A stretch of 64,000 nt of DNA from NCBI GenBank assembly GCA_037131245.1, contig JBAXRK010000001.1:152385-216384 (forward strand), given 5' to 3'. This DNA comes from Candidatus Omnitrophota bacterium (GTDB taxonomy: Bacteria; Omnitrophota; Gorgyraeia; Zapsychrales; Fredricksoniimonadaceae). A program made the translations under genes and the position numbers. A model generated the notes under the pieces. The model saw only the letters and a list, made by a program, of their open reading frames with translations, was not told the origin of the DNA and did not search any database. Shown one piece after another: positions 1-64,000 of this stretch. Position 1 is the first letter of the stretch. Each line of letters opens with the position of its first letter.

Positions 1-147
1 CTGCTCAAGGACCTTGATCGCGTTATCGACCGAGTTCGCGGTCGACACCGTATACCCGCACGCCGAGAGAAGCTCCTCGAGCGCCTCGCGGATCACGTCT
101 TCGTCGTCCACCAGCAACACTTTCCCTGTTTCTTTGGCTCGTGCCAT
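1..147 (-). CDS. Response regulator receiver domain protein (N-terminal 49 codons only; gene runs off the left edge)
   Basis: Absent from ORF track because no stop lies in the window. Hand translation from minus-strand ATG at 147..145: MARAKETGKVLLVDDEDVIREALEELLSACGYTVSTANSVDNAIKVLEQ. The LLVDDE opening is typical of CheY-like receivers. Starts 10 nt after the stop of the upstream hybrid kinase. Confidence 0.7.
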   Translation of the reverse strand, partial: MARAKETGKVLLVDDEDVIREALEELLSACGYTVSTANSVDNAIKVLEQ

Positions 148-157
148 AACGTCTCCT

Positions 158-1324
158 TTATAAAGTCTCGAACTCCGCCTTGAGCTCTTGCGAAAGCCCC
201 AGGTCGGCCACCAGATTATTATTCTTGTCGAACGGCAGCGCGAAATAAAAGATCTTGCGTTCCCCTTTCAACGGCGCAAAACCGATGATCCCGTTATGCG
301 CTTTCACAATGTTGTACGACACCGACAACCCTAAGCCCGTGCCCTTGCCCGGCGCTTTGGTAGTAAAGAAAGGATTGAAGATACTCTGATCCGTCCCTTC
401 CTTGACCGGAATACCGTTCTCGATGGAGCCGACCAGCACCCCCTGCCCGCCTTTGAGCTTGCGGGTAATGATCTTCATCTTTCCGCCGGGCTTATGGTCC
501 CAGCGATCAACAAGGGCGTCACGGCCGTTGACCATGAAATTCATGATCACGTCCTGCACCTGGTAGCGGTCCAGCCAGATGGCCGGCAGATCTTTCTCAA
601 AGTCCGTTTCCAGTTCGATCTGATTATCCTTAAGCTGCTGGCCCATCAAGTACACCGCGTCGGTGACCGGCCGGTTCACATCCTCGTTGCTGAAGCCTTC
701 CTTGCGGCTGCCCGAATAATCGTGCATGCGCTTGACGATGGAGCTAAGCCGCAGGAACTGGTCTTTCATCCGGGTGATCTTGGTCTTAAGCTCCGGATGT
801 TCCTCAACGACATCGTTCATTAAAAGCGATTCCATGTGCGTCAGGATAGCCATTAAAGGCTGATTCATCTCGTGCGCCACGCCGGCGCCCAGTTCACCCA
901 CCGCGGCCAGCTTAGCGGACTGCAAGAGCTGCACCTGCTGATTGGCCAGCTGCTGGCGCATCTTGCGGGTCTCCAGCGCCCGGTTGATGTTCACGCACAG
1001 CTCGTCGAAGTTCACCGGCTTGTTCATATAATCGAAGGCGCCGATCTTCATCGCCTCGATCGCGCTCTCAATGCCGCCGTGGCCGGTAAGCATGATGACC
1101 TCAACGTCGGTCTTGAGCGCCTTGATCTTGGTGAGAAATTCAATGCCGTCCATCCCCGGCATGCGGATGTCGGAGACGATAATGTCCGGCCTTTCCTTCT
1201 CGTAAACCTCCAGCCCCTTGGCGCCGCTTTCGGCGATCACCACCTCATAATCCTCAAGCTCGAGCAGGCTTTTGAGCCGCTCGCGGAGCATTTCTTCGTC
1301 GTCAACCACCTGGATCTTGATCAT
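158..1324 (-). CDS. Hybrid receiver-histidine kinase (REC + HisKA + HATPase_c)
   Basis: VVDDEEML...DIIVSDIRMPGMDGIEFL (REC), GVAHEMNQPL (H-box), GTGLGLSVSYNIV (G2 box). 4-nt overlap with the upstream kinase gene. Confidence 0.9.
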   Translation of the reverse strand: MIKIQVVDDEEMLRERLKSLLELEDYEVVIAESGAKGLEVYEKERPDIIVSDIRMPGMDGIEFLTKIKALKTDVEVIMLTGHGGIESAIEAMKIGAFDYMNKPVNFDELCVNINRALETRKMRQQLANQQVQLLQSAKLAAVGELGAGVAHEMNQPLMAILTHMESLLMNDVVEEHPELKTKITRMKDQFLRLSSIVKRMHDYSGSRKEGFSNEDVNRPVTDAVYLMGQQLKDNQIELETDFEKDLPAIWLDRYQVQDVIMNFMVNGRDALVDRWDHKPGGKMKIITRKLKGGQGVLVGSIENGIPVKEGTDQSIFNPFFTTKAPGKGTGLGLSVSYNIVKAHNGIIGFAPLKGERKIFYFALPFDKNNNLVADLGLSQELKAEFETL

Positions 1325-4300
1325 ACATTTCCTTCTATCGGTAGATAAACTTTAAGTGTCGCGCCTTCGCCCACTTTTCCGTCGAGCGAAATAGTGCCTT
1401 TATGGCTTTCCACGATGCCGTAGCTGATGGAGAGCCCCAGCCCCGTCCCCTTGCCCACTTCCTTGGTGGTAAAGAACGGCTCGAACGCTTTTTTCTTGTG
1501 CGCGTCGCTGATGCCCATGCCATTATCGGCAAAGGCGATCGCCAGCATCCCCGTGCCGGTATCGCGCGCGACCGTCACCACCAGCTTCTTGCGGTACCCC
1601 TCCAGCGTCATCCGCCCCGCCGCGATCTCCGCCTGCTTGGCGTTCATCGAATCGCGCGCGTTGGAAATAGCATTGATCCATACCTGCTCGATCTGGAACG
1701 GCTCACCCAGGATCTGCGGCAAGGCCGGCTCAATGACCTTCTCTACCTCCACCTCATGCTCGCGCAACTGCGCGCTAAGTAACCCGATCGCCGAGTCGAT
1801 GGTCTCAACCACATCCATCGGCTGGGCCTTAAGGGCTTCCTGACGGGCAAAAGCGCGGATATGCGTGATGATCTTGGTCATGCGCTTCACGCACTCCTCG
1901 ATATCTTTCACGCCGCTCGCCACTTTCTCGTCGGTCAATATCTTCTTCTCCAGCGATTTACGCAGGACGGTCGCCACCAGCGATATGCCGCCGAGCGGCT
2001 GATTGATCTCGTGCGCGAGGCCGGTCGCCATTTCGCCGAGCGTCGCGAGCTTTGAGGTCTGGAACAGCTGGGCCTGGGAATCGTCGAGCGTTTTCTTTAA
2101 TTCCTGCATCATCGCTTCCGCGGCCTTGCTCTCGGAAATGTCCTGATGAAAAGCCAGGACCACTTTCTCTTTCCCCGAATCGATCAGGTTCGCTGTTACA
2201 TTCAAATAAACAATGCGGCCGCTGACATGAAGATGTTCAGCCTCAAAACGCACCACCTCACCGGCCTTGATCCGCGAAAATACGCCTTCATTAGCTTTAA
2301 GCGCCTCATCGCGCTTGACGTTCAGGTCGAAGATCGTCCCCTTGACCACATCCTTGACCGTCAGGCCATGCATATCGGCGAAAGCCTTGTTGGCCTGGAG
2401 GATCTTGCCCTGCTGGCTCATGATCATGATGCCTTCGGCCGCTTTTTCGAACAGGTCGCGGAACCGCGCTTCGCTGTCCTTAAGGACATCGACCATTTTC
2501 TTGCGCTCGGTCACATCCCGGAACGTCACCACCGCGCCGACCGTCTGCCCCTCATCCTGCAGCGGATGGGCGCTGAACTCAACCGGAAAACTGCTGCCGT
2601 CCTTGCGCCAGAACACCTCATCGCCGAACATCGCCCGCCCGGTCGCCAGGCATTTAAAAATACGGCATTCATTGTCCGGATAAGGGCTCCCGCCCGGCCG
2701 CGAATGATGCCACATCGGATGGCTCGGCACGCCAAGCATCTCTTTCTCATCGAACCCCAGAAGCTTGAGCGCCTGCCCGTTCACGAACGTGTGCCGGCCC
2801 TCCCGGTCCAAACCCAGGATGCCTTCACCGGAAGACTCCAAAATCAGCCGGGTCTGGCGCGCCGCCTGCTCGACCTGCTCGCGGATAAGGTTATTATCCT
2901 CGAGCATGCTCGACATCACCGACTCCGACCGGCGCGATGATTGCAGCGCGGCTTCCAGCTCTGCGGCCTGCGCGGCCACTTGCGCCTGGGTCCTCGTAAG
3001 CGCTTCGGCCTCACGCTTTAATTCGGTCAGGTCGGCCCACACACAATGGAGCACGCTGCGCCCGCGAAGCGTGATCGTCGTCAGCGTCACCAGCACCGAA
3101 AAGTCTTCACCATTGGCCTTGCGATGAACCCACTCAAAACGCAAATTACCCTGCGCGCTTGCCTGGGCCATGACCTCATTGGCTTTTTCAAATGACTTTT
3201 TCCCGTCGGGCTGCAATGCCGGCGACAGCTCGGAGGGATGCGTATCAAGAAAATCACCCGGCGTCGCGTACCCCAGCATCCGGGCCGCCGCCTGGTTGCA
3301 ATCAATGAACCGGCCGCCGTCGATGATCAGGGTAGCGTCCTGCGACGTGTAAAAAACATCCAGGAACCTTTTCTCGCTCTCGCGCAGCGACGCCTCCAGC
3401 CGGTTGCGTTCGCTGATCTCTTCATTCAAGGCTCCGGCATGGACCGTGGTCTTGCGCAAATTCTCTTTCATCGTTTCAAAAGCCCGCGCCAGGTCCCCGA
3501 TCTCATCCTTGGCGTCCGAGACCACGCGATAACTCAAGTCCCCGCCACCAACGATCGCCATTCCCGCGCGCAACCGGTCAAGCGGCGCGACAATAAGCCG
3601 CGACACGCCGAAGGCCATCAGGCTCGCGGGCAGCAGCGCGGCCAGCAGGATCAGGAAGAGCATGGCCCGCAACCGGCCGAGCGGCGCGAACGCTTCCTCC
3701 TCATCGATCTCGGCGATCACCGACCCGCCCATCTTCTGAACATAATAATGATCGCCCAGGACCCTGTTCTGGCGGTAGTCCTCGTAGACGGGCAGGACCT
3801 CATCGTCCGATACCGTCCCCTTACCTAAATGCTCCCTGGCTTTGCGGGTGTTAAGCGTATCGATCTTTAACTTCAGAACAGCGTCCGGAAAATAAAGGGA
3901 TGGCGTGATCAAAATACCATCCTTGTTCACCAGGTAGATCTCGCCGGTCTTACCCAGGCCCGTCCGCTCGCGCAAGATCGCGTTAAGATCATCAAGACTC
4001 AGGCGAACAACGAAAACACCAAGAAATTCCCCGGTCCGCGAACTGACCATGGGCGCGGACACCGCCATCGCCTCTATCCCGGTCGAAGACTGGTAAACAT
4101 CCTTAACATAAACCTCGCGGCGGGCATTAATAAAATACGGATCGGCCGATTTATCCTGCCCGATACTTTCATGGCCGCTGGAGGCGACCACCCGGCCGGA
4201 AGCGTCCAGCAAAAAAACCTCCTGGAACACATGGCTGGCCTCGGCCGTTCGGCTAAGCAATGTCTCGGCCGGCGCCAGCGCCTCGGCTTGCCCGGGATCG

Positions 4301-4548
4301 TTCTTGCTGTGCAATTCCAGATAATTCTCCAGCACCACGCTCTTGGACCGCTGCACGATCAGCGTCTTGAGCATGTCTATGTACGTCTCCAGATGCCGGC
4401 CCCGCGACACCACCGAGGTCTGAAGGCTGTTGCCGATAGCGGTATGCAGGCTGTTCCGGGCAAAAACATAAAACACCCCTTCCGCGACGCCCGTAAGCAG
4501 GAGCGTGGTCGCCAGAAAATACAGCCCTATTTTATTCGCCAGTTTCAT
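1321..4548 (-). CDS. Membrane sensor histidine kinase (Cache-like ectodomain, HAMP, multiple PAS, HisKA, HATPase_c)
   Basis: 1075-aa ORF. N-terminal TM, second TM LFLILLAALLPASLMAF followed by HAMP-like DEIGDLARAFETM. H-box GLAHEINQPLGG and GTGLGLSISYGIV. 4-nt overlaps at both ends. Confidence 0.9.
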   Translation of the reverse strand: MKLANKIGLYFLATTLLLTGVAEGVFYVFARNSLHTAIGNSLQTSVVSRGRHLETYIDMLKTLIVQRSKSVVLENYLELHSKNDPGQAEALAPAETLLSRTAEASHVFQEVFLLDASGRVVASSGHESIGQDKSADPYFINARREVYVKDVYQSSTGIEAMAVSAPMVSSRTGEFLGVFVVRLSLDDLNAILRERTGLGKTGEIYLVNKDGILITPSLYFPDAVLKLKIDTLNTRKAREHLGKGTVSDDEVLPVYEDYRQNRVLGDHYYVQKMGGSVIAEIDEEEAFAPLGRLRAMLFLILLAALLPASLMAFGVSRLIVAPLDRLRAGMAIVGGGDLSYRVVSDAKDEIGDLARAFETMKENLRKTTVHAGALNEEISERNRLEASLRESEKRFLDVFYTSQDATLIIDGGRFIDCNQAAARMLGYATPGDFLDTHPSELSPALQPDGKKSFEKANEVMAQASAQGNLRFEWVHRKANGEDFSVLVTLTTITLRGRSVLHCVWADLTELKREAEALTRTQAQVAAQAAELEAALQSSRRSESVMSSMLEDNNLIREQVEQAARQTRLILESSGEGILGLDREGRHTFVNGQALKLLGFDEKEMLGVPSHPMWHHSRPGGSPYPDNECRIFKCLATGRAMFGDEVFWRKDGSSFPVEFSAHPLQDEGQTVGAVVTFRDVTERKKMVDVLKDSEARFRDLFEKAAEGIMIMSQQGKILQANKAFADMHGLTVKDVVKGTIFDLNVKRDEALKANEGVFSRIKAGEVVRFEAEHLHVSGRIVYLNVTANLIDSGKEKVVLAFHQDISESKAAEAMMQELKKTLDDSQAQLFQTSKLATLGEMATGLAHEINQPLGGISLVATVLRKSLEKKILTDEKVASGVKDIEECVKRMTKIITHIRAFARQEALKAQPMDVVETIDSAIGLLSAQLREHEVEVEKVIEPALPQILGEPFQIEQVWINAISNARDSMNAKQAEIAAGRMTLEGYRKKLVVTVARDTGTGMLAIAFADNGMGISDAHKKKAFEPFFTTKEVGKGTGLGLSISYGIVESHKGTISLDGKVGEGATLKVYLPIEGNV

Positions 4549-7142
4549 GCTTTTTTCCCAAGCTCTTTACTCAGGCGCTCGACTTCTTTCTTAAGCTCCA
4601 GGATACGCTCCTCGCGCCCGATGCTGGCCTTGTAAAAAACCTCCAGCTCCCGGGTGCGGCGGCCCTGTTCCTCTTCCACGCGCTTCTGTTCGGTGATATC
4701 CCAAATGACCCCGGCGACTTCCGCGGGCTTGCCATTCTCGTAAAAAACCTTGCCGCGGGTACGCAGAACCCGCACAGTGCCGTCGGGCCAAATGACCCGG
4801 TACTCGGTGTCATACACCCCCGTTTTAAGCGCTTCGGCAAGAGAAGTCCTGACCTTCTCGCGATCTTCCGAATGAATAACCCTGAAGAACTCATCCGCCG
4901 TGCCTTTAAAAACCTTCATGTCCGTGCCCATGACCCGATGGGTCTGGGCGTCCCAGAAACGCCGGTCCGTCCTGATATCCAGGCGCCAGGTCCCCATTTT
5001 GGACGCCTGCAGCGCCATATCCAGGCGCGTGGCGCTTTCCCTGACCTCGCGGTCCGCGAACCGGCGCGCGGTAACATCCGCCAAAGAAAATAAAATATGC
5101 CGCTCGGCCCCTATATCCAACGGCGTGGCATTGACCTCCAGCCACACCTCTTTATGCTCACCGGTAGCCGTCCTGATGATGCGGCTAAGCTCCGCCCCCC
5201 TGACCGCCTCGCCGGTCTTCAGGATCATCTTGGCCGTACTACGCACCGGGCAGTCATTGCACTCATCCGTACCGCCGCAGCCTCCCGGCGCTTCCTTGGC
5301 CTGGATACAACTAAGCGCATCCCCCGGCTGGCGTCCGATAACAAAGCCCAGCTCCTGGCCGCCCATGTCGAGCACCACCTGATTAATGCGCTTGACCCGA
5401 AAACCGCTATCAACGAGCAATAGCCCGACCTGAGACGAATTAAAAATAACTTCCATCTGGGCCTTCTGCTCCGCCAGGCGGCGCTCACGTTCCTGCATCA
5501 TGATCCGGTTGCGCTGCATGAACTCGTTCCACAGGATAAAAAGGAACACCACCACGAACACGAACAAAAGCCCGCCGAAACCCCACATCTGCCAGATATA
5601 AAGATCATGAGGCCGGCGCACGGTGACGATCTCCATCCCGCTTAATCCCGAAGGCTGGACATGGAATAATGCCTCGCTATCCTGCCATTGATCGATCACA
5701 TTAACATTCGGCCGGCCGGGCAACATCGCCGCATGGTCCACCGGAACCGGGACCTGCTTGGACTTGATGAGCTCCTGCCGCTGGCTGTCTTCCATCGGCC
5801 AAAGGCCCTTGAACACCAGGTCCGGCGAAGACGCCGCCAGAATAACGCCGGAGGCGTGCACCAGCATGGCTTGGCCGCCCGTCGCATTTTTAAGCAAGTT
5901 CGCCCCGAGCGGCGCCTTGATGACCACCACCCCGATCACCTGCCCGTCAGGAGCGTGCAGCGCGGCGCTGGTATAAAAGCCGGGCACCCGCGATGTTAAC
6001 CCCATCGCCGTATACTCACCAAACCCGTCGGCCAGGGCCTGCTTGAAATAAGGCCGCACGGTGTAATTATTACCCACAAAACTATCCTTGGTGTCGCGAT
6101 TGGACGACGCGACCGCATTCCCCTTAAGGTCCAGCGCGTAACAGATCGACCCGTCCAGCACCTTCGCGTACCGGTCGAGCGTCGCATTGACCCGCGGCAG
6201 ATCGCCCTGCGATAACGTGGTCAAGTTCGGGCTCAGCGCCAGCGTCTGGACCAGCGCCCGGATGACCCGCGCGTCATTGTTGATCCTTTCACTGATCACC
6301 TCTGAACTCACATGTAATTCCCGGGAGTCAATAGCGATCCCGCGCTGGCTTAAAGAGCCGACAACAAAAAAACCAGCGGTCAAAGACGGCACCAGCAGAA
6401 GAAGATAAATAAAGCCGCGATGCTTGCCCCAGAAGCCTTTCCATAAATGTTCGGGCCGGTAAAAAATGAACTGGCCGTGGATAATGGTCATCGCAAAGAG
6501 CATCACAAAGATCAGCACAGAGCCCCCTAAATGGGATTGCAAATGGCTCAAGGAAAGAACGCCTGGCAGGACATCGCTGAAAACCTTGATCCCGAACAGG
6601 GCCAGCAGGATCATCATCAGGAAAAGACCCTGGCGGACCCTGGACATCCGGGACGCCACGCCTTGTCCGGCTTTAATGCTGCGGGCGGAAAGCAGCATCG
6701 CGACCGAGGCCATCGCCGCGCCGGGGATGACCAGCGCGTATTTCCAGAAGCGGGCATCGATCACGCTGACCTTACCGGCCAGGCCGACCCACACCGCCAG
6801 GCCAAGGGACAAAGGCAGCACATAGATCCACGGGCTGCCCAGGCCGCTCTGCTGCGCCTTGAGCGCCCGCCGGCCGAATTCAAAAAGAGCAACAAAAGCC
6901 ACCGCCATGAGCATGGCATTGCTGATGTCCATCACCGGATAATGGAAATGCAGGGCCGTGACCTCACCCCAGTTATACAGGCCGTAACACGCGCCGAACA
7001 CGCCCAGCGCGTCCCAGGACCAGCCGAAAGACCGGGCAAAGCCCCGCGGCATGACGAACGCGTAAACCGCCATCACGAACAGCAACAAGCCGTCGACGAA
7101 AACCAGGTAATGGTGTAAAAAATGTTCCTGCCCCATGTCCAA
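4545..7142 (-). CDS. Polytopic membrane sensor protein (ectodomain, Cys-decorated PAS, second PAS, coiled coil) with no transmitter domain
   Basis: 865-aa ORF with many N-terminal hydrophobic helices and an ectodomain between TMs. First PAS carries C-x9-C-x5-C-x2-C (CIQAKEAPGGCGGTDECNDC); second PAS runs MGTWRLDI...VIWDITEQK. No H-box or ATPase motifs. Stop overlaps the start of the next kinase. Confidence 0.75.
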   Translation of the reverse strand: MDMGQEHFLHHYLVFVDGLLLFVMAVYAFVMPRGFARSFGWSWDALGVFGACYGLYNWGEVTALHFHYPVMDISNAMLMAVAFVALFEFGRRALKAQQSGLGSPWIYVLPLSLGLAVWVGLAGKVSVIDARFWKYALVIPGAAMASVAMLLSARSIKAGQGVASRMSRVRQGLFLMMILLALFGIKVFSDVLPGVLSLSHLQSHLGGSVLIFVMLFAMTIIHGQFIFYRPEHLWKGFWGKHRGFIYLLLLVPSLTAGFFVVGSLSQRGIAIDSRELHVSSEVISERINNDARVIRALVQTLALSPNLTTLSQGDLPRVNATLDRYAKVLDGSICYALDLKGNAVASSNRDTKDSFVGNNYTVRPYFKQALADGFGEYTAMGLTSRVPGFYTSAALHAPDGQVIGVVVIKAPLGANLLKNATGGQAMLVHASGVILAASSPDLVFKGLWPMEDSQRQELIKSKQVPVPVDHAAMLPGRPNVNVIDQWQDSEALFHVQPSGLSGMEIVTVRRPHDLYIWQMWGFGGLLFVFVVVFLFILWNEFMQRNRIMMQERERRLAEQKAQMEVIFNSSQVGLLLVDSGFRVKRINQVVLDMGGQELGFVIGRQPGDALSCIQAKEAPGGCGGTDECNDCPVRSTAKMILKTGEAVRGAELSRIIRTATGEHKEVWLEVNATPLDIGAERHILFSLADVTARRFADREVRESATRLDMALQASKMGTWRLDIRTDRRFWDAQTHRVMGTDMKVFKGTADEFFRVIHSEDREKVRTSLAEALKTGVYDTEYRVIWPDGTVRVLRTRGKVFYENGKPAEVAGVIWDITEQKRVEEEQGRRTRELEVFYKASIGREERILELKKEVERLSKELGKKA

Positions 7143-7147
7143 CCCCC

Positions 7148-8263
7148 TTAAGCCTTCTTCTCCAGCTCGATGACCTGGATCTTCAAATGCTTGATCTCGT
7201 CTTCATATTTCCGGATGGTCTCATCCATGTGGATAGACTTGCGGAACTCTTCAAATTCTTTGCCCTCAGCGAAAGTGGCAATGGACTCCACCGCCTCCTT
7301 GGTCTTCTCGCCGAGCAGGTCGAGTTTCATTTTGCTTTCCTGGGCGCGCATGCGCACATTGCGCAGCGAATGCTTTTCGTCTTCCAGCGTCTTTTCCATG
7401 CGGGCGATCTCGCCCTCCGCGTTTCTCAGTTTCGCGATCCGCTCGTCAAAAGCCGGATACTCGGCTTTCACGCTTTCCAGCTTGCCCATCTCAAGCTCAA
7501 GTTTCCTGTACTCAAGTTCTTTAGCGGCCAGTTCACTGACTTTGGCGTCGAGCGCGGCTTTGGCCTTTGCCGCTTCCGCTTCTTTACCCGCCAGCTCGGC
7601 GTCCTTCTTAACCAGCGCGTCCTTGAACTTCGCGGCATCCGCGGATGCCTGCTGCAGTTCGCGGTCGAGCCGCTGGCATTCGCCGCTGATCCTCTGAAAT
7701 TCCTTTTCTTTCGACGCGATCTCTTCCGCTTTGGCCAGCGACGCCTGCTGCCCCTGCTGCTGCCCGGCCTGCAATTTTGCCAGTTCGGCTTTCAGCGTTT
7801 GCAGTTCCTGGTCTTTCTGGGTAGCCTCGCTCTTGAGCTTAAGGAAACGCTCATCGTAATCCTTATATTGCGCCGACTTGACGCCCTCGATCTTAAACTT
7901 GTTCTTTAAACCCTCGAGCTCGACGGAAAGAAGCTGCGCTTCCTGTTCCTTGATCATGAGTTCATTGGCCTTAACTTGCAACTCGATGGAACAGCGCTTG
8001 GCTTCTCCCGCCGCCTGCTGCACCTCGGCGTCCTTGCGGGCCGCTTCCGCGCTTTTCTGCTCAAGCTCCACTTTCCGCCGCTCGGCATCAACCGTCAGCA
8101 GGTCGATCTGTCGCTTGAATTCGATCGCCTCGGTATTGGCGGCGCTAAGAAGTTCCTCCGCCTTGGCCACTTCCTTATATAGGCGCACCACGTTCTTCAG
8201 GATGAAGAACAGCCCGCCAAAAAGGAAAACGATGTAAACAATTAGAATGATCGGACTCGACAT
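7148..8263 (-). CDS. Membrane-anchored long coiled-coil protein (mad-type coiled-coil class, tentative)
   Basis: N-terminal TM SPIILIVYIVFLFGGLFFIL. The remaining ~330 aa are heptad-like E/K/A/Q-rich sequence. Confidence 0.7.
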   Translation of the reverse strand: MSSPIILIVYIVFLFGGLFFILKNVVRLYKEVAKAEELLSAANTEAIEFKRQIDLLTVDAERRKVELEQKSAEAARKDAEVQQAAGEAKRCSIELQVKANELMIKEQEAQLLSVELEGLKNKFKIEGVKSAQYKDYDERFLKLKSEATQKDQELQTLKAELAKLQAGQQQGQQASLAKAEEIASKEKEFQRISGECQRLDRELQQASADAAKFKDALVKKDAELAGKEAEAAKAKAALDAKVSELAAKELEYRKLELEMGKLESVKAEYPAFDERIAKLRNAEGEIARMEKTLEDEKHSLRNVRMRAQESKMKLDLLGEKTKEAVESIATFAEGKEFEEFRKSIHMDETIRKYEDEIKHLKIQVIELEKKA

Positions 8264-8272
8264 TAGTATCCT

Positions 8273-8932
8273 TTAAATTTTCGGTTTCCCGGCCCTTAGC
8301 TTACGCAAACGCTCAAGCGTGGAATCCACGCCCTTGGTCTCTTTTTCTTCAACACCGACATCCTTCAGGTTGCTCGTCACCTGCTCCGCCGAATGGGCAT
8401 AGAGCGAGGAGAAATCCACCATCTCATATTCACCCGACTGCTTGAACTCCTCGATGCGCATGGCGCGCGCGGGGCCCGACAGGGTGCCGAGCTCCTTGAG
8501 CATGCCCGAAATACGGTCGGAAAGCTTGTCGCTCACCGCGTCAAGCGAGCCTTTAAGGATCTCGCCCATGTGCAACTTGAAATCATCAAGCGTCATGCCC
8601 GGCCCTGGCCCCGCAAGGGGTGCGCTTGGCGCAACAGGGGCGGGCGGCGGAATAATAGATGCCGGCACGGACGCTGTCGAGGTGATCTCCGGCACTACTA
8701 AACGGACCACCGGCGCCGGTGGCGGCGGCGGGACCCTCGGCTCCGCTTTTTTGCGCGCCAGGCGCTGATTGGTAATAGCGATCAAGCCGAGCAATTCATC
8801 GAGCGAATAATCAACGGTCGAGACTTCCTGGTCCAGGTCGCGGCGCCGCACATGCACATCCTCCAGCCGCCGGGCCAGGATGGGGACGGACGCGATCAGG
8901 TTATCAATATCGGTTGCAGCCGGTGCGCTCAC
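8273..8932 (-). CDS. Hypothetical protein with proline-rich linker
   Basis: The ORF track start at 8968 (non-ATG) overlaps the actin-like gene by 40 nt. An in-frame GTG at 8932..8930 overlaps the upstream TGA (GTGA) and is preceded by GGGGAGGAAAGA, so I prefer 8273..8932. PPPPPAP / PPPAPVAPSAP tracts. Confidence 0.6.
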   Translation of the reverse strand: MSAPAATDIDNLIASVPILARRLEDVHVRRRDLDQEVSTVDYSLDELLGLIAITNQRLARKKAEPRVPPPPPAPVVRLVVPEITSTASVPASIIPPPAPVAPSAPLAGPGPGMTLDDFKLHMGEILKGSLDAVSDKLSDRISGMLKELGTLSGPARAMRIEEFKQSGEYEMVDFSSLYAHSAEQVTSNLKDVGVEEKETKGVDSTLERLRKLRAGKPKI

Positions 8933-10452
8933 TCTTTCCTCCCCGCTTCGATCGCGTTGAACAGGCAACCCCGCACAACACTGGTGAACGGCTCTTTGGC
9001 GTGGACGACCCGGCCGACCTCAAAACCGAACTTGGCGGTTTTGACTTCCTCTTTGACCACATCGAGAAAACCGGGCACCATCGACGACCCGCCAGCGAAA
9101 ACAATATCCACCGGGTCTTTGAATCGCGGCGTACCGGTGCTGCGGCCGAGCACCTGGGACATGCTCTCGATCAAATAATGGACATAGTTGCGATAATAAA
9201 TGGCGATGGCTTCTTCTTCGCGGGTTTTGGGGGTCACAATGCTCATCCCGTGCTCTTTGATGGAACACACCCGGCTCATGGTAACGCCCAGCACTGTCGC
9301 CGCGCTTTTGTCGATCCAGTCGCCGCCGCGCGTGATCGAGAACGACAGGACCGGTACAGATTTGAACGACGCGCAAATGTTCACCATCCCCGCGCCGCAG
9401 GAAACGCCGATACCGGTAAAGTCCGACTCTTCCATCTCCGAGAGGACCACCGCGTAACCTTCATCGATGACCAGCGGCGTAAAGCCGATACTTTTTAGGA
9501 TCCCCTCAAAAACACCCCGGTGATAAATAGTATCCTGATCGCGGTCAATGGGCTTGGCCGGCACGGAGAAACAGCACACTTCGCCTGGAACGCGCGGCGT
9601 CCACATAATGTTCTGCGCCAGAAGTTTGATGATCGGGATGGACTCGGCTTCGGAGGGGTTCATGATCCCCATGTTCATGGTGCGCTGCGTTTCGCGCCCG
9701 AAAATGTCCGCGAGCTCGAGTGCCATCGTGCCCAGGACGAAAAGCTTATCGCCCATGGCCACATACTTGACCTTGAGTTTAGTCAGCAGTTCTTTGGTGG
9801 ATGTATCGCAGCGGACGGAAAGGAACGCATTGCGCTCATTTTTCACGAACACGCGCTTATTTTCAACTTCGCGCCCGGCCACCAGATAAGCGGTGCCAAG
9901 GTCGAGCCCAACCCCCAGGCGGACATCCGTGTGGGCTTGGGTCTCGTCGCCCGAATCAGGCAGGTTTCCGCTAGCTGCTTCATCGGCCTCCACCTCGATA
10001 CGGCCTTCCTCATTCTCGCCGATCTCGGGGACTTCTTCTTTAACGATCTCGACCGCGACAGGCCGCCGTTCAACCGGCTTCGGTTTTGGAGCCGGAGGGG
10101 GCGGAGGAGGTGGAGTCTTAACGGCTGTCCGCGCCGTGAACGCGGCACGTGCCGCGGCCAGGCGCTCGGCATTCGACATCTTCGGGCGTTCGGCCGGTTC
10201 TTCTTTTTCGAAGAAGCGCGGCGGCGGGCCGACATCCAACCCCGCGGCTTTGTCGCGCACATACTGGTTAATAGCCCGCAACTTGGCGTGCATTTCTTCA
10301 ACGGAAATATTCTTGGCGGACTGATACTGGGAGGGGCTAAGTTCTTGTCCGCGCTCGGGTTGCGCTCCTGCCGTAAGCGTGGAATACTGCTTGATCTTGT
10401 CGTTTATTTTCGAAAGGCGTTCCCGAACTTTTTGCAGTTCATCGTCGACCAC
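8929..10452 (-). CDS. Actin-like ATPase (MamK/Mad28 class) with ~175-aa N-terminal coiled-coil and proline-rich extension
   Basis: The C-terminal ~330 aa are colinear with the neighbouring 330-aa paralog. Motifs GLDLGTAYLV (phosphate 1), GIGVSCGAGMVNI (phosphate 2), IVFAGGSSMVPGF (adenosine). N-terminal linker PPPPPPPAPKPKP. Confidence 0.8.
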   Translation of the reverse strand: MVDDELQKVRERLSKINDKIKQYSTLTAGAQPERGQELSPSQYQSAKNISVEEMHAKLRAINQYVRDKAAGLDVGPPPRFFEKEEPAERPKMSNAERLAAARAAFTARTAVKTPPPPPPPAPKPKPVERRPVAVEIVKEEVPEIGENEEGRIEVEADEAASGNLPDSGDETQAHTDVRLGVGLDLGTAYLVAGREVENKRVFVKNERNAFLSVRCDTSTKELLTKLKVKYVAMGDKLFVLGTMALELADIFGRETQRTMNMGIMNPSEAESIPIIKLLAQNIMWTPRVPGEVCCFSVPAKPIDRDQDTIYHRGVFEGILKSIGFTPLVIDEGYAVVLSEMEESDFTGIGVSCGAGMVNICASFKSVPVLSFSITRGGDWIDKSAATVLGVTMSRVCSIKEHGMSIVTPKTREEEAIAIYYRNYVHYLIESMSQVLGRSTGTPRFKDPVDIVFAGGSSMVPGFLDVVKEEVKTAKFGFEVGRVVHAKEPFTSVVRGCLFNAIEAGRKE

Positions 10453-10470
10453 AGCCTTCAGCCTCTTTTA

Positions 10471-11463
10471 TTATTCGTCGGCTTCGCTCAATCCCGCCAG
10501 CAGACAACCACGGGCCGTCGCGTAAAGGGGCTCATCGGCCAGCCGGACATCAGCGATATCGATCGGCAATGTCACCTTCTTGAGCTCTTCCTTGAAGACG
10601 TCAACGAATCCGCCGATCATACAGGACCCGCCGGCACACACGATATCGATCGCCTCGGGAAATTGCGGCATTGATTCAGCTTTTTCGAACTTGTTCTTAA
10701 TGTTCACCAGCGTATAGTTGATCAGATTGCGGTAATAGATGCAAACCGCCTCTTCTTCGCGGCCATTGGGCTTGTGGATATTGATGCCTTTTTCCTTGAT
10801 CGCCGTCGCGCGGGTGGTCTTGATGCCCAAAACCTGCGCCACGTTGCGGTCGATCCAGTCGCCGGCGCGACTGGTGGCGAAACTGATCGCGGGGATCGTG
10901 CGGTACGATACGCAAATGTTGAACATGCCGCCGCCGCCCGAAATGCCGATGCCGGTAAAATCCTTGTCTTCCAGCGACGCGAAAACGACCGCGTGGCCTT
11001 CATTCATGGGCTTGGGGTTATAGCCCAGGTTCTTCAGCGCGCCAACAATGACGCTGGTGTGATAAACGATATTGAACGTCGCGTCCACCGGATCGGCGGG
11101 GATCGAAAAATAACACAGCTGATTCTTCACGTCGGGCTTGCCCAGCACCGCTTCGATCAAAAGGCCGAAGATCGGCACCGCGTCCGCTTCACCCGGGCTC
11201 ATGACGCCATCCGACATCGGGCGGCGCACGACCTTGTTCATGATATTCGCCAGCTCAAAGGCGGAATCGCCGAGCACATACACCTTATTGCCCATTTCAG
11301 CGTACTGCACTTTCTGCTTCTTGAGCATGTTCTTGGTGAATGAATTCGCTTCGATGTCCAGGAAACAATGGCGCATGAGCTTCAGCTTGATCTTGCCGTC
11401 AGCTCCCTGCTCGGCCCCGACCAGGTTCATTGTCCCGACGTCCAACCCTTTGACTTTACCCAT
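10471..11463 (-). CDS. Actin-like ATPase (MamK/Mad28 class)
   Basis: GLDVGTMNLVG, GIGISGGGGMFNICVS, IVCAGGSCMIGGF and the C-terminal ARGCLLAG motif match the actin/MreB/ParM fold signature order. Confidence 0.8.
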   Translation of the reverse strand: MGKVKGLDVGTMNLVGAEQGADGKIKLKLMRHCFLDIEANSFTKNMLKKQKVQYAEMGNKVYVLGDSAFELANIMNKVVRRPMSDGVMSPGEADAVPIFGLLIEAVLGKPDVKNQLCYFSIPADPVDATFNIVYHTSVIVGALKNLGYNPKPMNEGHAVVFASLEDKDFTGIGISGGGGMFNICVSYRTIPAISFATSRAGDWIDRNVAQVLGIKTTRATAIKEKGINIHKPNGREEEAVCIYYRNLINYTLVNIKNKFEKAESMPQFPEAIDIVCAGGSCMIGGFVDVFKEELKKVTLPIDIADVRLADEPLYATARGCLLAGLSEADE

Positions 11464-11490
11464 ATATCCGACTCCTGTTGAATTTTATAA

Positions 11491-12304
11491 TTATGCCGCG
11501 ACCGGTTGTTTCGTTCCAGTCTTGTAATAATGGCCCCGGGCGCGAGCGCGGGTGTCCGCCAGCATCAGGCGGATCTCGTCCAAACTCTCCTTGGCCTTCT
11601 CCAGCTCATGCTGATAACGATCGCGCTCGGTGATGACGCTGCTAAGCTCATTATCGGACTTTTCCAGCTTGCCGGCGACGCTTTCCTTCTCGTCTTCCAG
11701 CAAAGAGATCTGGTGATGAAAACTCTGAATGGTTTTGTTCGCGCTGGAGAGCTCAAGCTCGATCTGCTCCACGCGGGAATCGCGGCTTTCGCATTCTTTT
11801 TCGAGCGCGGCCACTTTATTCTCGCCGTCCTTGATCAGCGCGTCACGCGCCTCAAGATCTTCCTCGAGCGACTTGATCTTGCCAACGGTATCGAGCCGTT
11901 CGTTCTCCAGGAACTCCAGCTCGCTGCTGAGCTCTTCCTGGGAAACCAGAAGGCCCTTCATCTCTTTAATTTTGGCTTCGGCCAGCCCGGCTTTTTCTTC
12001 AGCCTTGGCGACTTTTTCCTTAAGGTGATTGATCTCTTTTTCCTGGGCATCCTTCAGGCTGAAGGCCGCGTCCAGCTGCTTTTCCAGGTCGCCGATGATC
12101 TCAAAAACGCTCGCCTTCTCTTCGTCGGGAGACATCATGTACTTGGTGGCTTCCTTGACCTGCCTGACCGCTGTGCGAATGGAGCTTTTAGCTTCCACCG
12201 CCGGCGCTGCCGAGCCGGGCCGCGCTGAAGACGTCCGGAGTGTTGACTGCAAAAGAGGATTATCGATAAGCCTTCCCCTTCTTGAATCCGTGCCCCTGCC
12301 CGCG

Positions 12305-12327
<23 letters not shown>
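11491..12327 (-). CDS. Coiled-coil protein with basic disordered N-terminus
   Basis: N-terminal 60 aa are R/S/G/A-rich. The centre is long heptad-like E/K/L sequence. Basic tail RARARGHYYKTGTKQ. Overlaps the ParA-like gene end by 23 nt. Confidence 0.7.
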
Positions 12328-13063
<736 letters not shown>

Positions 13064-13067
13064 ATTT

Positions 13068-13361
13068 TCAGTTCGCTTTCTTCAATCTCAAAAAAGCATT
13101 GCTGTCGCTGAGCACCGAACCCGCCCAGAAGCAGACCGCGTTAACCATGGATTTGATCTTTTTCTCCACCGGCTTCGCTACCGGAACGATCTTCAGGACC
13201 GGAGCTTCAGCCTGCGCCTTGCGGATCTTTGACGCTGTCCGCTTCACGGCCTTTTTTGAAGAAACAGGCTTCGGGAACAACACCACTTTCGACGGCATGG
13301 CGGGCGAGTCGAATGCTTCGCTCGCCGCGCTTTTCTTTACTGGCTTTTTAGCTTTTGCCAT
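13068..13361 (-). CDS. Small lysine-rich basic protein
   Basis: 97-aa ORF MAKAKKPVKKSAAS..., low complexity K/P/A/V. Ends 5 nt before the ParA-like start. Confidence 0.5.
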   Translation of the reverse strand: MAKAKKPVKKSAASEAFDSPAMPSKVVLFPKPVSSKKAVKRTASKIRKAQAEAPVLKIVPVAKPVEKKIKSMVNAVCFWAGSVLSDSNAFLRLKKAN

Positions 13362-13370
13362 TAGCCGACC

Positions 13371-13559
13371 TTACGCCTGGGCGTAACCCTCGTAAAATGA
13401 TTCCTTGGCGTCATCGATGACCGCGCTGACTTTGTCGCCGATACCGGAAACAGAGCCCTTGACCTTCTTGATAAGGCCCGGATTCTGCTTTTCCAGGATC
13501 TTGTAACCGACCACACCGATAAAAGCCACTGCCACAACTGTGAGTAATCCCTTAATCAT
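13371..13559 (-). CDS. Small membrane-anchored protein
   Basis: 62-aa ORF with an N-terminal hydrophobic helix LLTVVAVAFIGVVGY followed by an amphipathic tail. Confidence 0.5.
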   Translation of the reverse strand: MIKGLLTVVAVAFIGVVGYKILEKQNPGLIKKVKGSVSGIGDKVSAVIDDAKESFYEGYAQA

Positions 13560-13604
13560 GTGAACCCCCTTGTTATTTTCCCTGAAACCTTTTTTACAAC
13601 TCCC

Positions 13605-14726
13605 CTATTTCTTCTCGCGGCCGAACGATGTCTGATGGTCCCGCCACCAGTACCGCCACCCTTCGATCGCGTCGTCTTTCGCTTTCTTCGACGCGGAAAC
13701 CTTGAAATCAAAATCTTCCTTGGTGATCTTCTTAAGCGCCGCGGAGGCGCTCTCCTGCACCTCATCGGAAGGATCGCTGAGGAGTGAGATCAACGCCGAG
13801 ATCGCCATATGGCTGCGCAGCGTACCCACAATCCCCGCCGCCGATTTGCGCACGCCGGGGTCAATATCATGAAGAGATTTTAGCGCGAACGGCAAACAGC
13901 GCTCGCTGAAAGACCAGCACAGGCAATTTAAGATCTGCCGGCGCACCTCGTGGTTCTTGTCTTTGATCAACGAGGTGAGATAGCCGAACGCCTCTTCATC
14001 ATTATATTTTGAAATAGCGCGCAACGCCGCCAGGCGGACACCGGTATCCCCGTGAGAAAGATAATCCGTGAACAGCTGCTTCGGCAAGCGGGTTTCCGCG
14101 CCGATCGCGCCAAGGGCGTTTAATATCTCGATGGTCTGCAGCGCGTCCTGCTCACTGGCGAGAACCTGCCTGAGGCCGGCGATCATCGTCGGACGCGACA
14201 GTTTTTTGATCTCACCGAGCGCTTCCATGCGCTGCACCTTGCTTGATGAACGCAGGTCGCGGAAATAAATTTCGGCCCGGACCTGCTCCGACTTGCTCGC
14301 GAACTGCACCCCTTGCAAAACATTATCCTGGCTGACGATCCTGGCCGGAGCGGCAACCTCCGCCACGGGCGCAACCGGCGCCGCGGGCGCTACAACATCA
14401 ATATGCCGAATGATCGGCGCAACCGTCGGCAGTGACGCCTTGGGCGCTTCAACGGCAACGGCAGGAATGACCGGCGCGGCAACCTTGACCGGTTTGGCGC
14501 AGGGCATGCTCAAAAGATTTTTAAAGAAACAAGGCTTCGGTGCCGCGGGCTTAACGGCAGCCACCGGCGCGGACGCCGCGCGCGCGGGCCTTGACGACGG
14601 AGAAAGATACTTGAACTCTTTCTCCAAAGAGCGGACGGTCGAACCTAGAAAACGGGCAAAATCATTCGGCACGGCTAAAAGTCCTCTGGTTGGCATAATG
14701 ACCCTTTTCTCGTAAACCATTTGCAT
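13605..14726 (-). CDS. HEAT-repeat (PBS-lyase type) protein, Mad23-like class (tentative)
   Basis: The C-terminal half has repeated units ...GDTGVRLAALRAISKY..., ...DKNHEVRRQILNCL..., ...DIDPGVRKSAAGIVGTL..., ...DPSDEVQESASAALKKI... The N-terminal half is Ala/Pro/Val-rich. Confidence 0.75.
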   Translation of the reverse strand: MQMVYEKRVIMPTRGLLAVPNDFARFLGSTVRSLEKEFKYLSPSSRPARAASAPVAAVKPAAPKPCFFKNLLSMPCAKPVKVAAPVIPAVAVEAPKASLPTVAPIIRHIDVVAPAAPVAPVAEVAAPARIVSQDNVLQGVQFASKSEQVRAEIYFRDLRSSSKVQRMEALGEIKKLSRPTMIAGLRQVLASEQDALQTIEILNALGAIGAETRLPKQLFTDYLSHGDTGVRLAALRAISKYNDEEAFGYLTSLIKDKNHEVRRQILNCLCWSFSERCLPFALKSLHDIDPGVRKSAAGIVGTLRSHMAISALISLLSDPSDEVQESASAALKKITKEDFDFKVSASKKAKDDAIEGWRYWWRDHQTSFGREKK

Positions 14727-14775
14727 TATAAGGTTAACCGCACAAAATGCAACAATTTACCGATAATATCTTATT

Positions 14776-14955
14776 TTAACCCTTTTTGAGGTTGATCGCT
14801 TCGCGCTTCTTCTCTACATAATCTATAAGCCCCGCCAGGCGCTCAACTTCCAGCTCCAGGTCCTTGCTGTGGCCGCCATATTCAAGGCGCACCCGGCCGT
14901 CCCGATGCCATTCATAGAATTGCCTGCCAAGCTCAAGAAATGACCGGTTGCTCAT
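14776..14955 (-). CDS. Small hypothetical protein (59 aa), below ORF-track cutoff
   Basis: Hand translation: MSNRSFLELGRQFYEWHRDGRVRLEYGGHSKDLELEVERLAGLIDYVEKKREAINLKKG. Its ATG overlaps the TGA of the upstream 102-aa gene (ATGA at 14952..14955). Confidence 0.55.
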   Translation of the reverse strand: MSNRSFLELGRQFYEWHRDGRVRLEYGGHSKDLELEVERLAGLIDYVEKKREAINLKKG

Positions 14956-15260
14956 GCTTTCAAGTCCTTAAAAAAAGTCTTCACTTCGCGGCCGACGATC
15001 CCCGAAACCCGCCCCACGCAAAAAGCCGCGTCCCCGATGAGGTCCACCGGGGTAACATCCTTATTGTTATCCTTAAGCTGCTGTTTCATGTCCTTGAACA
15101 TCGCCACCGTTTCATCGGCGATCTTTTTTCCTTTTTTGCCATCTTTGCCGTCTTCAAGGATAATGTCCGCCACACGGTCAGCCCCGCGCGACAAGCGCTT
15201 GCCGATACCGGCCACCGACTTTTTGATCGCTTGCTTCTTGCGGGCTTTTTTAACGCTCAT
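14952..15260 (-). CDS. Small lysine-rich protein
   Basis: 102-aa ORF MSVKKARKKQAIKK... 4-nt overlap with the upstream HEAT gene. Confidence 0.55.
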   Translation of the reverse strand: MSVKKARKKQAIKKSVAGIGKRLSRGADRVADIILEDGKDGKKGKKIADETVAMFKDMKQQLKDNNKDVTPVDLIGDAAFCVGRVSGIVGREVKTFFKDLKA

Positions 15261-17152
15261 ACCGTGGCTGCCTTTTTAGCGGTCTTCGCAGGCTTCGAGG
15301 CCTGCGGGGTCTTTGCGGGCTTCTCCGTTTTGACGGGGATCACCGCGACAGGTTCTTTTTCCATATTAGCGTATTTCAGGCGCATGTCGCGCAGAAAACG
15401 CGGCCTGGTATAACTTTCTTTCAGCATGATCTTCCACTGACGGACCGCGCGGGCACGCTCAACTTCAGGCGCCCCGCAATCATAGCCCAGGTCGGTGCCG
15501 GTCATGAGCAGCAACGCCGAGATAGCTTCTTTGCGCACCTTGATGTTCACCGACTCCAAGAGTGGCACGGTGCTCACAAAAGAAAAATGATTCGACATCA
15601 TTCCCAGCTTGCGCACAGCAATGCGCGCGACCATCTCATCGTTGTCGCGCGACAGGCGGGCGAGAGCGGTCGCGTCCGGCTCATTGCCATTATGGTCCAA
15701 ATGATTGACGATAAAGCGGCGGACATTCGCGTCGCGGTCATTGACGGCGGACACGATCACATGCTTGGATTCATCGGAGTCAAGCTTGACGAGCCCCATC
15801 ATGCCGGCCAGGCGCATGGATGAGCTCTCGTCCGTAATAAAGCGGCGGTACAGATCGACCATCGTCGGATAATCCAGCTTGCCCAGCAAATTGATGAGCT
15901 GCCGGCGCATAAAGACCTCGGAACCCCTGACCAACTCGTAAAGGTAGGGCACCACGCGGCGCGGCGCGTTGCGGAACAGCGTGTGCAAAATGGACAGCTT
16001 CTCGTTCTGGTCCACCGCTTCACTGAGCAGCTTGCGCGCGCCCGTCTCAAAAAGGCCGTAATCGAGTTTCTCGACCTGATCATCGCCCCCGTTGGTGTCG
16101 TCCGAGTCGTCGTCCGCGACTTCTTCCGCGTCCTCTTCAACCGAAGCTTCTTCCTGTAGCTCTTGCGCGGCGGATTCTTCGGCTAAAGCTTCCTCAAATT
16201 CTTCCTCGACTGGAAGAGGCTCTTCGATAACCTCTTCAGACTCCGGCAAGGCCTCTTGCGAACGCATGACCACCTGCGGCTGCGCAAGCCCCGCGCGAAC
16301 ATCCTCGGCGTAAACCGATTTGATGTTATTAAAAAGGTCCACCACCTCGCCGATCAGCCCGTCAATGCGCCGGGACGTTTCCGCGGCGTCGAGTTCCAAT
16401 TCCTTCAAAAAATCCTCTTCGGGTTTCCAGACCATATTGTCCTTATCTTCCGCGAAAAATTGTTTTTTCTTTTCCATAACCAGGCGGATCGCCTCCTGTT
16501 TCTTCTCCATCAACGCAATAGCCGCCCGGAACTTTTCATCGACGGCGGACTGGCAGACAGCGGTCTTGTCACCCGTCGAATACAAAAGGCCGACGGTGAT
16601 GCCGTCATTGAAATCATTGCGGATCTCGCGCAATTTCCTTAAATTCACATGATGCTCGATGAGCAGTTTGGTATACGGCTCGATCTGGCCGCGGCGCTCA
16701 AAGCCCAGATTACGTGTATCACGGCGTTCCACTGTTGGCTCTTTAACGGCCTGCGCGGGCGCTTCAACCGCCTGCTGCATGGATGGCAGCGCGTTAGCCA
16801 GGACATTCCCAACACCTTTGATGACGGCCGCCACCGCGTTCTTTTTAGGAGACGCTTTAACCGCCACGGCCGGCTTAGCCTGTTTTTTCACGACCGGCAC
16901 CTGAACCTTGGCCTTACGTTTCACCATCACAAAAGGATCGAGCCTGGGTTTGCGGTCAGAGATCTTCCCAACCACGACATCCCGGATCAGTCGCTTGGCC
17001 TCCGCGGCCAGCGCCGGATCTTCATACTCAACAAAGTAAGAGATCCCGCCGGATTGAATGTTCTCATACAACAAACGCCCCAACGACGTGTACAGCGAAT
17101 CGCGCTGCGTATCGCACTCTTTTAAAAGGTCCTGTTTCTTTTTGATCGCCAT
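15257..17152 (-). CDS. HEAT-repeat protein with central Glu/Asp-rich acidic tract
   Basis: 631 aa. Acidic tract EEVIEEPLPVEEEFEEALAEESAAQELQEEASVEEDAEEVADDDSDD. C-terminal HEAT-like units (DESSSMRLAGMMGL, DRDANVRRFIVNHL, DNDEMVARIAVRKL, NIKVRKEAISALL). Confidence 0.75.
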   Translation of the reverse strand: MAIKKKQDLLKECDTQRDSLYTSLGRLLYENIQSGGISYFVEYEDPALAAEAKRLIRDVVVGKISDRKPRLDPFVMVKRKAKVQVPVVKKQAKPAVAVKASPKKNAVAAVIKGVGNVLANALPSMQQAVEAPAQAVKEPTVERRDTRNLGFERRGQIEPYTKLLIEHHVNLRKLREIRNDFNDGITVGLLYSTGDKTAVCQSAVDEKFRAAIALMEKKQEAIRLVMEKKKQFFAEDKDNMVWKPEEDFLKELELDAAETSRRIDGLIGEVVDLFNNIKSVYAEDVRAGLAQPQVVMRSQEALPESEEVIEEPLPVEEEFEEALAEESAAQELQEEASVEEDAEEVADDDSDDTNGGDDQVEKLDYGLFETGARKLLSEAVDQNEKLSILHTLFRNAPRRVVPYLYELVRGSEVFMRRQLINLLGKLDYPTMVDLYRRFITDESSSMRLAGMMGLVKLDSDESKHVIVSAVNDRDANVRRFIVNHLDHNGNEPDATALARLSRDNDEMVARIAVRKLGMMSNHFSFVSTVPLLESVNIKVRKEAISALLLMTGTDLGYDCGAPEVERARAVRQWKIMLKESYTRPRFLRDMRLKYANMEKEPVAVIPVKTEKPAKTPQASKPAKTAKKAATV

Positions 17153-17170
17153 TAAAAAACTTTCAGCTAT

Positions 17171-17785
17171 TTATGCTTCTTTAACTTCTTCCGTGATCTG
17201 CGCGATCTCCTGCTCGAGCTCGGCATTCGACGGGGAAACTTGCTCGACTTTAACAGCTTCCTCTGCGGCCGGTGCCTCAACGGGCGCTTCCACCTCCGCG
17301 GCGGGAGCCACGTCAACATCCTTCACAAACTTCTCCAGCCTTGATTTGGTCTTGCGAGCACCCTTAACCTTACTCTTGGCCTTGGCAACCGTCGTGGCAG
17401 CCGCTTTGGCAGCGCCGCGCTCGGGCTTAACAGAGGTCATGCCGGCCTTGAACGAATCGGTCATGTCGGCGGTGCTTTTCTTGACGATCTCGGTGACCTT
17501 GCCGTACACGTCCGCCGTGGTCTCACTGACCTTCTCGCAGAATGACTCTGTCACTTTCAAAACTTTCTTCCAGGGCTCGCTGTCAGCCGCTTTGCGTAAA
17601 CCGGCCGCCTTGCTAAGTCCCGACACCTTCCCCTTAACCTTCTTGCACAAAGCGCCGGTGCCATAAGAGACTTTTTTAACCACATTGCCCTTAACGACTT
17701 TACCGGCTTTCTTTGCCACCACCACTTCCTCGACCTTGGCTTCCGCCGCGGCCTTAACTGCCTGCTTAGCTCTTTTTGTGACCAT
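17171..17785 (-). CDS. Lysine/alanine-rich low-complexity protein
   Basis: 204-aa ORF, K/A/V-rich with an acidic C-terminal tail (ELEQEIAQITEEVKEA). Confidence 0.5.
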   Translation of the reverse strand: MVTKRAKQAVKAAAEAKVEEVVVAKKAGKVVKGNVVKKVSYGTGALCKKVKGKVSGLSKAAGLRKAADSEPWKKVLKVTESFCEKVSETTADVYGKVTEIVKKSTADMTDSFKAGMTSVKPERGAAKAAATTVAKAKSKVKGARKTKSRLEKFVKDVDVAPAAEVEAPVEAPAAEEAVKVEQVSPSNAELEQEIAQITEEVKEA

Positions 17786-18959
17786 TTTTGGTATCCTTCT
17801 TTCTTTCCGGCATCACTTTGCCTAATGCTTTTTCCGCTGCTTTTTTAACGCTATCTTCTTTATCCGACAATAGCTCCTTAACGACCCGAAGCGAACCTTC
17901 GGGCTTCACGATCGACACCATCTCAATGAGGCTGATACGCACATACGGGCTTTTATCCGCCTTCGCCGCTACCGCCTTGGCCACGCCGTCCTTACCGTAA
18001 TAAATACCAAGGTAAGTCACCGCCAGGCCGCGGATATGTTCATTCACATCCTTAAGCAAACGCTCCAGGATCGCGCCGTTCTTCGGGCTCACGTGCGTGC
18101 CCAGACCTTTAAGCGCCGCCACCCGCACCGCTTCCTCGGGATCGGCCAGGCCCAGCTCAAAATAACCTTCCGCATCGGCATCTTTCATTCGGGTGACACT
18201 TTTAATGACCGAAAGCCGGATGCGAACACTAGGGTCCTTCAGCAGGAACTCATACGCCCGGCGCAACACCGCCTTGCTGGAGAGGTGCGCGATCTGGCCG
18301 ATGCCGATCTCGCGCTCGCGCTCTTCGCCGGACTTGAGCAATTTCAAATTATTTTCAAAGATCCTTTTATCCGCGTCCGACGTGAAGTCCCCGGTATGAA
18401 GAATGTCCTCCAAGGCGTCCCGTGACGGCATGTGGGGCACGGCCACGGCTTCCTCGATCGCGACCTCTTCCTTGACAACACGGCCGATCTGGTCCTCTTC
18501 GTAATTGTCAACCTTGACCGTCACCTCTTCCGCCGCTTCTTCCGGCGTTAGAACCGGCACCGCGGGCGCCTCTTCTGCCTTTTCAACAAGCATGACAGCG
18601 GTGATCATCGGCTCCTTAACGCGCGGCTTCGGGGCCTCTTCCACTTCTTCAACCTCAAAAGTCCCTTCGGGTTCCTCAACCTCCGCGACTTCCTCGACTT
18701 CCTCGACCGCTTCTTCCTCCAAGGCCTCCTCAACTTCTTCTTCCTCATCGGCGGCATCGTCAAGCTTCTCGATGCGGTCCTCGAGATAATTCATCAAGGT
18801 GAGCAGGCGGTCGACCTCTTTCTTCTCGGATTCGCCCTCGAAGGTGTAACGGAACCTGACATCCTGCGTGCGTGATAACTCAAAAAGCTTCTCGCCGAAC
18901 AGGAAGATCAGTTTTCTCTGTTTCTGTTCCAACTCCCTAAGCTGCTGCTCCATGTTCAC
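17766..18959 (-). CDS. HEAT-repeat protein with N-terminal acidic tract
   Basis: 397 aa. Acidic tract DDAADEEEEVEEALEEEAVEEVEEVAEVEEPEG. HEAT-like units (DPSVRIRLSVIKSV, DPEEAVRVAALKGL, DVNEHIRGLAVTYL, DKSPYVRISLIEMV, DKEDSVKKAAEKAL). Confidence 0.75.
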   Translation of the reverse strand: MNMEQQLRELEQKQRKLIFLFGEKLFELSRTQDVRFRYTFEGESEKKEVDRLLTLMNYLEDRIEKLDDAADEEEEVEEALEEEAVEEVEEVAEVEEPEGTFEVEEVEEAPKPRVKEPMITAVMLVEKAEEAPAVPVLTPEEAAEEVTVKVDNYEEDQIGRVVKEEVAIEEAVAVPHMPSRDALEDILHTGDFTSDADKRIFENNLKLLKSGEEREREIGIGQIAHLSSKAVLRRAYEFLLKDPSVRIRLSVIKSVTRMKDADAEGYFELGLADPEEAVRVAALKGLGTHVSPKNGAILERLLKDVNEHIRGLAVTYLGIYYGKDGVAKAVAAKADKSPYVRISLIEMVSIVKPEGSLRVVKELLSDKEDSVKKAAEKALGKVMPERKKDTKNGHKKS

Positions 18960-19708
18960 TTGCCTCCCGAAAAAATTGATCCAAAGAACCCCGCCAATCC
19001 GCCGGCCTTTTTATATTGCGCCCTGGGGTTACCCAATGTTTGCGGATCTTCAAAATTTTTCCAAACGCTGATATTATCGATGACCGTCTTATCGAGCGCG
19101 ATGCTCGCGCCCTCGCATTCAATAACGTAAGCGGGATAGGTCTGGTGAAGCTTCACGACCACACCCGGACGGACGCACAAGCCTTCCAGTTTATGCAACT
19201 GCTGGTCACTTTTACAATTGATGTACGCGATGCGGGCCGACTCGCCCACCTTCACGTCTGCCAGCGGGATAATAAAGCTCATGTCGGTCTTTTTGGCCTG
19301 TTTACAGCAATCCCCCTCGGGGATCGGCAAGCCATGCGGGCACTCTTTCGGATGGCCCAAAAGCGTACAAATACCGTTGACCAGCTCCAGCGACACCGTA
19401 TGCTCGAATTCACAGGCGATCTTTTCCATATCGCCGCCGCCCAGGACGTCGGCAATAAGGCGCTCCGCCAGGCGATGCGCGCGGATCAGCTGGCGGGCGC
19501 GAAGCTCGCCGTCCTCGGTCAACTTAACGGTCGTGCCATCCTTACTTAGGTCGATCAGGCCGCGGCAGGAAAGTTCCTGAAGCTGAGCCAGGTCAAAAGC
19601 GCTTTTCATCAGGCGCTTTAAAAACGCGACTGAAGTATCGCCGCGCTCTTTCATATGCCACAGCTGCTCAATATGTTCGTCCTGCTCAACCCTTTTGCTC
19701 ATGACCAT
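18956..19708 (-). CDS. DtxR-family metalloregulator fused to a FeoA-like domain
   Basis: N-terminal wHTH plus dimerisation region (RARQLIRAHRLAERLIADVLG, HPKECPHG). C-terminal SH3-like FeoA segment (LADVKVGESARIAYINCKSDQQLHKLEGLCVRPGVVVKL). Confidence 0.8.
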   Translation of the reverse strand: MVMSKRVEQDEHIEQLWHMKERGDTSVAFLKRLMKSAFDLAQLQELSCRGLIDLSKDGTTVKLTEDGELRARQLIRAHRLAERLIADVLGGGDMEKIACEFEHTVSLELVNGICTLLGHPKECPHGLPIPEGDCCKQAKKTDMSFIIPLADVKVGESARIAYINCKSDQQLHKLEGLCVRPGVVVKLHQTYPAYVIECEGASIALDKTVIDNISVWKNFEDPQTLGNPRAQYKKAGGLAGFFGSIFSGGK

Positions 19709-20556
19709 GCTTTTTCTACCACCCTTCCCGTGCCCAGCGCCAGCACCCCAAAAAGCAACAGAGCCAACAACGGCACCGACAGTGACGCGCGGGAAACCAC
19801 CGCCATCACCACAGCCAGCGGCTTATGGACCAGCGTCTCCTGCACCGTCGATATTTTTCCGTTAAGATTCGCGCGCGATAAAGCCTCGATCGACTGCACC
19901 CAGGAGCGCCAGGCGCCCTGTTCCTGAGGGGTCATGCGGATAACACGCGATGGCTTTTCGAACTGCGCCACGCGGACCTTCCAGCTGTCGCTCAGCAGGA
20001 GCTCATCGTTCATTTCCAAATGATCAGAGGTAATGCCTTTGACGAAAATGCGGCTTTCAAAGTCGGTGATCAGCGCTTCTTTGCCTTCCAGCGCAATGCC
20101 AAAAGCTGTACCACGGACACCGGCAATAGCGACCGGCGTGCGCACCTTGAAGGTGGAGCCTTTTTCCAGGCCATCGAGTTTCACCATCACGCTGCCGCGG
20201 TCCATGAACAGGCGGGTCAAGCGCTCGATGCGGGAACTTTCAAAAACGATACGGGAATTGGCATTGATCTTGATGACATTCTTGAGGCTGTCATCGTAGG
20301 CGACCTCAACGTAAGCGCCATCACCGGTGATGATCTTGTCCTGGGCATTAAGCATCATGCCGATGACGGGCGTGATCGTTTCATTCGCCCGCACAATGGT
20401 CACGGAGCCTGCCATGCGCAAAACACGCGCGCGGTCCGGCGTATCACTGCAAAGAAAATTCACCGCTAGGAGAACGGCCAGGAGAGCGCCCCCGATCAGA
20501 AGGATCAGGGACTGATGGCCAAGGAACCAATTGCCGGATGTGTCGGAACGGACCAT
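19699..20556 (-). CDS. FecR-domain membrane protein
   Basis: N-terminal TM, then a FecR-like beta region (GSVTIVRANE...IITGDGAYVEVAYDD...FKVRTPVAIAGVRGTAFGI). C-terminal TM. Confidence 0.65.
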   Translation of the reverse strand: MVRSDTSGNWFLGHQSLILLIGGALLAVLLAVNFLCSDTPDRARVLRMAGSVTIVRANETITPVIGMMLNAQDKIITGDGAYVEVAYDDSLKNVIKINANSRIVFESSRIERLTRLFMDRGSVMVKLDGLEKGSTFKVRTPVAIAGVRGTAFGIALEGKEALITDFESRIFVKGITSDHLEMNDELLLSDSWKVRVAQFEKPSRVIRMTPQEQGAWRSWVQSIEALSRANLNGKISTVQETLVHKPLAVVMAVVSRASLSVPLLALLLFGVLALGTGRVVEKAWS

Positions 20557-20581
20557 TGAACGAACTCTTTAGATGATTGAA

Positions 20582-22585
20582 TTAATGTGCCGCAAAAAAC
20601 AATAACAAAACCCAATTAAGAACACCCATCAGCGTGAACGATGCCACATAGATCAGCGCGGTCATGCCCAGCGCCGCTTTCCAGCCCATTTCCCGGCCGG
20701 TCGCGACAACACTGACGACGCAGGGAAAGGTGATCGTCGTCACCACCACCGCCACGATCGTCTGCACATACGTGAGTGTCCCGGCTTCCACCATCTTGAG
20801 GATCAGCCCCGCGGAAGCCGCGCGGCTGGCAAGCGCCAGCAGGAACACATCAACGATATCTTTCGGCAAACCCATCCACCCTACGGTCAAAGGGGTCAGG
20901 GCTTTCTTGGCCATTGCTAAAAGACCTATCTTATCAAAAAAGAACAAACCTATGGCAGAAAAAAAGAAGATGGGCAAAGCTTCCTTCAAAAAGTCCTGGA
21001 TACGGTGATAGGTTTTTCGGCACACCGCCTTGAAACCCGGCAGCCGCAGCGGCGGGATCACCTGGATAAAAGAACTTTCGGCCTTGTCTTTAATGACAAC
21101 ATTGAGGATCATGCCCGCGATCATTTCAAAAAAGATCAGGATACCGAACACCAGCAAAAAGGCCCCGGCCCCCAGCTTGGCCAGAATGGCCATCGACATA
21201 CCGAGCTGCGATGAACAAGGGATCGCGAAAGCGATCAGAAAGATCGCGATGAACTTTTCTTTCGGGATCGTGATGCTGCGTGTGCTCATCGTGGCCATGG
21301 TCTTGCAACCAAAACCCAAAACCAGCGACGTGATGGCGTTCCCTGGAATGCCGATCTTCTCAAAAACGCGCTTTGAAAAGATCGTAAAATTCGTGATGTA
21401 ACCGCTGTCCTCAAAACAGCCAAAAACAAAAAAGAACACCGACAGGATCGGCAACACCGTGCACAAGGCATTGAATATCCCGAGGGTCAGGATACCGTGA
21501 TTGCCCAGCAGAAAATCATTCCAGAACGGCGGCAGCGCAAACGCCAGGATCATGTTGGTGATCGGCATGACCACCATAAAATTAATCGCGTGATCCAGGG
21601 CGCCCGACACATAGACCACCGCGTAATAGATCAGCACCAGCATGGCCGCGAAGATCGGAATGCCCAGCAACGGATCGCGGCTGGCCTGGGTAAGATGATA
21701 CGACAACCCTTGATATTCGATCTTCTGCTTGCGAACCACCACGTCCGAAATGCGGTCGACCCATTGATTGCGCTTATCATTAATGGCCTGGCGGGTATTG
21801 ACCTTGGCGTCACGGCAGATCTTGTCGATCTGGCCGAGGATCAGCGCGGCCTTTTCTTTGCCTATTTTCTTCTCCAGGAATTTACCGATGAACAGATCAT
21901 TAAGCAGGAACAACACCGCGATCTTATGCTTAAAAGCCAGGTCGAAGGGCAGCGCGGAGGTGATCTCATTAATGCGGCTTTCAATATGAAAACCATACTT
22001 GATACCCAGCGTGCTTTTGCGGGCCTTGGTGATAGCCGCCTTAACCTCTTCCTTACCCAAGCCGCGCATGGCCGCCGATTCTACGACAGGAATGCCCAGC
22101 AGGCGCTCAAGCTCGCCGGAATCCATCCACAGGCCCTTACGGCCGGTCTCGTCCATCGAATTAAGGACCAGGACCATCGGCGTCTCCAGCTCAAGGAGTT
22201 CCGCCGTCAGCAACAATGACTGCTTATAGTGGCTGGCGTCAATACACTGCACAATGACTTCCGGCGCTTCCGCCAGGATCATGTCACGCACGGCCACTTC
22301 TTCCTCGGAATGGATGTAAAGGCAATGCAGCCCGGGCGTATCAATGATCTCATAATGCTGATCCTTGATCCGGGTGATCGTGCGCTTCATTTCAATGGTG
22401 GTGCCGGGATAATTGGCGACGATATTGTATTCGCCGGTGAGGTTATTGAAGATCTGGGTCTTGCCGGTGTTTGGCAGGCCGACGATGGCGACCTTTTTGA
22501 CCGGGGTCATGTCCGACAACCCGACGGGATTCGACACCCCGCGGACAGGTTTCGGCTGATTTTCCGTATGACTCGACGACATCAT
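20582..22585 (-). CDS. feoB: Ferrous iron transporter FeoB
   Basis: G-domain VAIVGLPNTGKTQIFNNLTG, DTPG and NSMD motifs, followed by a polytopic membrane domain. 667 aa. Confidence 0.92.
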   Translation of the reverse strand: MMSSSHTENQPKPVRGVSNPVGLSDMTPVKKVAIVGLPNTGKTQIFNNLTGEYNIVANYPGTTIEMKRTITRIKDQHYEIIDTPGLHCLYIHSEEEVAVRDMILAEAPEVIVQCIDASHYKQSLLLTAELLELETPMVLVLNSMDETGRKGLWMDSGELERLLGIPVVESAAMRGLGKEEVKAAITKARKSTLGIKYGFHIESRINEITSALPFDLAFKHKIAVLFLLNDLFIGKFLEKKIGKEKAALILGQIDKICRDAKVNTRQAINDKRNQWVDRISDVVVRKQKIEYQGLSYHLTQASRDPLLGIPIFAAMLVLIYYAVVYVSGALDHAINFMVVMPITNMILAFALPPFWNDFLLGNHGILTLGIFNALCTVLPILSVFFFVFGCFEDSGYITNFTIFSKRVFEKIGIPGNAITSLVLGFGCKTMATMSTRSITIPKEKFIAIFLIAFAIPCSSQLGMSMAILAKLGAGAFLLVFGILIFFEMIAGMILNVVIKDKAESSFIQVIPPLRLPGFKAVCRKTYHRIQDFLKEALPIFFFSAIGLFFFDKIGLLAMAKKALTPLTVGWMGLPKDIVDVFLLALASRAASAGLILKMVEAGTLTYVQTIVAVVVTTITFPCVVSVVATGREMGWKAALGMTALIYVASFTLMGVLNWVLLLFFAAH

Positions 22586-23322
22586 TTTCCTAACAGCATT
22601 TTCGAAAGGAATGAACTATTCTTGGGTTTTTCAGGCGCAACGTCTTCGGTGTCTTCGTCCACAATGGTGCCGGCGGCGGCCATCGTTGTATTCTCAACGC
22701 TTTCAGCTTTCGGCTCAGCTTCGGCCGCGGGAGCCTCCGCAGCTGGCGCGGTAGCAATAACAGACTTTGAAAAGTATTTCCGCTTCGGGTCAATACCAAT
22801 GCCACGCAAATGGAAACAGACCGTGAAGGTCTTCCACTCAAAAACGCGCTCCAGCTCGGACTTGAGGACCGTTTCAATCTCAGCCAGCTCTTCATAGATC
22901 GACGTCACACCATCGAGGGCGGCCGAGATCTCGATCTCGACATCCTTACCTTTTCCCTTATGCTCGAAAGCCACATTCACGTCCGACGCACAGGGGTTCT
23001 GGCTGAGGATCTGCAAAATAAACTCGCGCACCGCCCGTTCGGGGATGCTCAGCGGCTTGCCGTCTTTTTCCACCTCGATCACGTGCGGCACCGGACGAGT
23101 CCGGGACGAAATGACCAGCAGGATAAAGCCCAGCAAAACGAAAAATCCACCCACCCAGAAAACCGCGGTCAGCGCTTTGGGCGCAGCCATGAGCTGGCCA
23201 TAGATCGTCATCAGCTTCTCTGATGACAGAGTGCCCAGACCGACCGCCAGAAGCACGATGCCCTGGAGAAAACAGAACGCGGCGGCAATAACCATAAAAA
23301 TTTTAGCTAGCAGAGACTTCAT
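22582..23322 (-). CDS. Membrane protein with Asp23/AmaP-like core (tentative) and Ala/Glu/Pro-rich tail
   Basis: Two N-terminal TM helices, then a region resembling alkaline-shock-protein folds (ERAVREFILQIL...VNVAFEHKGKGKDVEIEISAAL). 4-nt overlap with feoB. Confidence 0.45.
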   Translation of the reverse strand: MKSLLAKIFMVIAAAFCFLQGIVLLAVGLGTLSSEKLMTIYGQLMAAPKALTAVFWVGGFFVLLGFILLVISSRTRPVPHVIEVEKDGKPLSIPERAVREFILQILSQNPCASDVNVAFEHKGKGKDVEIEISAALDGVTSIYEELAEIETVLKSELERVFEWKTFTVCFHLRGIGIDPKRKYFSKSVIATAPAAEAPAAEAEPKAESVENTTMAAAGTIVDEDTEDVAPEKPKNSSFLSKMLLGK

Positions 23323-23334
23323 TCAATGTCCTTT

Positions 23335-23676
23335 TTAGAGATTAAACAACAATTCGCGACACGATGGAGGGGTTTTAAGCTTCCCCGTCTTCTCGATCCT
23401 CGCCACCACCGCCCGGGCCATACCCTTGATGTCTTCTTTAGACTTCACGGCATGATCGGGGTCAACTTTTACCTTGGCCACCAAGGCCATGATCTTCATC
23501 ATTTCGGGAAACGTGACCGCTTCACAGATAAGATGAATATCGTTCGTTAAAAGCGCCTCAACATCAAGACCCTTAAGCTCTTTTGCCAAAGGAGACTTTT
23601 TGTCGATCTGCTTCAAACCTGAACGCGCGGCAACCGTTAAAAACCCTTCCAACTGATGCTTCAAAGACGCTATCAT
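23335..23676 (-). CDS. Hypothetical protein (113 aa)
   Basis: ORF only; no motif recognised. Confidence 0.45.
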   Translation of the reverse strand: MIASLKHQLEGFLTVAARSGLKQIDKKSPLAKELKGLDVEALLTNDIHLICEAVTFPEMMKIMALVAKVKVDPDHAVKSKEDIKGMARAVVARIEKTGKLKTPPSCRELLFNL

Positions 23677-23693
23677 GCCCCAATTACCGGAGT

Positions 23694-23721
23694 ATTATAT
23701 TAATATAATAAGATAAATCAA
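23694..23721 (-). promoter_or_regulatory. Candidate sigma70-type internal promoter (TTGATT-16 nt-TATAAT) ahead of the 113-aa gene and feoB module
   Basis: Minus strand reads TTGATTtatcttattatattaaTATAAT in the AT-rich 45-nt gap after the porin stop. Confidence 0.4.
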
Positions 23722-25092
23722 TTAAAACTTTAGTATCAACGAAGATTCCACTCTGTTATCACTGGACTGAACGCCATCCGCCCAACGGGTTGAAAACCGC
23801 TGGTATTCAAGGCCCACCAGCAAGTCCTTGCTCAAATTGTACTTCAAGTTCGTGTAATAGGTCTTGTTATAGTCCCAAACCACCGTGGTCGCTCCGCGGT
23901 CAACGGCGGTCATGTCCTCATTAGCATCATCAATACCATAACCAAAGTTAACCTCGGTCTTTTTGATAGGATTAAGGGTCAATTCCAGGAAACCGCCCTT
24001 GACCGGTAAAGGTTTGGAAGCAGATGTTAAGGTCGCATTGCCCGTGGTCTGGGCCGGACCGCCCTGGAACTTGTTAAGGCCGGCGCCCGCAAAACCTTCA
24101 CCCTTGAGGCTCAGCCAATCGGTAAAAGCCAGGGTCAAACCGGTCGTTACCGCGTAGATCGGATCATGCGACACGCCATTCGTCGGCAAATTCAACTTGC
24201 CGTACATCCCGCCAAGGCCCAGGGTCGACTTCACGCCCAAAACAGTCTTCTCGTAACCGGCATAAGCCGCCGCGACGGGCATTCCTGAATCCTGGATCAA
24301 CGGATCATCGGAATCGATCGCGCCGATCTTGGTGGTCAATTTACCGCCAAGGACATTGCCCCACTTATTGATCAAACTGACCTGCGGATGGCGCGTGCCA
24401 AGGTTACCGGCACGATAGAGAACACCGGGATTAAGCAGATTGTCGTTCATGGGCGCGAAAATATCCCAATTCTGACCGGCATTGACCGCCCATTTGTCAA
24501 AATCGATCTGGGCAAAAGCCAAACGCAAGCGGGGATTATACGTACCAACCGTCCCGGATGAAGACGTGCCGGCAAAATCAAACTCGATCTGACCGGTGAG
24601 TTTCGCGCCGTTATCAAGGTCGGGCGCTTTGATCTTGAAACCCAAACGGGTATCCTGGGCGCTCAAATGAGCTTCCGGATCATCGCCGCCGGTCGCGCTA
24701 TTGGGGCGCAGCGCATTGTACTGGGTAATGCCGGTCGTGGTATTGCCGGCATCACGGCTGGTCAAAACAGCATCAGCCTTAATAAATCCATAGAGGGAAA
24801 TATCCATGCCGGTCTTAAGGAAATTACCGGACGGCGCGGGAGAAGCCACGGGCACAGAAGAAACAACGGTCATGGTCTTGGTTTTGACCTCGGCCACATC
24901 AGCGGCCTGGACGGCCTGGGCGCCTTTGAGCGCACCGACCTCGGCCTTCAGGGAAGCGTTCTCGGCTTCGAGTGCCTCGACGCGCTTGGCCAGGTCCTCA
25001 AGCGTTACCGCGGCCCGCGCGGGCAGCGCCGCCGCGAACGTGAACACAACGGACATGACAAACGCTAAAAAACACTTGCCTGTTTTTCCCAT
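23722..25092 (-). CDS. Outer-membrane porin with N-terminal coiled-coil
   Basis: Signal peptide ...FTFAAALPARA/AV. Coiled coil LEDLAKRVEALEAENASLKAEVGALKG. Long alternating beta-strand pattern rich in G/Y/N. Terminal ...SSLILKF aromatic residue. Confidence 0.75.
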   Translation of the reverse strand: MGKTGKCFLAFVMSVVFTFAAALPARAAVTLEDLAKRVEALEAENASLKAEVGALKGAQAVQAADVAEVKTKTMTVVSSVPVASPAPSGNFLKTGMDISLYGFIKADAVLTSRDAGNTTTGITQYNALRPNSATGGDDPEAHLSAQDTRLGFKIKAPDLDNGAKLTGQIEFDFAGTSSSGTVGTYNPRLRLAFAQIDFDKWAVNAGQNWDIFAPMNDNLLNPGVLYRAGNLGTRHPQVSLINKWGNVLGGKLTTKIGAIDSDDPLIQDSGMPVAAAYAGYEKTVLGVKSTLGLGGMYGKLNLPTNGVSHDPIYAVTTGLTLAFTDWLSLKGEGFAGAGLNKFQGGPAQTTGNATLTSASKPLPVKGGFLELTLNPIKKTEVNFGYGIDDANEDMTAVDRGATTVVWDYNKTYYTNLKYNLSKDLLVGLEYQRFSTRWADGVQSSDNRVESSLILKF

Positions 25093-25168
25093 ATAAATCT
25101 CCCTTGTTTGTGGCTAAAGATAAAGGAGATTATATAGGAAAAAATTGCCCTGCCACGCGCTTATTTAC

Positions 25169-25360
25169 TTATTTGATCCCCAGCTTCTGCAGGATGAGCA
25201 TCATCGGGCACCAGTTGGTGAATGCCGACTGCAGCAAGTTCGCGCCAATAAAGGCCGTGAACCACAGCCACAACGGGCTGACGAAATGAGCCAGCAGCAA
25301 ACTGATGAGTAAAAAAGTACCCGCAATACCCCGTAAGACTCGTTCCATAATATCCCCCAT
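25169..25360 (-). CDS. DUF2892 (YgaP-like) small membrane protein
   Basis: 63 aa, two hydrophobic helices, and ...ANLLQSAFTNWCPMM... typical of that family. Confidence 0.6.
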   Translation of the reverse strand: MGDIMERVLRGIAGTFLLISLLLAHFVSPLWLWFTAFIGANLLQSAFTNWCPMMLILQKLGIK

Positions 25361-28300
25361 TACTTTTGTTTCATCATCATGTAATAAATGACCGGAATGG
25401 CCGTGCGCGACAGAAGCGTGGACGCCACTTCCCCCGCGATCAAAGCCAGCGCGAGCCCCTGAAATATCGGATCGAATAAAATGACCGACGCCCCCACCAC
25501 CACCGCGGCCGCGGTCAGCAGCATCGGGCGGAAACGCTTGGCCCCGGCATCGACCACCGCCTCTTCCAGCGGCATGCCTTCCCGCCGGCGTAACTCGATA
25601 AAGTCCACCAGGATGATCGCGTTACGCACCACGATACCGGCGCCCGCGATCATGCCGATCATGGACGTCGCGGTAAAGAACGTGCCGGTCATCCAATGCG
25701 CCGGCAGAATACCGATCAAAGTGAGCGGAATGGGGAACATGATGACCAGCGGCTTTGAGAACGACTGGAACCAGCCGACCACCAACGCGTAGATCAAAAG
25801 AAGGACGATCCCGAACGCAATGCCTAAGTCACGGAACACTTCAAAGGTCACTTGCCACTCGCCGTCCCATTTTACCGACCATGTGTCACCGCTATCGGGC
25901 ATGGATGTAAAAAGTTGGTCGACTTTTTTATCCGCGACGAAAGGCGCGCCTGACGGCGGCGTTAGCGCGTCGATTTTCGGCTGAAGGCTCATGATCGCGT
26001 ACACCGGACTTTCCAAAGAGCCCTGAACATCGCCGGTCACATAGGTGACCCGCATCAGGTTCTTATGGTAAATGACCGGATCTTTGAACCCCTCTTCGAT
26101 CGTCACCAGATCGCGCAAAGCAATGCGATTGCCATCACGTGACAGGACCGTCAGCTCCAAAACGTTATCCAGCGACCGGCGCTTTTCCTGAGGCAGGCGC
26201 AGCACGATCTCGACCGGCTCATTTTGGCCGTCCAGATGCGCCAGGTCGGCGGCATTACCTTTTAAACTTTCCGTGATCAGGGCCGCCACCTTGCTCGTGG
26301 CGATCCCATTAAGGAAAGCCTTCTGCGTTTCGATCCGCAACCGGTAAAGCTTTTCAGGTTTGGCCACGAATGTGTCAACATCGGTCACATTCTTATCTGT
26401 ATTAAATAAATTTTCGATATCAGCGGCCAATTTGCGGCGGCCTTCCTCATCGGGACCATAGACCTCGGTCACGAGCGTGGCAAGGACCGGCGGGCCCGGC
26501 GGCACTTCGGCCACCTGCACATGCGCTTTATATTTCGCGGCGATCTCATGGATCTTCGGGCGCACCGACACCGCGATCGCGTGGCTCTGGCGCTTGCGTT
26601 CATCCTTTGACGCCAGATTCACCTGCAAGTCGGCCTGCCAGGGACTTGAGCGCAGGAAATAATGCCGCACCAAGCCGTTGAAATTATACGGCGCATTGAT
26701 CCCCGTGTACGCCTCGATATCACGGACTTCCGGGACGGTCGTCAGATAATCGGCCATTTCACCGATGGCCTGCGCCGTCACCTTGACCGGCGTGCCTTCG
26801 GGCATATTTAAAATAACCTGAAATTCATTCTTGTTATCAAAGGGCAGCATCTTGACTTTCACCGCTTTGAGCGGCACCAGCAGGATCGAGAAAAGCAAGA
26901 GAACGCCCATGCCGACCAGAAAGATCAAGCGGACCTTCGGCTTTTCGATCAGCGGCTTCATATAAGAACGATACAAACGGGTCAACCAGTCCTCGCGCTC
27001 GCCTTCCTCGTGAACTTTAAGCAGGCCCTTCTGGTGAGCACCACCCAAGATCTTGCACGCCGCCCAGGGGGTGGCCACGAAAGCCACCATCATTGAAATA
27101 AGCATTGCCATGCTCGAACCGATCGGGATCGGAAGCATATAAGGGCCCATGAGCCCGCCGACGAAGGCCATCGGCAGGATCGCCGCGATAACAGTCAGCG
27201 TCGCCAGGATCAGCGGCCCCTGCACTTCATTGACCGCGTCGATCGCGACCGCCAGAATGTCCCGCCCGCGATTCTTCGCCATCCGTAGGTGCCGGACGAT
27301 ATTCTCCACATCGACGATCGGATCATCGACCAGGATCCCGATGGAAAAGATCAAAGCAAAAAGCGTGATGCGATTAAGCGTAAAACCCAGGAAATAAAAG
27401 CCCGCCAGCGTGAGTGCCAGCGTCATCGGAATAGCGACCGCCACCACGCCCGCTTCGCGCCAGCCAAGCACCACCGCGATCAGGACACTCACGCCCATGA
27501 CCGCCAGCGCCATATGGAACAAAAGCTCGTTCGATTTTTCTTCCGCCGTGCGGCCGTAATCACGGGTGACCGTATAATCCACACCCGCCGGGATCACGCC
27601 GCCCCGTAAACCGTCGACCTTCTTTAATATCTTCTGGCATAACTGCGCCGCATTGGTCCCTTTGCGCTTGGAAACAGAAAGCGTCGCCGCCGCGAAGGGG
27701 CCCTTATCTGTTACGGTCGACTGCGCGCCAAAACGGATGTTCACGTTCTGGTCGTTTTCATCGGGCCCGTCAACCACCGTCGCCACATCTTTTAGCAGAA
27801 CCTCCGCGCCCTGGCTGATACTGACCACCATATTCTCCAGGTCGGCCTTTGAACGGAAGAACGCATCGGCCTCGACAATGATCGCCCCCCCTTCGGCATC
27901 AACGTTGGCTGATCCACTCTTAACATTCGTCTGCTGGATCAAGGCCGCGATCCCGGAAGGATCAAGCAGGCGCTCTTTTAATTTCGCCTCGTCAAACGCG
28001 ACCCGGAACTGCCGCTGACGGCCGCCGGTCACTTGCGTTTGGGAGACATCGGGGATGACCGACACCTCATTCTGAACATCGGTCACGGTATGACGCAGCG
28101 CGACTTCATCGAGTGTTTTTGAATGGAACGTGAGCGTCAGGACCGGCACATCATCGATCGACCGCACTTTAATGAGTGGCTGGGACCCGCCCGGCGCCAG
28201 GGCGTCCAAATTCGCGCTAACCTTGCTATAAAGCTTGATGAGGCTTTTCTCGATATCCTCGCCCACCTTAAAACGCACCGAGATGATCGCGCCACCGGAA

Positions 28301-28578
28301 TGGATCATCGAATAAACGTACTCAACGCCCTTGATCTCCCAGAGCCGGCGTTCGCCGACATTCACGATGCGTTTTTCAACTTCTTCCGTGCTGGCCCCGG
28401 GATAAGAAACAAAGATATCGAACATCGGCACGCTGATCTGCGGTTCTTCCTCGCGCGGCAGATTCACTACCGCCAGCCAGCCGACAAAAACCGAGAACAG
28501 AATGATAAGCGGCGTCACCTTGGAACGGGCAAACATCCCAACAACTTTGGCAATGAAACTTTCCTGGGGGTTATTCAT
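25360..28578 (-). CDS. RND efflux transporter permease (AcrB/AcrD/AcrF family)
   Basis: 1072 aa with the 12-TM / two-large-loop layout. The N-terminal TM followed by LPREEEPQISVP... is typical of the family. Confidence 0.9.
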   Translation of the reverse strand: MNNPQESFIAKVVGMFARSKVTPLIILFSVFVGWLAVVNLPREEEPQISVPMFDIFVSYPGASTEEVEKRIVNVGERRLWEIKGVEYVYSMIHSGGAIISVRFKVGEDIEKSLIKLYSKVSANLDALAPGGSQPLIKVRSIDDVPVLTLTFHSKTLDEVALRHTVTDVQNEVSVIPDVSQTQVTGGRQRQFRVAFDEAKLKERLLDPSGIAALIQQTNVKSGSANVDAEGGAIIVEADAFFRSKADLENMVVSISQGAEVLLKDVATVVDGPDENDQNVNIRFGAQSTVTDKGPFAAATLSVSKRKGTNAAQLCQKILKKVDGLRGGVIPAGVDYTVTRDYGRTAEEKSNELLFHMALAVMGVSVLIAVVLGWREAGVVAVAIPMTLALTLAGFYFLGFTLNRITLFALIFSIGILVDDPIVDVENIVRHLRMAKNRGRDILAVAIDAVNEVQGPLILATLTVIAAILPMAFVGGLMGPYMLPIPIGSSMAMLISMMVAFVATPWAACKILGGAHQKGLLKVHEEGEREDWLTRLYRSYMKPLIEKPKVRLIFLVGMGVLLLFSILLVPLKAVKVKMLPFDNKNEFQVILNMPEGTPVKVTAQAIGEMADYLTTVPEVRDIEAYTGINAPYNFNGLVRHYFLRSSPWQADLQVNLASKDERKRQSHAIAVSVRPKIHEIAAKYKAHVQVAEVPPGPPVLATLVTEVYGPDEEGRRKLAADIENLFNTDKNVTDVDTFVAKPEKLYRLRIETQKAFLNGIATSKVAALITESLKGNAADLAHLDGQNEPVEIVLRLPQEKRRSLDNVLELTVLSRDGNRIALRDLVTIEEGFKDPVIYHKNLMRVTYVTGDVQGSLESPVYAIMSLQPKIDALTPPSGAPFVADKKVDQLFTSMPDSGDTWSVKWDGEWQVTFEVFRDLGIAFGIVLLLIYALVVGWFQSFSKPLVIMFPIPLTLIGILPAHWMTGTFFTATSMIGMIAGAGIVVRNAIILVDFIELRRREGMPLEEAVVDAGAKRFRPMLLTAAAVVVGASVILFDPIFQGLALALIAGEVASTLLSRTAIPVIYYMMMKQK

Positions 28579-29947
28579 GAGCCGCTCCCGTTAATCTGGC
28601 CGTTAAGGCCTTCATGCCCGCTTCATCCATTTTACCACCCAGGAAATACAAGCGGGCTTCGCAGGCATATAGCGCGGCCTTCAGTTCCTCAACAGCATTC
28701 AGCGTGTTAAAACGGGCCTCACGCGCGTCTTCCAGGTCCATGACCGATCGACGGCCTTCATTATAAAGAGGCAGCAAGAGTTCAACGGCTTTAGCGGCAT
28801 CCTCAGCCATTGCCCGGACGACGGGATAATTCGCCCGCAAAGCGTCGAACCGGGCGCTTTCCCGGCTGATATCAACCGCTGTCGCATCCTTGAGCGCGGC
28901 GGCCTCGTTTTGGGCGCGGCTTAAAAGAGCAACGGCTTCTTTCTGCCGGCCGGCGCGCGTCCGGTCAAAGAGCGGCAGTTCCGCGACGATCCCACCCGAC
29001 GCATTATTGCCCCCGTGGCCAAAAAGATCGTGACGGTTATTCGTGCCATCCGCGGTCAGGGTAATGGTGGGCAAAGCGCTGTCTTTCGCGCGCTTAACCT
29101 CTTCCTGGCCGGCATTGATCCGGGCACCGGCCGCCACAAAGTCAGGGCGCGACGCCACGGCTTTTTCCAACAAAGCAACAGCGTCAGTATCTGCGAAATC
29201 CGCGTCCGGCAGCGCCGCGGGAAGCGCGATCTCATTCTTGATCGGCTCACCCATCATGATATTAAGCAGCATCCGCATCGCTTTCACCTGTCGGAGCATA
29301 TCATTCTTTGCCTGACTGAAACGTCCGTACCGCACACGGGCGGCATAATAATCCGCTCCGAGCACAAGGCCCTTATCTTTTAGCGTCTCAGCTTTCTTAA
29401 GATCAGCCTGCGCGGCTTTTTCGGCTTCTTCGGCGGCCACAAGCAGGCGGTCCATCGCCAGCGCGCTGGTAAAAGCATCGTGCGCCATCAGGAACGTTTC
29501 CATCTTCACAAAAGCTTCATCGGCCTGCGCGGCCTTGACCTGTTCGCGGGCAACGCGAGCGCGGCGGACGGTCTGCATCGCGTCGAACAATGGCCAACGC
29601 AAATGAACACCGCCCTGAAGGTCGCGCTGATGCCGCGGCGTATTCAAGCGGTTAAGATCAAAGTCAGCGGATGTAAATCGTTCCTGGCGCAGCAGCATGC
29701 CGAACACATTGACCGGGTCATCGCTTTCGGTATAACCGGCCGATATCGACACGCCCGGCCAGAAACCGGCGGAGGCCTGCATTTCGCGGGCCCAGCTTAA
29801 CTCCACATCAGCTCCAGCGGACTTTAATTTAGGATAATGATCGAGAACCTTGACGTAAAATTGATCAAAGGAAAGTGGCGCGGCAAGAGCAGGTAAAGAC
29901 AGCGCCGCGCAAAAAATGAACGTTATAACGATCGCGCTCCATCTCAT
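28571..29947 (-). CDS. TolC-like outer membrane efflux factor
   Basis: I place the start at the internal ATG 29947..29945 (MRWSAIVITFIFCAALSLPALAAP signal peptide). That ATG overlaps the upstream TGA (ATGA). Two-fold repeated helical/beta layout. 8-nt overlap with the RND gene. Confidence 0.8.
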   Translation of the reverse strand: MRWSAIVITFIFCAALSLPALAAPLSFDQFYVKVLDHYPKLKSAGADVELSWAREMQASAGFWPGVSISAGYTESDDPVNVFGMLLRQERFTSADFDLNRLNTPRHQRDLQGGVHLRWPLFDAMQTVRRARVAREQVKAAQADEAFVKMETFLMAHDAFTSALAMDRLLVAAEEAEKAAQADLKKAETLKDKGLVLGADYYAARVRYGRFSQAKNDMLRQVKAMRMLLNIMMGEPIKNEIALPAALPDADFADTDAVALLEKAVASRPDFVAAGARINAGQEEVKRAKDSALPTITLTADGTNNRHDLFGHGGNNASGGIVAELPLFDRTRAGRQKEAVALLSRAQNEAAALKDATAVDISRESARFDALRANYPVVRAMAEDAAKAVELLLPLYNEGRRSVMDLEDAREARFNTLNAVEELKAALYACEARLYFLGGKMDEAGMKALTARLTGAAHE

Positions 29948-30300
29948 TGTTCGAGCCCCTTCTCCACAGCTATTGCGACCGTTTCCACGCAACCCACGCA
30001 TGACAATTTCTTGGCGGCGCGGATCTCTTTGCATTTGGTCGACCCGGCAACAGACAGCAGCGAATTCTCACATGCCCGCACCTGCTCGGGATGATCTTTT
30101 TCAAGAAGGACCCTGGCGGCGTACAAAGCGCCGCACTCTCCATCGGGAGCCCGCCCTCCGCCACAAGTCGCGCACTTTTCGACCACGTCCTGCGAGAGGG
30201 CGAACTGGTCCTCAAACGCGCGAACAACCGCCTGGGCACAGTTCAGCTTTTGATACCCCGGCTTACCGATGTAATGCGCTTTGGCTTTCTCGACAGACAT
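29944..30300 (-). CDS. C_GCAxxG_C_C family putative redox protein
   Basis: 118 aa. LNCAQAV..., CATCGGG...ECGALYAA..., KCKEI..., SCVGCVE cysteine pattern of that family. Confidence 0.65.
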   Translation of the reverse strand: MSVEKAKAHYIGKPGYQKLNCAQAVVRAFEDQFALSQDVVEKCATCGGGRAPDGECGALYAARVLLEKDHPEQVRACENSLLSVAGSTKCKEIRAAKKLSCVGCVETVAIAVEKGLEQ

Positions 30301-30301
30301 T

Positions 30302-30931
30302 CTACCCCCTTAGTCCCGTCATGATAAATATCGTGAACTTCCGCTTCTTTCCATCGGCGTCGGGCTTTGACATTTCGGCCGCCGGATGGTCCCGCAGATC
30401 TGCAAAACCGGCCTCAATGAATTGCGCGCGCAGCGCCGCCCGATCGAACCCGTGATGATGGACGCCTTGATGATCATCGTGAAAGCGCCCCTGCTCGGGG
30501 TCCAGGTCCGTGACCGACAGGATCCCGCCTGAATGAAGCGCGTCGTAAAGCCTTTTTAACAAAAACCCCGTATCCTTCACATGATGCAAGGCCATGTTCA
30601 CGGCAATAAAATGATATTTCCCGGGGATCGGCCCGGCATGATCCTGATCAATGAACAGGGTCCTGACCCGGGCAACACCTTCACGATGGATCTTCTCTTT
30701 AAAAACGTCCAGCATGACCTTTGACGCGTCGGCGCCGGTGACCGAACGGACCTTGGGGCGGAGCGCCAGCGCCAGATTCCCGGTGCCGCAGCCAAAATCC
30801 AGCATGTCCATGGAAGGTGTCAACGCAACGTAGCGGACGATAGCCCGAGCTACTTCCCGCGCCAACTTCAGGCGCGGCGGCGTATCCCAAAAGGCAGCCG
30901 CTTTGTCGAAGCCATGCAATTCCTCGCTCAT
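30302..30931 (-). CDS. Class I SAM-dependent methyltransferase
   Basis: Motif I MLDFGCGTGNLAL, followed by VTGADASKVML and FIAVNMALHH. Confidence 0.8.
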   Translation of the reverse strand: MSEELHGFDKAAAFWDTPPRLKLAREVARAIVRYVALTPSMDMLDFGCGTGNLALALRPKVRSVTGADASKVMLDVFKEKIHREGVARVRTLFIDQDHAGPIPGKYHFIAVNMALHHVKDTGFLLKRLYDALHSGGILSVTDLDPEQGRFHDDHQGVHHHGFDRAALRAQFIEAGFADLRDHPAAEMSKPDADGKKRKFTIFIMTGLRG

Positions 30932-31242
30932 AACGCCCCCTTTTGCAATTCCATCGCTTTTAATCTCGGGCAGTTGATCTTGAGCCTCTTTCCCTTAATG
31001 AGCGCCTCCCCGATCTTGGCATGAGCGCGCGTCACAATATTCCCGAAAGTCTGACGCGAGATCTTCATCTGTTTAGCGGCGTCTTCCTGATAAAAACCTT
31101 CCACGTCAGCCAGGCGCACAGCTTCCAGCTCATCGACCTCAAGCACGACTTCCTGACGCGCGTGCGGCGGAATGCCGCGCGGGTCAAAATAGAAAGCCTT
31201 CAGGTCAAGGCAGATCTTACGGCTCTTACGCGGACGCGGCAT
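30928..31242 (-). CDS. DUF134/UPF0251 putative DNA-binding protein
   Basis: MPRPRKSRKI... N-terminus and a sigma-70 region-4-like HTH LEAVRLADVEGFYQEDAAKQMKISRQTFGNIVTRAHAKI. Confidence 0.7.
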   Translation of the reverse strand: MPRPRKSRKICLDLKAFYFDPRGIPPHARQEVVLEVDELEAVRLADVEGFYQEDAAKQMKISRQTFGNIVTRAHAKIGEALIKGKRLKINCPRLKAMELQKGAL

Positions 31243-31259
31243 AACGCTCCTTCAAACAG

Positions 31260-31281
31260 ATTATTAGCATATGCCAATAAT
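31260..31281. promoter_or_regulatory. 22-bp near-perfect palindrome (candidate operator)
   Basis: ATTATTAGCATATGCCAATAAT: arms ATTATT/AATAAT and core GCATATGC are symmetric, with one mismatched pair. It overlaps the -10 of the DUF134 operon promoter. Confidence 0.5.
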
Positions 31282-31305
31282 ACCCTATGGCCATCGATCT
31301 GTCAA
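31277..31305 (-). promoter_or_regulatory. Candidate sigma70 promoter of the DUF134-methyltransferase-TolC-RND operon
   Basis: Minus strand reads TTGACAgatcgatggccatagggTATTAT (17-nt spacer). GAAGGAG lies 4 nt before the ATG at 31242. Confidence 0.55.
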
Positions 31306-31333
31306 GAAAAACGAGCGGCTGGCAGAAGAACCC

Positions 31334-31362
31334 TTGACATGCCCCGGCGTGCCTGCCATACT
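31334..31362 (+). promoter_or_regulatory. Candidate sigma70 promoter of fur
   Basis: TTGACAtgccccggcgtgcctgcCATACT (17-nt spacer), divergent from the DUF134 promoter. Confidence 0.45.
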
Positions 31363-31404
31363 CTATATAGGAAATGAAAACCATTACCTGTAAGGAATAC
31401 GGCC

Positions 31405-31878
31405 ATGAAAAACCATCCCAGCGAACTTCAGAGCAAGATCAACAGCCAGGGGTACCGGATCACCAAACCCCGCCAAAAGATCATTGACGCTTTAAGCCAT
31501 TCCAAGAACTGCCTGAGCGTTGATGATATTTACATGGCCATACGGGCCAAAGGAGATAGTGTCGGGGTCACCACGATCTACCGGGCGGTCGATAGCCTGG
31601 CCAAGGCCGGTATTATCAGAAAATTATCACTTATCAGTGGAAAAACCTCTTACGAGCTCATTGACCCTGAGCTTAAGCACCACCATCACCTGATCTGCCG
31701 CAGCTGCCAGCGGGTCATCGATTACTCTGACTTTATTAATGAAGAGGTACTGCTCATCAAGAAACTGGAAAAGATCGTTTCACAGACCCATCATTTTGAT
31801 ATTGAAGACCATATGCTGTCGTTTACCGGGCTTTGTCAGCTATGTCAAAAACCAGGATCAATGAATAAAGTGAGGTGA
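31405..31878 (+). CDS. fur: Fur-family metalloregulator
   Basis: wHTH (RITKPRQKIIDAL...VTTIYRAVDSL), HHHHLIC regulatory site, CRSC and CQLC structural Zn pairs. AAGGAA RBS. Confidence 0.85.
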   Translation: MKNHPSELQSKINSQGYRITKPRQKIIDALSHSKNCLSVDDIYMAIRAKGDSVGVTTIYRAVDSLAKAGIIRKLSLISGKTSYELIDPELKHHHHLICRSCQRVIDYSDFINEEVLLIKKLEKIVSQTHHFDIEDHMLSFTGLCQLCQKPGSMNKVR

Positions 31879-31883
31879 TCTAT

Positions 31884-32009
31884 ATGTATAGCCTACTCTT
31901 TAGAACAGGATGTTTCGTTGGCAGAGCGTTCTTCCCGGTTTTAGCCATTGGCGCTGTCGTTGCCGCGATCGTGATCGCCGCGTCAAAGAACACAGAAACC
32001 GAGAAGTAA
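31884..32009 (+). CDS. Small hydrophobic peptide (41 aa), below ORF-track cutoff
   Basis: Hand translation: MYSLLFRTGCFVGRAFFPVLAIGAVVAAIVIAASKNTETEK. GAGG lies 8 nt upstream inside the fur stop region. Followed by a hairpin. Confidence 0.4.
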   Translation: MYSLLFRTGCFVGRAFFPVLAIGAVVAAIVIAASKNTETEK

Positions 32010-32018
32010 CGTTACCAG

Positions 32019-32047
32019 GGCCGCAGCTGATCCTGATGGCTGCGGCC
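32019..32047 (+). terminator. Stem-loop after fur and the small ORF
   Basis: GGCCGCAGC-11 nt-GCTGCGGCC (9-bp perfect stem). No clear U-tract. Confidence 0.4.
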
Positions 32048-32063
32048 AAACTGCAATAATAAC

Positions 32064-32092
32064 TTGACACCCACACTTTAGTGTGGTAATGT
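32064..32092 (+). promoter_or_regulatory. Candidate sigma70 promoter with embedded inverted repeat, giving a leaderless Bro-N transcript
   Basis: TTGACAcccacactttagtgtggTAATGT (17-nt spacer). The spacer contains CCACAC-TTTA-GTGTGG. Only 6 nt separate the -10 from the ATG at 32099, and there is no SD. Confidence 0.5.
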
Positions 32093-32098
32093 TTATTT

Positions 32099-32929
32099 AT
32101 GAATAACGAGATAACCATCTTCGAAGATTACAAGATCCGCCGTATTTATGATGAGCCGACGGAAACATGGCACTTCTCCGTTGTGGACGTCATTCAAGCC
32201 TTAATTCAACAGCCTGACTACCAGACAGCCAGAAAATACTGGAATAAACTTAAAGAGCGCCTTCGTCAGGAAGGAAGTCAGTCGGTGACAAAATGTCACC
32301 AACAGAAATTGCTTGCGGCCGATGGTAAAAAGTATCTAACCGATGTCGCGACAGCGGAAATCCTTCTGCGCCTGGTTCAGTCCATCCCCAGCCCTAAAGC
32401 TGAACCGATCAAACTCTGGCTCGCCAAAGTCGGCTATGAACGCATGCAAGAAATAGCCGACCCCGCCCTTTCGCTTAACCGTGCCAGGGAAACCTGGAAA
32501 AAACACGGCCGCAGCTCTCAATGGATCCAGCAACGGATGCTGGGCCAGGAGACTCGCAACAAATTAACGGATTACTGGAAAGAGAATGATATTAACAAGC
32601 CTGACGAATTTGCCATTCTGACAAACATCATTCATCAGGAATGGGCCGAAGTCACTGTCAAAGAACACAAGGCCCTGAAGGGACTAAAAACACAGAACTT
32701 GCGCGATCATATGAACGAGGCGGAACTTATCTTTACCGCCCTTGCCGAAATGTCCAGCCGTAAGATCGCTGAAAGCGTGGAAGCCAAAGGCATGCCGGAA
32801 AATGCGCGGGCCGGCAAGAAGGGAGGCGGCATCGCCCGTAAAGCCAGGATCGAGTTAGAAACCGCCACCGGCAAGAAAGTCATTTCGGCCGGCAATTATT
32901 TGACGACGAAAGAGTTACCACGGCCGTAA
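32099..32929 (+). CDS. Bro-N domain protein (antirepressor-like)
   Basis: ITIFEDYKIRRIYDEPTETWHFSVVDVIQAL... and IQSIPSPKAEPIKLWLAKVGYERMQEI resemble the widespread Bro-N family. Visibly AT-richer than surrounding genes. The 3' end overlaps the convergent CDF-NifX gene by 15 nt. Confidence 0.7.
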   Translation: MNNEITIFEDYKIRRIYDEPTETWHFSVVDVIQALIQQPDYQTARKYWNKLKERLRQEGSQSVTKCHQQKLLAADGKKYLTDVATAEILLRLVQSIPSPKAEPIKLWLAKVGYERMQEIADPALSLNRARETWKKHGRSSQWIQQRMLGQETRNKLTDYWKENDINKPDEFAILTNIIHQEWAEVTVKEHKALKGLKTQNLRDHMNEAELIFTALAEMSSRKIAESVEAKGMPENARAGKKGGGIARKARIELETATGKKVISAGNYLTTKELPRP

Positions 32930-34009
32930 CCACTGGATACGGCTGCGGCCGAAACCGGTGGCCGCATTGGCTGAAGAAGCCATTTTCAAGCGACCGGCTT
33001 GATAATCCGCGAAGGTTGAGCCCACCGTCTGCAGCGTATCAAAATAATAGATCCTGACCCCCTGCCCTCTTAATTCCGAGAACATATGCGGTCCCACCTT
33101 CCCCGCCAGCACCACGCCGATCCGGCTCTCACGGACGATCGACCCGAGAATAATACTTTCTTCCACGTTATACATCCGGCTATTGTTAGCTCGGATCGAG
33201 GTGGTTTTTTTCTTAAGGTCGAGCAGGCAGAAATACGGCGCCCGCCCCAGCAACGTTGAGACCGGACCGTCCCACATGCCGGTTTCAGCCGGAATAAGGA
33301 TCATGTTGCGCCGCGCCAGTGTGTCCTCCACGCCGCGCGTAAAAACGAACATGATCGCAACCGCCAACGCCGCCAGCGAAAATGCCACGCGTTGTTTTGT
33401 TTCCAGAGAGACCTTGGCGCGCTCCTTTTCAAAATACTCTTTGAAGATCTGCATCGCGCCCTGGATCTGAAAGCCCCCGATCACGATCGCCCCGATCGGG
33501 TCACAGTAAACCAATCCCATGACCGCGAGAAATATCCCCAGGAACCCGAAACAAGCCGCGAAAAGATTCGTCTTGTTCTGGATCATGAACATAAATAAAT
33601 TGCTGTTCTTCGGATCGCGCTCCAGCGCTTTCGATGAGATGTAATACAAGTAGCCATTAGCCAGGATCGAAATTTTTGCGACCAACAAGGCAAAGAGTCC
33701 CGGGCGGGCCGGAATACGCGACACAATGATCGCGATATTATCCGCGCAGATCCACACTCCCGACAGGAACATGATCGCCCCGATCAGAATGCTCTGCGTC
33801 GCAAGAGAGAGCCTTTTGTCCCTGGCCCCGTGATAATTGATCCCGAACGCGAAACAATCCGAGAACGAATGCACCGCCTCAGCCACCAGCACTTTACTGC
33901 CGGTCACCAATCCCACCACCGCCTTGATCAGCGTCATACTGATGTGATAGATCAGGGACCAGGAAACAACCTTTTCCTGCTCAGCGGCATCGGCTTTTTT
34001 ACGGTTCAT
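32915..34009 (-). CDS. CDF-like membrane domain fused to a C-terminal NifX/NafY-like (FeMo-cofactor-carrier fold) domain
   Basis: Start moved to ATG 34009..34007, which overlaps the upstream TGA (ATGA). TM2-type AEAVHSFSD. No CDF cytoplasmic domain; instead an extra TM and LGRAPYFCLLD...GVVLAGKVGPHMFSELRGQGVRIYY. Confidence 0.7.
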   Translation of the reverse strand: MNRKKADAAEQEKVVSWSLIYHISMTLIKAVVGLVTGSKVLVAEAVHSFSDCFAFGINYHGARDKRLSLATQSILIGAIMFLSGVWICADNIAIIVSRIPARPGLFALLVAKISILANGYLYYISSKALERDPKNSNLFMFMIQNKTNLFAACFGFLGIFLAVMGLVYCDPIGAIVIGGFQIQGAMQIFKEYFEKERAKVSLETKQRVAFSLAALAVAIMFVFTRGVEDTLARRNMILIPAETGMWDGPVSTLLGRAPYFCLLDLKKKTTSIRANNSRMYNVEESIILGSIVRESRIGVVLAGKVGPHMFSELRGQGVRIYYFDTLQTVGSTFADYQAGRLKMASSANAATGFGRSRIQWLRPW

Positions 34010-34914
34010 TTCAATTTCCCCCGAATATGAACAAGGCACTTGCGGCATTTATCTCTTTTATCGCGCGCCGCCCCCTGCATCTGGCCGTCGCACCAGGTAT
34101 GGTCGATCTCCCAGCAATGCTTCCCATGATTGGGGAAAGACGGGCACTGCACCTGCCGCTCAGCGGGGCAATTTAAGATCTCCCAGCAATTCGACTTCAT
34201 CGTGGTCGAGCAATAAACCTTAAGGTCGCCGGTGCGCTTTTTCATCTCCAGGATCAATTTATCCCGCCCGTCCTTGCTATCAAGGTCCTTCCGGCCGATA
34301 TCCTCCAGGAACCCCTCCATGTTCTTGCAATAATCCCTGACCGCGTTAAGCAAATGCTTGGTGCGCGCGTTCACTTCCTCATCAGGCATCGCGTCGCGCC
34401 AGACCTCGAAACCGCCAAGCACGCGCCCTTTCTTATCGATCAGCGGGCCGGCGGAAACCACTATCGAATGCTCCCTGTTAATACGGTCGATCACCTTGAC
34501 CCTTTTGCCGATCACGGACTTGCGCGTTTTCATCGCCTGCTTGATCGCACAATGATTAGTGCACAGGTCGCTCTTGAAAATATCCGCGCAAACCACCTTT
34601 CCGATCGCGTCATTCAGGTTCAAGCCCGTAAAATCAAGACAGGCCGGATTCATGAACTGGATCTTCATATCCTTGTCGACCACGAAGAACGGATAGGTGG
34701 ACGCGCGTAAAATACTCACCGCGAAGGTCGCCATGTCTTCAAAATCACCGAAAGCCTTGGTCTTGGACGAAAGGAAGTCCAGGAAATCATCCTGCGCCCC
34801 ATCCTCACCCGAACCAGCCTTCTTTTTTGAACCGCGATGCTCTTCGGTGGTTTTAAGCGGCGCCTTTACCGCCCTGAGTTCACTGAGGATCTTGGCCATC
34901 CGGTCGAAGTTCAT
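34006..34914 (-). CDS. Stand-alone PAS sensor with C-terminal double CWE cysteine-rich (two-CW-like) domain
   Basis: PAS core FFVVDKDMKIQFMNPACLDFTG... with CADIFKSDLCTNHC. C-terminus NCWEILNCPAERQVQCPSFPNHGKHCWEIDHTWCDG...CRKC. Confidence 0.65.
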   Translation of the reverse strand: MNFDRMAKILSELRAVKAPLKTTEEHRGSKKKAGSGEDGAQDDFLDFLSSKTKAFGDFEDMATFAVSILRASTYPFFVVDKDMKIQFMNPACLDFTGLNLNDAIGKVVCADIFKSDLCTNHCAIKQAMKTRKSVIGKRVKVIDRINREHSIVVSAGPLIDKKGRVLGGFEVWRDAMPDEEVNARTKHLLNAVRDYCKNMEGFLEDIGRKDLDSKDGRDKLILEMKKRTGDLKVYCSTTMKSNCWEILNCPAERQVQCPSFPNHGKHCWEIDHTWCDGQMQGAARDKRDKCRKCLVHIRGKLK

Positions 34915-35820
34915 TTATTTTCCCCCAAATTCAATATAAAAATCAACACTCCCCACTTCGGCAAAAGCGCCAGTCAAAGCCATGCGCAATCGCCCCAACT
35001 CCTGCCTGCACTCGTCCACCGTCACAGGCGGACAATGCAGCGTTATCCCCAGCCAGAACTTTTTCCCCACACGCTTGAATTTCAGCGCGCTCATTCGATA
35101 TGGCGCGAAATCCCGGTGGATCAACTGTGTGACCCCATGGCGGAACACCGGGTCGGGTGAGCGGTCAAGCACCACCCTCAAATTGCTTTGCCAGTGCCCC
35201 AGCGCATCTTTAATGATGATGACGCCCACGATCAGCGCCGCGACCTTATCAACAAAAGCGAAAGCCGGCCCGAACTGCGCGACAATGATCGCCACAATGA
35301 CCGCGCCCGATGAAAAAAGGTCAGCCCCCGCGTGGCAGGCATTCGCCACCATCCCCGGGCTTTCGAGCTTTGTTCCGGCGCAAAAGTTATACCGGTACAT
35401 CATGTATGTCAGAAAGGTCGACACCAGCACGATCGGCAGAGCCATGATGTCCGGTGTTACAAAATCACGCCGCATGATCGCCAGCACATTCGAGAGCACG
35501 ATGAACAGCCCCAGTCCGATCAGGACGCTAAAAGCCGAAAGAGCCGCGATGAACTCGATCCGGGCATAGCCGTAAGGAAATTTCTCGTCCGACTTGCGCT
35601 CGACAAAAACCAGACTGACCATGATCAGAATGCTGGTCGCGACACAGGATAATGACTGCAACCCGTCCGCGACCAGGCCCGAGCTATTCGTGAACGCGCC
35701 ACCCGCCAGCTTAAGGCCCGACATGAGGACATTACCCGCCACCGTAAGCCCCAACACCCGCTGCGAACAGATCCGGCAGGCTTTAAGATTGGTTGACGCG
35801 CACATCGGCTTCTCGGTCAC
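34915..35820 (-). CDS. Cation diffusion facilitator, MamB-like paralog
   Basis: N-terminal CRIC, TM2 ADGLQSLSC, FPYGYARIEF, TM5 HAGAD, C-terminal CDF domain. 301 aa. Confidence 0.75.
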   Translation of the reverse strand: MTEKPMCASTNLKACRICSQRVLGLTVAGNVLMSGLKLAGGAFTNSSGLVADGLQSLSCVATSILIMVSLVFVERKSDEKFPYGYARIEFIAALSAFSVLIGLGLFIVLSNVLAIMRRDFVTPDIMALPIVLVSTFLTYMMYRYNFCAGTKLESPGMVANACHAGADLFSSGAVIVAIIVAQFGPAFAFVDKVAALIVGVIIIKDALGHWQSNLRVVLDRSPDPVFRHGVTQLIHRDFAPYRMSALKFKRVGKKFWLGITLHCPPVTVDECRQELGRLRMALTGAFAEVGSVDFYIEFGGK

Positions 35821-36701
35821 GCGCCCTCCTTTAATGACATCCCCAGGAACAACTCATGCGGCCTGTCGAGCTTCCTGCGCAGCGCATCTTTCACTCTTTT
35901 TCCGGTGGCTGTCACCTCATTCATGGAAGCCCCGGCGCCCACACCCAGCGTCAGCATGATCTCCAGCACATGGCCCGACCGCGACACCCGAAGAGCCTCA
36001 ACAGCCACCGACGGCTTTACCTTCATGACCAGCTTTCTGATCTCACCGGTCAGCTCTTCATCACCAGCAGCATCCATCAAACCCTTGAAAGCGGACTTCA
36101 AATAAACAATGCCATAGATGATCATGAAGAACGCGGTCAGGATCGCGCAGGCATAATCAGGCAAGGTCGCCCCGTGACGGGCGATGACCACGGTAAAAAC
36201 CGTCAGGATCGATAGCAGGAAATCCGTGCTGAGGGCCAGCGCCATATCGCGGTTATCCACCTCGGGAATATCCCATATCTTGTTCCCGCTCCAGAAGATC
36301 ATGATCAAACCACCCAGCGCTACCACCAACGAAACCCAGGCCGCCAGCATCTGCGGCGGATAAAGCGTATGAAAGAACACCATATGCCCGGTGGAATACA
36401 GCAGCATCCCTGTGCTCAACGTGATCAACAGAGAAGCCCCCAGGACAATGATAAATTCCAACTTGTCTGCATTAAAGTTAACGCGGGCGCCTCGAGCGGG
36501 ATGCATACGACCGATGCGGATCAAACTCACCACCGCGAGAAAAACCCCGAACAAAGAAAACAGCCCGGAGACCAGCAGGGTTTTTGACCCGGCCAGACCC
36601 CCAAAAACCACTTTCACTAAAAATGATGCCAGAAAAAAGTAGAACAGCCCGTAAACCGTGAACTCTTTCTTTTCTTTGGCAACATCGACCATCTTCTTCA
36701 T
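35817..36701 (-). CDS. Cation diffusion facilitator-like protein with degenerate transport-site residues
   Basis: Start moved to ATG 36701 (MKKMVDV..., AAGGGA RBS) to remove the 130-nt overlap with the upstream gene. Six TM plus a CDF C-terminal fold (LMDAAGDE...VEALRVSRSGHVLEIMLTL). TM2 has no His/Asp (VSGLFSLFG). Confidence 0.65.
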   Translation of the reverse strand: MKKMVDVAKEKKEFTVYGLFYFFLASFLVKVVFGGLAGSKTLLVSGLFSLFGVFLAVVSLIRIGRMHPARGARVNFNADKLEFIIVLGASLLITLSTGMLLYSTGHMVFFHTLYPPQMLAAWVSLVVALGGLIMIFWSGNKIWDIPEVDNRDMALALSTDFLLSILTVFTVVIARHGATLPDYACAILTAFFMIIYGIVYLKSAFKGLMDAAGDEELTGEIRKLVMKVKPSVAVEALRVSRSGHVLEIMLTLGVGAGASMNEVTATGKRVKDALRRKLDRPHELFLGMSLKEGA

Positions 36702-36712
36702 ATCATTTCCCT

Positions 36713-37426
36713 TTATATCGCCGCCGGCTTCAAGCCATTGATCTGATGGCAATTCGAACATACCCCGCGATACACATGCGGCATCTGGGTCGTATTGGCC
36801 GGGATCGTGATATCCGGCCTGACGACATGGCAGTTCTCGCACACACCGCGAAACTCATGAAGCATATTCGCGTCGCGGAAGATCGGCGGAGGCGTCACAC
36901 CCTGATTGAGCGCGATCTGTTGAAACCCGTTATTAGCCTTTGGCGCTACCGGGATCATCTGGCCGCAACGCGGGCAGCGCGTATAACCGCGGTTCCAGCA
37001 ATTGACATCATTGAATGTGAACTTGCACTGCGGACAAGTGAAGGTCCCCATCTGACGGCCCTGGCCGAAAGCCACTGGCTGCGCGGGGGGCGTCGCGTTT
37101 GGAAAACAATTCGTCACCGTTGGACAGGTCGCGCAACCCGGTGGAATAAAAGCGGCCGGCTGAGCCGGATTGGTGGTGGCGTTAGGAAAACATTGCGTCA
37201 CGGTCGGACATGTCGCGCAAGCCGGAGGAATAAAGGCCGCTTGCTGTGCCCCGTTCCCGCGCCCGACTGACTGGCCCGGCAATGGCACATTGCCACCCTT
37301 AAATAGGGCCGTGCAAAATAGCACGAATAATACCGTCACCGCGGCACCCGCCAGCCAGACATTCCTGGTGCCGGAACCGGTGCATTTCTCCCACGCTTTC
37401 TCGATCCCATCCTCATGATGCTTCAT
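36713..37426 (-). CDS. Double-magnetochrome protein with Cys-rich tandem repeat and zinc ribbon (MamT/MamP-like class)
   Basis: TM. Two copies of AAFIPP(A/G)CATCPTVT(Q/N)CFPNAT. CPQC...CPRC. HEFRGVCENCH and HVYRGVCSNCH. Confidence 0.8.
   Translation of the reverse strand: MKHHEDGIEKAWEKCTGSGTRNVWLAGAAVTVLFVLFCTALFKGGNVPLPGQSVGRGNGAQQAAFIPPACATCPTVTQCFPNATTNPAQPAAFIPPGCATCPTVTNCFPNATPPAQPVAFGQGRQMGTFTCPQCKFTFNDVNCWNRGYTRCPRCGQMIPVAPKANNGFQQIALNQGVTPPPIFRDANMLHEFRGVCENCHVVRPDITIPANTTQMPHVYRGVCSNCHQINGLKPAAI
37076..37240 (-). repeat. In-frame tandem duplication (~81 nt x2) encoding a CxxCx6C module
   Basis: aa 63-90 and 91-117 of the 237-aa protein are near-identical. Confidence 0.8.
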
Positions 37427-37444
37427 ATATTATCCCTTTCAAGT

Positions 37445-37888
37445 TTATCCCCCCGGCCGGACTCCCACCCGACCGTACACCAGCGTCTGTTGCCCGCCGC
37501 GCTCCACCGTGAACGTCACCCGTTCATCGATCCCTGTTGTCTGGACCAGATATTGAAACTGATCCTGTCCTGTCACGCTGGTCCCATTCCAGCGCTGCAG
37601 CACATCCCCTTCCTGAAGCCCAGCTTCCTCTGCCGGCGAACCGTTAAATATCCTGGATACCACTATGCCGCTGGCCGCGACCAGGTCATATTGCCGACGA
37701 AGTTCCGGTGTGAGCTCGATGGTCTCTACCCCCAGCCACACCCGGGGATCCACTGTCTTAAACCTGAAATTCCAGCCCTCGGCAAAAACCAATACGATAT
37801 AAATCAGCGCGATCAGAAGCAACCCCGCCACCATCGCCATGGACGACCCGCTGGGACCTTCTTTTAATGGGCGCGTGGTTGTGATCAT
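37445..37888 (-). CDS. Membrane-anchored single-PDZ protein
   Basis: Start moved to ATG 37888, which overlaps the upstream TGA (ATGA). TM MAMVAGLLLIALIYIVLVF. PDZ WLGVETIELTPELRRQYDL...SPAEEAGLQEGDVLQRWNG. Confidence 0.7.
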   Translation of the reverse strand: MITTTRPLKEGPSGSSMAMVAGLLLIALIYIVLVFAEGWNFRFKTVDPRVWLGVETIELTPELRRQYDLVAASGIVVSRIFNGSPAEEAGLQEGDVLQRWNGTSVTGQDQFQYLVQTTGIDERVTFTVERGGQQTLVYGRVGVRPGG

Positions 37889-38715
37889 TTGCTCCCCTTT
37901 GTGCCAACTCTGATCTTCACACTGTCGCACTTTACGCAATTAAAACACCGCACGCACACCGAACTTCCGGGATCATCGCTGATATTGATATCAACTGGAC
38001 AGTCCTGCCGACACTCCTGGCAATCCTTGCACTTCTTCGGGTCAACATCGAGCTGAACTAGGCTGTGACGGTTAAAGAATCCGAAGATCGCGCCCATCGG
38101 ACAAACCAGCTTGCAGAAAGGCCGTTTAGCAAAAACAAAGTAGGCGACGAACAAAGCCGCGATAAAGATCTTAAGAACAAATAACCAACCCAGTTTTTGG
38201 ATCGACACCGCCGGCTCACCGTACACCGGAATGGTCGGGTTCCAGATCACCCACGGCACTGCCGCTTGAATGGTCCCCATCGGGCAGAGCTTGGAGAACA
38301 TCGTTTCCTGCATAATGAACGGCAGCAGAATGACCAGAAGTCCCAGGATCAAATATCGAAGTCCGGCAAGTTTCAGCGGGATGCGGACCTTGAAGGTCTT
38401 GATCTTATAGAGCAGATCCTGAAGCAACCCGAACGGGCAAAGCCAACCGCAAGCCAAACTCCCCACCGTGATGCCGATCGCTGTCAAATACCCCGCCAGC
38501 AGATACGGGAATTTATGCATGGTCATGTAATGCTGAATGGTCCCGATAGGACATGAAAAAAATGCTGACGGGCAGCTATGGCAATTGAGGAACGGAACAC
38601 AGGAGCTCTTAAGCTCGCCCTGATAAACCTGCTTGGTCTTGAAGAACCCCAGATAAGCGTTCGTGACCACTAGCGTGATCCATTGCACCGCCTCTCTTAT
38701 TCTCTGCAAATCCAT
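37885..38715 (-). CDS. Membrane polyferredoxin, NapH/MauN-like 4Fe-4S protein (Mad6-like, tentative)
   Basis: Start moved to MDLQRIRE (ATG 38715, GGAG 7 nt upstream). CHSCPSAFFSCPIG, CGWLCPFG, CPMG, CKDCQECRQDCP, CVRCFNCVKC. Confidence 0.75.
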   Translation of the reverse strand: MDLQRIREAVQWITLVVTNAYLGFFKTKQVYQGELKSSCVPFLNCHSCPSAFFSCPIGTIQHYMTMHKFPYLLAGYLTAIGITVGSLACGWLCPFGLLQDLLYKIKTFKVRIPLKLAGLRYLILGLLVILLPFIMQETMFSKLCPMGTIQAAVPWVIWNPTIPVYGEPAVSIQKLGWLFVLKIFIAALFVAYFVFAKRPFCKLVCPMGAIFGFFNRHSLVQLDVDPKKCKDCQECRQDCPVDINISDDPGSSVCVRCFNCVKCDSVKIRVGTKGSK

Positions 38716-38719
38716 GGGA

Positions 38720-38851
38720 CTACTCCAATCCGATGCACGCCATGCACATGGTCGCGCCGTTATTCTGGGTTTCCAGCGCGTCATTCGCGCTGTCACCAAG
38801 CAGAAATAAAATAAATACCACGAACAAAACGATGATGACTTTCTTGTTCAT
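38720..38851 (-). CDS. Small membrane peptide (43 aa) with C-terminal CMAC, below ORF-track cutoff as an ATG-started unit
   Basis: MNKKVIIVLFVVFILFLLGDSANDALETQNNGATMCMACIGLE. Its ATG overlaps the upstream TGA (ATGA at 38848..38851). Its last codons supply the RBS of the next gene. Confidence 0.55.
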   Translation of the reverse strand: MNKKVIIVLFVVFILFLLGDSANDALETQNNGATMCMACIGLE

Positions 38852-39201
38852 TGGGCCTCGATCCAGGTCATGTTCTCTTTGCAGCGCGGGCATACCGGAA
38901 ATCCGGTCTTGCCGCAGGCCGGACACACAAAATTCCCGATGAACCCATTCCAGAACATCGCCACTTTACAGGTCGGGCAAAGAGGGACGCCTTTTTCCCC
39001 GCACCTCGGGCAAACCGCGCTCACATTGTGCTGGATGACTTTCATCACCACATTGCTTTTCACCAGCCCCCGCGCCGATAATGACTTGAACTTCCCTACT
39101 GAATAAGCGATGAACACAAAAACAAAAATAGCGAACAGCGCCCCCACGATCATCAGGCGGCTGCGGTCCTCATCGGCAATCTCGCGCATTTGGCCGGCCA
39201 T
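38848..39201 (-). CDS. Membrane-anchored double zinc-ribbon protein
   Basis: Start moved to ATG 39201 (TGATG overlap with the upstream stop). TM MIVGALFAIFVFVFIAY. CPRC-x7-CPTC and CPAC-x7-CPRC. Confidence 0.65.
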   Translation of the reverse strand: MAGQMREIADEDRSRLMIVGALFAIFVFVFIAYSVGKFKSLSARGLVKSNVVMKVIQHNVSAVCPRCGEKGVPLCPTCKVAMFWNGFIGNFVCPACGKTGFPVCPRCKENMTWIEAQ

Positions 39202-39908
39202 CAAAACACTCTCACTTTCGGCTTCACGCCACCGGCCGCGACCATCGGCGCGGCCACTGCCACCACTTCGTGCATCGCGCCGCCGCATTTCGGGCATTGC
39301 GCCGGCATGATCCCGTCAGCCGCTGTTTCAGAAATACGATAATCACAATCAAAGCAGATATAGAACTTGCCCTGAACGATACGGCCCAAATTCGCCTGCG
39401 TGTCAAAAGTCGCGCAAGCCACCGGCTTTTTACTCCCGGTGATCCCGAAATGCGCCGGAACATTCTCGGCGGTTAATTTCGTCAGTCCATCCGGAAAATC
39501 ATTGAGCGCCTGCCAGGCTGAGCCATGAACACCGGTATAAACCTCGATACGCGCCTGGTCAAAAACCCGGAATGGCTCAAACCCGACATTATTCCCCAGG
39601 ACCGCGTCGACCTTCATTCCGGCTATCATCTGGGCGCTGCGTAACCCGGCGGCATGCTGAGCATCCAAATATTTATTCGGTACCGCTTTATATGTTTTCT
39701 TGGCACGGTCGCAAATGATGTAGTAGGGCGCCCGGCCGAACAGATACGACACGGGACTATTGATGTCCGGTCCCGTTGCCGCGATGGCCACGATCACCGC
39801 TTTGCGTCTGCTTAAGATCACCGGATTGTCGTTCTCATAGAACGCCTGCCCGACCACCAGCGTGACGGCCGCAAAAAAAATCATTAAGAAGATCATTTCC
39901 CGGCGCAT
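39201..39908 (-). CDS. NifX/NafY-like (FeMo-cofactor-carrier fold) domain protein with C-terminal zinc ribbon
   Basis: Signal/TM. IVAIAATGPDINSPVSYLFGRAPYYIICD...VDAVLGNNVGFEPFRVFDQARIEVY. CFDC...CPKC. Confidence 0.75.
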   Translation of the reverse strand: MRREMIFLMIFFAAVTLVVGQAFYENDNPVILSRRKAVIVAIAATGPDINSPVSYLFGRAPYYIICDRAKKTYKAVPNKYLDAQHAAGLRSAQMIAGMKVDAVLGNNVGFEPFRVFDQARIEVYTGVHGSAWQALNDFPDGLTKLTAENVPAHFGITGSKKPVACATFDTQANLGRIVQGKFYICFDCDYRISETAADGIMPAQCPKCGGAMHEVVAVAAPMVAAGGVKPKVRVF

Positions 39909-40340
39909 TTATTTCGTATTCTCCTGGTCCACATGGATCTTTTTGTAATAATCGCACTTCACACAGGACTCTTTACAGTAGATCTTCTGATGACTCAAAT
40001 GCTCACGCAACGTGTAACATTTCTTGGTATCCGAAAGGAACACCACGCAGACTTTGCAATTATGGCTCTCTTTCTTTTTTGATCCCTGATGATATTCCCA
40101 GCAGCGCAGGAAATCATTCTCCATGCCCACCAGCTCCTCAGAGCGAAACGCATTGAGTCCGATCTTGTAGGTCTTAATAAAAGCGATCAGGTCCCCGCGA
40201 TGAATGCGCCGATGGCCCCCGGGTGTGCGGGTGGTCTTGAGCATTCCCTTTTTCGTCCAGTTAATGACGGAAAATCGCGTAACGTTACAGACCTTAGCCG
40301 CCTCGACCGTAGAGAAATACTCTTTCATTGTCTCCCCCAT
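39909..40340 (-). CDS. Excisionase/MerR-type HTH regulator with Cys/His-rich C-terminal domain
   Basis: YFSTVEAAKVCNVTRFSVINWTKKGMLKTTRTPGGHRRI. C-terminus CWEYHQG...HNCKVC...C...CKESCVKC. Confidence 0.7.
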   Translation of the reverse strand: MGETMKEYFSTVEAAKVCNVTRFSVINWTKKGMLKTTRTPGGHRRIHRGDLIAFIKTYKIGLNAFRSEELVGMENDFLRCWEYHQGSKKKESHNCKVCVVFLSDTKKCYTLREHLSHQKIYCKESCVKCDYYKKIHVDQENTK

Positions 40341-40389
40341 AGCTCGTTATACATATTTCACTTATTCTACTTATTCAACATTTGAAGGT
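40341..40389 (-). promoter_or_regulatory. Candidate promoter region with tandem direct repeat ACTTATTC x2 (40360..40376)
   Basis: Minus strand reads TTGAATaagtagaataagtgaaaTATGTA, with GAATAAGT repeated in the spacer. AT-rich gap directly after a terminator. Confidence 0.35.
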
Positions 40390-40420
40390 AAAAAAATGCC
40401 ACGAATCCCGTTCGTGGCAT
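40389..40420 (-). terminator. Rho-independent terminator ending the upstream mam-like transcription unit
   Basis: Minus strand reads ATGCCACGAA-CGGGA-TTCGTGGCAT followed by TTTTTT. 10-bp perfect stem, 7 nt after the stop at 40427. Confidence 0.8.
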
Positions 40421-40426
40421 GCGTTC

Positions 40427-41029
40427 CTATTTCGGCGTCGGAATTGGTAAAAACCCTTCCATCTCCCCTTCGCCGACGAAAATGATCCCCTTCTTCTTGC
40501 TCGCGCCGCGCAAGTAAGTGAACTTGTAATCCTTCTCCGGCGGAAGTGCCGCCAGGTCGGTTTTAAACTGCTCGAAGCCCTCGATCGACTTATCATTAAA
40601 AGAAAGAAGAATATCACCCGCGACCAGCCCCGCTTTATCCGCCCAGGAGCTGCCCATGACGCCCGTGATCTTCACTTTGCCGCCGGCCACTTCGATGGCT
40701 TCTACGCCCATGATCTTAACCAGCTCGGGTGCATTCTGACCCTGAGCGATCACCGTTGTTCCCGTCACGGCTGCCGCCATAGCCCCGGCCTGAAGCGTCG
40801 CGACCGGCTGATAAGCACCGGCACCCGCTGGAATTGGACAGCCGGGCGTGAACGCCACGTGCTGCTGGGCCTGCTCGACAGGATCCTTATCCCCGAACAT
40901 GTCCGCGGTCTTGATCTCGTGGAAAGCGCCAAGTGCGGCGTCCTGCACCGGATTGCTGGTGAACGCGGTGATCAAAAGAACCACCAGGAAACCAATGCCG
41001 CAGAGGATGATAATGTTTTCTTTGGTCAT
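40427..41029 (-). CDS. Membrane-anchored single-PDZ protein
   Basis: TM IIILCGIGFLVVLLITAF. PDZ IMGVEAIEVAGGKVKITGVMGSSWADKAGLVAGDILLSFND. Confidence 0.7.
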   Translation of the reverse strand: MTKENIIILCGIGFLVVLLITAFTSNPVQDAALGAFHEIKTADMFGDKDPVEQAQQHVAFTPGCPIPAGAGAYQPVATLQAGAMAAAVTGTTVIAQGQNAPELVKIMGVEAIEVAGGKVKITGVMGSSWADKAGLVAGDILLSFNDKSIEGFEQFKTDLAALPPEKDYKFTYLRGASKKKGIIFVGEGEMEGFLPIPTPK

Positions 41030-41044
41030 TCTTTCACCTGAGAA

Positions 41045-41224
41045 TTAGGCCGCCTGAGCGTCCGGTCTACCCAATAAGAAATACAACACCGCGCCGATCG
41101 CCGGGACGGAGAGGATCACGACCGCCCACAAGATCTTCTTCACTAACGATGTCCTCAACTTTAACAGATCAACAATGGCCACCACATCGATCACAACAAT
41201 AAGTCCGAAAATTAATGTTTCCAT
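41045..41224 (-). CDS. Small two-TM protein of PLD-nuclease-N-terminal (PLDc_N) type
   Basis: I prefer the start METLIFGL (ATG 41224), preceded by a G-run and AGCTTC. ...ILWAVVILSVPAIGAVLYFLLGRP is the family signature. Confidence 0.6.
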   Translation of the reverse strand: METLIFGLIVVIDVVAIVDLLKLRTSLVKKILWAVVILSVPAIGAVLYFLLGRPDAQAA

Positions 41225-41230
41225 GAAGCT

Positions 41231-41241
41231 CCCCCCCCCCC
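41231..41241 (-). repeat. Homopolymer tract (11 G on the coding strand) serving as or overlapping the RBS of the small PLDc_N-type gene
   Basis: The plus strand shows 11 consecutive C, 6 nt upstream of the ATG at 41224. Confidence 0.85.
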
Positions 41242-41268
41242 GTTTTGTACTGTTTATTACCATTCTAG

Positions 41269-41316
41269 GTCTCAAAGGTCTGTCCTTTGAAAAACCCATG
41301 TAAGTCTCAAAAGTCT
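41269..41316. promoter_or_regulatory. Direct repeat GTCTCAAARGTCT x2 in the 89-nt gap (candidate operator / internal promoter)
   Basis: 41269..41281 gtctcaaaggtct and 41304..41316 gtctcaaaagtct. The minus strand also offers TTCAAA-18 nt-TAGAAT overlapping the first copy. Confidence 0.4.
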
Positions 41317-41330
41317 CGTAACCCCCATGC

Positions 41331-42359
41331 TCAAACTAAAAACAATTTCACTGCCAAAACGATCAGGATCACCACGAACAAATACAGCGTCATCTTCGCG
41401 TTAAGCTTCGGCGCGATGCGCGCCCCGACCTGGGCACCCACGATAACGCCAATGCCCATCCAGAGCGCCTCGGCATAACAAATATTGCCCAGGAACACGT
41501 GCGGCGCGAGCGCAATGGCGCACGTCAGCAAGGTCACAAAGTGGCTGGTCGCGGTGGCAATATGCGACGGATAACGGAGTAAAAAGATCAATATCGGAAC
41601 CTGGAAAACACCGCCGCCGATACCCAGAAAACCGCAAAAGAACCCCAGCGCCAGGTTAAGCGCCACGCCCATTTTATCGTTCGAATAATAATCGTACTTG
41701 ATACCGAACGCGTCCATGAATTTCACATGGCGAAAACCCGCGGCCTTGGCTTCCTTCAATAATGTTTTTTCCTGCGCCGCGCTCTTGTCCAGCCGGCCGA
41801 TGCTGAAGATCGTATAGAACGCCAGGAAGATCAAAAAGATGCCGAAAATAATATTAAAGAAAGACAAATTGATCAAATGGTGCGTAAAGCTCGAGATGAG
41901 CGCGCCCGGCATAGCCGCGAGCGTAAACTTCAAGCCGCCTTTATAATCGATGCGCTTCTGCATCGAATAGCCTAAGCAACCGGAACCCGCGTTCAAAAAA
42001 ACAATGAACAATGATGTCGCCACCAGCAATTCATTTTCCCAACCATAAAAGAAAACCAGCAAGGGAAGAATGATGGGGCCCCCGCCGATACCGACGATGG
42101 TGCCGTAACAGCCGATCGCAAATCCGGTGAAGAGCAACAGCCACCAGGCCGGAAGGTCGGCCGGAACTGCCGCCGCACCCGGAGCCGCAAGGGGCTGCAC
42201 GCCCGCCAAAGCCGCCTGCATGGTCGTTACTGTCTGCGGACCGGCATGATTGGAAGAAGAGAACATCGCGATAATGATCACGATCATCAACGCGATCGCC
42301 ACCCCGATCTTGGCATAGCTCTTCCAGTCGTATGTCATTTCATCGTTCATGTGGAACAT
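41331..42359 (-). CDS. TauE/SafE-family membrane protein (stand-alone equivalent of the MamO C-terminal domain)
   Basis: Two-fold repeated 4-TM units with GTIVGIGGGPIILPLL and FLGIGGGVFQVPIL motifs. 342 aa. Confidence 0.8.
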   Translation of the reverse strand: MFHMNDEMTYDWKSYAKIGVAIALMIVIIIAMFSSSNHAGPQTVTTMQAALAGVQPLAAPGAAAVPADLPAWWLLLFTGFAIGCYGTIVGIGGGPIILPLLVFFYGWENELLVATSLFIVFLNAGSGCLGYSMQKRIDYKGGLKFTLAAMPGALISSFTHHLINLSFFNIIFGIFLIFLAFYTIFSIGRLDKSAAQEKTLLKEAKAAGFRHVKFMDAFGIKYDYYSNDKMGVALNLALGFFCGFLGIGGGVFQVPILIFLLRYPSHIATATSHFVTLLTCAIALAPHVFLGNICYAEALWMGIGVIVGAQVGARIAPKLNAKMTLYLFVVILIVLAVKLFLV

Positions 42360-42377
42360 GATATAAAGTCCCCTTTT

Positions 42378-44180
42378 TTAAGGTAATAAGCTTAAAAAAA
42401 TAATATAGAACGTCGAAAGCACAAGAAAAATGATAGCGACCGGGATCCCCCGCCGGCCGTAGCTGGCAAAGGTAAGCCCTTCCTTATTCTTGAGGTCTTT
42501 CCCCATTTCTTCAACCAGCGTCTGCGAAACGATCCCCGCGCTCGCGCCTGAAATACACGCGCACGCACCGGCAATAGAGCCCAGGTTCAGCGCCCACCAC
42601 ACGACATCGGTAAAATCCGCGAACCCCGAATGCAGGACGATCGGCACCAGGAAAGCCGTGGCCGGACCAGCGTTCATGAGCGCGGTAAAGATCGCCATGG
42701 TGAACATCAGCAGGATCGGATAAAGGATCTTGTTGCCCATCGACATCGTCACCAGCGCATCAGAAACCACTTTAAGCATCCCGGAATACAGCGCGCCGCC
42801 GACGATCAAAAAGAGCGCGATAAAGAACAGCATGTCAGTGAGGCTGATCCGCTTGATCACATCCTTGGCCTTATGGTTCTCGATGGCCAGAAGCAGGAAG
42901 CCGCCGCCCAGCGCGATCGGCGCCAGATGGACCTTGAAGAACGGCAGGACCAGGAACGCCACCAGAACCGCGCCCAGAATAATAAGCACCCGCTTGATCC
43001 GGGGCCAATCCATGTGCATCTCTTCAAGCTCGCCCTCAACCTTGGCCAGGAATTCTTTTTCCAGCTTGGCGGAATGATGCTTCTGATTATGACGGAACTC
43101 GGTATACCACATATACCAGAGAAAGACGCCCAGGAAGATCGCGCACATCGGGCCCATCACGATCAAGAAATCAATAAAGGTCAGGCCCGCGGCGGACGCC
43201 ATGAGCATATTGGAGAAGTCCCCGACCGGCGTCATATTCCCGCCGATGACGGACGAAATAAGCTCGGCCACGATCACAGGGATAGGGTCGAAATTGAGCC
43301 CGCGCGCGATATAGATCGTGATCGGGATAACAACCAGAATGATCGAAATGTTGTTCACAAAAGATGACGACAAGGCGGTCACCACGCACAGCGCAAAGAC
43401 CACTTCGATCGTTTTGGCCCGGAACATCACCACGATCTTTTTCGCGCTGTATTCAAAGACGCGCAGGTCATCAAGGAATATCGCAAAGATGCTCATGCCC
43501 ATAAAGATGAAGATGGGGCTCATGTGGATGGCATCGAACGCTTCGGTTTGATTGTAAAAACCGAATGCCGTGCCGGCCAGCAGCATTAATACCGCGCCCA
43601 GCACCACACAGACCGTGCGATTGAAGAGATTAAGGAAAAGCATACCGAAGGTGATCGCCACAATGACCAGCACGACCAGGATATTTCGTCCGCTGGTGCC
43701 AAACAGGTCGACCCCGGCATTAAGCGGCAATTTCTCGCTCATCGTGAGCTTCATGCCGTTACGGGAGATCACGAACGACACCTTATCCCCCGGCTTGTTC
43801 TGCGACATCAGGAAAGATAAATGCGACGCCGACTGGATATCGATATTGTTATACTTGAGGATCACGTCCCCGCGGCGGATATCAATAAGGCGCCGGGCAT
43901 TACCTTTAGGAACATTATTGACCAGCACGCCCGCCACGATCGGCAAATTGAACTCTTTGGCGATAACCGGATTGACCGTCACGCCGTCAAACTCGATGGC
44001 ATTCGACCCGCCCGCCTGCGCCAGACGCGGCTGGCCGTGCGTGGGCATGGTGCGGCTGTCCATGAACAACGCTGTCAGCACAATGACCACAATGATAGCG
44101 ATCGCCGCTTCCATAAAAGGGAAGCTTTTAACGTGCTTGAGGTTGTCTTCCTGAATGGTCCTTCTGATATTTAACGCCAT
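42378..44180 (-). CDS. N-terminal TM + PDZ fused to an ArsB/NhaD-superfamily permease (MamN-like)
   Basis: PDZ FDGVTVNPVIAKEFNLPIVAGVLVNNVPKG...GDVILKYNN, then ~10-12 TM helices with a central soluble loop. 600 aa. Confidence 0.75.
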   Translation of the reverse strand: MALNIRRTIQEDNLKHVKSFPFMEAAIAIIVVIVLTALFMDSRTMPTHGQPRLAQAGGSNAIEFDGVTVNPVIAKEFNLPIVAGVLVNNVPKGNARRLIDIRRGDVILKYNNIDIQSASHLSFLMSQNKPGDKVSFVISRNGMKLTMSEKLPLNAGVDLFGTSGRNILVVLVIVAITFGMLFLNLFNRTVCVVLGAVLMLLAGTAFGFYNQTEAFDAIHMSPIFIFMGMSIFAIFLDDLRVFEYSAKKIVVMFRAKTIEVVFALCVVTALSSSFVNNISIILVVIPITIYIARGLNFDPIPVIVAELISSVIGGNMTPVGDFSNMLMASAAGLTFIDFLIVMGPMCAIFLGVFLWYMWYTEFRHNQKHHSAKLEKEFLAKVEGELEEMHMDWPRIKRVLIILGAVLVAFLVLPFFKVHLAPIALGGGFLLLAIENHKAKDVIKRISLTDMLFFIALFLIVGGALYSGMLKVVSDALVTMSMGNKILYPILLMFTMAIFTALMNAGPATAFLVPIVLHSGFADFTDVVWWALNLGSIAGACACISGASAGIVSQTLVEEMGKDLKNKEGLTFASYGRRGIPVAIIFLVLSTFYIIFLSLLP

Positions 44181-44195
44181 GAGACTCGTCCTTGT

Positions 44196-45017
44196 TTACT
44201 TTGCCGCGTTGACTTTTACGTTATCCATCGGGCCGGTGGGCATGGGTTCATTCTGCTGCTCCACCTGCTCGCGGTTACCGGCATTCGACAAACCGGGCTC
44301 GCGATAATCGATCGTGGCGTTCTTATCAAGATCCCCGTCGACCACCGCGTAATGGAACATGTTCTCGCGATAGCCGAAGACATAAGCATAAATACAACCC
44401 GGGATCTCTTTAACAGCAGCGTGGAAAATACTCGCCGCTTTGTTATATTCCATGCGGCTATCCGCAATACGGTTTTCGCTAATGATCAACGCGTTCATCA
44501 GGTCCTGGAAATTCGCGCTGAGCTTGAGGTCCGGATAGGCTTCGGCGACCGCGAGCAATTTGGTCATCGCGCTCTTGAACAGCTCGGGCTTGACCTTGTC
44601 GAAATCAGCGATACCGTTGGCCTTGAGCGCCTCAAGGACCATTTCCGACTTGCCCGAATTACCCGCGCGGGAATCAGCCATATATTTATACATCATCCGC
44701 TCATGCTCGGCATAAGCCAGCACCATGCGCGCCAGATTCGACGCCAGGTTACGCCGGCGCTGCAACTGCACCTCGATCTGATGCTGCTCCATGTCGGTAA
44801 AACGCGACAGGTTAACGAACTTATTGTAGTAATAGATGCCGGGCAGAATGATCACGACCGCGATCACGATCCCCCACACGCCCTCTTTGGTTTGCAGGTT
44901 ATTAAAGTCGATCTTCTCCCACCAATGCTTGCCGACGGGCCGCAGCTCGCCCAGCTCGCTGGGGAAAAGTTTTTTCATTGATTCGGATATCATGCTCATG
45001 ACTTCGATCTCCTGCAA
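44196..45017 (-). CDS. mamQ: LemA-family protein (MamQ-like)
   Basis: Single TM WGIVIAVVIILPGIYYY. QLQRRRNLASNLARMV, AYPDLKLSANFQDLMNALIISENRIADSRMEYNKAASIFHAAVKEIPG. Confidence 0.8.
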   Translation of the reverse strand: MQEIEVMSMISESMKKLFPSELGELRPVGKHWWEKIDFNNLQTKEGVWGIVIAVVIILPGIYYYNKFVNLSRFTDMEQHQIEVQLQRRRNLASNLARMVLAYAEHERMMYKYMADSRAGNSGKSEMVLEALKANGIADFDKVKPELFKSAMTKLLAVAEAYPDLKLSANFQDLMNALIISENRIADSRMEYNKAASIFHAAVKEIPGCIYAYVFGYRENMFHYAVVDGDLDKNATIDYREPGLSNAGNREQVEQQNEPMPTGPMDNVKVNAAK

Positions 45018-45033
45018 AACAAGTTAATAGCGC

Positions 45034-45858
45034 TTAATGACCCGCGCGCTTCTGCCCGCGCTCGAGGTCCATGGCTTTCTTAAAACAAACGATGGCATCA
45101 TTATGATTGCCGTTGCTCTCATAGAGGAACCCGAGCGCCTGGTAATACACCGCCTGGCGGGGCTCGACGTCGATCGCTTTCTTATAAAACTTCTTGGCTT
45201 CTTCCACATTCTCGGTCTTTTCGTAGCAGGTACCGAGATGATAATAACTATCAGCGTGCTCGTCATTAACTTCAATAGCCTTGAGAAGATAGGGGATCGC
45301 CTCCGCATACTCTTCAAGCACCACCAGGCAATCGCCAAGCTCGGTAATGATGTTCACGTCATTCTTGTCGAGCTTCTCGGCTTTTTTCAAATATTCAACG
45401 GCTTCCTTATGCTCTTCCATGTTCTTATGGCACATCGCCAGCATATAAAGAACGTCGACGTCGCCCGGATTCTCTTCGTCAAAAAGAAGGAACGCGTGCT
45501 GGGACTTCTCAAAATCGCCTTTTTCAAAATACTTATACCCCTGGTCCTTATTGAAAGACGCCTGGGTCTGCTCGGGCGCCACGAAAACGCTCTGGTAGGC
45601 GTTCGACAGTCCGTTAATGATGCGCTCGGCGGTTGACAGGGTCACATTGGTAGCCACTTTGAAATGATGGCCGATATCAGGAACCTTCTCGGCTCTGGCT
45701 TTTTTGGTCACCCGGGGATGACGGCGAACGGGCTTTTCCGCGGCGTCGGCAGCATCATCCGCTTCTTCAACCAACGTGCCCGCGTCGAGGTCACTCGACG
45801 TATCGGCCTCTTTGACCGCGTCTTCATTGTGTCTTTTGTGTTTCTTTAATTCTTCCAT
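45034..45858 (-). CDS. mamA: TPR-repeat protein (MamA-like) with acidic N-terminal extension
   Basis: Five or so 34-residue repeats from about aa 100 (e.g. AVEYLKKAEKLDKNDV, AIPYLLKAIEVNDEHADSYYHLGTCY, AKKFYKKAIDVEPRQAVYYQALGFLY). Confidence 0.75.
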   Translation of the reverse strand: MEELKKHKRHNEDAVKEADTSSDLDAGTLVEEADDAADAAEKPVRRHPRVTKKARAEKVPDIGHHFKVATNVTLSTAERIINGLSNAYQSVFVAPEQTQASFNKDQGYKYFEKGDFEKSQHAFLLFDEENPGDVDVLYMLAMCHKNMEEHKEAVEYLKKAEKLDKNDVNIITELGDCLVVLEEYAEAIPYLLKAIEVNDEHADSYYHLGTCYEKTENVEEAKKFYKKAIDVEPRQAVYYQALGFLYESNGNHNDAIVCFKKAMDLERGQKRAGH

Positions 45859-45872
45859 ATTCCCTCTTTTGA

Positions 45873-46784
45873 TTATTTCCTTGCCGCAGCCAGCGCAAGG
45901 GCCTTAGGAGTTAAATTTTCCTTACACGTGAACGCGACCGTCACTTCCTTGATCTGCGCGTATTTACGCATCAGGGCCTGACGGACTTCACGGGCGATCG
46001 CATGGCCTTCCTTGACCGTCCGTTTCGGGTCAATAATGATCTCAAGGTCGACCCAGGCATGCTGCCCCACGCGACGGGCATGGACATAATTAACGCCCAT
46101 CACCTGGCGGTACTTCATGACTTCCGCCTCGATGACCTTTTCCTTATCGCCGGGCAGGGCTTCATCGATGAGGTTCTTGAACGACTGCAACCCCAGCGTG
46201 ACCGCCGACTTGCCGATCATCAGGCCAACGAAGATCGCCGCCAGCGCGTCTATAATAGGAAAACCGATATTGGCCGCGAAAACGCCGAACAACACCGCGA
46301 TACTTGAAAGCATGTCGGAGCGGTTCTCCTGGGCATTCGCGATCATCGCCGGTGAATTCAGTTTTCTGCCCACGCAAAAGCCGTAAGACGACAAAATGAA
46401 GTTCGCCAGGATCGCGACCAAAGCCGCGAAGAACGCCGCCATGTGGGGCGCCTTGATCTCGCCGCTCACAATGACCGCGATGGCGTCGATCAGGATCATG
46501 CATGAAATACCAAAGAGCAGAATATACGCGAAAACCGCGCCGATGAATTCCGATTTGCCCAGGCCCCAGGGATATTTCTTATCATCCCGGTGGCTGGAGA
46601 GCTTGACCGTGATGATGACCATGAGCGTCGTCGCCACGTCGGTACCGCTGTGAAACCCGTCAGCCACCAGACCCTTCGACTTGGCGGCATAACCGATATA
46701 GATCTGAAAGATCGCAAGCGTCAAATTCCCAAGGAGGACGATCCAGGGAACGATCTTGCCGCATTTAACGCAACGTTCTTGCAT
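45873..46784 (-). CDS. mamB: Cation diffusion facilitator, MamB-like
   Basis: N-terminal CVKC, TM2 ADGFHSGTD, YPWGLGKSEF, TM5 NAQENRSD (compare the MamB NAWDNRSD as I recall it), CDF C-terminal fold. Confidence 0.8.
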   Translation of the reverse strand: MQERCVKCGKIVPWIVLLGNLTLAIFQIYIGYAAKSKGLVADGFHSGTDVATTLMVIITVKLSSHRDDKKYPWGLGKSEFIGAVFAYILLFGISCMILIDAIAVIVSGEIKAPHMAAFFAALVAILANFILSSYGFCVGRKLNSPAMIANAQENRSDMLSSIAVLFGVFAANIGFPIIDALAAIFVGLMIGKSAVTLGLQSFKNLIDEALPGDKEKVIEAEVMKYRQVMGVNYVHARRVGQHAWVDLEIIIDPKRTVKEGHAIAREVRQALMRKYAQIKEVTVAFTCKENLTPKALALAAARK

Positions 46785-46787
46785 AAA

Positions 46788-47687
46788 TTATTCCGCCGGA
46801 AAATCCTGAATAAAGATATTACCGATGTACTTATCTTCGCTTCTAAGCAAAGCCCGGACCGACTGATTGATGTGCTTGGCCTCAACAACACTGAGCTCGG
46901 GGCTAAGCTGCAACCCGATATCGAGTACGATCTGCCGCCCTGTCTGGCGCGCCCGAACGTGTTTGATCTTGGCGATCCCCTTTACCGTCTCGACCGTGCG
47001 GTGGATCTTCTCCAGGTACTCCTCGGGCAGGTTCGTATCAACGATGCCTTTAAGCCCGCTTTTGAGGATCTCAAAACTGGCATGCAAAACGTGTGCGCAC
47101 TCGAAGATCGCGATGACCGGGTCCACCCAGTGCAACCCCATGCGGGTCACGACCACGCCGATCGCGACCAGGAGCGATGAAATAACGTCGATCTTGTTAT
47201 GTTCCGCGTGCGCTTTTAAGGAAGGGCTGTTAAGCTCCTGCCCGCTGCAATGCGAAAATTTATAAATGAACGCGCTGATGGTGGCCGACAGGATCGCCAC
47301 GAAAAACACCACCGAGTGCTGGACCACAAAGGTGCGCTTGGCCAGAACAATGAAAGAGCTCAAGATCAGCGCCAGCGTACCCAGGATCATGATGACGCTC
47401 ATCACGACTTGCGCGATGAACTCGATCTTGCCGTAGCCGTAAGGGTAGCGGTGATCGGCCGGCTTCTTGGAATACTTGACGCCGATAATGACTACGATCG
47501 AAGAAAGAACGTCACTCAAATTACAAAGCCCGCTGCCGATGAGCGCGCGGCTGCGGCCCATGAACCCCACGAACAACTTGAACGCCGCCAGGAACAGATT
47601 CGCGATAATGCCCGCGAAGATCGTCTTGCGCGCGCAAGCCTCGCATTTCTGTGAATTCTTTTTCTTTGGCTCGTTATTTGACGACAT
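46788..47687 (-). CDS. mamM: Cation diffusion facilitator, MamM-like
   Basis: N-terminal CEAC, TM2 GSGLCNLSD, YPYGYGKIEF, TM5 HAEHNKID, CDF C-terminal fold. Immediately upstream of the MamB-like gene. Confidence 0.75.
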   Translation of the reverse strand: MSSNNEPKKKNSQKCEACARKTIFAGIIANLFLAAFKLFVGFMGRSRALIGSGLCNLSDVLSSIVVIIGVKYSKKPADHRYPYGYGKIEFIAQVVMSVIMILGTLALILSSFIVLAKRTFVVQHSVVFFVAILSATISAFIYKFSHCSGQELNSPSLKAHAEHNKIDVISSLLVAIGVVVTRMGLHWVDPVIAIFECAHVLHASFEILKSGLKGIVDTNLPEEYLEKIHRTVETVKGIAKIKHVRARQTGRQIVLDIGLQLSPELSVVEAKHINQSVRALLRSEDKYIGNIFIQDFPAE

Positions 47688-47962
47688 TACGCCTCATCTT
47701 CGAACAACTCGCCATCATCCTCTTCCGCCGCCACCGCCTTGGCCTTGCGGTTCATCCTTGACCCGAAATGGACCATCATCCAGAACATATTGCTGGCGCC
47801 AATGACATAAGAGACGGCAATAATAATGATCAGCCCGCACTGGCGGCCCTTGAAGAACGGGATCCAGATCCTGACCGGGTCAAGGTTCTCAAAAACGAAC
47901 ATCCCCATGAACAGGGCGGCCAGCAGGAAAGCGATGATCTTAAGTATCAGTTTGATGTTCAT
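47687..47962 (-). CDS. Small membrane protein, LapA-domain-like, acidic tail
   Basis: Two TM helices with the FENLDPVRIWIPFF loop; tail EEDDGELFEDEA. Confidence 0.5.
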   Translation of the reverse strand: MNIKLILKIIAFLLAALFMGMFVFENLDPVRIWIPFFKGRQCGLIIIIAVSYVIGASNMFWMMVHFGSRMNRKAKAVAAEEDDGELFEDEA

Positions 47963-49155
47963 AGCGCCGGTTTCAAGATGATATGACAGTTATTGCATTT
48001 GCCCCGGAATTCATGGGGAGCAACCGCGCCTTTAGTGATCGGCGGCGGCGTGGGCAAAATATCGCCCGCGTCCGTGGGAAGCTGGCCGCCGGTGATCATG
48101 ATGATATGACAGGCCGTGCACGGCTTACCCTGCTGGCGCTTGCGATGGGGCGCGAGCGCGCCGGGCTTGATCGGCTGGGCCGCTTCATTCTGCGAAAAGC
48201 CCAGCGTTCGGTCGGAAACAAACGTGAATTCCATCATCCGCCCGCGGCGGTTAACCTGCACCCGGGCCTTTTTGGCATTCTTGACCCGGCGGGTCGCCTC
48301 GGTGAACGCCGCGAGGTCAGGTGTGGAAAAATGTTCAACGCCGATCACCATGTCGCCGGCCAGAATTCCGGACTCGGCAGACTCAAGCGAAATCTCGTCG
48401 ACCAGCAAACCCTTCGTGTCGGGCGCGATGCCGAATTCTTTAGCCAACTCAGGTACCAATGGAATAAGCTCCATGCCCAGCCAATGGCCTTCAACAAGTT
48501 CTTTATGCGCCGCGCCCTGTTCTTTGGGCGAAGGAAGCATGATGGTCGGAGCCCGGCGGTTTACAACGGGCGCTGCCGCGGCACCGGCTTCCTGGACCAG
48601 CGCGACCGGGGCCAAGGCCGCGTCACCAAAAGTCGTTTCCTTCATCGCGACCGGCGCGCCTTCCGTCGTCTGAGCAACGGGCGTGGCCAGGCCATGGCCG
48701 GTCGTACCCGGATCGATATTAAGCATTTTCTTCATCGTATCGTGCATGCTGCCGGTGCTCTGCATCGTAATGAACAAGGGCTGGCCTTGACGGAGAATAT
48801 CAAGAAGAACGCCGTTACTGACATCGGTGACCTTGGTCACTTTAAGAAAATCATTGATCGTAAGCGTCGGCTTATTGTTGATCGATTTAATAACGTCGCC
48901 GCCGCGCACGCCCGACGCGAATGCCGGGTCTTCACACCAGTTGACCACCACGCCCTTCTCGTCTTTGGGAATGCTGAACTCCATCTGCAGCGCCGGCGTC
49001 ATGTTCGACACCGTCATGCCCGACCACTCGGCGTCGCCCGCCCCGATGTGCATGAGCGCGGCCGTGATAAAGAGGCCCAAAATGATGAGCAGGGTCAAGA
49101 GCAAACCCCTCTTCATTTTTTTATAGCGGTATTCCTGTAATTGCGGCTCAAGCAT
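47959..49155 (-). CDS. TM + two PDZ + two magnetochrome motifs (MamP / MamE-C-terminal-like)
   Basis: PDZ1 WSGMTVSNMTPALQMEF...GDVIKSINN. PDZ2 WLGMELIPLVPELAKEFGI...GDMVIGVEH. PCTACH and HEFRGKCNNCH. Confidence 0.85.
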   Translation of the reverse strand: MLEPQLQEYRYKKMKRGLLLTLLIILGLFITAALMHIGAGDAEWSGMTVSNMTPALQMEFSIPKDEKGVVVNWCEDPAFASGVRGGDVIKSINNKPTLTINDFLKVTKVTDVSNGVLLDILRQGQPLFITMQSTGSMHDTMKKMLNIDPGTTGHGLATPVAQTTEGAPVAMKETTFGDAALAPVALVQEAGAAAAPVVNRRAPTIMLPSPKEQGAAHKELVEGHWLGMELIPLVPELAKEFGIAPDTKGLLVDEISLESAESGILAGDMVIGVEHFSTPDLAAFTEATRRVKNAKKARVQVNRRGRMMEFTFVSDRTLGFSQNEAAQPIKPGALAPHRKRQQGKPCTACHIIMITGGQLPTDAGDILPTPPPITKGAVAPHEFRGKCNNCHIILKPAL

Positions 49156-49167
49156 AGATCCTGTTCT

Positions 49168-49431
49168 TTACTCTTTGGCGATCGTTTTGGGATTAAGGTT
49201 GATGTGTTCGACGCCGACATTACATTCTTTGCAAACCCAGAGCTCGCGCTTGGCGGTGCTCATGTAAATACCGATAATGACCAGCGGAATACCCACCACC
49301 ATACCGACCCAGAACAGGGTCATCAGGATACCGGCCAGGATAATGAACCCGGCGGCCTTGCGGTTATAACGCGGACCGTTAAAAAGCTGCATTTCACCGT
49401 TACAATGTGAGCACTTGATCGCTTTAGCCAT
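49168..49431 (-). CDS. Membrane protein with split zinc ribbon
   Basis: CSHC...(two TM helices)...CKEC. 87 aa. Confidence 0.55.
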   Translation of the reverse strand: MAKAIKCSHCNGEMQLFNGPRYNRKAAGFIILAGILMTLFWVGMVVGIPLVIIGIYMSTAKRELWVCKECNVGVEHINLNPKTIAKE

Positions 49432-49440
49432 ATACTCCTC

Positions 49441-49674
49441 TTAATTTTTTCCCGCGATCAGGTCGTCGATCGCTTTTTCTTTGTCCGCGTCAAAAACTTC
49501 GGTCGTTTGTTCGGTCTGCACCGGACGGGACGACTTCACCAAGGGTGCGCTTTTCACTTCAGGTGTTGCTTCGGCCTTCGGGGCTTTGTCTTTTTTATTT
49601 TTACCCGTGACTGATAATCCAATGCCTAACGCTGCTGCAATAACCGTGAATGCCCAAATGGACAGTGGCTCCAT
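49441..49674 (-). CDS. Small single-TM protein
   Basis: 77 aa. TM IWAFTVIAAALGIGLSV followed by a charged tail. Confidence 0.5.
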   Translation of the reverse strand: MEPLSIWAFTVIAAALGIGLSVTGKNKKDKAPKAEATPEVKSAPLVKSSRPVQTEQTTEVFDADKEKAIDDLIAGKN

Positions 49675-49686
49675 ATGTACCTCTCT

Positions 49687-51300
49687 TTATTTGATCGCCA
49701 TGTGGGCGACGTTCGGATCCTGCATGCCATTATTCTGCGCGACTTCATTCTCGACGGCCTGTTGCTGCATTGGAACATTCTGCATCGCCACGGGTTGAGC
49801 CTGTACTGCCTGCGCCGGCGCGATCTGATGGCAATTGGAACAAACACCGCGATAAGCGTGCGGCATCGTCGCATTAGCGGCGATCGTGATATCAGGTTTT
49901 ACCGTATGACAATTTTCGCAAACACCCCGGAACTGGTGAGGCATCACCGCATCGCGAAAGATCGGCGGAGCACTGTTAGGCACGGGATTCGCCACCGGAG
50001 CGTTTTGGACCATGGCGATCCGCGACGCCGGATTGACCCGCTTCATGATCTGCCCGCAATTGGGACAACGCGGAAATTCATTCATGCCCTGCTCGGAATG
50101 CATCAACCAACCGCAATTGGGACATTTAAAACCATTGGTCATGTCCGGATTCGGGCTGAAAAAATTCGCCTGAGTGCCCATCATCATGGCCTGCTGACCC
50201 ATGGCCTGCTGAGCCATCGCTTGCTGAGCCATCGCTTGCTGACCGAAGGCCTGATTCTGCATCTGCATTTCCGGCTGTTCAACGAACGGGTTCACGAGAC
50301 GATTCTGATTCTGGGCCTGCATATCAAGCGCCATCGACCCGCCGCAATTCGGGCACTGTGGAAACCCATCGCCTTGCTGGCTACTTTTCATGCGCCAGTT
50401 ACAGATAGGACAAACATACGCCCGCTGGCCCCAACCGAACCAGCCGGCTTGCATTGCTCCCGCGCCCCCCTGGGCCATGGCTTGCTGTTGGGCCAACTGC
50501 TGCTGAAGGATCTGCTGCTGATACAAATAACCCGGGCCGTTGCCGTTATGAAGCATGCCGATGCCTTGAAAACCACCGGGGAGAGGACAAGTCGGTTGCT
50601 GAGCCTGCATCATATAATTCATCGGCATATTCTGCATGCCCATGCCTTGCTGCATCATATTTCCCTGCATGCCCATCGGCATATTCGCTGCCATCCCGCC
50701 GCCCATCCCCCCTACGGGGGCCATGCCTTGCATCTGCATTTGCTGTTGAACAGGAATTTGCTGGGCTTGCCCGGGCATCGGAGAGGCCGGAATTCTCGCC
50801 TGACGATATAAACTGATCACTTTCTGCGCCCGGCCCTGATACCCGCCGAACACCCTGATGCCGAACTGCGAAAGCGTATTGTAGGTCTGCTGATCCACAC
50901 TGCCGACGATGACCGCTTCCTCGCCCTTGCTGGCGATCAAATACGTCATCTGCTGGCTGGGCCCCTGGCCGAAATAAGGGTTCTTAACCACTTCCATCAA
51001 TTTCTTGTTGAGCGGATTGACGACCAGAAAATAACGGGCCTCGGACAAGGTCGGCGCGACAGGCGCCGCCAGCGAACGGCCGCCGGTCGCGATAACGATC
51101 ATCCCGCAAGCCGGGTTACCTTTGGCCGTGCCGGTCGATTCCGCCGAGAACAGGGCATATGTCCCGACGATCAAGATGAGCACGATCGCGGAAAAAATGA
51201 AGATAACGTTCAGGTCGGTATCCTTGAACCGTTCTTCGACCTTTGCCAGGATCGACTTAAGATCAATATTGAACGCGGCGCCCTCAGACTTCTTAGCCAT
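49687..51300 (-). CDS. Mosaic protein: TM + NifX/NafY-like domain + Met/Gln-rich low-complexity region + two zinc ribbons + two magnetochromes
   Basis: LSEARYFLVVN...AVIVGSVDQQTYNTLSQFGIRVF. aa 171-380 are Q/M/G-rich with QQAMAQQAMAQQAMGQQAM. CPIC..CPNC and CPNC..CPNC. HQFRGVCENCH and HAYRGVCSNCH. Confidence 0.8.
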   Translation of the reverse strand: MAKKSEGAAFNIDLKSILAKVEERFKDTDLNVIFIFSAIVLILIVGTYALFSAESTGTAKGNPACGMIVIATGGRSLAAPVAPTLSEARYFLVVNPLNKKLMEVVKNPYFGQGPSQQMTYLIASKGEEAVIVGSVDQQTYNTLSQFGIRVFGGYQGRAQKVISLYRQARIPASPMPGQAQQIPVQQQMQMQGMAPVGGMGGGMAANMPMGMQGNMMQQGMGMQNMPMNYMMQAQQPTCPLPGGFQGIGMLHNGNGPGYLYQQQILQQQLAQQQAMAQGGAGAMQAGWFGWGQRAYVCPICNWRMKSSQQGDGFPQCPNCGGSMALDMQAQNQNRLVNPFVEQPEMQMQNQAFGQQAMAQQAMAQQAMGQQAMMMGTQANFFSPNPDMTNGFKCPNCGWLMHSEQGMNEFPRCPNCGQIMKRVNPASRIAMVQNAPVANPVPNSAPPIFRDAVMPHQFRGVCENCHTVKPDITIAANATMPHAYRGVCSNCHQIAPAQAVQAQPVAMQNVPMQQQAVENEVAQNNGMQDPNVAHMAIK

Positions 51301-51312
51301 ACCCCATCTCCA

Positions 51313-51930
51313 TTATTTAACGACCGGACCGTACTGGAACGCCTGCCCCAACACCGGTGAACCTAATTGCCATGTCCCCTTGTTCGGCCCGAACAGCGGA
51401 CCATACTGATATTCAAAAGGGACCGTGATATATAAATTTTCTTTACCGCGGAACACGTCGAGCAGAATGCCGTTGGTAAAACGCGTATTCTGCGCCGCGT
51501 CCACAAACTCGCGGCTGTTACGCACCGGATGGCGGTTAAGCGACACGATCACGTCGCCCATCTTGACGCCGTTGCGGAACGCTTCCTGCGTGCCCTGATC
51601 GACCACGAACATCCCCTTGATACGGCCGGGGATCTTGAATTCCTTGCGCAGCATCGGCGACACCGGCGCGATCTCCATGCCCAGCCACACCAGCGTATCG
51701 GTCTTTTTAAAGACCTGCGGCTTCTGCGCTTTCATCTCGGCCGTTTCCGGCAGCACTTCGGTCGCCCTTAAATACTCAACGCCCCAGGTCAATGTCAAAA
51801 TAACACCCGTCACGATCGCCGCCAGCACCCAGGGTTTCTCGCGCGCGAATTCCACCGTTTGCTTGATGACCTTCTGCCAAGGAGCAAACTCTTTTTCCGC
51901 CGCCTTGTGGTGTGTTTTTTTCTGTGTCAT
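51313..51930 (-). CDS. Membrane-anchored single-PDZ protein
   Basis: TM WVLAAIVTGVILTLTWGV. PDZ WLGMEIAPVSPMLRKEFKIPGRIKGMFVVD...GDVIVSLNR. Confidence 0.7.
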   Translation of the reverse strand: MTQKKTHHKAAEKEFAPWQKVIKQTVEFAREKPWVLAAIVTGVILTLTWGVEYLRATEVLPETAEMKAQKPQVFKKTDTLVWLGMEIAPVSPMLRKEFKIPGRIKGMFVVDQGTQEAFRNGVKMGDVIVSLNRHPVRNSREFVDAAQNTRFTNGILLDVFRGKENLYITVPFEYQYGPLFGPNKGTWQLGSPVLGQAFQYGPVVK

Positions 51931-53324
51931 TGCAACCTCACCAGGACTTCGTCGTACTTGCCGTTGCGGTAGATCCGCACGTTCACATTATCGCCCGCCT
52001 TGAAATGGGTCACGACCTTCGGGATATCATTGGTCTCCACGATCGGCACACCGGCGACCGACATCACGATGTCGCCGCGCATGATGCCGGCCATCGCCGC
52101 GGGAGAACCGTCAAGGATCCGATTGACCAGCACGCCCTGACCGAGCGGAATACCATACTGCTTGGAAATAATAGGATCGACCGCCATGACTTCGATACCG
52201 AAATGCACCGGCACCGGGCCCTGCTGTAAATGGCTGAACTTGGTGAGCGCCACATTGACCATACCCTTCTGATCGAGGGGAACGGTATAGCTCTTGCCAA
52301 GGTTAGCCGATAAGAAATCTTTGCAATTATTGATGGGAATAGCGAAACCCGTGCCGCTGAACACGCCGGTCGGCGCGTAGATGGCGGTATTGATCCCGAT
52401 GACCTCGCCCTTCATATTGACCAGCGGACCACCGGATGAGCCGCGGTTAATGGACGCGTCGGTCTGGAACAGATCTTTGTAGCGGACGCCATCAATGACC
52501 ATCGATTTGCGGTTGCCGCTGATAATACCGCTGGTGACCGTCTGCTCGATCCCGAAGGGGCTGCCCACCGCCACCACATAATCGCCCACCTGGGTCCAGC
52601 TGGAATCGCCAATTTTGGCTTCCGGGAAAAGAACATCCGCGCCCGTGATCTTGAGGATCGCCAGGTCCGAATTCGCATCCTGCGCCACGATCTGGGCCGG
52701 ATAATCGCGCGCGGGCGAACCGAACACGGTAACCATGATGTCGGTGGCGTCCTGCGTCACATGATAATTCGTCAGGATATAGCCGCGCTCGTCAACAAAA
52801 ACACCGCTGCCGATCCGTTCAAAACCTTTATTGGCAATAAATTTATCGATCACGCCATCGAAAGGCGGCACGAACTTGAGATTCTGCGCATCGGGTACCA
52901 CTTTGCGCGGAGCACGCACAACCCGTTGAGCGTGAATATCGCAGACGGTCGGAATAATGCCGTTGACCGCATCCTTAAGCGAATTCTGAAAACCGCCGGC
53001 ATTGTCAACCTGCTGAGCAACCAACTGCATACCGCCATTAGGCGTGGCCTTGGTAAGCGCCGCGCGCGCGTAGTTAGGATCGTTCCACTGAGCGGCAGGT
53101 GGCGTGACAGTCGCGGCAGGCATAACACCCTTAGGGAATGAAGGCTCGCCTTGGATCGGAGACGTCACCTTGGGAGGCTCGGGTGTTTCCAGTTCTAACG
53201 GAATGAAGATCTCGTTCCGTTTGAGAACGACCCACATGACCGACATGACCGAAACGCCAATAAGCCCGTAAACCCAGGGCTTGATCGACTGATTACAAAA
53301 TTCGTCATTGTGATCTTGAGGCAT
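51927..53324 (-). CDS. mamE: HtrA/DegP-type serine protease with one PDZ (MamE-like protease part)
   Basis: TM VYGLIGVSVMSVMWVVL. Triad contexts ILTNYHV, SDLAILKI, GSSGGPLVN. C-terminal PDZ. No CXXCH in this polypeptide. Confidence 0.85.
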   Translation of the reverse strand: MPQDHNDEFCNQSIKPWVYGLIGVSVMSVMWVVLKRNEIFIPLELETPEPPKVTSPIQGEPSFPKGVMPAATVTPPAAQWNDPNYARAALTKATPNGGMQLVAQQVDNAGGFQNSLKDAVNGIIPTVCDIHAQRVVRAPRKVVPDAQNLKFVPPFDGVIDKFIANKGFERIGSGVFVDERGYILTNYHVTQDATDIMVTVFGSPARDYPAQIVAQDANSDLAILKITGADVLFPEAKIGDSSWTQVGDYVVAVGSPFGIEQTVTSGIISGNRKSMVIDGVRYKDLFQTDASINRGSSGGPLVNMKGEVIGINTAIYAPTGVFSGTGFAIPINNCKDFLSANLGKSYTVPLDQKGMVNVALTKFSHLQQGPVPVHFGIEVMAVDPIISKQYGIPLGQGVLVNRILDGSPAAMAGIMRGDIVMSVAGVPIVETNDIPKVVTHFKAGDNVNVRIYRNGKYDEVLVRLQ

Positions 53325-53348
53325 TCTCTTCTAGCTCCGCTTCATTTC

Positions 53349-53567
53349 TTAAAAAAGGACTTTACCATCTGCTGTTGTCCCGGCCACAGGAGTGGCTGGA
53401 ACCGTATGCATCGTGCCCTGCGCCACCGGCTTGGGATGCTTCCTGGCCCGCTTACGCGCGCTGCCCTTGGTCTCAAAGAAAACCGCACCCGCGATCACGA
53501 TACAAACGATCAGGATGACCAGGTAACCGATCCAGGGACTAAAGCATTTATCGCTTCTGCCGATCAT
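53349..53567 (-). CDS. Small single-TM protein with basic tail
   Basis: 72 aa. TM WIGYLVILIVCIVIAGAVFF followed by a K/R/P-rich tail. Confidence 0.5.
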   Translation of the reverse strand: MIGRSDKCFSPWIGYLVILIVCIVIAGAVFFETKGSARKRARKHPKPVAQGTMHTVPATPVAGTTADGKVLF

Positions 53568-53579
53568 ATAAACCTCTTA

Positions 53580-53750
53580 TTACTTCTTTTCTTTGAGGAA
53601 TTTCAAACCCGTGTTAACCGCAATCAAACCGCCGATGAAGATCGCCAGGGGCATGCTGCCGCGCAGGAAATCGCCGAAATTATCCCACCAGCCGATGATA
53701 CCGATAATACCCAGAACTGCCGCGATCGAACCTCCGATAATGTGAACCAT
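53580..53750 (-). CDS. mamI: MamI-like small two-TM protein (56 aa), below ORF-track cutoff
   Basis: Hand translation: MVHIIGGSIAAVLGIIGIIGWWDNFGDFLRGSMPLAIFIGGLIAVNTGLKFLKEKK. The G-x-x-G-W-W ... F-L-R-G ... P pattern matches my recollection of MamI. AAGGAAAGGGGA lies upstream of the ATG. Confidence 0.65.
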   Translation of the reverse strand: MVHIIGGSIAAVLGIIGIIGWWDNFGDFLRGSMPLAIFIGGLIAVNTGLKFLKEKK

Positions 53751-53779
53751 GTGATTCCCCTTTCCTTGCGTTTATTAGA

Positions 53780-54157
53780 TTAAACTTTTTTCTCGCTACC
53801 CGGCTTAACCATCTTATGGGCAAAAGCCGCGATGACCTTACCTGATGCGAAAGCACCCCTTGAAACCATGCTATCGATCTTGGCCTTCTGTTTAACCAGA
53901 AAAGCGCCAACCACAGCCGGCTCTTTAACCGCCTCAACTGCCTTTTGGACAGCATTGGGCACAAGGTCAACAGCCGCCTGATCGCTGCTATGACTCTTTT
54001 TAACTAAGTCTAATACTGCTTTACGGGGGATGCGTTGATGGCCGCCAAGGGTGGCGGTGGATTCAAGTTTATGCTTCTTGACCCAGTTAAGAACGGTGAA
54101 ACGGGTGACGTGACAGATCTTGGCGGCTTCAGTAGTTGTTAAGTAATCGGTATGCAT
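53780..54157 (-). CDS. Excisionase/MerR-type HTH regulator, first gene of the cluster
   Basis: YLTTTEAAKICHVTRFTVLNWVKKHKLESTATLGGHQRI is paralogous to the HTH at 39909..40340. Confidence 0.7.
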   Translation of the reverse strand: MHTDYLTTTEAAKICHVTRFTVLNWVKKHKLESTATLGGHQRIPRKAVLDLVKKSHSSDQAAVDLVPNAVQKAVEAVKEPAVVGAFLVKQKAKIDSMVSRGAFASGKVIAAFAHKMVKPGSEKKV

Positions 54158-54217
54158 TCTTGCTGAGCCCTAAGTGGTTATCAATTAAACAATTAAGTGA
54201 GCGTTTTAAGATTTTCG

Positions 54218-54246
54218 AAGTATAAAGATTTGATAAAATTATGTCA
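54218..54246 (-). promoter_or_regulatory. Strong sigma70-type promoter candidate for the mam-like operon
   Basis: Minus strand reads TTGACAtaattttatcaaatcttTATACT (17-nt spacer) inside a 268-nt AT-rich gap, about 60 nt upstream of the ATG at 54157. Confidence 0.6.
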
Positions 54247-54425
54247 AGAAAACTTTATGGGGTGCCCCGGAATTTAAAAAGAGGAAATTGTTAAAATGGT
54301 TGAAGCCTTTAGAAGATAAAAATATTGATATTTTATCGACGGGACCAAAAGGAGGGGTCAACAGAAAGGAAAAGAAATGTTAGACAAGACAAACAATGGA
54401 TGGGGTGAGTAAAAGAGTGCGGCTG

Positions 54426-55397
54426 TTAGAAAACATTGAAATTGTTGAATCCGTCCGTTCGCAACTGGCGGATCGTGCCATCAACATTTTCAATGATCAG
54501 CGCTTCAACGTTTTCAACCATTCGCGCGAACGCTAATGCTTTCTCACCACCCATCACGCATAGCGCAGTTGACAGCTCATTGGCCGCTTGAGTGTTATTC
54601 GCAATGACCGTAACACTGGCCGCGCCGGTTTGCGGATACCCGGTCCTAGGATCAATAATATGGGCATAGCGAGTACCATCAATTGTTGAAAACTTCTCAT
54701 AATCACCGGATGTCGAGACCCCTTTGCCATCCAGTTTGATGTCCATCAGAACGCTTTCCTTATTAAAGGGATCCTGAATGCCGACTTTCCAGGGGAATTC
54801 AGCTTTATTAAGGCCGCGGGCGAAGATCTCCCCGCCGCCATCGACCATAAAGTGTTCTATTCCATATGTTTGCATAATTAGAGCCACTTCATCACAGAAG
54901 TAGCCGGAGGCGGGGCTGCCGAGGTCGATCATCATGCCCTGCTTTAAGAATTTGACTTTATCCGGCTCAAATTGTTGAAAATGTTGAAATCCGACTTTAC
55001 TTTTGGCGATCTCAAGGGAGTCTTTATCCGGCAGGCGGTTCTTGGCGGCGGCATTTTTCCATATCTTGACCAAAGGATAGATGGTCATATCGTAGGCGCC
55101 ATCGGTCAGTTGTGCGTATTTCAAGGATTGCTTCAGGATCTTGAACAGATCCGGATGGACCCGGGCGCCTTCAAAGCCAAGCTCATTGAGCCAGCTTAAA
55201 TTGCCTTCTTTCAGGCCCGCGTGAACATTCAAATTCTGCTGAATGCTCTCGGCTTTCTGCCAGATCGCCCTTGCGGCGCCGGCCATATCCACCCCGTCCC
55301 TATAGAAACAATGGGCCCAGATCGTGGTTCCGAAGTAAGGGCGAATCTCGTAGTATTCCTTCAAAATTGTTGAAATTGTGGAATCCTTTGCGGGCAT
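54426..55397 (-). CDS. apbE: FAD:protein FMN transferase (ApbE family)
   Basis: YFGTTIWAHCFY..., GAYDMTIYPLVKIW, MMIDLGSPASGYFCDEV, GGGEIFARG, VSTSGDYEKF...YAHIIDPRTGYP. No obvious signal peptide. Confidence 0.85.
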   Translation of the reverse strand: MPAKDSTISTILKEYYEIRPYFGTTIWAHCFYRDGVDMAGAARAIWQKAESIQQNLNVHAGLKEGNLSWLNELGFEGARVHPDLFKILKQSLKYAQLTDGAYDMTIYPLVKIWKNAAAKNRLPDKDSLEIAKSKVGFQHFQQFEPDKVKFLKQGMMIDLGSPASGYFCDEVALIMQTYGIEHFMVDGGGEIFARGLNKAEFPWKVGIQDPFNKESVLMDIKLDGKGVSTSGDYEKFSTIDGTRYAHIIDPRTGYPQTGAASVTVIANNTQAANELSTALCVMGGEKALAFARMVENVEALIIENVDGTIRQLRTDGFNNFNVF

Positions 55398-55457
55398 TCG
55401 TTAGTGTTGGGTCGATGCAGTCATCCGATGGCGAGGGGATATTGTCAGCTGCGAGTT

Positions 55458-55497
55458 CACGGCCATCCTTCAACTCTATTAGAAAGGGATGGCCGTG
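55458..55497. other. 11-bp perfect inverted repeat (hairpin) between the ion-channel gene and apbE
   Basis: CACGGCCATCC-18 nt-GGATGGCCGTG. No U-tract on the minus strand. Confidence 0.3.
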
Positions 55498-55546
55498 CTG
55501 TCTGAGCAGACGATAATATCCCCGAAGCCAAGCGGATGACCCAAGT

Positions 55547-56314
55547 TCAATATCTCAAATACTTCCTGCAGAGCCCGGTCAAATACAATGGGATCGTGAA
55601 TATCCCGATAAAGGCCTGAATGGTGGCCACGATCTTGGCCCCGCCTACCGGGGTGATGTTCTCAACGCCAACCCTGGTATAGCTGCTAAAGCTGAAGTAG
55701 AACGCCTGGGCAAAAGTCGGGGAAATAATAGTGCCGTCCTTATTAAGATGGCCAAGCATATAGCCAGCCGCACAAATAAGGATCAGGACCAACCCGAACC
55801 CCACTGTACGATGCGGGCGCTCCCCATGTCCCCATATAAGAGAAGCGAAGGTCAAGGTAAGGAGCGGCACGATACGTTTGCTAAAGAAAGCCAGGTTAAA
55901 GCCGATGGCCACATTTTCCTTGGTCTTTTTGGTGCGAAAAAGGTCCTGGACCAGAAAACGGCGATAGGCCTCCTTGGACTTAAAAAGGCACTCTGAAAGG
56001 GAAATATTGTCATGGTCCCGCTCATAAGCGACCGCGGCATACTTATAAAGCATGGAAGCATATTCCAGGTCTTTGCAGGCTTCGGCCTCGAGTGCGGCTT
56101 CCTCATATAAGCCGGCCACGCGATGGTAGGTCTTTTCCCCCAAAATAAGGGCCCGGCTGCTGGCGGAGGCGGCCAAACAAATAGCGGCCCGGTCATGCTT
56201 ATCCTGCCTTTGAAAAGCCTTGGCGGCCTGCAAATAACGCTCACCGGCTTCCGCGTACTTCTCTTCGCCTAATAGTTCGTGGGCTTCCTGTTCAAGGGTC
56301 TTTTTATCCGACAT
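55547..56314 (-). CDS. Ion-channel protein (two-TM pore domain) with N-terminal helical-repeat domain
   Basis: C-terminal FAQAFYFSFSSYTRVGVENITPVGGAKIVATIQAFIGIF resembles a K-channel pore helix and filter. Confidence 0.6.
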   Translation of the reverse strand: MSDKKTLEQEAHELLGEEKYAEAGERYLQAAKAFQRQDKHDRAAICLAASASSRALILGEKTYHRVAGLYEEAALEAEACKDLEYASMLYKYAAVAYERDHDNISLSECLFKSKEAYRRFLVQDLFRTKKTKENVAIGFNLAFFSKRIVPLLTLTFASLIWGHGERPHRTVGFGLVLILICAAGYMLGHLNKDGTIISPTFAQAFYFSFSSYTRVGVENITPVGGAKIVATIQAFIGIFTIPLYLTGLCRKYLRY

Positions 56315-56315
56315 A

Positions 56316-56648
56316 TTAGAAGCTCCTTAAGGCCTCTTGATGGCTTTCGAAGATCTTGAACAACTTATGGACCTTGGTGATCTCAAAGACATTCACGATC
56401 TTTTTATTCACATGGCACAGGCAAGCCCGGGCATTCACCTTGCCCAGGTTCTGGCAAACCTCGATCAAAGCCGCGATCCCCGAACTGTCAATAAAGGGCA
56501 CCTTGGCAAAATCGATAATGACCTTGGCATTGCGCTCCTTAAGGATCGCCTTGAAGGTCTCCTTGAACTTGTGGGTGCTTTCCATATTAAGCTCCCCATC
56601 AAGGACAATAAGCTGGATATCATTGATCTTTTCTAATTTAATGTCCAC
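56316..56648 (-). CDS. STAS-domain anti-sigma-factor antagonist (RsbV/SpoIIAA-like)
   Basis: 110 aa. ...IIDFAKVPFIDSSGIAALIEV... with the conserved phospho-serine context. Confidence 0.8.
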   Translation of the reverse strand: MDIKLEKINDIQLIVLDGELNMESTHKFKETFKAILKERNAKVIIDFAKVPFIDSSGIAALIEVCQNLGKVNARACLCHVNKKIVNVFEITKVHKLFKIFESHQEALRSF

Positions 56649-57057
56649 CGGTCCTGCCTCCCTTAAGCTTCATGACCATACGGATCGTACGGCCCCCGTT
56701 CAAAAATGCAACCTCATCCATGGTCTGGCGGATCAGATAAATGCCCCGGCCATGGCCTTTGCCAATATTTTCAGCCGCGGTCGGATCCGGCACCGCATTA
56801 ACATCGAACCCTTTGCCCTGATCGGCCACTTCGATCATGATCTGCTGCGGATCGGCCACGATCGAACAATGAACGGTCAGCGCCTTATTATCCTGATGAC
56901 CATGGCGGATCGCATTGATCAGCGCTTCCTGCAAACAAAGCTGTAAACCAAAAACCGCGTCCTCATTGAGTTTTAGGGGCCCAAGCTGTTTGAGCCAGCC
57001 CTTGATCGCGCCGGGCACTAGTTCCACATCTGAAGGCAGCCGGGCATCAATGGTCAT
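56638..57057 (-). CDS. Anti-sigma regulatory Ser/Thr kinase (RsbW/SpoIIAB-like, HATPase_c)
   Basis: QEALINAIRHG (N-box), DQGKGFD, GHGRGIYLI. Confidence 0.8.
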   Translation of the reverse strand: MTIDARLPSDVELVPGAIKGWLKQLGPLKLNEDAVFGLQLCLQEALINAIRHGHQDNKALTVHCSIVADPQQIMIEVADQGKGFDVNAVPDPTAAENIGKGHGRGIYLIRQTMDEVAFLNGGRTIRMVMKLKGGRTGGH

Positions 57058-58925
57058 TTTATCTTTACCACAACAATGGTGATATCGTCCTGTTGCCTGG
57101 GCTTGCCGCGGAATCGGGCCACATCCTCAATGATCGTGGTCAGGATCTGCCGGGCATCCAGATTGCGATGCCGCTCGACCAGTGCGGTGAGGCGCTCGAC
57201 TCCATACATCTCGCCCCGGGCATCGGCCGCTTCCGTCACGCCGTCCGTATAATAAATAAAGATGTCCTCGAGGTCAAATTTTTTCTCCCCACCCGTATAT
57301 TCGCCTTTCATCATGCCTAAAGGCAGGCCGTCCGTCACGTCCAGCGAAACGCCCGGCTGACCTTTGGCGACATGCAGCACTGGCATATGCCCGGCATTAG
57401 CGTAGAGCATGACCCGGCGCTTCATATCGAACAAAGAATAATAAGCAGTCACAAAACGGCCGGAGGCGTTCTCCGCCAAAAGCTTTTCATTAAGGTCCAG
57501 CAGCGTTTTCTGCGGCAGCACATCGGGTTTAGCAAAAAACCGGAACGCGCTCACCGCCATGCCCATGAACAAACTGGCGGAAAAGCCCTTGCCCATCACA
57601 TCCCCCACCATCACGCCCGCGATATCATCATTGAACTTATCGACCGTATAAAGATCGCCGCCCACTTCGCGCGCGGTCAGCATCATCGCGCCAATATCCA
57701 GGCCTTTGATCTCGGGCAGCGTGACCGGAATAAAACTTTCCTGCACCTGCTTGGCCAGGCGGAATTCATTATCGAGGATGATCTTTTCCTTAAAATGCAA
57801 AATAGAGCGGTACAGGATACAAATAACATAAAACCCGGCGCACACCAGAAGCGGATAATACATATCGAGCCAAAGCCCAAGCTTGTTGAAGACCATCACG
57901 CTGATGACCGCGAACACGGCCATGATCTCCAGGAGCATCCCGAAAGCATGTGAAGGCGTGGCCTTGATCGAGACCACCGCCACCAGCGCGCACAGCACGA
58001 GCAGAATGGCCAGGTTCAGCCCCCGGGACGCCCGGGCGATATATTTCTGATTAATGATCGAATTAAAAACATCGGCGTGAATACCGATGGACGGGTACAG
58101 CGGCTCGAGCGGGCTGGGATGAAGGTCGGTCGTCCCGTCGGCGGTAAGGCCTACCAGGCAAACCTTGCCTTTGAAGATGTTCAGGTCCAGGATGGTTTCT
58201 TTGCCCGCCGCCGATGCCTCCAGGATCTCCGCGTAAGAGTAATGATCGAACGAGTCCGCCCATTTTCCGGCGAAGTTCACGATCAAATTCCCGCTCTCAT
58301 CGAGCGGGATCTTATCCTTGCTTAAGTCGCGCTTAAGAAAATCCGCGCTCACCTGATACGCGATGGATGGGTATTTCGTCCCCTGATATTCGATGAACAG
58401 CGGGACCCGGCGAAACTTTCCGTCGATGTCGGGGATGACATTAATGTAACCCAGCGCCTTCGCGGCGCGGGCCAGCCCTTCTTGATTCTGCGACAAAATG
58501 CTTAGCGCGCGGGCACCCCGGCCTTCGGCCGCCGGCGCCAGTTCAAAAACATAAGGCAGATACACATTGCCGGCCAAGCGCATGGCGAGCTTGAACGCAT
58601 CGTCGCTGGCCTGCGGTTCACTAAAGAACATATCAAAGACCACCGCTTTAGCGCCGGCTTTGGAAAGCGCCTCAACCAGTTTGGCATGATAACCCCGGTC
58701 TATGGGGAAACGGCCGTATTTTTTGATGGTGTCATTATCGATCTCAACGATGACCACCTTGTCGGTGCGTTCAATGGAAGAGCGCAAGCGGAAACGCAGG
58801 TCAAGCGTATCAAGCTCGTTCTTTTCAAAGACACGGAGGTACGACCCGCCGGCGATCAGCGCGGTGGCGACGATAAGAACGAGAACCAGTATTTTTTCTT
58901 TGTAGTGAGCCGTCATATTAAACAA
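57054..58925 (-). CDS. CHASE2 sensor domain - membrane - PP2C/SpoIIE phosphatase (RsbU-like)
   Basis: N-terminal CHASE2 (VVIVEIDNDTIKKYGRFPIDRGYHAKLV), several TMs, C-terminal GGDLY...GDVMGKG...YTDGVTEA. Confidence 0.8.
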   Translation of the reverse strand: MFNMTAHYKEKILVLVLIVATALIAGGSYLRVFEKNELDTLDLRFRLRSSIERTDKVVIVEIDNDTIKKYGRFPIDRGYHAKLVEALSKAGAKAVVFDMFFSEPQASDDAFKLAMRLAGNVYLPYVFELAPAAEGRGARALSILSQNQEGLARAAKALGYINVIPDIDGKFRRVPLFIEYQGTKYPSIAYQVSADFLKRDLSKDKIPLDESGNLIVNFAGKWADSFDHYSYAEILEASAAGKETILDLNIFKGKVCLVGLTADGTTDLHPSPLEPLYPSIGIHADVFNSIINQKYIARASRGLNLAILLVLCALVAVVSIKATPSHAFGMLLEIMAVFAVISVMVFNKLGLWLDMYYPLLVCAGFYVICILYRSILHFKEKIILDNEFRLAKQVQESFIPVTLPEIKGLDIGAMMLTAREVGGDLYTVDKFNDDIAGVMVGDVMGKGFSASLFMGMAVSAFRFFAKPDVLPQKTLLDLNEKLLAENASGRFVTAYYSLFDMKRRVMLYANAGHMPVLHVAKGQPGVSLDVTDGLPLGMMKGEYTGGEKKFDLEDIFIYYTDGVTEAADARGEMYGVERLTALVERHRNLDARQILTTIIEDVARFRGKPRQQDDITIVVVKIK

Positions 58926-59916
58926 TTTGATACCTTGCCGAACGAGTGTGCCCTTTCTTGGCCACCACCCCGGCCGCGATCAAAGGCGCGATTAATTGAT
59001 GAACCCGGGCGCGATGAACTTTCATTGCCTGGCAGATATCCCCTGAACCCAAGACCCCCCGTTGGGTCAATAGATCAAGCAATTCGCGCTGCTTGGGTGT
59101 CCATTCCCGGCCATCCGTCTTTACGGAGCGCAGCCGCTCGGCCAAATTCTCCATCGACGTTTGCAGCCCCAAGGCAACATACTCGATCCAATGGGTATAA
59201 TCACGATCCATGTCATGTGTTTCCTGGATCATCTGATAATATTTCGCCCGGTCAGCCGCAAAATATTCATCCAAGCCCAGGGAATGCGCCGGGTCATATC
59301 CGCCTTGTAACAGGATCCATTGCGCTAAAGCCCGCGCCATGCGCCCGTTCCCGTCAATAAAAGGATGAATAGCCACCAATTCGTGGTGAAATATCGCGCT
59401 GCGAATGATCGGGTGTTCCTGCTTCGACTTTAACAACCAGGCCAGAAGCTCCCCCGTCCGCTTGACGACATCTTTCGGCAAAGGGGGCGTAAAGACAACC
59501 TGCTGTTTGGCGTTAACCACATAGTTTTGTACTTTGCGCCAACAACCTGAACGTTCGGCCGGCAATAAGCCTTTGGTCATTTGCGCGTGAAGCGTCAGGA
59601 TCCGTGCGGTCGTGCACGGCGACTTTTGGTGGCTCATGATCCAGCGCAACACCGCGATACAATTTTTTACTTCCGTCTTTTGCCTGGACTCGGCGGCAAT
59701 GTCTTTCCCGTCAACGAGCGCGGAAACTTGTGCCAGGGATAGCGTGTTCCCCTCGATCCAGGTTGAAGAATGCGCATCACGGCCGAGCGCGTCACGAGTG
59801 ACCTTGAGCCTTACCGGAGACCCGGAAGAAAGGCTTTTCAACGCGCCCGACAGAAGCGTCGTCCGCTCCAGGCAGGCCGAAAGATGCTTTGTTAAACGAT
59901 ATGTCGGGCTGAACAT
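58918..59916 (-). CDS. Fic-family protein
   Basis: Fic motif HPFIDGNGRMARAL. C-terminal wHTH-like tail. Confidence 0.85.
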   Translation of the reverse strand: MFSPTYRLTKHLSACLERTTLLSGALKSLSSGSPVRLKVTRDALGRDAHSSTWIEGNTLSLAQVSALVDGKDIAAESRQKTEVKNCIAVLRWIMSHQKSPCTTARILTLHAQMTKGLLPAERSGCWRKVQNYVVNAKQQVVFTPPLPKDVVKRTGELLAWLLKSKQEHPIIRSAIFHHELVAIHPFIDGNGRMARALAQWILLQGGYDPAHSLGLDEYFAADRAKYYQMIQETHDMDRDYTHWIEYVALGLQTSMENLAERLRSVKTDGREWTPKQRELLDLLTQRGVLGSGDICQAMKVHRARVHQLIAPLIAAGVVAKKGHTRSARYQIV

Positions 59917-60025
59917 GCCGTGATGCTAACACATTGTCTAGCATTTGTATAGTACATTGTATAGGATTGCGCGAATCTGGCGGAAGCTCGATCACGGGCG
60001 ATCCTGACATCCCAAAACAACATGC

Positions 60026-61012
60026 TCAAATCTTGTGCACCGTTAAATAGACCATGGTCTGATTGAGCAACTGGTAAGCCACTTCGCCGAAAGTAATAGG
60101 GCCGACGATGCCGCCGGTCTTTTTCCCCTCCAGCTCTGAATGGATAAAGTTCAGGATGCAATTGCAGGAAAAGACTATATGCCCGTCATCTTTAGGGATC
60201 TGGCGGGTAAACTCGCCGACATAATCGGCACAGGGAGCGGCCTGACGATACTTGAGCCCCTTCAGCAGCGGCGCGTAGAAATTGACCATGCGGCCCTTTT
60301 CATCAACACTCTGAAAACTCACATTGATCATGGCGCCGCAGAAATCCGCTACTAGCGGAAGCCGGGTATCGAGCTTCCGGGCAACCGCGTGCTCCGCCAG
60401 ATTGGCGCGCTGGCCGTTGATCAAAACATCTCCGGCGGAAAATGTATTCTCGAACACCTCATAAACATCGCCGTCACCCTGCTTAAAAATGTTAACAATG
60501 CCCATATCACAAACCCGGTCGTGCTTAAGCTCAACCCGCATCACGACCGCGTGGCGATCGGATAATTCACCCGTCATCCCGTTAAGCGTTTTCGGTGAGA
60601 CCTTCCCCAGGTCCGGCAGATAGACCCCCGAGATCCACCCGACCAGCGGGCGCATGCCGAAATCAGGGAATTGCGGGGCCTTAAGCGCGAACGCTAAATG
60701 GACCGGGCTTCCAGCCGGCAGGATCAGGAAAGTAAACCCATTGGCAGGCGCATCCGCGTAAACGCGGTCAATGTCCCGATCGTCATAAGACTGCACCGCG
60801 ACCTGTTGAACATCGTCGGGCAATTCGGTGACAAAGATCTTATCCCGCGAAATAACACCGCCTTCCGGCGAAATAAAATACGGGGTTGTCCCGCCGACCC
60901 AGTTTCCCCGGGGCAATTGCTTCAACAGGGCCTCATCACCCGCCAGGATCAACGCCTTGCCTTCGTTGATCATTCTGCCAACGTCAGCCACACCATGCAT
61001 AATAGAATTCAT
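60026..61012 (-). CDS. Conserved hypothetical protein (possibly FIST-like sensor; low confidence)
   Basis: 328-aa ORF. LPRGNWVGGTTPYFI is reminiscent of FIST-type proteins, but I cannot confirm this. Confidence 0.4.
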   Translation of the reverse strand: MNSIMHGVADVGRMINEGKALILAGDEALLKQLPRGNWVGGTTPYFISPEGGVISRDKIFVTELPDDVQQVAVQSYDDRDIDRVYADAPANGFTFLILPAGSPVHLAFALKAPQFPDFGMRPLVGWISGVYLPDLGKVSPKTLNGMTGELSDRHAVVMRVELKHDRVCDMGIVNIFKQGDGDVYEVFENTFSAGDVLINGQRANLAEHAVARKLDTRLPLVADFCGAMINVSFQSVDEKGRMVNFYAPLLKGLKYRQAAPCADYVGEFTRQIPKDDGHIVFSCNCILNFIHSELEGKKTGGIVGPITFGEVAYQLLNQTMVYLTVHKI

Positions 61013-61013
61013 G

Positions 61014-61250
61014 TCAGTTTACCTCCGACAACAGTTTCTCCAGGTCTTTTTGTACCGACGGCAAGGCCCGATTCTTTTCAAAAAGAAGATAGAAGGAACT
61101 GGCCAGAAGCTTTAACGTTGACGGATTCCGTTTATATTCAAGCTGCGCAAAGCCCAGGACCGTGCGCACGGTGATCGACTCGAACGGCACGACTTTAACG
61201 CCCGAAATAATATCTGCCCAAACATTACTGGCCTGTTGTGGTATCTCCAT
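61014..61250 (-). CDS. Hypothetical protein (78 aa)
   Basis: ORF abutting the downstream gene (2-nt gap). Confidence 0.4.
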   Translation of the reverse strand: MEIPQQASNVWADIISGVKVVPFESITVRTVLGFAQLEYKRNPSTLKLLASSFYLLFEKNRALPSVQKDLEKLLSEVN

Positions 61251-61283
61251 ACTATCCCACTCCTTTATTACCCCCGGATCGGG

Positions 61284-62354
61284 TCACGCCGGACTTTGCA
61301 CATACTCGGAATAACTGACATCTTTGAGGCTGACAAAAATAGGCATCGCCTTGACCAGTTTAAGATGCTTATACTCTTCCTGGGTGATCTCAACGTGAAT
61401 GCGCTCGCCGGTCTCAGTCTTCAAATTCACTTTCACGATCGTGCCAGCGGGATTCACATATTCCACCGTGGCCTTAAGCGACGAACCCTTACCCGGGCCG
61501 CGGGAAAGCTTGAACTGATTGGGGCGCACGTAAAGTTTCGCGTGCTTCGGCTGATCGACAGATAAGCCAGGAACCTCAAGTTCTGTGTCGCCGATGATCG
61601 CCTTGCCTTCTGCCAAACGGCAATGGAAGAAGTTCACATTGCCCAGAAAATTCAGAACAAAAGCATTAACAGGATTATGATAAACATCTTCCGGCGTGCC
61701 CACCTGCTCGATGCGCCCCTGGTTCATCACCACGATACGATCGGCAACCTCAAGAGCTTCTTCCTGGTCATGAGTAACAAACAACGTCGTTATATGCGCC
61801 TCGTCATGGAAGCGCCGCAGCCACATGCGCAGTTCCTTGCGCACCTGGGCGTCGAGAGAACCGAAAGGTTCGTCAAGAAGCAAGACGCGAGGCTTCACCG
61901 CTAAAGCGCGCGCGAGCGCGATGCGCTGCCGCTGCCCGCCGGAAAGCTGCCACGGATACCGATCGACCACCCATTCGAGCTGAATAAGTTTGAGCAGCTC
62001 CATGACTTTCGCCTGCACATCTTTCTGCGAAGGCCGTAAATGTTTCGGGAGGACCCGAAGCCCGAAAGCGATATTATCGAACACCGTCATGTGACGAAAC
62101 AAAGCGTAATGCTGGAACACAAAGCCGACGCCGCGGTCTTTCACTTTCTGGTCACGCGCGTCCTGCCCGCTGAAAAGGACCTGGCCTTCATCATGAAAAT
62201 CAAGACCGGCCACAATGCGCAGCAATGACGTTTTTCCGGAACCAGACGGCCCCAGAAGCGCCAGCAATTCGCCGTTATCGACCTTCAGGCTCACATTATC
62301 GAGCGCCTTGAACGCGCCGAACTTCTTGTGAATATTCTTAACTTCAATACTCAT
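61284..62354 (-). CDS. cysA: Sulfate/thiosulfate ABC transporter ATP-binding protein
   Basis: [35 protein letters not shown]-terminal TOBE-like domain. Confidence 0.88.
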
Positions 62355-63175
62355 GCCGAATGGCCTCTTTTGATCAGGGCCTCGATGACCGTTTTAACGA
62401 CCAGCGTCACGATCGCAAGCAAAGCCAAAATAGACGCCGCCGCAAAAGCCGCGGTCGACTGATATTCGTTATACAAGATCTCAATATGCAAGGGCAGCGT
62501 ATTGGTGAGCCCCCGGATATGGCCGGACACCACCGACACCGCGCCGAACTCGCCCATCGCGCGGGCATTGCACAAGATGATGCCGTACAAAATACCCCAA
62601 CGGATATTGGGCACCGAGATCATCCAGAACGTTTTCCAGCCGCTGGCGCCAAGCGTCAGCGCCGCCTCTTCTTCTTCATTGCCCTGCGACTTCATGATCG
62701 GGATAAGCTCGCGTGCCACCATCGGGAACGTCACAAAGATCGTCGCGAGGATAATGCCGGGCAAAGCAAAAACAATTCGGATATTGTGCTCAATAAGCCA
62801 GGGGCCGAAGAAACCCTGCGCGCCGAAGATCAGAATAAAGATCAACCCCGCGATAACCGGCGATACCGATAAAGGCAGGTCGATCAGGGACAATAAAAGG
62901 TCCCGTCCCTTAAAATCAAATTTGGCAATAGCCCAGGAAGCCGCGACACCGAAGACCAGGTTAAGCGGCACCGCGACCAACGCGGTGATCACGGTAAGTC
63001 TCATCGCCGCCAGCGCGTCGGGATTCTGCAATGACTTAAGATAAACCGCCCAGCCCTTATCGAAGGCATGATAAAAAACGCACGCCAGAGGCAACACAAT
63101 AAAAAGGCCGAAAAATACCAGCGCGATCGTCGTCAGAATATAGCGGATATAAGCCGGTTCCGTGCGCGAGTTCAT
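62351..63175 (-). CDS. cysW: Sulfate ABC transporter permease CysW
   Basis: Start moved to ATG 63175, which overlaps the cysT TGA (ATGA). EAA-loop region [22 protein letters not shown]. Confidence 0.85.
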
Positions 63176-64000
63176 GTCTTCCCCAGGTTCTTTGACGTCT
63201 TCCACTGAAAGAAATTCGCGGCCGCGAGCAGAAAGAACGAGATCAGCAGCATACCGATCGCGATGGCCGTCGCACCCGCGTAATCATACTGCTCGAGCTT
63301 AGTCATGATCAACAGAGGGGCGATCTCGGTCTTCATCGGCATGTTCCCGGCAATAAAGATGACCGAACCGTATTCGCCGATAGCCCGGGCGAACGCCAGG
63401 GTAATGCCGGCCAAAAGCGCGGGAAAAATGACCGGCAGGATAACCAGGCGAACCGTCTGCCAGCGGTCCGCGCCGAGTGACGCCGCGGCTTCCTCGATCT
63501 GCGGGTCAAGATCTTCCAACACTGGCTGAACGGTCCGCACCACAAAAGGTAAACCGATAAAAGTGAGCGCCACCGTGATCCCGAAAGGCGTGAACGCGCC
63601 CTTGATCCCGATGGACATCAGGAACTTGCCGATCCATCCGGTCGGCGCGTAAAGTTCTGTGAGCGTAATACCGGCCACCGCGGTGGGCAGCGCCAGAGGG
63701 AAATCCACCAAAGCATCCACGATGCGCTTGCCCGGAAAGGTATAGCGCACCAGCACCCAGGCCACAATAGACCCGAACACCGCGTTCACACAGGCACTGG
63801 CAAAAGCGGTCCCGAAACTCAACCGATACGCCGCCAGCGTGCGTTCGGCCGAAATGACGGCCCAGAACTGCTGAAAGCTCAGCGACGATGTTTTGACGAA
63901 AAGCATGGATAAGGGAATAAGGACGATCAGGCTCAGGTAAAAGATCGTAAACCCGAGGGATAGGGGAAATCCTGGAATAATGCTCTTTTTGACGAATTCA
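63172..64000 (-). CDS. cysT: Sulfate ABC transporter permease CysT (5' end beyond the window)
   Basis: The reading frame stays open upstream of the track's Met to the window edge (EFVKKSIIPGFPLSLGFTIFYLSLIVLIPLSMLF...). EAA loop EEAAASLGADRWQTVRLVILP. Confidence 0.85.
   Translation of the reverse strand, partial: EFVKKSIIPGFPLSLGFTIFYLSLIVLIPLSMLFVKTSSLSFQQFWAVISAERTLAAYRLSFGTAFASACVNAVFGSIVAWVLVRYTFPGKRIVDALVDFPLALPTAVAGITLTELYAPTGWIGKFLMSIGIKGAFTPFGITVALTFIGLPFVVRTVQPVLEDLDPQIEEAAASLGADRWQTVRLVILPVIFPALLAGITLAFARAIGEYGSVIFIAGNMPMKTEIAPLLIMTKLEQYDYAGATAIAIGMLLISFFLLAAANFFQWKTSKNLGKT

Follow-up and report, generated by a model that had tools for sequence, protein, structure and literature searches.

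Paralogous BldC-like HTH proteins as candidate regulators encoded at the heads of two magnetosome gene modules in Omnitrophota

Does a magnetosome gene cluster encode its own transcription factors? To our knowledge, the regulators that act on Magnetospirillum clusters (Fnr, NsrR, Crp, an OxyR-like protein and Fur) are global and encoded outside these clusters. The magnetosome operons of Magnetospirillum have been described as mostly constitutively expressed (PMC8547445), and in our literature search we found no description of a regulator encoded in a magnetosome cluster. The same search, with the key 2016 single-cell study outside its scope, did not yield any account of HTH genes in clusters of Omnitrophota. 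A preliminary description of the DNA analyzed here stated that classical mamAB operons carry no dedicated transcription factor, which is inexact, as the mamAB operon of Magnetospirillum encodes MamR, an HTH_17/Xis-like protein of 72 aa (PMC3905215) that is localized to magnetosomes and affects crystal size, without a demonstrated role as transcription factor (PMC11628618). We studied a stretch of 64,000 nucleotides (the window) from an Omnitrophota bacterium and compared it with 13 related Omnitrophota loci. All organisms compared are uncultured.

Two runs of magnetosome genes, each opening with a small HTH gene, were delimited in the window:

53780..54157, minus strand: HTH1, 125 aa, containing TTTEAAKICHVTRFTVLNWV; Pfam HTH_17
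40427..53750, minus strand: module 1, 17 mam-like genes, all intergenic gaps of 31 nt or less
39909..40328, minus strand (open reading frame extending to 40340): HTH2, 139 aa from an MKEY start, containing STVEAAKVCNVTRFSVINWT and a Cys/His-rich tail
32915..39908, minus strand: module 2, encoding NifX-like, zinc-ribbon, NapH-like 4Fe-4S, PDZ, magnetochrome, two CDF, PAS and CDF-NifX proteins

Module 1 encodes MamI, MamE, PDZ proteins, magnetochrome proteins, two CDF transporters (MamM/B-like), MamA (TPR), MamQ (LemA), PDZ-CitMHS, TauE, PLDc_N and one more PDZ protein. The only large gaps are those of 268 nt before HTH1 and of 98 nt before HTH2, and from this gene packing two units can be defined. 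Since HTH2 orthologs begin at MKEY, we propose position 40328 as start of the gene, and the 139-aa product is probably the true one. The gene order ApbE-gap-HTH1-(FixCX)-MamI-MamE was found in nine MAGs, and the order HTH2-NifX-Zn ribbon-NapH-PDZ-MCR-CDF-CDF-PAS is kept in L005-L007, L009 and L010; where module 2 has been relocated (L004, L007, L009) it still opens with HTH2. The earlier claim that each mam-like transcription unit is headed by an HTH gene holds for the two mam-like units, across Omnitrophota MAGs, but does not extend to the remainder of the cluster (about 8.9-31 kb, with feoB, HEAT, ParA-like and actin-like genes), which is devoid of HTH_17 genes and encodes Fur, DtxR-FeoA and DUF134 as other regulators. 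The window contains no HTH_17 copies other than HTH1 and HTH2. The organization of the two modules as putative regulator-led operons is well supported in silico.

The HTH_17-like nature ascribed to the first gene was borne out, with HTH1 reaching 38.1 bits against Pfam HTH_17 (PF12728; cut-off 27) and 40.3 bits against TIGR01764, the excisionase-family DNA-binding domain (cut-off 28.8). The respective scores of HTH2, 33.7 and 32.5 bits, also exceed these cut-offs. In HTH1, a BldC-like winged HTH (about residues 5-54) is connected through a variable linker to a conserved, basic C-terminal motif, GAFxSGK(Y/V)IAA, that is common to other family members. When the HTH1 family profile was compared to the PDB, the top match was BldC (6AMA, E 1.3e-7). 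Similarly, the HTH domain of the HTH2 model (pLDDT about 90) had BldC chains as best PDB matches, with TM scores of 0.81-0.88 and rmsd of 1.0-1.9 Å. HTH1 and HTH2 are paralogs (52% identity over 50 aa, E 4e-18), as had been claimed for the second HTH gene, and their recognition helices, VTRF(T/S)V(L/I)NW, are nearly identical. Orthologs are 36-75% identical for HTH1 (nine MAGs) and 57-88% identical for HTH2.

BldC of Streptomyces, the best sequence and structural match, shares with HTH1 and HTH2 the small MerR-like winged HTH with its GGHRR wing. It differs from them in being a single domain of 68 aa, whereas HTH1 has 125 aa including the SGKY motif and HTH2 has 139 aa including a domain with seven cysteines (Cys7). 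With 33.3 bits for HTH1 and 34.9 bits for HTH2, both stay far below the 77-bit cut-off of the NCBIfam BldC model (NF033787) and lie outside the family as defined by score. Also, BldC is a global developmental regulator, whereas HTH1 and HTH2 appear to be cluster-specific, and the arginine of the BldC motif TVTRW aligns with an asparagine in HTH1 (VLNW) and HTH2 (VINW), so that base contacts must differ. BldC binds 9-bp direct repeats of the type AATTxxxx(C) in a head-to-tail fashion with two to four or more protomers (6AMA, 6AMK; PMC5859096), and this 9-bp repeat geometry is matched by repeats upstream of HTH1, where the following features were found:

54219..54247, minus strand: P_HTH1, near-consensus sigma-70-type promoter TTGACA-17-TATACT, 11 of 12 positions matching
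54287..54304, minus strand: promoter-proximal 9-bp direct-repeat pair TTCAACCAT-TTTAACAAT, consensus TTCAACAAT twice; phased as AATTTCAAC, it fits the BldC consensus
54426..55397, minus strand: apbE (flavin transferase family; Pfam ApbE, E 7.6e-69), bracketed by repeats and syntenic with the cluster head
54432..54449, minus strand: extra TTCAAC repeat pair at the 3' end of apbE, encoding FNNFNVF
54504..54521, plus strand: TTCAAC repeat pair in inverted orientation in the 3' part of apbE
54971..54988, minus strand: TTCAAC repeat pair in mid-apbE, present in the window only, encoding FQHFQQF
55366..55383, minus strand: TTCAAC repeat pair at the 5' end of apbE, encoding STISTIL in a reading frame unlike that of the other sites

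The gap upstream of HTH1 (54158..54425, 268 nt) is AT-rich as described, with 35.1% GC compared to 54.5% for the whole window. The promoter reported there is real; on the minus strand it spans 54247..54219, shifted by one base relative to the 54246..54218 given before. Within 19 kb no other sigma-70 match is as good as P_HTH1, which is, among 20 promoter-like sites (38000..57000), the sole one with more than nine of 12 matches. All nine orthologous gaps contain an equivalent, TTGAC(A/T/C)-16..18-TA(T/C)A(C/A/T)T, with a spacer of 16-18 bp in every case, and in seven of the nine it lies 31-39 nt downstream of a repeat pair. At P_HTH1 the direct repeats lie outside the spacer. A search of the gaps before HTH1 and HTH2 against Rfam (E up to 1) revealed no known RNA element and one irrelevant weak match.

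When the window was scanned for the 18-mer repeat pair with up to three mismatches, five matches were obtained where 0.05 were expected, all of them within 54287..55383; a control scan yielded three matches in 1.15 Mb. Orthologous loci have kept a repeat site 100-215 nt 5' of the HTH1 ATG, the inverted site at -288 to -373 from HTH1 (L002, L085, L086, L088) and a site that coincides with or closely precedes the start of apbE (L001, L002, L085-L088). Within apbE the motif coincides with three different peptide contexts. The simpler pattern TTCAAC-N3-TTCAAC occurs seven times in the window (0.37 expected), six times in the zones upstream of HTH1 or HTH2, and all five occurrences of the three-unit pattern (0.18 expected) fall in these two zones. 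A match at 18639..18653 and another within the AhbA-like open reading frame of L005 were treated as due to chance or to the encoded peptide.

Between the two modules, a second set of elements precedes HTH2:

40386..40420, minus strand: intrinsic-terminator-like hairpin with a 10-bp stem (40420..40396) and a T7 run, the top terminator-like site of the region (-15.3 kcal/mol)
40347..40381, minus strand: array of three to four tandem 9-bp repeats GTWGAAWWW, unique in the window (0.00 expected)

A terminator followed by a second HTH-led unit had been proposed, and both parts were recovered: the hairpin with its T7 run, and then HTH2 heading nine more genes. The tandem repeat announced for 40341..40389 is there as well, with ACTTATTC occurring twice on the plus strand (40360..40367 and 40369..40376) at a period of 9 bp. 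On this strand the array reads TTCWAC, which is the core common to the HTH1 sites in opposite orientation. The array stops some 20 nt short of the HTH2 start and is found at -37 to -53 in all six orthologs, and a T run lies about 10 nt before it in seven of seven loci, including those where module 2 stands alone. In L005, T run and array are duplicated before a NifX-like gene. A weak promoter, TTTACC-17-TAGAAT (nine of 12 positions), overlaps the array at 40392..40364 and is the only one there; a promoter with its -35 and -10 both placed within the 9-bp repeats was discarded on grounds of geometry. L007 and L009 have a strong promoter 5' of hairpin and T run, suggesting that the HTH2 array might lie in a transcribed leader. 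The 9-bp repeats before both HTH genes are operator-like, conserved and significantly enriched, and their geometry makes them candidate sites for head-to-tail multimers of the BldC type.

Taken with the folds of the two proteins, we consider it rather probable that HTH1 and HTH2, winged HTH proteins of the MerR superfamily annotated as 'excisionase family', are paralogous BldC-like regulators encoded within the cluster, each by the first gene of one magnetosome module. Recruited as regulators in magnetotactic Omnitrophota, they would bind the tandem 9-bp direct repeats as head-to-tail multimers like BldC, and their near-identical recognition helices would read the common core W3-TTCAAC. In module 1, the repeat pair 31-39 bp upstream of the -35 of P_HTH1, together with the further copies that bracket apbE, might activate from upstream or have an architectural or looping role; as P_HTH1 matches the consensus in 11 of 12 positions, an activator should not be needed, which counts against the proposed regulation. 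In module 2, the position of the oppositely oriented array of three to four units, between T run/terminator and ribosome-binding site, would suit auto-repression or a roadblock.

It might be argued that the two proteins are not transcription factors at all but MamR-like accessory magnetosome proteins or architectural tethers of the Xis/RacA type, whose HTH fold, together with the SGKY motif of HTH1, would attach them to the organelle or membrane or organize DNA around the cluster, with the repeats being architectural. We regard this as unlikely. Like MamR, HTH1 and HTH2 are small HTH_17/Xis-like proteins encoded within a magnetosome cluster, and MamR, with its magnetosome localization and effect on crystal size, offers a precedent. 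The mamR gene, however, lies in the middle of its operon, between mamQ and mamB, and not at the head. Both proteins match the NCBIfam MamR model (NF040990) over the HTH region, where the similarity is confined, with scores of 13.1 and 13.9 bits compared to an equivalog cut-off of 100, and we therefore rejected orthology to MamR; the domain order is different, too, the HTH of MamR being C-terminal (positions 43-88 of 91 in the profile). Furthermore, mamR has been reported only from Alpha- and Gammaproteobacteria (PMC9840458). The five sites over 1.1 kb around apbE do resemble a nucleoprotein array more than a single operator, Xis and RacA are structural neighbours of the HTH2 model, and the conserved basic C-terminal motif of HTH1, which recurs in other family members, would also suit a tether. 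Yet the sites lie at fixed distances from a conserved promoter and directly before gene starts, a pattern typical of transcriptional control.

Somewhat less likely still is that promoter and repeats are real but are read by Fur, DtxR-FeoA or a partner-switching module, with the HTH genes being cargo or regulating only themselves. Fur, DtxR-FeoA, DUF134 and PAS proteins are indeed encoded in the cluster, every locus has a CHASE2-SpoIIE/RsbW/STAS module in synteny with the cluster head, and the link between HTH proteins and repeats is itself predicted from sequence and geometry. Fur and DtxR operators, however, are typically inverted repeats and would not fit the 9-bp direct repeats found here, whose geometry is the signature of BldC. 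In the window and in orthologous loci the repeats strictly co-occur with the two HTH genes, whereas TTCAAC arrays are absent upstream of family members outside the clusters (L011, L012). Downstream of its -10, a third paralog from Omnitrophota (L089, L090) shows a conserved motif of another kind.

That the HTH genes are remnants of excisionases (recombination directionality factors) of a mobile magnetosome island was rejected as very improbable: fold and TIGR01764 domain are shared with lambda or Pukovnik Xis and RdfS, Xis filaments, too, form on direct repeats, the database name is 'excisionase family', a Bro-N phage-type gene lies at 32099..32929 and horizontal transfer of magnetosome islands is known, but no long open reading frame of the 64-kb window encodes an integrase, recombinase or transposase domain, no att sites were found in it, the flanks are conserved chromosomal genes in nine MAGs, both HTH genes are conserved with extra conserved C-terminal parts, and HTH2, sited between two modules, cannot be an island-end factor. 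The integrase-linked remnant considered in the preliminary description fails on the evidence of the window, 64 kb of a 247-kb contig, and of the chromosomal synteny upstream.

For the reading of HTH1 and HTH2 as BldC-like regulators, the C-terminal tail of HTH2 raises the further question of a signal. The Cys/His-rich tail noted earlier contains, at about 39954..40103, the cysteines C76, C91-x2-C94, C104 and C118-x3-C122-x2-C125, and the pattern C-x12-17-CxxC-x9-C-x12-18-CxxxCxxC, with all seven cysteines, is invariant in 74 diverse family members. The Cys7 domain is without match in Pfam, NCBIfam or PDB. A model from the 74 sequences was of moderate quality (pLDDT 66-78) and matched no PDB fold beyond the HTH, and one from a 17-sequence alignment was unusable for the Cys-rich tail (pLDDT <50). 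Metal or redox sensing, suggested before as a possibility, was overstated, its one basis being the seven invariant cysteines in a domain that the databases do not recognize. Judging from the cysteine pattern, the domain most likely forms a putative metal or Fe-S site, and a purely structural zinc site would fit equally well. MerR-family sensors (SoxR, CueR, CadR, NmlR) begin with a winged HTH from the same superfamily and are structural neighbours of the HTH2 model, and SoxR, CueR and CadR resemble HTH2 in carrying a C-terminal Cys-based metal or Fe-S sensor. There are also differences: the HTH2 model has no long helix after the HTH and would thus represent a MerR-like winged HTH without the coiled-coil dimerization helix, and classical MerR operators have a palindrome within a spacer of 19-20 bp, whereas spacers of 16-18 nt and direct repeats were found here. 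The SoxR motif is CX2CXCX5C, and the cysteine pattern of HTH2 is unlike it.

A metal or Fe-S site in Cys7 would tie expression of module 2 (NifX-like, NapH-like, magnetochrome, CDF) to the iron or redox state. In its widest form, which we put forward tentatively and hold to be doubtful as a whole, HTH_17-Cys7 proteins would be a new, widespread type of one-component regulator that combines a BldC-type filament-forming HTH with an Fe-S or metal sensor module of seven cysteines not described before. HTH2 would then gate the iron/redox module by iron or redox state, and HTH1, which lacks the cysteines, would nucleate on the TTCAAC arrays at apbE and the main promoter, its SGKY tail possibly coupling expression to membrane or organelle. 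If this holds, the two proteins would form the first dedicated control circuit of a bacterial magnetic organelle encoded within its own cluster. The conserved protein pair, with its predicted operators and the conserved strong promoter, supplies directly testable parts, namely two small proteins and a pair of DNA fragments shorter than 300 bp, of relevance for regulation in deep-branching uncultured magnetotactic bacteria and for engineering foreign clusters in tractable hosts. HTH1 and HTH2 are, as candidates, the first good ones for regulators encoded within a magnetosome gene cluster.

By its Cys7 domain, HTH2 belongs to a large family of putative sensors from anaerobes that lacks annotation, with about 1,400 clusters at 90% identity from Omnitrophota, Desulfobacterota, Zixibacteria and Latescibacteria, mostly outside magnetosome clusters. 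Members from Latescibacteria and Desulfobacterota were considered as possibly belonging to magnetosome clusters and rejected, their gene contexts being unrelated. In longer family members, Pfam recognizes only the HTH, occasionally together with a receiver or a nucleotidyltransferase/HEPN domain.

The magnetosome gene cluster lies on the minus strand of the window and includes two modules, each opened by an HTH_17 gene (HTH1 or HTH2), and several putative regulators are encoded in or beside it:

54157 down to 40427, minus strand: module 1, HTH1 first, mam-like genes
40328 to 32915, minus strand: module 2, HTH2 first
34006..34914, minus strand: PAS protein, putative regulator
32099..32929, plus strand: Bro-N domain protein, putative regulator
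31405..31878, plus strand: Fur, putative regulator
30928..31242, minus strand: DUF134 protein, putative regulator heading an RND efflux unit
18956..19708, minus strand: DtxR-FeoA fusion, putative regulator
12305..13063: ParA-like ATPase, far end of the cluster
8929..11463, minus strand: pair of neighbouring actin-like genes (Pfam Volactin, E about 1e-79), far end of the cluster

Module 1 encodes HTH1, MamI, a small membrane protein, MamE, PDZ proteins and two magnetochrome proteins, followed by two CDF transporters, a TPR protein (MamA), a LemA protein (MamQ), PDZ-CitMHS, TauE and PLDc_N proteins and one more PDZ protein. In module 2, HTH2 is followed by genes for a NifX-like protein, a zinc ribbon protein, a NapH-like ferredoxin, one PDZ and one magnetochrome protein, two CDF transporters, the PAS protein and a CDF-NifX protein. 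Past module 2 (about 8.9-31 kb) follow DUF134 with the RND efflux system, FeoB, a FecR-domain protein, DtxR-FeoA, a HEAT-repeat protein, the ParA-like ATPase and the Volactin pair, the latter two probably being chain-positioning genes. Intergenic gaps inside each module do not exceed 48 nt and large gaps occur only in front of HTH1 and HTH2, the sole HTH_17 copies in the window.

The preliminary description had placed a strong promoter at 54246..54218, within an AT-rich 268-nt gap ahead of HTH1, and a terminator between the two units. The promoter TTGACA-17-TATACT was found at 54247..54219, offset by one base, and the gap of 268 nt has 35% GC compared to 54.5% window-wide. This promoter matches at 11 of 12 positions, every other site between 38 and 57 kb reaching at most 9, and it is kept in all nine orthologous gaps as TTGAC(A/T/C)-16..18-TA(T/C)A(C/A/T)T with 10-12 matches. 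A hairpin followed by T7 at 40420..40386 (-15.3 kcal/mol) is the top terminator-like site of the region. Both head genes, described as HTH_17-like and paralogous, pass the Pfam HTH_17 model and share 52% identity across the 50-residue HTH. The observation is confirmed in all its parts. Orthologs of HTH2 begin at MKEY, the codon for which is preceded by GGGGGAG, so that translation of HTH2 probably starts at 40328 and not at 40340.

Relatives of HTH1 (19 proteins, 36-75% identity) were found in Omnitrophota only. Nine MAG loci share the order ApbE, a gap of 104-320 nt, HTH1, optionally FixC/FixX, MamI, small membrane protein and MamE. The FixC/FixX-like insertion (ETF-QO type) between HTH1 and mamI is absent from the window and occurs in three MAGs:

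L001, 10450..12077
L004, 10419..12013
L087, 6377..7992

Heme-biosynthesis genes follow a MamP-like gene in L001 and L004. HTH2 relatives (57-88% identity) are better conserved than those of HTH1, and in five loci (L005-L007, L009, L010) HTH2 stands ahead of NifX, zinc ribbon, NapH, PDZ, MCR, CDF and CDF, with PAS ending the order wherever the locus reaches that far; in a sixth (L008), the contig stops just after HTH2. Module 2 does not lie downstream of module 1 in L004, L007 and L009, yet HTH2 is still first in L007 and L009, which indicates that module and HTH gene move together. Upstream of the cluster, at 55547..58925 (minus strand), a partner-switching module (CHASE2-SpoIIE phosphatase, RsbW-like kinase and STAS protein) and an ion-channel gene were noted. 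Together with apbE, they are syntenic with the cluster head in 9/9 Omnitrophota MAGs examined, and the partner-switching module may constitute a further regulatory layer.

The best solved relative of the HTH1 family profile was BldC (6AMA/6AMK; E 1.3e-7), and the HTH2 profile matched an HTH-plus-B12-binding protein first and BldC second. In an AlphaFold model of HTH2 built on 74 sequences (pLDDT about 90 over the HTH), the HTH superposed best on BldC (TM 0.81-0.88, rmsd 1.0-1.9 A), followed by Pukovnik Xis, RacA, NmlR, SoxR and CarH. BldC is a MerR-like winged HTH protein which binds 9-bp direct repeats AATTxxxxC as cooperative head-to-tail multimers of variable length (PMC5859096). The repeat AATTTCAAC conforms to this consensus, and repeats with a period of 9 bp and a varying number of copies suit this mode of binding. 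However, HTH1 and HTH2 score 33-35 bits against a curated family cut-off of 77 and carry additional C-terminal parts; they are therefore predicted to act like BldC without being BldC.

Two 9-bp direct repeats in tandem, TTCAACAAT-TTCAACAAT, precede the -35 element. The distance from the end of this pair to the -35 is 31-39 nt in 7/9 loci, 18 nt in L001 and about 48 nt in L007. When up to three mismatches were allowed, this 18-mer occurred five times in the window (0.05 expected), always inside 54287..55383, and unrelated control loci gave 3 matches in 1.15 Mb. One copy is promoter-proximal and four lie within the apbE ORF (54426..55397, minus strand): near its 5' end, mid-gene, close to its 3' end (inverted) and at its very 3' end. 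Sites in the orthologs fall at three positions: next to the HTH1 promoter, at the apbE start or slightly ahead of it, and, inverted, close to the apbE 3' end. Within apbE the motif is translated as STISTIL, FQHFQQF or FNNFNVF, and such differing peptides from one DNA motif argue for selection on DNA, not protein. The apbE gene may be a member of the same regulon.

Upstream of HTH2, all seven loci show a run of 7-8 T, about 10 nt, and 3-4 tandem copies of the 9-bp unit GTWGAAWWW, the last about 20 nt ahead of the start codon. This array is unique in the window and overlaps TTTACC-17-TAGAAT, a weak promoter-like site. On the opposite strand its unit becomes WWW-TTCWAC, so that it shares the TTCAAC core and the 9-bp period with the HTH1 sites, in opposite orientation. 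TTCAAC-N3-TTCAAC with at most one mismatch occurs seven times in the window (0.37 expected), six of these in the two HTH upstream zones, where all five three-unit matches (0.18 expected) are also located. Variants of this arrangement occur in related loci:

L005, 10640..10700: duplicated T run and array in the 294-nt gap between HTH2 and the NifX-like gene
L007, about 9850..10010: region ahead of stand-alone module 2, promoter TTGACT-17-TAGAAT
L009, about 9830..10000: region ahead of stand-alone module 2, promoter TTGACA-17-TATATT

The duplication in L005 shows a gene-start-associated element, not just a terminator tail. Stand-alone module 2 has a strong near-consensus promoter about 150 nt ahead of HTH2, and between the two come a small hairpin, the T run and the array, in this order. 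The array may therefore be part of a transcribed leader that includes a conditional terminator, and such a leader may be attenuator-like. In Rfam, the equivalent stretch of the window matched no family.

The most economical reading of these sequence comparisons is that HTH1 and HTH2 would be cluster-encoded BldC-like regulators that bind the TTCAAC arrays. The sites upstream of the strong conserved module 1 promoter and bracketing apbE suggest upstream activation or looping, although a promoter with 11 of 12 matches would hardly need activation. At module 2, the array just ahead of the ribosome-binding site and over the weak promoter-like site suggests auto-repression or a roadblock. The TTCAAC sites could also be read by other regulators encoded nearby; the near-identical recognition helices of HTH1 (VTRFTVLNW) and HTH2 (VTRFSVINW) agree with a common core motif. 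The premise that mamAB operons lack a dedicated transcription factor needs correcting, since mamAB of Magnetospirillum encodes MamR, a 72-aa HTH_17/Xis-like protein (PMC3905215), reported from Alpha- and Gammaproteobacteria only (PMC9840458). Orthology of HTH1 and HTH2 to MamR was rejected (13-14 bits against a cut-off of 100), and MamR, which is located at magnetosomes and acts on crystal size (PMC11628618), cautions that an HTH fold encoded among magnetosome genes does not by itself imply control of transcription. The reading as an excisionase remnant was rejected, as the long ORFs of the window showed no integrase domain and the chromosomal flanks are conserved. The earlier interpretation is partly supported: self-contained control by two regulator-led operons gains comparative support from gene order, promoter and repeats, whereas metal or redox sensing is a plausible candidate role for the C-terminal Cys7 domain of HTH2. 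No description of these HTH genes or repeats was found in the searchable literature, and what appears new is that predicted BldC-like regulators, of which one bears a novel Cys7 domain, are linked to magnetosome modules. All of this evidence is comparative.

The seven cysteines of HTH2 (C76, C91-x2-C94, C104, C118-x3-C122-x2-C125) are invariant across 74 diverse relatives, the histidines being conserved within Omnitrophota only. An exhaustive profile search returned 2,551 relatives at E <1e-3 (well over 100 full-length clusters at 50% identity) and a second search 1,440 clusters at 90% identity, all named just 'helix-turn-helix' or 'excisionase family'; named relatives come from MAGs of Omnitrophota, Deltaproteobacteria, Zixibacteria, Latescibacteria and Pseudomonadota. 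Some carry two or three Cys7 copies or a receiver-like domain after Cys7, and no entry covering Cys7 was found in Pfam, NCBIfam or PDB. In the contexts inspected outside Omnitrophota, HTH-Cys7 genes were not in magnetosome clusters, which points to lineage-specific recruitment of the cluster copy. Two Desulfobacterota loci share a context of small membrane protein, MBL-fold hydrolase, HTH-Cys7, metallophosphatase, radical SAM and HAD hydrolase genes. HTH1 lacks Cys7 and ends in a conserved G(A/L)(F/Y)xSGKY(I/L)A, also C-terminal in some HTH-Cys7 proteins of other organisms (P0047, P0049, P0052, P0057, P0059, P0189), so that HTH1 and HTH2 look like halves of one ancestral architecture. These further genes are located as follows:

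L011, 2637..6915: Desulfobacterota HTH-Cys7 context, not magnetosome
L092, 6522..10846: Desulfobacterota HTH-Cys7 context, not magnetosome
L090 (same MAG as L010), 3665..4249: third Omnitrophota paralog, two Cys7 domains
L089, 8001..8579: third Omnitrophota paralog, two Cys7 domains

The third paralog has its own conserved motif, AAATTGTATAAAA, directly after a TTGACA-17 promoter, and in L090 it adjoins actin-like (Volactin), trypsin, NifX-like and NapH-like genes.
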